Assembly (NCBI GenBank): GCA_009914755.4
Contig: CP086569.2
Location: 8,864,001-8,928,000, forward strand
Length of the DNA: 64,000 nucleotides
DNA from: the human T2T-CHM13v2.0 reference genome, Homo sapiens
Reading direction: 5' to 3'
Positions 1-64,000 of this stretch are shown piece by piece. The notes beneath the pieces are model-generated. The model did no database searches and was not told where the DNA came from. It saw only the letters and a program-made list of their open reading frames with translations. A program made the translations under genes and the position numbers. Position 1 is the stretch's first letter, and each line of letters opens with the position of its first letter.

Positions 1-3000
1 CAAGTCATATGCAACAACTTCCATGGGAGTCACCTTCCCCTGCAAAAGAAGCCACTCTTCCAGAAAGAAGAGGAGCACACCACACCCATGAAGAGACATC
101 TAGTGTTTCATTGTCCTGCGGCCAGCCCAGGGAGGGATACTAGCATTCCTGTCTGCAGGGCCCATTGAATTTACATCAAATTCGGTTCTCAGCTGAGTAG
201 GAGCTTCACTTCATGAGGGGGCACTCCTCTATCATCTTGAGATCTCATTCTGGGACAGAGTGTGAGCAGCAGTAAGGTCAGTTAGGGGTGTACATGCAAT
301 CTGGTGAGGGGTAGATGGGGTCCCACACCTTCACTTGAAAAAAAGTGAAGGCAGATTACACAGAAGTACTTCCAACTGCATGCCCACATTCTCCTAACTG
401 CACAGGCAGTCCACACCATGGCCTGCTGTTCAGGTGGGAGTACTCCAACATGCAGGGAATATTTGGAGTGCAAACTGGGGCCATCATGGCAAACTCCCAA
501 TTTGAGGGCTTTCATACTGGGAGCCTAGGTCTGGCTCAATGTCTTCCACACTAAACATTTCCCAGTTCACCAAGGATGACCCTCATGAGAATCCATTGTG
601 TGAGTGTTTCCTTCTAAACATTGTCATGTTTTAATGACTGGGCAGTTGTGGTATTTTAAAATTGTAAATTCCCATTACAGCCACCAACAAGAAAACTCTT
701 GTTCTCCCACTTCTATCAGAGGGCTGCATGATTCCTGTAGGAGGCAGCCATGTCTGGCATTTGCCTGGTAATCTAGACTCTGTTTCATTGTGCCTGCATG
801 TCCTTGCTCATTGGGCTGTTGCTGTATGGGACTGCCTCTCACCACAGATCTTTTAGCCCCCAGGGATTTCAGGGAGCAAAAGAGATTTCAGGTAGGCTGG
901 CTGCACTCCAGGTTGTGGGTTGTGGTCTCATTTTGGAGACTGAGGTTGTTTGCACTTTGCAGGTGGCTTTTGGGTTCTCTGAAAGAAGCCTTTCAGTATT
1001 GCTTGGACTTCAGCACAAGTTAGCTGATTCTCTCACTCGAGCCTTTATTCTCTCACTCACTCCTTTGCTTTCATGGAAGGTAGACATTGCCCCTAAACAG
1101 CATTACTGCACACCATTTTCAGGCTTACAATTGCCACAAATGGCCTCTGAGACACTGTCTCAACCTCATCTGCACCCATGAGAGGCCAGTTGGAGGTGTG
1201 AGAACACTGCCCCACCATGGACTTGCCTTTGTTGTGGTTCCTGCCTTTCCCAGAGAGCACCTGCGAGGCCCAGGATGAAGGCAGGCAATGATATTCAGGG
1301 CACAGCCATCTTTTGTTGACACCTGCCTCTGGGGTCACAGGTATGACTCCATGAACCAGAGACCCCTCAACAGCTCACCAGACTATATTCCAATCACCAT
1401 GGGACCTGATTTCTGCACTCTTTCAGGGATGAAGTCAGAGGTGCAGTTTCCAGTGACCAGGTCACAGTCTTGAAATGCCTCCTCCTTCAAGTGAAACCTG
1501 ACCAGCAAGATGGCCTGAAGAAGACCTATGGTCAAGAGTTTTAGGGTCTCTCAGTGGATTATCTCAGGCAGCCATTTTCCCAACACCAGGCCAGCTCTGC
1601 CTATACCATTTTTCTCTGCTTAGGCATGCTGACAGCTCTGACAGATGGGCTGCTGAGCCTGTGACAAGAATGCAAATGCACTAGTCTCCTGGCACCAGGC
1701 CAGAGCTCTGAGCTCTGGCAAGCATCATAATGAATGACAGCATTGCCTAGCAACAAGTCCCTGAGGCTTGGTGAAGAGGGCGATCTCTGTGTATGGGTGT
1801 TGGCAGTGAACTTTCTTTCACCTGTCTTCTCTGAGGGATTCATAGGATAGTCCCATTATCCTTGGAGAGAGCATATGTGAGACATCATGAAGAAAGGTCA
1901 AACAGAGCCCAGGAATAATCCACAAAATCCCTAAGGATTCAAAAAATCTGCAGGATGCCTCAGGCCTGCCTAGATGTTCAAGGGGTGAATCTTTTGGAAA
2001 TTTGCCCCACTGTGATTTCTTGGTACAGCCCTCCTGTGTTACTTGGGGTTGTTCTCTCCCAGTTTGGGATTTCTGCAGAACCACCCAGCCTCAGAACCTG
2101 CAGGCCTGTAGTTTCTGTGGGAGTGTTGTAAGTTTGGATGTCTGCATGTGTGTGTGGCTTTGTGGTGTGTGTGTATGTGTGTGTGTTAAATGGAGTCTAA
2201 CTAAATGAATTAGGCTAACGCACTGCAGTGCTTTTTTTTGTCTCTCAACTTTTTGGTAGCCTATTTGTGTGGTTCTGCTTGGGCTGTGGGGCTCTGTGTT
2301 CTTTATTTTTCTGTGGATCAAGAACCCTCAGTGATTTGGGAGGCTGGCTGTGACCCACTATGGTCCAAATATCCTGAACCTGCAAAAAAAGCCACTCTTC
2401 TCGAAAGAAGAGGAGCACACCTCACCCAAGAAGAAACATCTCCCAGTGTTTCATTGTCCTGTGGCCAACCCAGGGAGAAACACCAGCAGTCCTGAAGGCA
2501 GGGCCCCTTGAATTTACCTTGAATTTGGTTCACAGTAGAGCAGGTGCTTCGTGTCATGAGGGGGCACTCCGCCATCGTCTTGGGATTTTATTCTGGGACA
2601 AACAGTGTGAGCAGCAGTAAGGTAAGATGGGGTGAGGATATAATCTGGTGAGGTTTGGATGCAGACCTGCACCTTCACCTGCAAAAATAGTAAAGAACTG
2701 ATGGCACAGAACGTGCTTCCAACAGCATCCCCACATTTGCTTAATTGCACAAGCCGTCCATGTCATGGCTTGGGAGTACTTCTGCGTGCAGGGAACATTT
2801 GGAGTGCATACTCGGCCATCCTGGCAAACTCCCAATTTCAGGGCTGTCATACCCAGAACTAAATGGGTGTGGGATGGATTGATGTTTGGTGGGATGTGAC
2901 CTTCACACTTGTCTCCTCTTCTCCTCACTTACATTTCCCTCATTGGCCTAGGTTTTCCTGGGTCTGTCTAAATGTCTACCACAATAAAGGTTTCCCAGTT

Positions 3001-4944
3001 CATGGAGGACGACCCTCATTTGAATCCATTGTGTGAGTGTTTCCTTCTAAACACTGTCGTGTTTTAATGACTGGGCAGCTTTGATACTTTTAAAACTGTA
3101 AATGTCAGTTACAGCCACCAAAAAGGAAACTCCTATTCTCCCACTTATTTTTCAGAGGGCTGCAAGATTCCTGTATGATGAGAAGCAGGCAGCTATGTCT
3201 GATATTGCCTGGTAATCTAGCCTCTGTTTCAATTCATCTTCAAGTCCTTTCTCATTGTGGAGGGGCTCTTTCATTGGGTTGTTGCTGCATTGCACTGCCT
3301 CTCACCCCAGATCTTTTGGCTGCCAGGGATTTCAGGGAGCAAAAGGGACTTGGGGTAGGCTGGCTGCACTCCAGGTTGTGGGTTGTTGTCTCATTGTGGG
3401 GGCTGAGGTTGTTTGCACTTTGCAGGAGGCTTTTGGGTCCTCTGACAGGAGTCTTTGAACATTGCTTGGATTCCACCATAAGGCAGCTCTTTCTCTCAGT
3501 TGAGCCTTGATTTTTCTTTGCTTTCAAGGGGAATACACAGTGCCCCTTAACAGCACTACTGGACACAATTTCAGACTTGGCACCACCACAGACGTTTCCA
3601 AGATACTCTCTCAACCTCATCTGCACCTACAAGAAGCCAGTCCGAGGTGTGAGAACACTGCACCACCTTGGACTTGCCTTTGTCATGGTTTCTGCCTTTC
3701 CCAGACAGCTCCAGAATGAAGGGTGGCAGTGAGGTCAAGAGTCTGACCATCTTTCACTGGCACCCACCTCTGGGTTCTCAGGCACGTTTCTATCACCCAG
3801 AGAACCCTCAAAAACACAGCAGATTATATTCCAGTCCCCATGGGACCTGATTCTTGCACACAGCCCCTTTGGAGAATAAAGTCAGAAGAGGAGTTTCCAG
3901 CGACCACCTCACAGTCTCAAAAAGCTTCCTCCTCCAGGAGGCCCCAACCACAGATATGGCCCAAGGGGCCCTGAGGTCGAGAATTTTAGTGCCCTGCAGT
4001 GGGTGTTTGCAGGCATCCTTTACTTCAACACCAGGTCGGCTCTGACTGTACATTTTCCTGTGCTTAGGCAGCCTGACAGTTCTGCTAGCCTGGAGGCCTT
4101 GCCTGCCTCACGAATGCGCATGCGCTAGACTCAAGGACTCAGGCCTGATTATGAGCCCTTGCTTGTGTCACATCGAATGTCACAGTTGCCTAACTACAAG
4201 TCCCTGCGGCTTTGCGGCGAAGGAGACCTCGTGGAGGTGCCTTGGCAGTGGGCTTTTGCGTCTCGTCTGTTGTATTCACCAGATACTCCCATGATCCTAG
4301 GGCAGACGTGAGCCAGCCTGAAGAAACCTCAAGCACGACCTCAGGAATAAATTGCAAAATCCTAAGAATCCAAAAGGATCTGAAGGATTCCTCAGGCCTG
4401 CCTAGACGTTGTAGGGGTGAGTCTTTTTTAAACTTGCCCCACTGTGATTTCTAGATACAGCCCGCCTGTGTTCCGCGAGTTTGCTGTCTCCCAGATGGGG
4501 CTTCCTGCAGAACCACGCATCCTCAGCAGCTGCTGGACTGTGTGTTTCTCTGGGAGACTTGCAAGTGTTAGATGTTTGCCTGTGTGTGTATGTGTGTGTG
4601 TGTATGTGCCAGTAAGTGGCGTCTGTTTAAAGGAATGAGGCTAACACACTTAAGCACCTTTTTTTTTTTTTTTTTTAGTCTCCCAACCTAGTGTTGTCCT
4701 GTCTCTGTGGCTCTGCTTAGGCTGCGGGGCTTTGTTTTCTTTATTTTTCTGTGGATCGTGAATCCGCAGCAAATTGGGAGGCGTGCCATGACCCGCTGGC
4801 GTCCAAATCACCTCTGCCAGCAGAACAACAACAGCAATAACAAAAAAAGCCACTTTTCTAGAAAGAAGAGGAGCACACCACACCATAAAACAGGTCTCCC
4901 AGTGTTCCATTGTCCTGCAGCCAACCCAGGGAGAGACACTAGCA
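1..4944 (+). repeat. Tandem macrosatellite-like array, forward-orientation units (~2 units; period 2340 then 2463 bp between 'gccactcttc...gaagaggagcacac' landmarks at 50, 2388, 4851)
   Basis: Direct self-alignment by eye: 40-280 ~ 2380-2625 ~ 4843-4944; 560-650 ~ 3000-3070; 740-1000 ~ 3190-3450. Each unit contains a (TG)n tract, e.g. 2140-2190. Confidence 0.85.
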
Positions 4945-7900
4945 GTCTTTTCCACAGCGAAACACACAAAGCCACACACACATGCAGACATCCAAAACTT
5001 ACAACACTCTGACAGAAAAACACAGCCCGGCATCTCCTGAGGCTGCGTGGTTCTGCAGGAAGCTTCACCTGGGAGACAGCAACCCTGGGGAACTCATGCA
5101 GGCTGTATCTAGAAAACACAGTGGGATAATTTTCAAAAAGACTCACCCCTGCAAAGTCTAGGTAGGCCTGAGGCATTCTGCAGATCCTTTTGGACACTTA
5201 AGAGATTTCGTAGTGAATTCCTGCGGCTCTGCTTGAGGTTTCCTTAGGCTGGCTCACATCAGCATTCTCCTAGCATCATGAGATTATGCTGAGGGTCCCA
5301 CAAACAGTACAAGCGAAAGTCTGTGGCCGACCCACCTCCGCAGATGTTTCCTTCTCCGCTAAGCCACAGGGACTTGTCTCTAGGCAATGGTGGTGGCATT
5401 CATTGAGACATCAGCCAGAGCTCACAGTTCAGGTCTGGTGCCCTGAGACTAGCGCATGCGCATTCACGAGGCAAGGTTGGGCGCCTGGCTGTCAGAGCTG
5501 TCAGCCTGCCTAACCAGAGGAAAATGGTACAGCCAGAGCCGGCCTGTTATGGGAAAAAAGGCTGACTGCAGTAACCCACTGTGGGACACTAAAAGCGTCG
5601 ACCTCAGAGCTCTGTCGGGTCTTCTCTGTGGTCTGGTCTCGCTGAAGGAGGACACATTTTGAGACTGTGAGGAGGACGCTGGAAACTGCTTTTCTCACTC
5701 CATGGCTGAAAGAGGCTGTGTGTAAGAATCAAGTCCCATGGGAATTGGAATATAGTCTGGTGAGTTTCCGGGGGTCTTCGGGTGATGGAATCATACCTGA
5801 GACCCCAGAGGAGGGTGTCTGTGAAAGATGGCCAGGCCCTTGATGTGACTGCCTCCCTTCATCCTGGCCTCACAGGGGCTCTTGAGAAAAGGCTGGAACC
5901 ATGACAAAAGGAGGTCCAAGTTGGAGAAGTGTTTTCACACCTCGAACTGGCCTCTCACGGGTGCAAATGAGGTTGAGACAGTGTCTCAGCGCCCATTTGT
6001 GGCGAATGCAAGCCTGGAATGGTGTCCAGTAGCACTGTTGAAGGGCAATGTGGACTCCCCAGTGAAAGCAAAGAAAAATCAAAGCTCGCCTGAGAGAACG
6101 AGCTGACTAGTGCCAGAGACACAGCAATGTTAAAAGATTTCTATCAGAAGACCCAAAAGCCCCTGGCAAAGTGCAAACAAACTTGGCCCCCAAAATGAGA
6201 CCACCACCCAAAACCTGGAGTGTAGCCAGCCTACCTAAAGTCCGTTTTGCTCCCTGAAATTACTGGCAACCAAAAGATGTGTGGTGATAGGCAGTCCCAC
6301 TCAGGAAGAGTACAATGAAAGATCCACTCAGCAATGAGAAGACCATGCAGATGAAACGAAGCAGAGGCTACATTACCAGGCAAAAGCCAAACACGGCTGC
6401 CTGCTTCTCATCCTACAGGAATCATGCAGCCTTCTGAAAGAAGTGAAAGAACAAGAGTTTCCTTGTTGGCAGCTGTAAAGGCAATTTACAGGTTTAAATT
6501 ATCAATGCTGCCCAGTCATTAAAACCTGACAGGGTTTAGAAGAAAACACTCACGCAATGGATTCCCATGAGGGTGGTTCTTGAGAATTGAGAAAGGTTTA
6601 GTGTGGAAGTCACTGGGCAGAGACCCAGGAAACCCTAGGCCGATAAGCAACATGGAAGTCAAGAAAAGAAGAGGCCAGTTTGGAGGCCATAGCCCTCCCA
6701 GCAGTAACCCATCCCATTTCCATTTGGCTATGGGTATGAAAAACATAAATCCAGACTTTGCCAGGATGGGCCCAATTTGCACTCCAAATATTCCCTGCAT
6801 GTTGGATTACTTCCACCTGAACACCAGGTCATGGTTGGACTGCTTGTGCAATTAACAGAATAGGGGGATGGGAATGGAAGCACCTTCTGTGTCATCTGTC
6901 TTCATATATTTTTTGCAGTTGAAGTTGCAGGACCCCATCCACTCCTCACCAGATTGTATCCTCATCCCTATCTGACCTTATTTCTGCTCACACTCTATGT
7001 TCCAGGATGAAATCCCAAGATGATGAAGGAGTGCCCCTTCAACCTGAAGCACTTGCTCAGCTAGGAACCGAATTCAAGGTAAATTCAAGAGGTCCTGCAG
7101 ACAGGACTGCTAGTGTCTCTTCCTGGGTTGACCGCAGGACAGTGAAACACTGGGAGACATCTGTTTTTTGGTGTGTTGGTGTGATGTGTTTCTCTTCTTT
7201 CTAGAAGAGTGTTTTTTTTTATTTTTTTCCAGAGGAAGGTGATTTAGACACTGCGTATTCATGATCCACAGAAAAATAGAAAACATGGAGCCCCACAGCC
7301 CAAGCAGAGCCACACAGACAAGCAACCAAAAGAAAAGGTGAGGGACTCAAATAAAGAAGGATTGAAGTGTGTTAGCCACATTCTTTTAAGCAGACTCCAT
7401 TTGCAGGCACACACACACAAACACACAATGCCACACACACACACAGAAATCCAACACTCAAAACACTCCCAAAGGAACACACAACCTGGCAGCTTCTGAG
7501 GCTGTATGTTTCTGCAGGAAGCCCCACCTGGAAAAGAGCAACCCCGGGGAACACAGGAGGGCTTTACCTAAAAATATCAGAGGGGCAAGTTTCAAAAAGA
7601 CTCACCCCTAAAACATCTAGGCAGATCTGAGGAATCCTGCAGATGCTTTTGGATCCTTAGGGAGTTTGCAGTTTATTCCTAGGGCTCTGCTTGACATTTC
7701 TTCAGGCTCCCTCACATCTGCCATCTCCTAGGATCATGAGATTATTCTGTGGATCCCACATAGAAGACAGGCAAAGAGTGCACCGCCAATGCACCTCCAC
7801 AGAGGTCTCCTCTGGAGCTCAAAATCAGGAATGGTTCCCTGAGCTTAGCTCATGAACATTCATAAGGCAGGCTCTGGCACCCAGATGTCAGAGCTCTCAG

Positions 7901-10900
7901 CCTGACTAAGCAGAGGAAAATGCTACAGGCAGAGCCGCCCTGGTATCAAGAAAAACGATGCCTGTGAAAACCCACTGTGAGACTCTAAAAGTCTCAACCT
8001 CAGGGCCCCTTTGGGCCATCTCCATGGTTGGTTCCCACTGGAGGAGGAGGCATTTCAGGACTGTGAGGTTGTTACTGGAAACTGCTCTTCAGACTCTATT
8101 CCTCAAAGAGGCTGTGTGCAAGAATCTGGTCCCATGGAGATTGGAATAGAATCTGTTGTGTTGTTGGGGTTCTTTGGGTGAAAGAATTATACCTGAAACC
8201 CCAGAGATGGGCATCAGTGAAAGATGCCCGAGCTTGACCTCATGGCCTCCCTTCATTCTGGGCCTCACAGGGGCCCTCTGGAAAAGTCAGGAACCATGAC
8301 AGAGGAAAGCCCAAGGTGGAGCAGTTGTCTCACACCTCAGACTGGTCTCTCCTTGGTGCAGATGAGGTTGACACAGTGTCTCAGAGGCCATTTGTGGTAA
8401 TAGTAAGCATGAAAATTGTGTCCAGCAGTGCTGTTAACAGGCATTGTGGACTTTCCCTGAAAGCAAGAAAAAAATAAGGCTTGCCTGAGAAAATGAGCTG
8501 CCTTGTGCTGGAGTCCAATCGATGTTCAGTGATTTCTGTCAGGGTACCCAAAAGCCTACTGCAAAGTGCCAGCAACTTCAGCCCCCAAAACGTGACCATA
8601 GACCAAAACCTGGAGCACAGTAAGCCTACTCAAAGTCCCTTTCGCTCTCTGAAACCCCAAGAAGCTATACAATCTGTAGTGAGAGGCAGTCCCTTCCAGC
8701 AACAGCTCAATGAATGAGCCCCTCCACAGTGAGAGAGAGCCATGCAGATTTAATGAAACCGAGCCTAGATTGCCAGGTAAAACGTACACACAGCTGTCTT
8801 CTTCTCCTCCTACAGGAATCATGCAGGCCTCTGATAGAAGTGGGAGAATAAGAGTTTCCTTGTTGGTGGCTGAAATGGAAATTTATGGTTTTAAAAGTAT
8901 CAAAACTGCCCAGTCATTAAAACGTGACAGTGTTTGGAAGAAAACACTCATGCAGTGGATTCCACTGAGGGTCATTCTCCAGGAACAGGCAAACGTTTAG
9001 TGTGGAAGTCATTTAGCCAGACCCAGGAAACCCTAGGGTGACCAGGAGCATGGAAGTCAGGAAAAGAACATGCAAGTATGGAGGCCACATCCCACCCAGC
9101 ATCAAACCATTCCACTCCATTTGGCTGTAGGTATGAAAGCCCTTAAATCGGGAGTTTGCCAGGATGGCCTCAATTTGCACTCCACATGTTCCTTAAACAT
9201 AGGAGTACTGCCACCTGAACTCCGGGACATGGTGTAGACTGCTTGTGAAATTAAGGGAATGTGGGCACAGAATTGGAAGCACCTTCTGTCATCTGTCTTC
9301 ATCTTTTTGCAGGTGAAGTTGCAGGACCCCTTCCCCTTGTCTTCAGATTATATCCTCACCTTTATCTGATGTTATTTCTGCTCATATTCTGTGTCCCAGG
9401 ATGAAATCCCAAAATGAGGGAGGAGTGTCCCCTCACAATGGTGTAGCACCTGCTCAGCTGGGAATTGAATTTGAGGTAAATATAGGGGCCCTGAGGACTG
9501 GACTGCTAGTGTCTCTCCCTGGGTTGGCTGCAGGAAAATGAAACACTTGGAAATGTCTGTTTTTTTGGTATGGTGTGCTCCTCTTCTTTCTAGAAGAGTG
9601 GCTTTTATTGCACAGGGAGATACCTTGGTCCCCAGCAGGCTTGGTCCGCCTCCAAAGTCACTGAGGATTCATTATTCACAGAAAGATAAATAACACAGAG
9701 CCCCACAGCCCAAAAGAGTCATACAGACAGGCCACCAAAAGGTTAGTAGACTCAAAAAAAAAAAAAAAGAACCGCTGAAGTGCTTTAGCCACATTCCTTT
9801 AAGCAGACTCCACTTAATGTCACACACACACACAAACACACAATAAAACACACGCAGGCAGACATCCAACACTTGCAACACCCCCAAAAAAACACACAGA
9901 CTGTCAACTCCTCAGGCTGTGGGATTATGCAGGAAGACCCATCTGAGACAGAGCAACTCCAAGGAAAATAAATGGGCTGTACCTAAAAATCACAGTAAGA
10001 CAAGTTCCAAAAAGGTTCACCCTTCCAACATCTAGACATCATGCAGATGCTTTTTGATCCTTAGGGATTTGGCAGGAGCTCTTCTTGATGTTTCTTCAGG
10101 CTGGCTCACGTCCTCCCTATCCTAGGATTATGGGACTATCCTGTGGATCTCACAGAGTAGACAGGTGAGAGACCACAGCCGACGAACCTCCATGGAGGTC
10201 TCCTCCTTGGGAGTCTCTTCCACAAAGCCGCGGGGACTTGTCGCTAGGCAACGGTGACATTCGCTGTGACTCTAGACAGAGTTCACACTCAGGACTGGTG
10301 CCCTGAGAGTAGCTCATGTGGATTCCTGAGACATGCTTATGTGTACTGCTGTAACAGCGTTCAGCCTGCCTAAGCAGAGGAAAATGGTACAGTCGGAGCT
10401 GGCCTGCTATCAAGAAAAAGGCTGCCTGTGAAGACCCATGGCGGGACAATAAAAGCCTCAACCTCAGGACTCATTTGGACCATCTCTGTCTTCGCGTCCT
10501 GATGGAGGATGAGGTGTTTCAAGACTGTGAGGTGGTCACTGAAAACTGCCGTTTGAAATCCATTCCCAAAAGAGAATGTGTGTCTTCAAGACTCGGGTCC
10601 CATGGTGATTGGCATATAGTCTGTCTGGTGTGTTGTTGATGGTTCTTTGGGTCATAGCATCATACCTGAGACTCCAGAGGCATTTTTTAGTAAAGATGTC
10701 TGGGCTCTTGACCTCACTACCTCCATCATCCTATGCCTAGCAGGGGCTCTCTGAGAAATGCAGGAACCATGAAAAAGGCAAGTCAAAGTTTGAACCATAT
10801 TCTCACACCTTGGACTGACCTCTTATGGGTGAAGATGAGGTAGAGACCATGTCTCAGAGGTCATCTTTGATGATGGCAAGCCTGAAAAGGATATCCAGTA

Positions 10901-13900
10901 GAGCTGTTGAAGGACACTGTGGATTGCCCATAAAAGCAAAGAAAAATCGATGCTCACCTGACAGAATGAGCTGCACTGAGCTGGAGTTTAAGCAATGTTC
11001 AATGCTTCCTGTCAGAGAACCCAAAAGCCTCCCAAATTGCAAACAACTTCAGCCCCCACAATGAGACAACAACTCGAAACTTGGAGCACAGCCACACTCC
11101 TCAAAGTCCCTTTTGCTCTTTGAAATCCCGGGAAGCAAAATAATCTTTGGTGAGAGGCAGTCCCATCCAGCTACAGCCCAGTGAAAGAATACCTGCTCAG
11201 TAAGATGACTATGCAGATGAAAAAAATCAGAGGCTAGACTACCAGGCAAAAGCCAGACAGGGCTGACTTCTTCTCACCCTACAGGAATCATGCAGAATGC
11301 CAACAGAAGTGAAAAATACAAGAGTTTCCTTGTTGGCGGCTATAAGGGAATTTACCGTTTTAGAAGTATCAAAGCTGCCCAGTCATTAAATTGTGAAAGG
11401 GTTTAGAAGGAAACACTCATGCAATGGATTCCCATTAGGGTCATTCTCTGTGAACTGAGAAACATGTTTTGTAGAAGTCATTGAGCCAGACACAGGAAAC
11501 CCTACACTGACAAGAAACATGGAAGTCAGAGAAAGAAGGGGCAAGTGTGGAGGCCACTTCCCACCTACCATCAATCCATTTCATTCCCATTTTGCTCCCA
11601 GTATGAAAGCCTGCAAATTGAGAGTTTGCCAGGATGACCCCAGTTTGCACCCCAAATATTTCTTGCACATTGGAGTACTTTCACCTGAACACCGGGCCAT
11701 GGTGTGGACTGCTTGTGCAATTAAGGGAATGTTGGGATGGAGTTGGAAGTACCTTCTGTGTCATCTGTCTTCATTTTTTTGCAGGTGAAGTTGTGGGATC
11801 TCATCCAATTCCCACCAGATTTTATCCTCACTCTTGTCTGACCTTATTGTTGCTCACACTCTATGTCCAAAAATGAAAACCCAAGACGATGGAGTATTGC
11901 CCCCTTATGATGTGAAGCAACTGCGTGGCTGGGACCTGAATTTGAGGTAAATTCAAGGGCCCTGTGGACAGGACTGCTAGTGTATCTTCCTGCATTGGCT
12001 GCAGGACAATGAAACACTCAGAGATGACTGTTTTTTCATGTGGTGTGCTCCCCTTTTTTCTAAGAGTGGCTTTCTTTTGGAGTGAGAGGTGAGTTTGACA
12101 CTGGTGGGTCTCAGGCTGCCTCCCAATTCACTGGGGATTTATGATCCACAGAAAACTAAAGAACATGGAGCCCCACAGCCCAAGCAGTGCTGTACAGACA
12201 AGCCACCAAAAAGCTGGGAAACTCAAAAAAAAGAAGTGCTAAAATGTGTTAGCCATATTCCTTTAAGAATACTCCACTTATATTCTAACACGCACACACA
12301 CAGACACACACACACACAGACATCCAACACTCTCAATACTTTCACAGAAACACACAGGCTGGCAGCTCCTGAGGCTGTGTGGTTCTGCAGGAAGCCCCAT
12401 CTGGCAGAGAGCAACCTCGGGGAACACAGCCACTATACCTGGATATCACAGTAGAGCAATTTCAAAAAGACTCAACCCTACAAAGTCTAAACAGGTTTGA
12501 AGAATTCTGCAGATTGTTTTGTATTCTCAGGGATTTCACAGTTTATTCCTGGGGCTCTGTTTGATGTTACTTCTGGCTGCCTCATGCCTGCCCTTTCCTG
12601 GGATCATGGGACTATCCCATCGATCCAACAGAGAAGACAGTCAAGAGTCCACTGCTGATGCACCTCCACAGAGGTCTCTTTATCTGCCAAGCTTCAGGGA
12701 CTTGTCACTAGGCAAAGGTGGCATTCATTGTGAAGCTAGCCAGAGCTCACAATCAGGCCTGGTGCCCTGAGACTAGTGCATGCACATTAATGAGGCAGGT
12801 TTTAGCGCTGGCTCTCAGACCCGTCAGCCTGCCTAAGCAGAGGAAAATGGCAGAGGCAGAGTCAGTCTGGTATCAGGAAATAAGCTGCCTGTGAAACACA
12901 TTGCAGGACCCTAAAAGTCTCAACTTTGGGGGTTATTCAAGCCATCTTCATGATTGTGTTCCACTGGAGGAGGAGGCATTTCAAGACCATGAGGTGGTCG
13001 TGGAAACTGCTCTTCTGAGTCAATTCCCGAAGGAGGCTGTGTTAAAGAATTGAGTCCCATAACGATTGATATATAGTCTGGTGTGTTCTAGAGGGTACTT
13101 TTGGGTGATAGCATCATACCTGAGACCCCACAGGTGGGTGTCAGCAAAAGATGACCAGGCTCTTGACCTCTCTGCCTCCCTTCATCTGGGGCATCGCATA
13201 GGCTCTCTGGGAAAGGCAGGAAGCCAGACAAGGCAAGTATAAGATGAACACTGTTCTCACACCTTGAACTTGCCCCTCATGGGTTCACATGAGGTTGTGA
13301 CACCATCTCAGAGGCTGCCTGTGGTGACAGCAAGCCTGAAAAGGATGTCCAGTAGTGCTGTTGAGGAGCACTGTGAATTCTCCATGAAAGCAAAGAAAAA
13401 TCAAGGCTCACCTGAAAGAATGAGTGGCCTTGTGCTGGAGTCCAAGCAATGTTCATGATTCCTGTCAGAAGACCCCAAAGACTCATGCAAAGTGCAAACA
13501 ACCTCAGCTCCCACAACAATACAACAATCCATAATCTGGAGTGCAGCCAGATGACCCAAAGTCCCTTCTGCTCTCTGAAATCTCTGGCAGCTAAATAATT
13601 GGTGGGAAGAGGCATTCCTATCCAGCAACAGAACAATGCAAGAGCCCCTCCACTATGAGAAGGCCACGCAGATGAAATGAAACAGAGGCTAGTTTACCAG
13701 GCAAAAGCCAGACACAGCTGCAAGCTTCTCATCCTACAGGAATCATGCAGCACTCTGACAGAAGTGGGAGAATAGGTGTTTCCTTGTTTGCTGCTGTAAC
13801 AGGAATTAACGGTTTTTAAAGTATCAGAGCAGCCCCGTCAATAAAAAGTGAGAATTTTTAGAAGAAAACGTTCATGCTATGGATTCCCATGAGGGTCATT

Positions 13901-37100: not shown

Positions 37101-38483
37101 TTCGAGACTGTGAGGTGGTCGCTGGAGATGGCTCTTCTGTCTCCATTCCTGAAAGAGTCTGTGTGCAAGAATCAGGTCCGATGGGGATTGGAAGAGTCTG
37201 ATGAGTTGTTGAGGGTTCTTTATGTGATGGAATCATACCTAAGACCTCAGAGTTGAAAGGTGCTGGGCACTTCACCTCACTGCCTCCCTTCATCCTCGGC
37301 CTCACAGGGCCTATCTGGGAAAGGCAGGAACCACGACATAGGCAAATCCAAGGTTGAGCAGTGTTCTCTCACCTTGATCTGGCCTCGCTTGTGGGCAGAT
37401 GAGCTTGTGACAGTGTCTAAGAGGCCATCTGTGGCGATGGCAAGCCTGAAAAAGGTGTCCAGTAATGTTATTGATGGGCAATGTGGACACCCCAGGAAAG
37501 CAAAGAAAAATCAATGCTCACCTATGAGAATGAGCTGCCTTGTGCTGGAGTCCAAGCAACGTTCAACGATTCTTGTCAGAGGACCCAAAATCCTCCTTCA
37601 AAGTGCAAATATCCTCAGCCCCCAAGACGCAACCAGGACCCACAACCTGGAGTTCAGCCAGTCTATCTGAAGTCCCATTTCCTCTCTGAAATCCCTGGAA
37701 GCCAAAAGATCTGTGGTGAGAGTAGTTCCATCCAGCAACAGCCCAGTGAAGGAGCCCTGTGACAATGAGAAAGGATGTGCACATGAAATGAAACAGAGCC
37801 TAGATAACGAGGCAAATGTTAGACACTGTTACCTGCTTCTCATCCTACAGGAATTGTGCCACCCTCCGATAGAAGTGGGAGATGAGTTGTTTCCCTGTTG
37901 GTGGCTGTGTGGGAATTTACATTTTAAAACTATCAAAGCTGTCCAGCCATCTAAAACATGAGTGTTAAGAAGGAAACACTTATGCAATGAATTCCCATGA
38001 GGGTCATCCTTCATGAACTGGGAAATGTTTTGTGTGGAAGATGGTGAACCAGACCAAGGAAACCCTAATTCGATGAGGAACACAAAGTCAGAAAATGAAG
38101 AGGCAAGTGTGGAGGCCACATCCCACCCACATCAATCCATCCCACTCCCATTTGGCCCTGGGTATGAAAATCATCAAAGTGCAAAACCCCAGTTTGCACT
38201 CCATATGTTAATGGCAGGTTGGAGAATACCCACTTGAACACAGGGCCATGGTGTGGGCTGCTTGTGCAATCAACGGAATGTGGGGATGCAGGTGGAAGCA
38301 ACTTCTGTGTCATCTGTCCTCACCTTTTTTTCAGGTGCAGGTGTGGGACACAATCCACACCACACCAGATTGTATCCCTTTCCCTATCAGACCTTATTGC
38401 TGCTCACACTCTCTGTCCCAGAATGAAATCCCAAGATGGTGAAGTAGTGTCCCCTCATGACGTTAAGCACCTGCCTGGCTGGT
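31168..38483 (-). repeat. Macrosatellite array continued (reverse orientation, ~3 units; CA-tracts at ~31750, 33930, 36400). The unit around 33130-33200 carries a ~370-bp internal deletion. The array ends at ~38483.
   Basis: 31170-31400 ~ 6800-7010; 35470-35600 ~ 6500-6640; 37930-38480 ~ 13830-14400. After ...aagcacctgcctggctgg at ~38480 the sequence no longer matches the unit. Confidence 0.85.
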
Positions 38484-39299
38484 CTGACATATTGATTAAT
38501 CATACTTATAATTGTTTACATTCATTGTAAAACACAATGTTTCATTTTTCTTCCTTATTCCCCACCATTTATTTTCTTCTCATATTAGTTACAGTTTGTA
38601 ACTTATTTTGTTAAATATATACAATGAAGTAACACTGCAGTATTGCAGAAAGCACACTGCATTGGAAACAGACTCATATTGAAACAGGAAAATATTTCTT
38701 ATCCCCCACTGCTGGGCAAGAAATTAGGACAGGTTGTGGGGCTCTGACCCCAGGCAGCATCCAGGGGTGAATTTTTACAGCTCCTGAATCCCCACTGGGC
38801 ATATGTTACACGGCGTTAATTTAGTTTATTCATCTGTAGGCAGGTTGTGTTAGCTCAATTAGACACCCTGCCTTACTGCAAGGACAGAGGGCTTTCTGGA
38901 TCCCTGGATTTCCTGCCTTGATGTAATTGAAGAACTGGCTCACACGTGGGCTTCTACAGTAAGTGCAAGGTTTCATTGAGTGGAAGTTCTCAGCAGATGA
39001 ATGGGGAGCTAGAAAGGAGATGGAGTGAGAAGGTGCTTTTCCCCTGGAATGGGGCAGCTCAGCGATCTCCTCTCACAGCCCCGAGGAACTCCGTGTTCTT
39101 CTGTGGTGAATAGCCTACCACCTCCATCCTTGTCCTCTCCTTTCTCTGGCGTCTTCTTGGGGTCCAGTTGCTGTGTCTTTGTCTGCTGATGGTTCCTGTC
39201 GATGTCCAGCTGCTCTGTCTGTGCCTGCTAGGGTCTCAGGGATTCTTATAGAAGATGATGGGGGTATGGCAGGCCAGGGTGGTCTTGGAAAGTGCAACA

Positions 39300-39345
39300 C
39301 TTGGGCAAAACAAAAACAAAACAAAACAAAAAACAAAAAAACAGA
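39300..39345. repeat. (CAAAA)n simple repeat
   Basis: Reads caaaacaaaaacaaaacaaaacaaaaaacaaaaaaac. Confidence 0.9.
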
Positions 39346-40689
39346 AGGGCATGTCCTCACCAATTTGGGCAAGAAAACAGAAGTGTGTGTCCTCATCTAG
39401 GTCAGTGAGCACAGGCCTGAGGGTGGATCCCTAGCCAAGAATCACACCCTCCTCTACCAGACACTTCCCTGCCCCCCTTCCATATCAATATTTTTTAAAT
39501 TTAAAACTCCAAAAATAGTACCCAGATCCTTTAGAGAAGACAATTGGAGAAGATGGCATTAGAAGAACCAGACTAGGATTAGGGTCACTACATAGAAAAT
39601 GGAAACACAGATGGCATGTCCTGCAGGCCATGGAATTACTGTGGAAAGATATCCCCTACTGAGAAGGAAAGGGAAACAAACAGGCTTCTCTCATCTTTTT
39701 CTCTAATCTCTGCAGTATCACCCCTTGACTGACCTAAAATAGGGAGTAAATTTTATGGGAGCCTAGGAAATGTGCCTCCCAGGGGTCAGGCATCTCTATA
39801 ACAGAATAGTGCCAGGGAGAGGTGAGTGATGTATCTGTGGGCATACAAACCCAGGACCTCACACAAAGGAGTATCAGAGAGAAATATAGTATGAAGAGAT
39901 TAAGAGAGAAGTAGTATCAGGAATGATTCATGCATGATATTTGTGAAGAGGACAAAAAGTAAAACAGAGCTTATGAGGTAGTAAACATAATAAGAACATA
40001 AACAAAAGCAGGCAAAATTGTAAAGTCCAGGGTATTAACTTTCCTTTATAGGATTTTGAAAATCCCTTGCAGAATCCCTTTCCCAATAGCTTCCTTTCAT
40101 AGATTCATTCAAGAAATATTTAGTGAGCTAGTATGGTCTAAGAATTGGTCAGATGGCATCATGTGCATTGTTAGTACTTCTTTTGATAGAAAGAATGTTT
40201 CTTTTTTTCTACAATGTTTTCCTCCCAAACATTCTTCATGGAAATTTGAATCCTTACTGATCCAGTCAATTGTTCCTGCCCTAAGAATGGTCCCCAAACC
40301 CCTGCAAACCCCGTTAAGAACTTCATTCCTCTCCAACTAAGTTACTAAATTGTGTCTATTGTAACACTTGTCAGAGTACATTGCAATTATCGCTGTTCTC
40401 TTTATTCTCCAATTAAACTATGAATATTTTGAAGGAAATGTCTATAAACACAATGGCCTGTCATTTGTCAATACTTATTGTACCAAAGGTTATTAGATAT
40501 TTACATATAATATTATAACATATTTATCCTAATTTTTGGAAAACAATATAAACAATGTTCACTGCCCATTCCCCATGAACTGCTCAACTTTAAACAATGT
40601 CTATGCTTTGGAGCAATTGTACAAACTTCCAAAGAACACCGGAAAGTGTTTTTATTTTGTTTGACTTTGTTCTGTTATATTGAATTATT

Positions 40690-40955
40690 TTGTAGAAACA
40701 AAGTCTTGCCCTGTGGCCCAGGCTGAAGTGCAGTGTGCAATCACAGCCCACTGCAACATTGAACTCCTGAGTGAATAGAAAAATAGGTGTGTGCCATCAT
40801 GCCCAATTTAATTAATTAATTAATTAGTTACTTTTGTAGAGACTGGTCTTGCTATGTTGCCTGTGCTAGTCTCAAACTCTGGGTTTGAAGCAATTCTCCC
40901 TTCTCAGCCTCCCAAAGAGCTGTGATTCCAGGCATGAACCACCAGATCTCAAAGA
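40690..40955 (-). mobile_element. Alu (old, J-like), reverse orientation, with a 6-copy (taat)n/(aatt)n tract in its middle
   Basis: Reads gaaacaaagtcttgccctgtggcccaggctgaagtgcagtg...ctcagcctcccaaagagctgtgattccaggcatgaaccacc. Confidence 0.85.
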
Positions 40956-41214
40956 GGAAATTTTAGATTTTACAATATTGCAATATGTTAGACTTCATTT
41001 CTTCTTTCAATTTTGCATTTGCAGAAGCACTTGAGAATAATTATTTCTTATGGTGAGAGGGTGATTTCTCATATTTGGTCAACAAATTTTGAAATCGTTA
41101 TTTTGTTTACTGAAACCCTAATAACTGGTAGTCAAGTCAGCTGAAAGTCAAGTACATGAGTGTTTTTGTGTTGAGGTTTTGAAGACAAATGTAGAGAGAT
41201 ATTAAGAACCAAAG

Positions 41215-41220
<6 letters not shown>

Positions 41221-41245
<25 letters not shown>

Positions 41246-41246
41246 G
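41221..41246. repeat. (TA)n simple repeat
   Basis: Reads atatatatatatatatatatatatat. Confidence 0.95.
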
Positions 41247-41325
41247 CTAAAGCTTCATCCTTGTAGGTGAGGCATCATACATGGCAAGGATAGTTTTATA
41301 AAATACCATGAAATACATAATTTAG

Positions 41326-41392
41326 TAACCAATTCAGCACTTGAAATTTCCCAACTTAGTAACCAATTCAGCACTTGAAATTTCCCAACTTT
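41326..41392. repeat. Local tandem duplication of a ~34-bp motif (agtaaccaattcagcacttgaaatttcccaact x2)
   Basis: Direct repeat visible in the sequence. Confidence 0.85.
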
Positions 41393-43182
41393 GTATTCAC
41401 CAGGAGTTAATGATGTATGGCACTTATAGTAAGTAAATTAAGGTTTGAATTGCTGTTATTTAAGTCATTGCTCAGCTAATCATTTAAGGTATCAAAGATT
41501 TTTACTTGTGCAATATCATAAACGCTGGACATTAAATATTAATCACTAGGATTTATGTATCTAAGAGCTACCATCTAATGTGATATTCTTCAGTAAGTTG
41601 ACAGCAATAATTATGCTGAAAAATAGTCATTCCCATAGTGTGAGTCATTACAGCAATTTCCATCTGAGGATTTCATAGTCAGAGTCCAGATCTGGGCAAC
41701 AGTGATTAATATAAAGGTTTTTAATGAGAAGAGATTTTGATATATCTAGCTGTGTTTAGATGTCAGTGCCTTGAATGGATGGGTTTGGTATTAATAAGAA
41801 AGGGTGCATTGGACTGGATACTAAGAAACGTATTGAATTGTTTCTCTTGTTCTCCATAACATGAAAGGTAAATCAGAGATATAGAAACAATGGAAAATTT
41901 CACAGAATGGCCTGACATTTCACTGCACTTTTATTTTTTTTAGCCACTTACAAATTCTTTAAACATACAAAGGTAGGACTGTTACAGGAAAAAAGTGTTG
42001 GTGTGAGAAGTCACAATCCACAGCAAAGTAATAGTCTGTTGTGGATGGCACCTTGAGTGCTGAATTAGAGTGAGAATCAACTTTCAGGCTGCCAACCTGG
42101 GACAAGGAGAATGAAGCTATCAGCAGTTAACATTATTGGATCAATTAAAGTGAATGTCAACAGAGATTTTGTTGATTTTACATCAAATTGAGTATAGGAC
42201 TTCAAATTGATTATTTGATAAGGATAAACTCTTACCAAATTTCCCACATGAAAAATTGAGAACTAAAAGATTACACAACCCATACATTATGAGTATCTCA
42301 TATAAATTTAATATACACATGTGCTAACTTACAGTGTGCAAATATTTGTCTATATCTAAATATATCCAAATCCATTGATGAACAGTTAGAAATTTAGAAA
42401 TTATTCTCCCATTTTAACTTTCCCTTTCCTAGAATTTTGTCACAAATATAATTTTTCCCTCTGTTTGAAGCCTACTCTCTGGAGGCATGTAATATATGGA
42501 TACAGTAAAGCCATGAGATATTACAGGGTTTGTATCAGAGAAAATAATAAAACTGGTGTTATAAAAGATCCACTGTAAGGAGAATTTTATACTTCACATG
42601 ACTACGAATACAGAAGTGTTATTTCATTGAAAGCTGATATCAGTCAATACAATTTGTTTTTAATGTTTTGTTTAAAATACTTAATCTCAAAAGGATTATT
42701 TGAGTAATGTTATTGGTAATAAATAACGATTAAGAATTTCCTTTCATTTGTTGATTATTTAAAATGCAAGTAAAATACTAAAAAGTACTGTATAATGTAG
42801 TTTCATGATGCATTCTCTGTGGTTTTTGTAAAATTAATAGCCTCAATGGAATTTTTTGACACAGAGAAATTTCCTTATTTCATTATTGTACTTTCACTTT
42901 ATTACTTGCTTGCATATCATAACTGATGGAAATAAAATATTTTTATTTACACATATACAAAGCATGGAATTTTATGTTTTCTAGTGAGAAAAAGTCACCA
43001 ATAATTTTATCAGTATAGGAAAATTTTGATATGCCCAAAGTTCTTAACTTTCTTTTCTTTAGAAGTTTCATATTTCAGTCTAGGTATGAGATGGAATTGA
43101 CTGTGATCATTGTTTTTATTTCACTGTGACTACTGAGTTTCTGATACAGTGATACTAATGTATAGACTTAAAAGCTTGCCTC

Positions 43183-43245
43183 CTCCTCCTCCTCCTTCTT
43201 CTTCTTCTCCTCCTCCTCATCCTCCTCCTCCCCGCTTTGGACCTG
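43183..43245. repeat. (CCT)n/(CTT)n simple repeat
   Basis: Reads cctcctcctcctccttcttcttcttctcctcctcctcatcctcctcctcc. Confidence 0.95.
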
Positions 43246-44289
43246 TCCATGTGATTTCTGCAGTAATATGCACCGTTATCTGAAATAAGGTTACTAAAAG
43301 GTACAAGCATAAGTGGAATTCTTTATTTTTATGAACCTTTAGGAACAGACAAGTAAAACTGAAACATAGTTGTGATATGAATTTAAGTCTGCAGTTTCTC
43401 ACAGAAGTCCAAAAGGGTGAAAATAAATTTAAAAATGCATGCCTCATCCAAAACATCATGTAGAATAATGAAAAATTTAATTTGACATAAATACCAATTT
43501 AAAAGTTATAATTATTTCAGGTGAGAGAAAGTAGCACTAAAAATCCTATTTTTCCTGTTTAAGTACATAACTATTACTGTATCTTCAGGCCTTAAAAAGT
43601 GTTAAGTTTAACTTAAGCAACAACTTTCTGGCAATTTCTAACAATGAGTGCATCATCTTAGAATTTCTCCAAGAATTTTTTGGGAGAAATATAATCAAAT
43701 TTTGCTCTGTAAACAATTGAATTAATCAATAGAATTATTGACTGTAGTCTTGAAATTTCATTGTCCTTCTCTTTTCAGTTTTTACATATTCTATTTAAAG
43801 TTCAAAATCCCCTAGGAAAAATATGATAAATAACAATGACTGAAAAAGTTGAGAAACAAAAACTGAGCAGCAGACACATTTCAGGCTTTCCTTTATGAGA
43901 ATGCTACACTAACCATGTAATATACACAATATAAATCACTGTGAGAAAAAAAAACATTTGTGTAGCTACTTGACAGTTTATACAGTAACAGCAAATATTC
44001 TCACTTGAACTTCAAAAGGGTTTTTAAGCTTGTGTTTCATAAATGAGGAAAATGTGGTTTGTATTTCCTGTATTTGCCTATTACAGCAGTTATCACACTT
44101 ATTATTCCTCATTTATCTCTGTGCCTGTAACAACTGCACTCTCAGAAGAGCAAGGACCATGTTTTTCTGAGCTTCTTGCAGACTGCCAGGCTTATTGTGG
44201 CATTTAGAAACTATCCGCTGAATGTTTGTGACATTTTCATGCGAGTTAGATTCTAGGCCACTTGATACTAATCTTCTATTTAATATTTG

Positions 44290-44975
44290 GGTTTGGAGAG
44301 CTATTTTTCCTTTTCAGTTTTTTTTTCTTTTATCTTTTTTTTCTTTTTTTATTATAAATTAAGTTTTAGGGTACATGTGCACATTGTGCAGGTTAGTTAC
44401 ATATGTACACATGTGCCATGCTGGTGCACTGCACCCACTAACTCATCATCTAGCATTAGGTGTATCTCCCAATGCCATCCCTCCCCCCTCCCCCCACCCC
44501 ACAACAGTCCCCGGAGTGTGATATTCCCCTTCCTGTGTCCATTTTTTCCTTTTTTTATTATACTTTAAGTTCTAGGGTATATGTTCACAACATACAGGTT
44601 TGTTACATAGGGATACATGTGCCATGTTGGTTTACTGCACACATCAACTCATTATTTACATTAGGTATTTCTCCTAACGCTATCCCTCCCCAGCCCCGCA
44701 ACCCACTGACTGCCCCGTGTGTGGTGTTCCCCGCCCTGTGTCCATGTGTTCTCATTGTTCAACTCCTACTTATGAGTGAGAACAGGCAGTGTTTGGTTTT
44801 CTGTCCTTGTGATAGTGTGCTTAGTATGATGGTTTTCAGCTTCATCCATGACCTTGGAACCACAAAGAGATACCATCTCATGTCAGTTAGAATGGCAATC
44901 ATTAAAATCAGGAAACAACAGATGTTGGAGAGGATGTGGAGAAATGGGAATGCTTTTAAGATTTTTTTAAAGTAT
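44290..44975 (-). mobile_element. Two adjacent L1 3'-end fragments (L1PA-like) in reverse orientation, the first truncated
   Basis: 44340-44545 and 44548-44975 each contain ttagggtacatgtgcac...gtgccatg(c/t)tggt...ctaa(c/t)gc(t/c)atccctcccc, the reverse complement of the L1 3' end. The second continues into L1 ORF2-end sequence (gtgagaacaggcagtgtttggttttctgtccttgtgatagt...). Confidence 0.85.
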
Positions 44976-47900
44976 ATTTTAAGGATATGCTTATCTGGAC
45001 ATGGAGTGGACAGTGCAGGTCATGGTCAGTGGGACCTCCAAAGGAGGCACCCCATTCAAATTGGAGGTTCTGCAGGAGAGGGCAGCCAGGGTACAGAGCT
45101 CGAAGGCGCCCTTGGGGGAGGAGAAGGTGCTGGTGGTGGACAACGTCATGGTGGTGGTTGAGAAGAAGGCCAACATGGAGCCTGGTGGAGGACCAGCAGA
45201 CACTGCCTGGTCCTGGCCCCAGCACACCCTGGCCAGCCACAGATTCGCTGGAGGTCCTTCACTTGAAGCAGAGTTCCATGAATAACCAGGCCACATGGCC
45301 TGCCCACAGCTGAGAGGGAACCTTTGGCAGAGGTGCCTCCCCCGCCTGGATGGCACAGGGGCCATCAGCCAGGGCATCTCCAGCTTCTGGGCCACAGCCA
45401 CATCTTTGCAGCTGCCCATTCGGAATGACTGGCAGCAGGGGGTGGGCATCTGGCTTCCTGGGGTGGGGAGCAGGGGAGCCAAGCAAGGGGCACACGGGGC
45501 CAACCAGGAGGAAGGGGATGGGGGATAGTGAGGGGATCTGAGGCCAGGGTCCTGCAGATAGGAGGGCAGCTTGCTTGGGGGTGCCCTGAGAGCACGTGGT
45601 AGGGACTGGGAGCCAAGCTCAGCACTCACAAGGGAGAATAGCGGCCCCATGGACCCTTCACGCACAGCAGAAACTTGAAGGGCATGTTTCCATGAGAAAG
45701 TCCTTGGAGGAAGGGGAGTCTGCATGCCCATGCCAGCCATAGAAACCACCCTGGCTGCCCATGTCTGTGGCCAGCAGCCTTACCCCAGAAACACAAGGTG
45801 CTTCAGACTCAGGTTCACGGTGCACGGGGCTGCTGTCATCTGCAAGGCAGGCACCAGCTCCCCAGATAGGCTTTCTTCCTTCTGCCTGCACTGCACCCAA
45901 AGAGCTGTAGGCCCTGGGCATATACAACCTCCGTTGCACATACACCTCCATTACACACATGGGAGCCCCATGGGGAGTGACAGGCACAGCCCTGCAGTCC
46001 CTTCTATCCACAGCAGCTCCATCAAGTGGACATGCCCACCTCTCAGGGAGACCAGAAGAGGGGACTGCACACCTGGACACCCTCAGCAGAGCCAGTCCAG
46101 TATCCAGCACACAATGACCATGTGCAGCTCAGCAACTCTGAAGATACAGCCGCCTCACACAACGGCACCCCACACCCAATCCCCTGCCTACTTGTGCCGC
46201 CCGCTCCTTGTTGGCAGGGGCTTTCTGGGCCTCCCTCCACCCTCCCACAAGACCACCACAACCACTACCATGCCCCCAACACTGGACAGAGACAGGACCA
46301 CGAATGCAGGGTACCAGGTCAAAGGTTTTGGGATAGCCCTGCCAAACACTCTCCCAGCTCTTGCAAAGTTGTGGGGTGTTTCCTGGCATGCCCACCCAAT
46401 CATCTGGAGGTTCCTTGACCAGAGGCAGATTGTGCAGCACACCTACATGTCGGCAGAGTTCAGAAACCATGAGGAAGTCCTGCTAAGTAAGCTACAGGAT
46501 GGATTTGAAGCTCAGGCTGAGGAGCCAGGGTCTGCAGGACGGGTCCAGGGTCCTGTTCAGGTTGAGGTCCTCCTGGGGCACAGGGGTGTCTGAGTGGTAG
46601 AGCTGGGAAGGGGCAACACATGCTTCACCCCAGCCAGCAGGCCCTCAGCCCAGATAGATGAAATGGATCCTTTGAGTCTGTCCTCTTCTTCTTGGCATGG
46701 CAGGTGGAGGAACTCAGTCATCCGGGGTACCGGCAGCAGGATGAAGTGTTCCTTTCATCACTACCTTTATTTCCACAATAAAGTGATCATTAAGGAATAT
46801 CGTGTTCGCATCCTTGGTAAGGAGTGCCTCCTGGTGTGGTAGAGAGGGTGGAGTGTGGGACGCTAGGCCTGGCATGAGCCTTTCTGACTCGTTCCAGGAT
46901 GCAGGGCTTCTGGCTCTAGTGTAGTCCAGTGGTTCTAGAGTCATCAGAAGAAGCCCCACCTTCAGTAAGGACACAGCCTACCTGAGCTTCCTCAGCTAGA
47001 TGGCTGACTGTGACCACTCAGGGTCAGCCAGGACTGCTGAGGCAGGGGCCGCTGTGGGGTGTCATGGGAAAGGACCTTGCTGGTCTTTCCTTGGCATCTT
47101 GGGAACTGGCTTTGAACTATGACCTGACCTTTCACAGACCACTTCCCCACTCCTCCAGATCATCAGTCAGGGCTTCTGACTCAATCCCCTGCAGCACTAC
47201 CTAAGGATTAGGTCCTCAGAGAGGGAACAGAGAGGAGGCCAGGTAAGCAGCCCACAGCTGGGGGCTCAGAGGCCTGTGGGTCCTGCAGCTGTGACACACA
47301 TGGAGAACTCAAGGCTCAGGGAGGAGCCTGCAGTGAGAAATCCCAGCCATCCCTGGACTGGGGCAGAAAAGCCCATCAGGGAACTGTAACACTCATATTT
47401 CAGAATTGGGGAACCTGAAGTGCCTAAGAGGCAGAAGTGGCAAAGGTCAATGGGTGAGAAGCAACGCTCAAGGGATAGCTGTCTCATCATCCTTCTCTGG
47501 CTCCCTTCTATGCCTTGAGGCCTGCTACTACCTGGGGCTCAGTATGGGCTCAACTAGAGTGCACGCAGGGCATGCCTAGGTCTACGTACTTCTAGAATGG
47601 CTATACCAGCCGTGTCATGTTTTGTTTCAATGACCCCAGGCTCCCCTGACATGCTTTATCCCCTCTGCCATCCTCACTCATGCTTCCCCGGCTCTCAAGA
47701 TATTTCCTATGACATTAAAAAATAGACATAAAGTTTTTAAAATGCCTTAATAATATAGATGCAGATAAAAGATTTCATTATAAAAAGTGCTTTTCCTCTT
47801 TACTTGTATCAAAGTCTTTTTCATGATGGGGAAAAGAATGCAACATACTTTGGTAAGTTAAAAAAGCATAAAAGTAAAAATAAATCCTACTGCAGATGAT

Positions 47901-50854
47901 CAATTAAATGGCAGGGGATCTTCTGTGTGTGTCCAGGGAGGGTACGTGGCTGAGCAGTAAGCCTCACCTGAGTATTGGTGTAGACACCCAGTTTCCCTCG
48001 TACCAGTGTGGGTATGGGCACGTTCCAGTTTGCGTGTCCAGCCTGTGTGTCTACGCTGATGCACGCATGTGCACACCTGTGCCTGTGTCCCTTTGTGTAC
48101 CTTGGTTTTGGGAGGGCTGACACTCCTGCCCACAGGTGTGCCTCAAACTCAGCTCTTAAGCTGGCAAGCAGGGTGCCACTGGGTTTGGCAATCCAACTTC
48201 AGGACCCGTGAAGTCTGCATGCTAGGGAGAAGCAAAGAGTCCTCATGGTTCTCACAAATGGCAGAGGGAGGAGGAAAAGGGTGGCTGGCACGAGCTACCT
48301 AGACGAGATGTCATAAACCTGAAATGACACCCAGAGGGATATAAAACCTAGTAGCTGCCTGTGTTTACCTGTGTGTTCGGCCGGGGCATTCAGGTAAGAA
48401 TCAGTGAAACCTGCAGGGCTTTGGGATTCGCTATTCGGGAATCCCTGTGCACCAGAGTCTCTGGCCCATGAGAGAGGACAGCATGTGGGTCCGGCAGGGC
48501 CTGAGTCTCCAGGGAGGCTGGCATTCTCCCCAAGAGGGCATGGGTCGGTAGGTGGAAGAGAAACCTGGGCTGTGGGTTCAGGTAGATGGGACACCTACCA
48601 CTTAGCCAGGTGGGAGCTCAGGAGAGGGCCAGGAGAGCCTAACTGGCCGGTGACACCCCGTCCCAGTGCTGGGTGTGCGCACACGAGCTTTGCCCCATGC
48701 ACCCTCTCCAGGATGCCTCACCTGGGCAGACAGGAAGCAAGGCACACAAGATCCTAAGCTTATGGTCATGAGTGGACCCAGACTGGGGGGTCCCTAGGAT
48801 CACTGTTCCCAGGAGAACCAGGCATGCAGGGTCTCTTCAGGACAGGGGTAAAATGCATAAGCCCTGCTCTCCACCCAGTGAGTGTCATGCCCTGATGATG
48901 TCAGCCATGGCAGATACAGGTCTTCCACCTAGATTGCAGATCCACAGGCTTACAACCTCCCCCTGGCCTTCTCTGGGACAGACCCCTGGACTCTGAAACA
49001 GCCAGTGCCCCAGGACTGTTCCTTCCCCGCCTCCAAGCTCGTGGGAGGCTCAGTGGGGACTCTCCTCCTAGTACATGGCCACCCACAGGCACTGTCAACA
49101 ATCCAGGGCCCTTCTACATTCCAGGGTCCTGCCACCTTACCCAGCAGTGGGATAATGGGGAGGGAAAGAGTGGGAACAGACAGAGCGGGGGCCACAAGCC
49201 TCACCCTCCCACATGGCAAGGGAATGAGGAGATCCTTCTCAGCCCAGGCAGCTGCTTTCAGAACACACACCTGGAAGCCCAGCACCAGCTGAGGGATTCA
49301 CTCTGCCACAGCTGGGCATGGGGGATTTCATTGGGGATTTCATTGTGTGCTGGGGAACTTGATCCTGGTTGCCATACCAGGTGTACCTCTCTTCCAGATC
49401 ACAATATGCTCACACCCTCCTTTACCTGAATGGATTCCTTGTCCTCACCACATGGTGTTAGCTGGAAATGCTACTCCTGGTGCCCCAATTGCTGTTTCAA
49501 GGTGCAGAGACTGACCAGCAGACCCCTGAGTCCTTGTCCTCTTATCCAAGTAATATCCATAGAAATAGTAAAATAGTGGCACATTAGACCTAGTGATAAT
49601 TTTAAGGCTGATCTCTTTATAAGCATTTCATCAATATATTTATGACTTTATCTCGTGTATTTTATTTATAACTGTCATTTCAAATTCAATTTTTGCTCAA
49701 GAGTTATTTTAACATATAGCGAAATGTTCAGAGCTATGATACATAGGTTTCAAGTTTAAAAGTCTGTATCTGCTATGATTTTGGGAAAAACCCACAGAGC
49801 ACTTGTAAAAATAGGTAATTATTAGGCATGACCACTGTAGTGGTTTAAAACACACTTTGAAATTCTTCTCAAACCCATTTGAAAATATTCCTGATGGGAC
49901 TGAACACAGTACTTGCTTGTAATGAATAGAAAACAGTGCAAGCATTTTCGGGATACTGGACCACCTCTGGCCTAGTTTAGAAAAGGTGACACAGCTCTGC
50001 CCAAGTCTCCTGCTCTCATCCCCCTTAGGAGCCCCCGACCAGTACACCACGAAGTCTAACACCCTGATAACACTACACAGAAGGGACATCCAATGGAGAG
50101 ACTCAAAGAAATAGAAAAAGATGTCTGAGGATCTCAGCAGTCCAGCCCCTGCTATTTGAGTCACGCTAGCCATGGCACCAGGGAGATGGGAAGACACCCG
50201 CCAACGTCCCCATCCTTGGCCATCACTAGATTGCAACCTCCTGAGTGCCCCTGAACCATATTCATTTGGCTGAGAGACTGAGGGCGATTGCAGAGACTGA
50301 CAGTTAGTAAATTATAATTATTGTTTAAGCCACTAAGTTTTAGACAATTCTGAAAAGCACTTTAGACTCCTAGAAAAACTGAGTTGTCTACTCATTTAAT
50401 TGCAGAGAGCTGTAAAGGCTAACATCATGAATAATAATAACCTGGAAAAGTCAAATCATCAAGATTCTTCTAAGCACAACAGATCTTTAATGCCCCTTTG
50501 CTATGGCTGAAGAATAATCTAACATACACCTGATAGAGATGTTTGAAAGCCTCTGTTCACATCTCTCGGCAGGGTAAGGGTCAACTCTAGTCTGGTTTAA
50601 TTCTAGGTAACTGCAGCAGTTCACCTTTCATTTTAGGTCATGGCCTATGCTGATTTTTTGATCACTGACTGTGTCTTTGTCTGTGTGTGTGTTTTGTGTG
50701 TTACGATATTTTATCTGAGGATGCTAAATAATAGTACTATAGTTGTTTTGTAAACAAAAAACATTCCAGGAAGTCAGTATTGTTTATAAACTGAGCTTTA
50801 AAACAGATACGAAATTAGACATGGCAAGATGCCATGTCTAGTATCATACCAAAG

Positions 50855-51010
50855 CTAGCCAAGCTTGGTGGCTCATGGATGTTATCCCAGCTACTTGGAA
50901 GGCTGATGCAGGAGAATCCATTGAACCTGGTGATGGAGTTTCCAGTAAAGTGAGATCACACCACTGTGCTCTAGCCTGGGCAGCAGAGCGAGACTCTGTC
51001 TCAGAAAGAA
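50855..51010 (+). mobile_element. Alu right-arm fragment
   Basis: Reads ggtggctcatg...cactgtgctctagcctgggcagcagagcgagactctgtctcagaaag. Confidence 0.8.
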
Positions 51011-51064
51011 AAAGAGAATAAAATAATAAAATAGGAGAGATCACTGAAAAGAGAAATGCATAAA

Positions 51065-51390
51065 ACTGGGTGGGCATTGTGGCTCATGCCTGGATCCCAG
51101 CATTTTCAGAGGATGAGGTGGGTGGATCACTAGATGACAGGAGTTCAAGACCAGCCTGAGCAAACATTGTGAAACCTGGTCTCTACCGAAAATACAAAAA
51201 ACATATAGATATATATACACATACATACATACAGGATTGGTGTCATATGATTGCAGTTGCAGCTGCTTAGAAGGGTGTGACTGGACAACTGCTTGAACCC
51301 AGGACAGGGAGGGAGCAGTGAGCTGAGATCACGCCACTGCACTCCAGCCTAGGTGACAGAGCAGGATTCTGTCTTAAAAAAATTAAATGA
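51065..51390 (+). mobile_element. Alu with an internal (ATAC)n-like insertion between its arms (51196-51250)
   Basis: The left arm ctgggtgggcattgtggctcatgcctg...gttcaagaccagcctgagcaaacattgtgaaacc, the middle run atatatacacatacatacatac and a right arm ending ...gccactgcactccagcctaggtgacagagcaggattctgtcttaaaaaaa. Confidence 0.85.
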
Positions 51391-51752
51391 GATAAAAAGA
51401 TATAAAGAAAAAAAGAAAGAAACACAGGAATGAAGAAAGGAAGGGAGGGAGGGAGGGAATGAAAATTTGTATGTAACAGTTGTAGGTATTTTTGGCATAC
51501 ATGTGATATTTTGATACAAGTAATGTGAACTGGTAAGCGAGGGATCAAAGAGGGGATGGGGGTGGGTTAAATTATACTTGCTTAGAAGGAATAATATCTA
51601 GTGTTCAGTGGCACAGGATGACTACACTTAATAATGATTTATTGTACATCTCAAAATAATTAATAGAGCGAAGGTGGAATGTCGCTCGTACCAAGAAAAG
51701 ATATACCAGACTCAGTGAGGTGGAATGTTGCTCATACCAAGAAAAGATATGC

Positions 51753-52050
51753 CAGACTCAGTGGCTCACAGCTATAATCACAACACTTTGGGAAGCCAGG
51801 GAAGGAGGATCATTTCAGCCTGGGAGTTTGAGACCAGCCTGAACAATATATCCAAAGCATTGTCCCTACCACACACACACAAAAGCTGGGCATGGTGGTT
51901 GGTGTGTGTCTGTAATTCCAGCTACTTGGGAGGCTGAAATGGAAGTCTGGCACATTTGAACCCCGTGTCCAAGGCTGCAGTGAGCTACGATGGTGCCACT
52001 GCAGTCTAGGCTGGACAACAGAGTGAGACCTTGTCTCTAAAAAAGAAAAA
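51753..52050 (+). mobile_element. Alu, preceded by a ~40-bp local duplication at 51665-51752
   Basis: Reads gccagactcagtggctcacagctataatcacaacactttgggaagcc...ctgcagtctaggctggacaacagagtgagaccttgtctctaaaaaag. Confidence 0.9.
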
Positions 52051-52127
52051 AGAATTGATAAGTGCTTGAACTGAAGGATACCCTATTTATTATGTATATA
52101 TTTGTTGATTTATATAATTATTTTTGG

Positions 52128-52420
52128 TTTGGAGTCACACTCTGTCACCCAGGCTAGGGTGCATGGTGCAATATCGGCTCACTGCAGCATCAGGCTCCCA
52201 AGTTCAAATGATTCTCCTGCCTGAGCCTCCCAATTAACTGTAACATACTACAGGCAGGCACCACCATGCCTGGCTAATTTTTGTATTTTTGGTAGAGATG
52301 GGGTTTCATGGTGTTGGCCAGCCTGGTCTTCAACTCCTGTCCTAAAGTGATCTGCAAGCCACGGCCTCCCCAAGTGTTAGAATTAAAGACCTGAGCCACC
52401 ACACCTGGACAGTAAGATAC
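52128..52420 (-). mobile_element. Alu, reverse orientation
   Basis: Reads tttttggtttggagtcacactctgtcacccaggctagggtgcatggtgcaat...cctgagccaccacacctggac. Confidence 0.9.
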
Positions 52421-53290
52421 ACAAGACTAGGGAGATTTATCTTTTCACTTCATCCTTACAATGCTACAGGTGAATGAAAACACAACTTCATAACATGAAT
52501 ACCTCACTTGAATATCAAAGTTGGCAACTTCTCCCTTTAAAATTATTCGTACCCTTACCCTATAAAAATTGATGATCTTGTCAAAATTTTTCAAGAAAAT
52601 ACTTCCTCCTTGCAGATTAGTCTGTCAATTGTTAATAACTAAGGACTGTAAAACTTCTGGAACTTGATGTATTTCATTTCTTTAGTTTGCAAAATCAGGA
52701 AAAATAATTGATTTAGTTATTTAGGTCCAAATATTTTTATCATTCCATGATTTCTTAAAACTTTCAGCAATCCCGTCTGAAACTTTATGCTGTTGTTTAT
52801 ATTTTACACACTTCACTTTCCCCAAAGTATGAGGTTTAAAGTGTTTCCATTCATATTAGAAAACTTGAACAGTTTGCAAGGGAGGCATAACGTATGCCTA
52901 ATTTTGTATCTATGTTCAAAGAAACAAAGGAAAATGTACAACAAACTACACAATTTTCTCTCCTATTGAATTTGCTTTAAGCATGTGCGGCTAACCAATA
53001 ACACCAGGCATTTTGAAATACATGTAAAATCTTATTGTGAAAATTTTAAGGTAGATATTACATCTAAACACTTTTCAAATAGCATCAACAAGTATGAAAT
53101 TACTTTGAAAACAATTCCTTTTCCTTTGAATACCTCAGAAAATTCATGGAGGAAGTTAGTATCTACCTCTCTCCACAAAACCAATATGTTTCTTTTAGTA
53201 ATATGCAGGTAATGCAGCAGAAATAACATTTCAATTTTTGATTTGCAAACAAGGTTTGGTATGCAATAACTATTATTTTGAACCCATGCT

Positions 53291-53592
53291 TTAATATCTG
53301 CTTCAGTCTCCTTTTTCAGATCAACTTTCACCACCATCTACTGTAGATGCCACATAACTTGAGCTACCATATGCTTCACGAGGAGCAGGGAGCACCCTAC
53401 CCAGAGAAGGCAGATTCCTTTGGTCTTTTCTGCAAACCTACTCATGATCACAATAATGAAAATCACCACAGCTCCTGGAGTAACTCTCCCAACTTCTGCC
53501 ATATCTATCTCGAGTATTATTATAATCATGGCATGTGCTTCCGCCATAAGACATCTGAGGCCCTCGTGCAGGTGGTGCACCATGAGAGGTCC
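53291..53592 (-). pseudogene. RBMY-like terminal exon with a premature TAG at 53438-53440 (...[12 protein letters not shown]...) and two more stops before the ancestral TAA at 53291-53293
   Basis: Acceptor catgcag|GGACCTCTCATGG. Homology to RBMY1 ([53 protein letters not shown]) continues through the stops. Confidence 0.8.
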
Positions 53593-54002
53593 CTGCATGG
53601 TTGACAAAATAATATGTTGGACTACCTTTGAACATTTTTACTGCTATCATTAAAGCATGAATTAGTTAAAGTACTATTTGGAAATATCTGCTTTCTTCTG
53701 CCTTTGTTGACAGGACATTAATCAAGTCTTCAACAGTCAGAAGGTTTCATTTAAAAGAAGTATAAGAGTAGTATTCTGAAGCTTAACAAACTTAATTCTA
53801 AAGTAAATGTGGAGTCACATTTTCTTAACGTGAACTGAAGTTCTCGCCTTCATAACATTCCCTATCTTTATACTGTTAAGAATACTCAATATTTAAACAT
53901 GTTGCATATGTCCTTTATAATTTTCCTTAGAATTTCCTTAAAATAACAATCTGGTCTATTACATAAAATTCTGTAATTTACAAATCCATCCTGGACCCTT
54001 AC

Positions 54003-54091
54003 CGTATCTCTGAAATGCATCTCTATAAGAACTTCCACTTAGATGTTCAGAATGATCTCTACCACGGGCCTCACCGTAGCCATCATGGTAA
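54003..54091 (-). pseudogene. RBMY-like exon ([31 protein letters not shown])
   Basis: Acceptor aatttag|TTACCATGATGG, donor GATACG|gtaagg. Confidence 0.8.
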
Positions 54092-54176
54092 CTAAATTGA
54101 AAAAAAAAAACATTTTTAATGTTAGAATGAACAATTTAAGAAATCTATTTGGTAAATCCAGATAACATGATAGTAC

Positions 54177-54287
54177 CTATATCCTCTAGAGGAATGTTCA
54201 TCCCAACTAGGATGACCATAATCACGGTATGCATAGTCTCTAGGTGGTGGAGCATAATCCCTGGTTTCTCGGGAACTTTGATGATTT
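54177..54287 (-). pseudogene. SRGY-box exon 4 (111 nt): [37 protein letters not shown], matching the last SRGY box of RBMY1 (…[25 protein letters not shown])
   Basis: Acceptor tgcacacag|AAATCATCAAAG, donor GGATATAG|gtact. Confidence 0.85.
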
Positions 54288-54785
54288 CTGTGTGCACAAG
54301 TTTAAGCAACAAATTTTAAATTTTCAACTTCCAGTATCCAAAACATAACTAAATTACAACTTAAACACAATTAAATTGCCAAACATCTAAAAAAATGCCC
54401 AAAGAGTCCAAATGCCCAAAATGCCCAAATGCCCAAAAAGCACATGAAACAGATACTCATAATGAATGATTCAGAAAATGCATTTCAAATCCAACAGGAG
54501 CTTCCATACTTCACACACACACATTGGAAGGGCAATAAATTTTTTTTATTATACTTGAAGTTCTAGGGTACATGTGCATGATGAGTTAATGGGTACATAA
54601 AATGCATTTCAAATCCAAAATGAGATATCATATTTCACACACACACTGGAAGGGCAATAAATTTTAAGAAGCAGGAAATAACAAGTGTTTGAGAGGATGC
54701 AGATAAATTGGAGCCCTGATACAATGTTAGTTGGCATGAACAACTTAAGCAATCTGTTTGACAAATCCAGAAAAAGTTACAGTAC

Positions 54786-54896
54786 CTATATCCTCTAGTG
54801 GAATGTTCATGCGGACTAGAATGACCATAATCACAGTATGCATAGTCTCCAGATAATGGAGCATAATCCCTAGTTTCTCGGGAACTTGGATGATTT
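54786..54896 (-). pseudogene. SRGY-box exon 3 (111 nt): [37 protein letters not shown]; splice sites intact
   Basis: Acceptor tgtacacag|AAATCATCC, donor GGATATAG|gtact. Confidence 0.8.
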
Positions 54897-55332
54897 CTGT
54901 GTACATAAGTTTAAGCAACAAATTTTAAATTTTCAACTTCTAGTAACCAATATACGACTAACTTACAACTTAAACAAAATGAAAAGTCCAAACATCTAAA
55001 TAGATATTTCTCCAAATAAAATAGGCAAATGGCCAAAAAGCACATGGGACAGATACTCAAATTCAGTGATTCAGAAAATGCATTTCTTTTTTCTATTATA
55101 CTTGAAGTTCTAGGGCACATGTGCATGATGAGTTAATGGGTGCAGAAAATGCATTTCAAATCCAAACTGAGATATCATATTTCACACACACACTGGAATG
55201 GCAATAAATTTTAAAAGGGAGGAAATAACAAGTGTTTGAGAGGATGTAGATAAACTGGAGCCCTGATACAATGTTAGTTGGAATGAACAATTTAAGAAAT
55301 CTATTTGACAAATCCAGAAAAAGTTACAGTAT

Positions 55333-55443
55333 CTATATACTCTAGAGGAATGTTCATCCTGACTAGAATGACCATAATCACGGTATGCATAGCCTCTAGA
55401 TGGTGGAGCATAATCCCTAGTTTCTCGGGAACTTGGATGATTT
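55333..55443 (-). pseudogene. SRGY-box exon 2 (111 nt): [37 protein letters not shown]; the reading frame is open, but the acceptor AG has become AA and the donor GT has become AT
   Basis: The RC context is gcacacaa|AAAATCATCC (the other copies have acag|), and GTATATAG|atactg (the other copies have gtact). Confidence 0.75.
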
Positions 55444-55870
55444 TTGTGTGCATAAGTTTAGGCAACAAATTTTAAATTTTCACCTTCTACTATCCAATAT
55501 ATGACTAACTTACAACTTAAAATTAAAAGGCCAAACATCTAAATAGCTATTTCTCCAAATAAAATAGGCAAATGGCCAAAAAGCACATGGGACAGATACT
55601 CATATTCAATGATTCAGAAAATCCATTTCTTTTTTTTATTATACTTTAAGTTCTAGGGTACACATGCATGATGAGTTAATGGGTACAGAAAATGCATTTC
55701 AAATCCAAAATGAGATATCATATTTCACACACACTGGAAAGGCAATAAATTTTCAAAAGCAGGAAATAACAAGTGTTTGAGAGGATGTAGATAAATTGGA
55801 GCCCTGATACGTTAGTTGGAATGAACAATTTAAGAAATCTATTTGACAAATCCAGAAACAGTTACAGTAC

Positions 55871-55981
55871 CTATATCCTCTAGAATAATGTTCATGCCGA
55901 CGAGAATGACCATAATCACGGTATGCGTAGCCTCTAGATGGTGGAGCATAATCCCTAGTTTCTCGGGAACTTCGATCATTT
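55871..55981 (-). pseudogene. SRGY-box exon 1 (111 nt): [36 protein letters not shown]; splice sites intact
   Basis: Acceptor gcatacag|AAATGATCG, donor GGATATAG|gtactg. Confidence 0.85.
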
Positions 55982-56289
55982 CTGTATGCATAAGTTTAAG
56001 CAACAAATTTTAAATTTTCAACTTCTAGTATCCAATATATGACTAACTTACAACTTAAACAAAATTAAAAGGCCAAACATCTAAACAGATATTTCTCCAA
56101 ATAAAATCGGCAAATACCCAAAAAGCACATGGGACAGATACTCATATTCAGTGATTCAAAAAATGCATTTCTTTTTGTTTTATTATACTTTAAGTTCCAG
56201 GATACATGTGCATGATGAGTTAATGGGTGCAGAAAATGCATTTCAAATCCAAAATGAGATATCATATTTCACACACACAGTTGAATGGC

Positions 56290-56700
56290 AATAAATTTCA
56301 AAAAGCAGGAAATAACAAGTGTTCTAGAGGATGTAGATAAACTGGAATGCTGATACAATGCTAGTTGGAACGGAAAATGATGCAGCTACTATGGAGAAAT
56401 GTGGTGGTTCCTCAAGAAAACAAACATAATTATCATAGGACCATGCAATTCCACTCATATACACCCAGAACCGAATAAGCATACTCAAACAAATATTGGT
56501 GCGTAGAAATACTCGGGTGGAAACAACCCAGATAAAATAATGGGTTAATAGCTTCTGGAGGGAGTGAAGTGCTATGATGTAAATGAACCTTCAGGACATC
56601 ATGCAAAAGGAGAGGAGACAAATACAAAAAGTCATGTAGTGTTTGAGCACATTAACATTAAATACCCACAACAGGTAAGTTCAGAGGCAGAACACTGACT
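56290..56700 (+). mobile_element. L1 fragment (ORF2 3' region), forward orientation, within the RBMY-like intron
   Basis: Reads aaataacaagtgttctagaggatgtagataaactgg...gaaatgtggtggttcctcaagaaaacaaacataattatcataggaccatgcaattccactcatatacacccag, similar to the L1 sequence GAAATAACAAATGCTGGAGAGGATGTGGAGAAATAGG...TACCCAAAGG. Confidence 0.75.
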
Positions 56701-56936
56701 GGTGTTTGCTAGCAGCTGAGGAAAGGGAGAAAATGGAAGGGACTGCTTAACTGGTAGTTGGAGTTTTAATTTGGAGTGGTGAAAACGTTTTGGAACTCGA
56801 TGGAGGTAGTTGTTGTATGGCACAGAATGTATTAAACACCACTTAACTGTTCACCTTATAATATTTAATTTTGTTATGTGAATTTCATCACCACAACAAA
56901 AAAAAAATCAACTGTGTTTTTTAATTTTTCCTTTAC

Positions 56937-57051
56937 CCATCCTTTGTTGCATAACCATCATCTCTTGGTGATATATGATCATTTCTCCAGGAAGAGATTG
57001 TCACTCTGCATGGAGGAACTCCATATCTCTCTCTTCTTTGTGACATAGGAC
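56937..57051 (-). pseudogene. RBMY-like exon ([39 protein letters not shown]), open
   Basis: Acceptor ttaaag|GTCCTATG, donor GATGG|gtaaag. Confidence 0.8.
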
Positions 57052-58354
57052 CTTTAACATTAAAATGATGGAACATTATGTAGAGAACACCAAATCTGAA
57101 ACGCTATTTTCTCTTCTCTCAAACTACTTTTTAAAATTATTTTTTCTATGACTCCATTCTTTGTTTCCTAAATTACTAGACACTCATGACACTGTGAATA
57201 CTTCTTATGGCTTTGGAGAATCCCATGGCTCCCACAAGGCCAGTTCTTCTAATGAAGCTGAAGGCAAACATTAATTCTTAGGTAAAAGTTCATTTGTAAT
57301 GGTTAATATCTACTTAGTTATTATTTTCTTTTTCATATAAATTACTGATGACTGTGAGTGACACAGGGAAAACATGTAAAACCATCAAACTCTTCACTGA
57401 TTTTAAAGTTTACATACATTGTCCTTTCTCAGCCAAAGATGGTGAATTTTCCAATATCATTCAGTCCATCTCACACACATATAAATACAGCTACCTTTAA
57501 ATGACTATATGCTAAATGTTTACATAAAAGTTCTTTATCTCTAACTGGTTGGCTCTATCTTAAATGTTGACAAATTAAAATGTATTAGTGAAGATTTTCT
57601 AATGATGGTCAAGATTTGCTTTTACTGCAAAGAAAGCAATGCTATGCAAGGGGTCATTACAACATTGTTGCTATTTCAAAATAGAAAGTTTCTCCTTCAA
57701 TATATTCTTCACTTGCTATTCCTTAGAGGTCAGTGTTTCACATATGATACGTTCACTGGCTAATTTTCCAATGGAAATGTGTTGGCTTGGGTATCCTGAA
57801 GCCAATAAATACCTCTCTTCACCGATACTCTACGTATGAAATGTAAAATTGAAAACAGCAGTTTTTAACTTCCTCCATATTCGGATGGAGGACTAAGAAA
57901 GAATTTTAATTTGCTCTGCTTAAACTTCCTTCCTAAGAACTTTTATTTATTGTCTTATTTTCTTCTGTTCAGTCTGCAGTCTTACAATTCTTTCTCAAGA
58001 GTATTACTTGCATTCAATCCTACTGCTCACCTCATGTTGCTTAGTTCTAAATTCTCTCCTCAAATAATTTCAAATCTTACACTAAGGATCTTGTGTTAAT
58101 GTTTAAACATCCCGGTACAATCTCAATTACTGATTTACATACACCTATATTTCACAACTCTGCATTTCTGTGATACCCACTTAATTTAAGCATTTTGGAC
58201 TCCTACGTGTCTACCTTTCAAGGCTTAAATTTATTTTTAAATCATATTTAAGCCCAATGACTCCTTGTCTGCTAAATGCTCTTGTAGTTCTTTTGAATCT
58301 TCATGCAAGCAGTGAGTATGCCTTGCACATACGCATTACTGAGGACTCAGAAGT

Positions 58355-58580
58355 TGGATGGCCAGGCTTAGCGGCTCACACTGTGAGTGAGTGTGGAAGG
58401 CTGAGGCAGGTGGACCGCTTGAGCCCCGGGCTTTAACATCAGTTTTGACAATGCAGTCAGATCCTCTCTCTACAAAAACATAGGAAAAAAATGTACCTAG
58501 GTGTGGTGCTGCATGCCTGTAGTTGCAGAAACTCGGGAGGCTGAAACAGCAGAATTGCTTGAGCCCAGGAATTTGAGGCT
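58355..58580 (+). mobile_element. Old Alu/FLAM-like element
   Basis: Reads ggccaggcttagcggctcacactgtgagtg...gctgaggcaggtggaccgcttgagccccgggc...gtggtgctgcatgcctgtagttgcagaaactcgggaggctgaaacagcagaattgcttgagcccaggaatttgaggct. Confidence 0.7.
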
Positions 58581-58668
58581 ATAGTAAGCCGTCATCTCAC
58601 AAATTTGAGGCTATAGTAAGCCGTCATCTCACAAATTTGAGGCTATAGTAAGCCGTCATCTCACATAG
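58573..58668. repeat. 32-bp tandem repeat x3 (tcacaaatttgaggctatagtaagccgtcatc)
   Basis: Direct triplication visible in the sequence. Confidence 0.9.
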
Positions 58669-59099
58669 TGCACTCTCACCTAGTAAGAGCAAGACTCCAA
58701 CCCAGCAAAGTCACTGAACAAGCAATTTTTAGAATGGGACACCAGGGGACCTAGGAAATGGAAGAATTAATTAGATCAAGAAGCCTACCATCAAAGAATA
58801 CTGCTAGGAACTTTTAGAAAAATTAAGGGGAATTTTCTAGCAAACACAGGATTAAAAGGAATGTTGGCCTCACTCTAATCACTTCTTTGATCTGCAATGA
58901 GAAGCTCAAGTATTTCTTCAATATAAATCTGAAATGTACCTAGTGAGATAGAAACTATAATAAAAACTATCAATCAGTAATTATGCTCACGTATGTGTCA
59001 CTTCTCTTTTGTTCAATGAACTTAAAGCTAACCATTCAGGGAAAATAGCTCATTTTTAGTCATACAAAAACTACGGTCTTTCTGTCAGGTAGCATTTAC

Positions 59100-59252
59100 C
59101 TTGGCTTCCCATCCAACTATTGCTTCTTGCCACAGCAGAAGGAGCAGATTTTTTAGGAGGAGGACCTCCACTTCTTGAAGATGGACGTCTTTTAACTGGA
59201 ATGAGTCCCCTAGAATAACTCATCTTGAGATCAGGAGTGTATCCACCATCAT
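59100..59252 (-). pseudogene. RBMY-like exon ([51 protein letters not shown]), open
   Basis: Acceptor atacag|ATGATGGTGGATAC, donor GCCAAG|gtaaat. About 95% amino-acid identity to RBMY1. Confidence 0.85.
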
Positions 59253-60104
59253 CTGTATTTCAAACAAAATCCTTTTAGTTAACTAACATCACTGTTTCTT
59301 AAATGGCTAAGTTTTAGTTGTTTACAAATATTTTCTACATTTTATAACTAATTCACATTTTGTCTAAACTAATAAAATTAGCATTCCTACATGGTATTAG
59401 TACACTTCAAGCAATAAAAGTTCATTTAGAAAATCTAGAAAGAAACTCAAGTATCATAATATATTGGTATGAGAGAGAGATGTGGGAAAATGGGGAGTGA
59501 ACGGGGGCACAAATCTATCACTGAAATATCTAAATATAATATGCATAAAAATATTAAAAGAAAAGTGATAAATGACTGCTTATATCATTCTGTAATGAGG
59601 AAAAATTTTCAAAGCACATCATAAACTAATTTCCATTCAAAGAAACTCAAATATTTCCAATACCAAGAAGTGACATATCAGGAAAATACATTGTCTCTAA
59701 AATTTGTTAACACAATATAGAATTCTTAAAATTCCCTTATGAGACACTGACTTTCAGATTAGACTATGCTGAATTTTAACAGTCTTTAGGAACTGCATAT
59801 TCGGTAATATAAAAATATTTTTATACATCTACAAAAATGTAGATATATGCCAACTGCCAGGTGGTGTTACGGGTTAGAATTTATATATACATTCTCGTCC
59901 GTGGCAGAGTATAATTGAACCTCACCCTCAAGATCAGTGGAGACAAAATAGCCACGAAGCTATGCATCTTAAAATGGAGCAAACACTGCAATTTCAACTT
60001 GAAAAAAATCTCCAATAAACTACATGTCTGGTTATTAAAACTCCAAGTTAATTGTTAGAGTTTTGAAGGTTGGTTAATAGATAATACAAGTTAACCAACA
60101 GGTT

Positions 60105-60412
60105 TATTTATTTATTTATTCAGATGGACTGTTGCCCTATCACGCAGGCTGGAGTGCCATGGCATAACCTTGGCTCACTGCAGCTTGTGCCTCCCAGGTT
60201 CCTGTGATTCTCCTGCCTCAGCCTCCTGAGTAGCTGGTATTACAGGTGCATGCCACCACGCCCAGGCAAATTTTTTTGTATCTTTAGGAGAGACAGGGTT
60301 TCACCATGTTGGCCAGGCTGGTCTGGAACTCCTGACCTCGTGGTCCACCTGCCCTGTACTCCCCAGGTGCTGAGGTGACAGGCGTGAGCCACCTCGCACA
60401 GCCCATCCAATA
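60105..60412 (-). mobile_element. Alu, reverse orientation (RBMY-like intron)
   Basis: Reads gatggactgttgccctatcacgcaggctggagtgccatggcataacc...gacaggcgtgagccacctcgcacagccc. Confidence 0.9.
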
Positions 60413-61154
60413 GTCTTTTTTCTTTTTTTTTAAATATATGGTTTGTTTTTCTTTTATATGTAAACATAGACCCCTCATTTCTATTAAGTAAATCACTCAT
60501 AAATATCATTTTCAGTGACTCAGCCTCCAGCAAAGAAAGATACATACATATCTGTGAAGCAGTGGTTTTTAGACATTTCCAGTCACAGACTCTTTTCAGA
60601 AATTAAAGTTCTACATTTCTTAAATTGAAAATGCTTTATGGCAGGCCAATGTACAAACTCTCTGTATCAAAATTACAAAGCAATACCTTTGCATAGATGT
60701 TCGCACATGTATACACAAGAAAACAAATACTGCAAAATCAGTCTTAAGTATTGAGTTACTTTTTCCTGTTGGAAAATTTTAAATATGACATCATACTTTG
60801 ATAATACAACTGACACGAAGTTCTGGGCCCTAAAGCAGAAAACTCTAAAGTATAATGAATATAAATGAGTTCTGCAGAAAACCGGTTGAGTACAGGTAAT
60901 CAGCATTCATAAACACAACTCAGTTTGAAATGTGTGTTACTTCAGTGCAAACTTATTGTAATTTTAAAACAAATTTATGTATTAATTCAATCATTCTTAT
61001 AATACACCTTTAGTACTTAGAAATAATTTTGCTTATTATCAATAAGCTAATTTTCTCTTCATACAGGAAATAAAAAAATTGAGAAATTTCGATATCTTCA
61101 AACTTATTTTCTTTCAGTCCTATGGTTCCATCTTTATATTTTAAAACATTACCC

Positions 61155-61328
61155 AGGTGTCCTTCATGTGAGGGAAGCCACCCTCCTGTTCCTCCACTGC
61201 TTCCTCTTGCAGATCTCAGACTTCCTGAAGGGCTTCTGTTTCTCAAAGAAGCTGGTGGTCTTCACCTACCACCACTTTGAAAAGATGGTTTCTTGGCTTG
61301 TTCTACTTTTATTGCTTTTCCATCCAAA
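61155..61328 (-). pseudogene. RBMY-like exon (end of the RRM linker plus the RGG/serine-rich start) with an in-frame TGA where RBMY1 has CGA (Arg); the stop is at 61263-61265
   Basis: Acceptor ttctag|TCTTTGGATGG, donor CACCTGG|gtaatg. The RC reads caa agt ggt ggt agg TGA aga cca cca gct tct ttg aga aac aga agc. Both CpG sites have decayed (CGA->TGA, TCG->TTG). Confidence 0.8.
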
Positions 61329-62404
61329 GACTAGAAGTATTAAGGGTACTATCAATAACAATGGCACATTTAACGTAAGCGCATTTTACAAACATTTTTA
61401 CATCAACCATAGTTCAATTCGAGGTATTTTCTCCCAAAAGGAAACTTTTTTTTCTCCTAAAATGAACACATCTTTCACAATGCCAAATTTGAGATAGTTA
61501 CTGAGCACATGCCTTCCATTAAGGGACCAAACACAAATTCTATTATTCAAATTCCTTGAAAACTCCTCCATTATTAAAAAAAAAAAACTCAAACATAAAA
61601 AAAAAGATTGACCCATCACACATTCTATGGAAGAATGTGGAACATCTGTTTTTTACAATATATAATCCACTTCATCTTTGTATTCACATCACTGATTTGA
61701 AAGTTGCAGTGTCCCAACGAAACTTGTGTCATTTTAAAAAGTGAGCTTACTTTTTCAGAGTGATTAGTCACATTAGTCACTATGAGCTGTTTCTTGTTGG
61801 ATTTGCTAACACTTACATAAAATGTCCCCATATGATTTACAATTCTATATTGACTCTAAAAATGTTTCTGTAAATGTGATCCTTGTTTGATCTCATTAAG
61901 TTTTCTTGCCTTACTCATTTCTTATATTGCCTTACACGTGCCCCTAAAAAACGAATCTTAATATAGTACTTCAGGTAGTTTCTCAGAAATGCTTAAATAT
62001 CCTAATTAATTTCATAATAACATTTTTCACTGTAATCTTCTCTACAGGCCATAGCAATTTTTGAAAACAGTTCAGCTAATAATGTGATTTACAAATTACA
62101 TGGCTTTTGTTATTTGGAGGAAGGACTTAAATCCCTGACAAGACCCCTTGCAGCCACATCGCCAGTTGTTCCTACCTTGACACTTCTTTTGTTATTTCTG
62201 GGATCAAAATATTTTCCCCAGATTTGCCCATGGCTGCTTCCTTCCCAGTGTTCTGAAGTCAGCTAAAATTCCTTAACTGTTAATTCCCCCTGAAAACTCG
62301 AAGAACTTCCTTTATTGGCCATCTTAACATTAATGTGCATACAATATTCATATTTATTTTAACACACTAAAATATGTGAGATGAACTAACTTAGAAATAA
62401 TGTT

Positions 62405-62708
<304 letters not shown>

Positions 62709-64000: not shown

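What the first reader, a model, noticed from the sequence alone, without database searches (positions are those of the whole stretch)
4840..5050. Head-to-head inversion junction inside the array at ~4945
A forward unit runs normally through ...cagggagagacactagcagtc (4944). It then joins abruptly to the reverse-complement unit at its CA-microsatellite (cacacaaagccacacacacatgcagacatccaa...), skipping ~340 bp of unit relative to a perfect palindrome. All units downstream (to 38483) are reverse-oriented. This is either a genuine inverted-array boundary (palindrome arm) or an assembly mis-join. A T16 run and a TG tract lie within 300 bp upstream.
Basis: seen in the sequence. Interest (0 to 1): 0.6.

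Follow-up and report, generated by a model that had tools for sequence, protein, structure and literature searches.

The report
Old inversion breakpoint in decayed repeat array
The orientation flip is real in the sequence, but it looks like one end of an ordinary, old cut-and-rejoin inversion inside a decayed, non-coding 2.45-kb tandem repeat of a primate genome, not a palindrome and probably not an assembly error.

Summary
The window holds an old, non-coding tandem array of about 2.45-kb units in primate-type DNA (Alus, ERVs). Units are 72-84% identical in a star-like pattern (mean K2P 0.28).

- **Orientation:** units at 41-4957 lie on the minus strand. Units at 4958-38482 lie on the plus strand, with two ERVs nested in one unit.
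- **Junction:** the flip is real but sits at 4952-4957, not 4944. The left arm continues through TTTTCCACAG (unit position 2141). The right arm starts in its CA tract. CCACA(G) fits both arms, so there is 4-6 nt of microhomology and no filler.
- **Not a palindrome:** the arms are only about 82% complementary, the same as any unit pair. Left units neither mirror the adjacent right units nor form their own clade.
- **Partner breakpoint:** the plus array ends at 38482 at unit position 2110. That is only 30 bp out of phase with the left arm's end (chance about 2.5%). This points to one simple inversion with its partner breakpoint at the array edge, inside the window.

An assembly flip cannot be excluded without reads. 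Against it, there are no Ns, no shared repeat at the join and no perfect foldback. No function is indicated. Ordinary, low interest.

The parts
41..4957 (-). Left arm: minus-oriented units La (41-2174), Lb (2177-4608) and partial unit Lj (4609-4957, consensus 2486 down to 2141). The array continues upstream of the window.
   Evidence: BLAST of a reference unit against the window; local alignment to the 2486-bp consensus; comparison with the reverse complement of individual units.
4952..4957 (.). Inversion junction. CCACA(G) is compatible with both the left arm (consensus 2141-2146, reverse complement) and the CA tract that starts the right arm. This is 4-6 nt of microhomology with no filler.
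   Evidence: The junction 18-mer is unique in the window.
4958..38482 (+). Right arm: plus-oriented units R1 4960-7414, R2 7415-9829, R3 9830-12287, R4 12288-14745, R5 (14746-15829 + 21837-22566 + 31168-31773), R8 31774-33917 (internal deletion), R9 33918-36405 and R10 36406-38482 (ends at consensus 2110).
38482..38483 (.). Right end of the array and proposed partner breakpoint. Unit similarity stops at consensus 2110, 30 bp short of the left arm's end at consensus 2141. An unrelated AT-rich flank follows.
   Evidence: Local alignment. A sensitive BLAST of the consensus against 38483-64000 finds no further unit sequence.
4571..4608 (.). TG-rich tract. This is the CA tract that marks every unit boundary, seen in reverse complement. 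It is a normal unit feature.
4659..4676 (.). T18 run: an expansion of the unit's A8 run (consensus 2405-2412) seen in reverse complement. It is a normal unit feature, not a junction feature.
15830..21836 (-). ERV insertion a, inside unit R5. LTRs at 15868-16451 and 20953-21835 are 86-88% identical. The gag ORF 20181-20861(-) hits Pfam Gag_p10.
22567..31167 (-). ERV insertion b, inside the same unit. LTRs at 22568-23004 and 30718-31155 are 79.8% identical. The pol ORF 26996-27625(-) hits RT_RNaseH_2. It shows the array is very old.

Best explanation
The junction at 4952-4957 is one breakpoint of a single, simple (cut-and-rejoin) inversion in an already existing, same-orientation tandem array of 2.45-kb non-coding units. 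The partner breakpoint is at the array edge.

Two versions fit the present structure equally well.
- **Version A:** segment 4958-38482 was flipped. One break lay inside a unit at about consensus 2110-2141, with 30 bp lost. The other lay at the CA tract where the ancestral array met the flank now at 38483.
- **Version B:** the left arm, including what lies upstream of the window, was flipped.

The ends were rejoined by end joining or a template switch that used a few bases of microhomology. The array is a neutrally decaying relic, and the junction has no indicated function.

**Shown:** the orientation switch, the exact unit coordinates of both ends, the microhomology, the lack of mirrored similarity, and the star-like decay of the units.
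**Inferred:** that the two ends were once contiguous, the repair mechanism, and neutrality.
For: 1. The left arm ends at consensus 2141 and the right array ends at consensus 2110. Partial units Lj and R10 therefore add up to one unit minus 30 bp. For two unrelated ends, a phase match within +/-30 bp of a 2486-bp unit has probability 61/2486 = 2.5%.
2. There is no mirrored similarity. Arms are 82% complementary against 78-80% for the same left segment compared with distant units (I8-I12). Mirrored pairs have K2P 0.262-0.293 against a mean of 0.281, sd 0.017.
3. Left units do not form a clade. They fall among the right units (La+R5 58%, Lb+R8 47.5% bootstrap), as expected if all units come from one array.
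4. The join has 4-6 nt of microhomology (CCACA(G)), no filler and a small 30-bp loss. From general knowledge, this is typical of non-homologous or microhomology-mediated joining.
5. There are no Ns in the window, and no long inverted repeats or hairpins at either breakpoint.
6. The unit shows no conserved block beyond the shuffle expectation, no Rfam family and no protein homologues for the consensus ORFs.
Against: The phase match is a single coincidence test (p about 0.025), made after looking at the data.

The star-like phylogeny gives almost no power to confirm the ancestral unit order.

No outgroup or second assembly could be examined. Junction ORFs are not in the contig collection. Junction k-mers were absent from metagenome and prokaryote genome contigs.

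A contig flipped during assembly would produce the same phase match.

Versions A and B cannot be told apart from this window.
Confidence: 0.6

Rival explanations
1. The junction is the relic of an inverted duplication (foldback or palindrome). The left arm was copied in reverse from the right arm with a spacer, and both arms then decayed.
For: The head-to-head arrangement with an asymmetric spacer (arms 4360-4601 / 4962-5203, 360 nt apart) resembles foldback junctions. Microhomology at the join also fits template switching.
Against: Mirrored unit pairs are no closer than random pairs (K2P 0.262-0.293 against a mean of 0.281; identity matrix). A duplication would therefore have to be as old as the amplification of the array itself. 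This model does not explain the 30-bp phase match between 4957 and 38482.
Confidence: 0.12
2. Two arrays grew independently. A proto-unit was first duplicated in inverted orientation, and each copy then amplified in tandem on its own side.
For: The star-like unit tree cannot strictly exclude it.
Against: This model predicts a left clade and a right clade. Instead La groups with R5 (58%) and Lb with R8 (47.5%), and no left-only split appears among the recovered bootstrap splits. It does not explain the phase match of the two ends.
Confidence: 0.08
3. Assembly artefact: a contig covering about 4958-38482, or the left part, was placed in the wrong orientation, or a chimeric join was made.
For: A flipped contig would also give ends that are in phase. 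One end lies at a microsatellite, where assemblies tend to break. No independent sequence spanning the junction was found.
Against: - There are no Ns or gaps anywhere in the window.
- The sequences on the two sides share no high-identity overlap that an assembler could mis-join, because units differ by 16-28%.
- The arms are 18% diverged, unlike a missed-adapter or foldback chimera, which is a perfect palindrome.
- The join uses only 4-6 nt of overlap.
Confidence: 0.12
4. Functional head-to-head centre: the flip created or preserves a divergent promoter region. It would drive transcription outward along both arms, as in a bidirectional lncRNA or piRNA-precursor locus.
For: - The highest CpG retention in the array is centred on the junction. 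At 3.5-6.5 kb the observed/expected ratio is 0.28-0.42, against about 0.1-0.15 elsewhere.
- Lb, Lj and R1 are among the top units for CpG in each segment.
- Intact GCGCATGCGC (NRF1-type) motifs lie at 4116 and 5452, on either side of the junction.
- Each unit carries splice-acceptor-like and donor-like strings.
Against: - R9, which is far from the junction, retains as many CpGs and the same motif.
- With 10 units, the chance that both junction-flanking units fall in the top three is about 7%.
- No block of the unit is conserved beyond the shuffle expectation.
- There are no expression data, and the motif matches are short.
Confidence: 0.05

Closest known systems
Strand flips ('mosaic inversion structure') inside human satellite arrays (BSat, HSat) reported in T2T-CHM13
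   Same: Both are abrupt orientation switches within a tandem array, with no change of repeat family. [quoted passage not shown]
   Different: Those arrays are homogenised (typically over 90% identity), have short units and show multiple flips. Here the unit is 2.45 kb and units are only 72-84% identical. There is one flip, and its partner breakpoint appears to be the array edge.
Simple inversions joined by non-homologous or microhomology-mediated end joining (general class of structural variant)
   Same: There are two breakpoints, a few bases of microhomology at the join, a small deletion (30 bp) and no flanking inverted repeats.
   Different: The ancestral state has not been observed, and both breakpoints lie in or at the edge of one tandem array. 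That the class has these hallmarks rests on general knowledge and was not tested here.
Human macrosatellites (DXZ4, D4Z4, SST1 2.4-2.5 kb arrays; PMC3018141 listed)
   Same: Kilobase-scale tandem units. The SST1 arrays have a similar unit length of about 2.4-2.5 kb.
   Different: - No homogenisation: units are 72-84% identical.
- CpG-depleted, with observed/expected 0.04-0.25.
- No CTCF-type motif.
- No evidence of copy-number dynamics.
Sequence identity to SST1 could not be tested because no reference sequence is held.
Foldback or palindromic inverted duplications (e.g. breakage-fusion-bridge products, Y-chromosome palindromes)
   Same: Head-to-head arms separated by an asymmetric spacer.
   Different: The arms are not copies of each other. 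Mirrored pairs are as diverged as random unit pairs, and there is no sign of arm-to-arm gene conversion near the centre (82% complementarity).

Membership tests
Palindrome / foldback inverted duplication | Arms are reverse-complement copies of each other, more alike than unrelated units. | tested here: not met
   Arms are 82% complementary, against 78-80% for the same left segment compared with distant units. Mirrored pairs have K2P 0.262-0.293, against an array mean of 0.281 +/- 0.017.
Palindrome / foldback inverted duplication | Extra copies exist relative to the ancestral state (a duplication, not a balanced event). | not testable with these tools
   This needs an outgroup genome or population data, and no eukaryotic genome collection is available.
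Simple inversion joined by NHEJ/MMEJ | Two breakpoints whose outer and inner sides reconstitute contiguous sequence when the segment is flipped back. | tested here: met
   The left arm ends at consensus 2141 and the right array ends at consensus 2110. Flipping 4958-38482 back rebuilds one unit minus 30 bp. The chance of this phase match is about 2.5%.
Simple inversion joined by NHEJ/MMEJ | Junction with little or no homology (0 to a few nt of microhomology), small deletions or insertions. | tested here: met
   CCACA(G) at 4952-4957 is shared by both arms. There is no filler, and 30 bp of unit is missing.
Simple inversion joined by NHEJ/MMEJ | The un-inverted ancestral arrangement is seen in an outgroup or another haplotype. 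| not testable with these tools
   Junction ORFs and k-mers gave no hits in the available collections.
NAHR-mediated inversion | Breakpoints lie within a pair of long, highly similar inverted repeats flanking the inverted segment. | tested here: not met
   The sequence at 38483 onward has no similarity to the unit or to the left arm. The breakpoints sit at non-homologous unit positions, 2141 against the CA tract.
Assembly mis-join | A gap (Ns), or a join through near-identical repeat sequence, or a perfect foldback. | tested here: not met
   There are 0 Ns. Units are 72-84% identical. The arms are 82% complementary.
Assembly mis-join | Reads do not span the join. | not testable with these tools
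   No read data are available.
Homogenised macrosatellite (DXZ4/D4Z4/SST1 type) | High inter-unit identity maintained by unequal exchange or conversion. | tested here: not met
   Pairwise identity is 72-84%, with a star-like tree.
Homogenised macrosatellite (DXZ4/D4Z4/SST1 type) | CpG-rich units, with CTCF sites in the case of DXZ4. | tested here: not met
   Per-unit CpG observed/expected is 0.04-0.25. There are 0 matches to the CTCF core pattern with up to 1 mismatch.

The most novel reading that the evidence does not exclude
The head-to-head centre at 3.5-6.5 kb is a germline-hypomethylated, divergent promoter. It carries paired NRF1-type sites at 4116 and 5452 and would drive outward transcription through repeated splice-site-bearing units on both arms. 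In that case the inversion created a bidirectional lncRNA or piRNA-precursor-like locus out of a one-directional array.
Probability: 0.05. Interest if true: 0.55.

Novelty: new member of a known kind. Interest (0 to 1): 0.15.

Why it matters
It matters little beyond annotation. The case shows that unit-phase bookkeeping alone can pair the two breakpoints of an inversion inside a decayed array. It can also separate a cut-and-rejoin inversion from a palindrome without outgroup data. For assembly quality control, it marks 4952-4957 and 38482/38483 as the two places where read support should be checked together. If the CpG and NRF1 signal around the junction were shown to be functional, the locus would be an example of an inversion creating a divergent transcription unit. 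Nothing here demonstrates that.

Tried and rejected
- **Independent sequence across the junction.** Exact-product look-ups found nothing for the two junction-spanning ORFs looked up (4808-5197(-), 4650-5033(-)) or for two other window ORFs, so the collection apparently lacks this genome. Junction 27-mer and 24-mer scans of metagenome and prokaryote genome contigs gave 0 hits.
- **Related copies from metagenomes.** A conserved unit 22-mer retrieved six low-coverage host-contaminant contigs. One matches the window at 100% over 86 bp and then diverges. Three are other units at 73-78%. Flanks are unrelated and look chimeric, so the contigs are unusable for structure.
- **Coding or RNA function of the unit.** There is no Rfam family and no protein homologue for 817 aa of concatenated consensus ORFs. 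No conserved block exceeds the shuffle expectation by much.
- **CTCF-type macrosatellite.** No motif was found.
- **Templated origin of the supposed filler.** The string is unique in the window. It then turned out to be part of the left arm.
- **Hairpins or short inverted repeats at the breakpoints.** Nothing relevant was found.
- **Locus identification.** Pfam on flank ORFs gave only ERV domains. A literature search for 2.4-kb macrosatellites returned only SST1-type papers. Species and locus remain unidentified beyond 'primate'.
Full report
**What the window is.** The DNA is eukaryotic and primate-like. Three Alu-type elements lie at 60.1-63.5 kb. A betaretrovirus-type gag ORF (Pfam Gag_p10) and a reverse-transcriptase RNase H ORF lie inside two ERV insertions. 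The window has no Ns and no Rfam family reaches threshold.

**The array.** The repeat finder and a BLAST of one unit against the window show a tandem array with a period of about 2.4-2.5 kb.
- I aligned all units and built a 2486-bp consensus, with position 1 set at the CA-rich tract that marks each unit boundary.
- Units are 72-84% identical in all pairings. Mean K2P distance is 0.281, sd 0.017, and the neighbour-joining tree is star-like with weak bootstrap support.
- Conservation along the unit is flat. The best 30-nt window scores 0.933, against a 95% shuffle bound of 0.925.
- Consensus ORFs have no homologues in the 5.8-billion-protein search.
- CpG is depleted, with per-unit observed/expected of 0.04-0.25.
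- No CTCF-type core motif is present.

The array is therefore an old, non-homogenised, apparently neutrally decaying non-coding repeat. Its age is underlined by two ERVs nested in a single unit, R5 (14746-15829 + 21837-22566 + 31168-31773). Their LTR pairs are only 86-88% and 79.8% identical.

**Checking the observation.** Matches to the reference unit are on the minus strand for 41-4947 and on the plus strand for 4960-38482, so the orientation switch is real.
- Local alignment to the consensus first placed the end of the left arm at 4947, consensus 2151.
- Comparison with the reverse complement of individual units shows that the next ten bases, TTTTCCACAG (4948-4957), also belong to the left arm. 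Compare R9 GCAGTCTTGTCCACAG, R5 and R3. The left arm therefore ends at 4957, consensus 2141.
- The right arm begins inside its CA tract. CACAGCGAAACACACAAAGCC matches boundaries such as R1/R2, CACACACAAACACACAATGCC.
- CCACA(G) at 4952-4957 is compatible with both arms, so the join has 4-6 nt of microhomology and no filler.
- The T run (18 T at 4659-4676) and the TG tract (about 4571-4608) are ordinary unit features seen in reverse complement.

**Is it a palindrome?** No.
- The arms next to the junction are 82% complementary. The same left segment is 78-80% complementary to units 3-29 kb away (I8-I12).
- If the left arm had been copied from the right arm, the pairs Lj-R1, Lb-R2 and La-R3 should be closer than average. 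Their K2P values are 0.272, 0.262 and 0.293, against a mean of 0.281.
- La and Lb do not group together. They fall among the right-hand units (La+R5 58%, Lb+R8 47.5% bootstrap).

**The partner breakpoint.** The plus array stops at 38482 at consensus position 2110. What follows has no similarity to the unit. The left arm ends at consensus 2141. If 4958-38482 is flipped back, Lj (2486 down to 2141) and the reverse complement of R10 (2110 down to 1) form one unit lacking only 30 bp, GAACCGAATTCGAGGTAAATTCAAGGGGCC. Two unrelated ends would fall within +/-30 bp of the same phase with probability 61/2486 = 2.5%.

This is what a single cut-and-rejoin inversion predicts. One break lies inside a unit and the other lies at the array edge.
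- **Version A:** the right part was flipped.
- **Version B:** the left part was flipped, so that 38482 is the natural array end and 4957 the natural array start.

The two versions give the same present-day structure and cannot be separated from this window. They make different predictions for the far left end of the array, as set out in the next steps. The microhomology, the small loss, and the absence of flanking inverted repeats or hairpins fit non-homologous or microhomology-mediated joining. That attribution rests on general knowledge of such junctions.

**Assembly artefact?** Several points argue against it.
- The window has no gaps.
- The two sides share no near-identical sequence through which an assembler could mis-join.
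- The arms are 18% diverged, whereas a foldback-read artefact gives a perfect palindrome.

A contig placed in the wrong orientation would give the same phase match, however, and I could not obtain independent sequence across the join. I leave about 12% for this.

**External copies.** A conserved 22-mer of the unit found six low-coverage contigs in metagenome assemblies. They are most simply read as host contamination.
- L003 matches 21867-21952 at 100% for 86 bp and then diverges.
- L002, L004 and L006 are other units, 73-78% identical to the window's units and 81-83% identical to the consensus.

The family therefore has further copies outside the window. The contigs look chimeric: L001 has unrelated flanks and L005 has an alpha-satellite-like flank. 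They say nothing reliable about structure.

**Function.** Nothing indicates one. One thing I noticed is that CpG retention is highest around the junction. At 3.5-6.5 kb the observed/expected ratio is 0.28-0.42, against about 0.1-0.15 for most of the array. Intact GCGCATGCGC motifs sit at 4116 and 5452 on either side of the junction. R9, far from the junction, shows the same features, so this may be chance. It is the basis of the low-probability novel reading, a divergent promoter.

**Comparison with known things.** Orientation flips inside tandem arrays are known, for example the mosaic inversion structure of BSat and HSat arrays in T2T-CHM13 (PMC9186530). This case differs in unit size, in its lack of homogenisation, and in being a single flip whose partner is the array edge. 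It is not a homogenised macrosatellite of the DXZ4, D4Z4 or SST1 type on the criteria of identity, CpG content and CTCF motifs. It fails the defining test of a palindrome.

**Verdict.** The palindrome reading is rejected. The most likely explanation is an ordinary old inversion (confidence about 0.6), and an assembly flip is not excluded. Interest is low.

Noticed in passing
window 14746-31773: A single array unit (R5) is split into three pieces by two nested-in-unit ERV insertions, both on the minus strand. The first is a Gag_p10-type ERV at 15830-21836, with LTRs 86-88% identical. The second is a gamma-like ERV at 22567-31167, with LTRs 79.8% identical.
   Followed up: partly
window 25015-25105: A 91-bp patch inside the interior of the second ERV is 89% identical to the neighbouring unit fragment at 22268-22358 and 90% identical to unit consensus 1568-1659, in the same orientation. 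Its origin is unexplained. It could be a small templated duplication, or the 'ERV' may be composite.
   Followed up: partly
window 3500-6500 and 33500-35000: CpG retention peaks around the junction (observed/expected 0.28-0.42) and in unit R9 (0.30-0.36), against about 0.1-0.15 elsewhere in the array. Intact GCGCATGCGC (NRF1-type) motifs survive only at 4116, 5452 and 34408.
   Followed up: partly
unit consensus ~1950-2135 (e.g. window 9430-9550 in R2): Each unit carries a splice-acceptor-like string (TTTTTTTGCAG|GT) and, about 165 nt downstream, a donor-like string (GAG|GTAAAT). The donor lies within the 30 bp missing between the two array ends. These positions are no more conserved than the rest of the unit.
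   Followed up: no
window 31774-33917: Unit R8 has an internal deletion of about 340 bp (reference-unit positions 1334-1674).
   Followed up: no
L001-L006 (metagenome contigs): Low-coverage host-derived contigs in public metagenome assemblies carry further diverged units of this repeat family. L005 joins a unit fragment to alpha-satellite-like sequence, possibly as an assembly chimera.
   Followed up: partly
window 58570-58665, 51672-51763, 41322-41395: Three short perfect or near-perfect tandem duplications in the AT-rich flank: 32 bp x3 at 100%, 46 bp x2 at 93%, and 34 bp x2.2 at 97%. The 32-bp unit resembles an Alu-internal string.
   Followed up: no
window 44000-50000: A GC-rich block (50-52% GC) has overlapping long ORFs on both strands (up to 289 aa) and no Pfam match. 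The ORF at 44460-45161 reads like antisense LINE-1 3'-end sequence, an impression from memory that was not tested.
   Followed up: partly
window 1-60000: No Alu-type element was found in the first 60 kb, including the roughly 38-kb array. The three Alu matches all lie at 60.1-63.5 kb.
   Followed up: no
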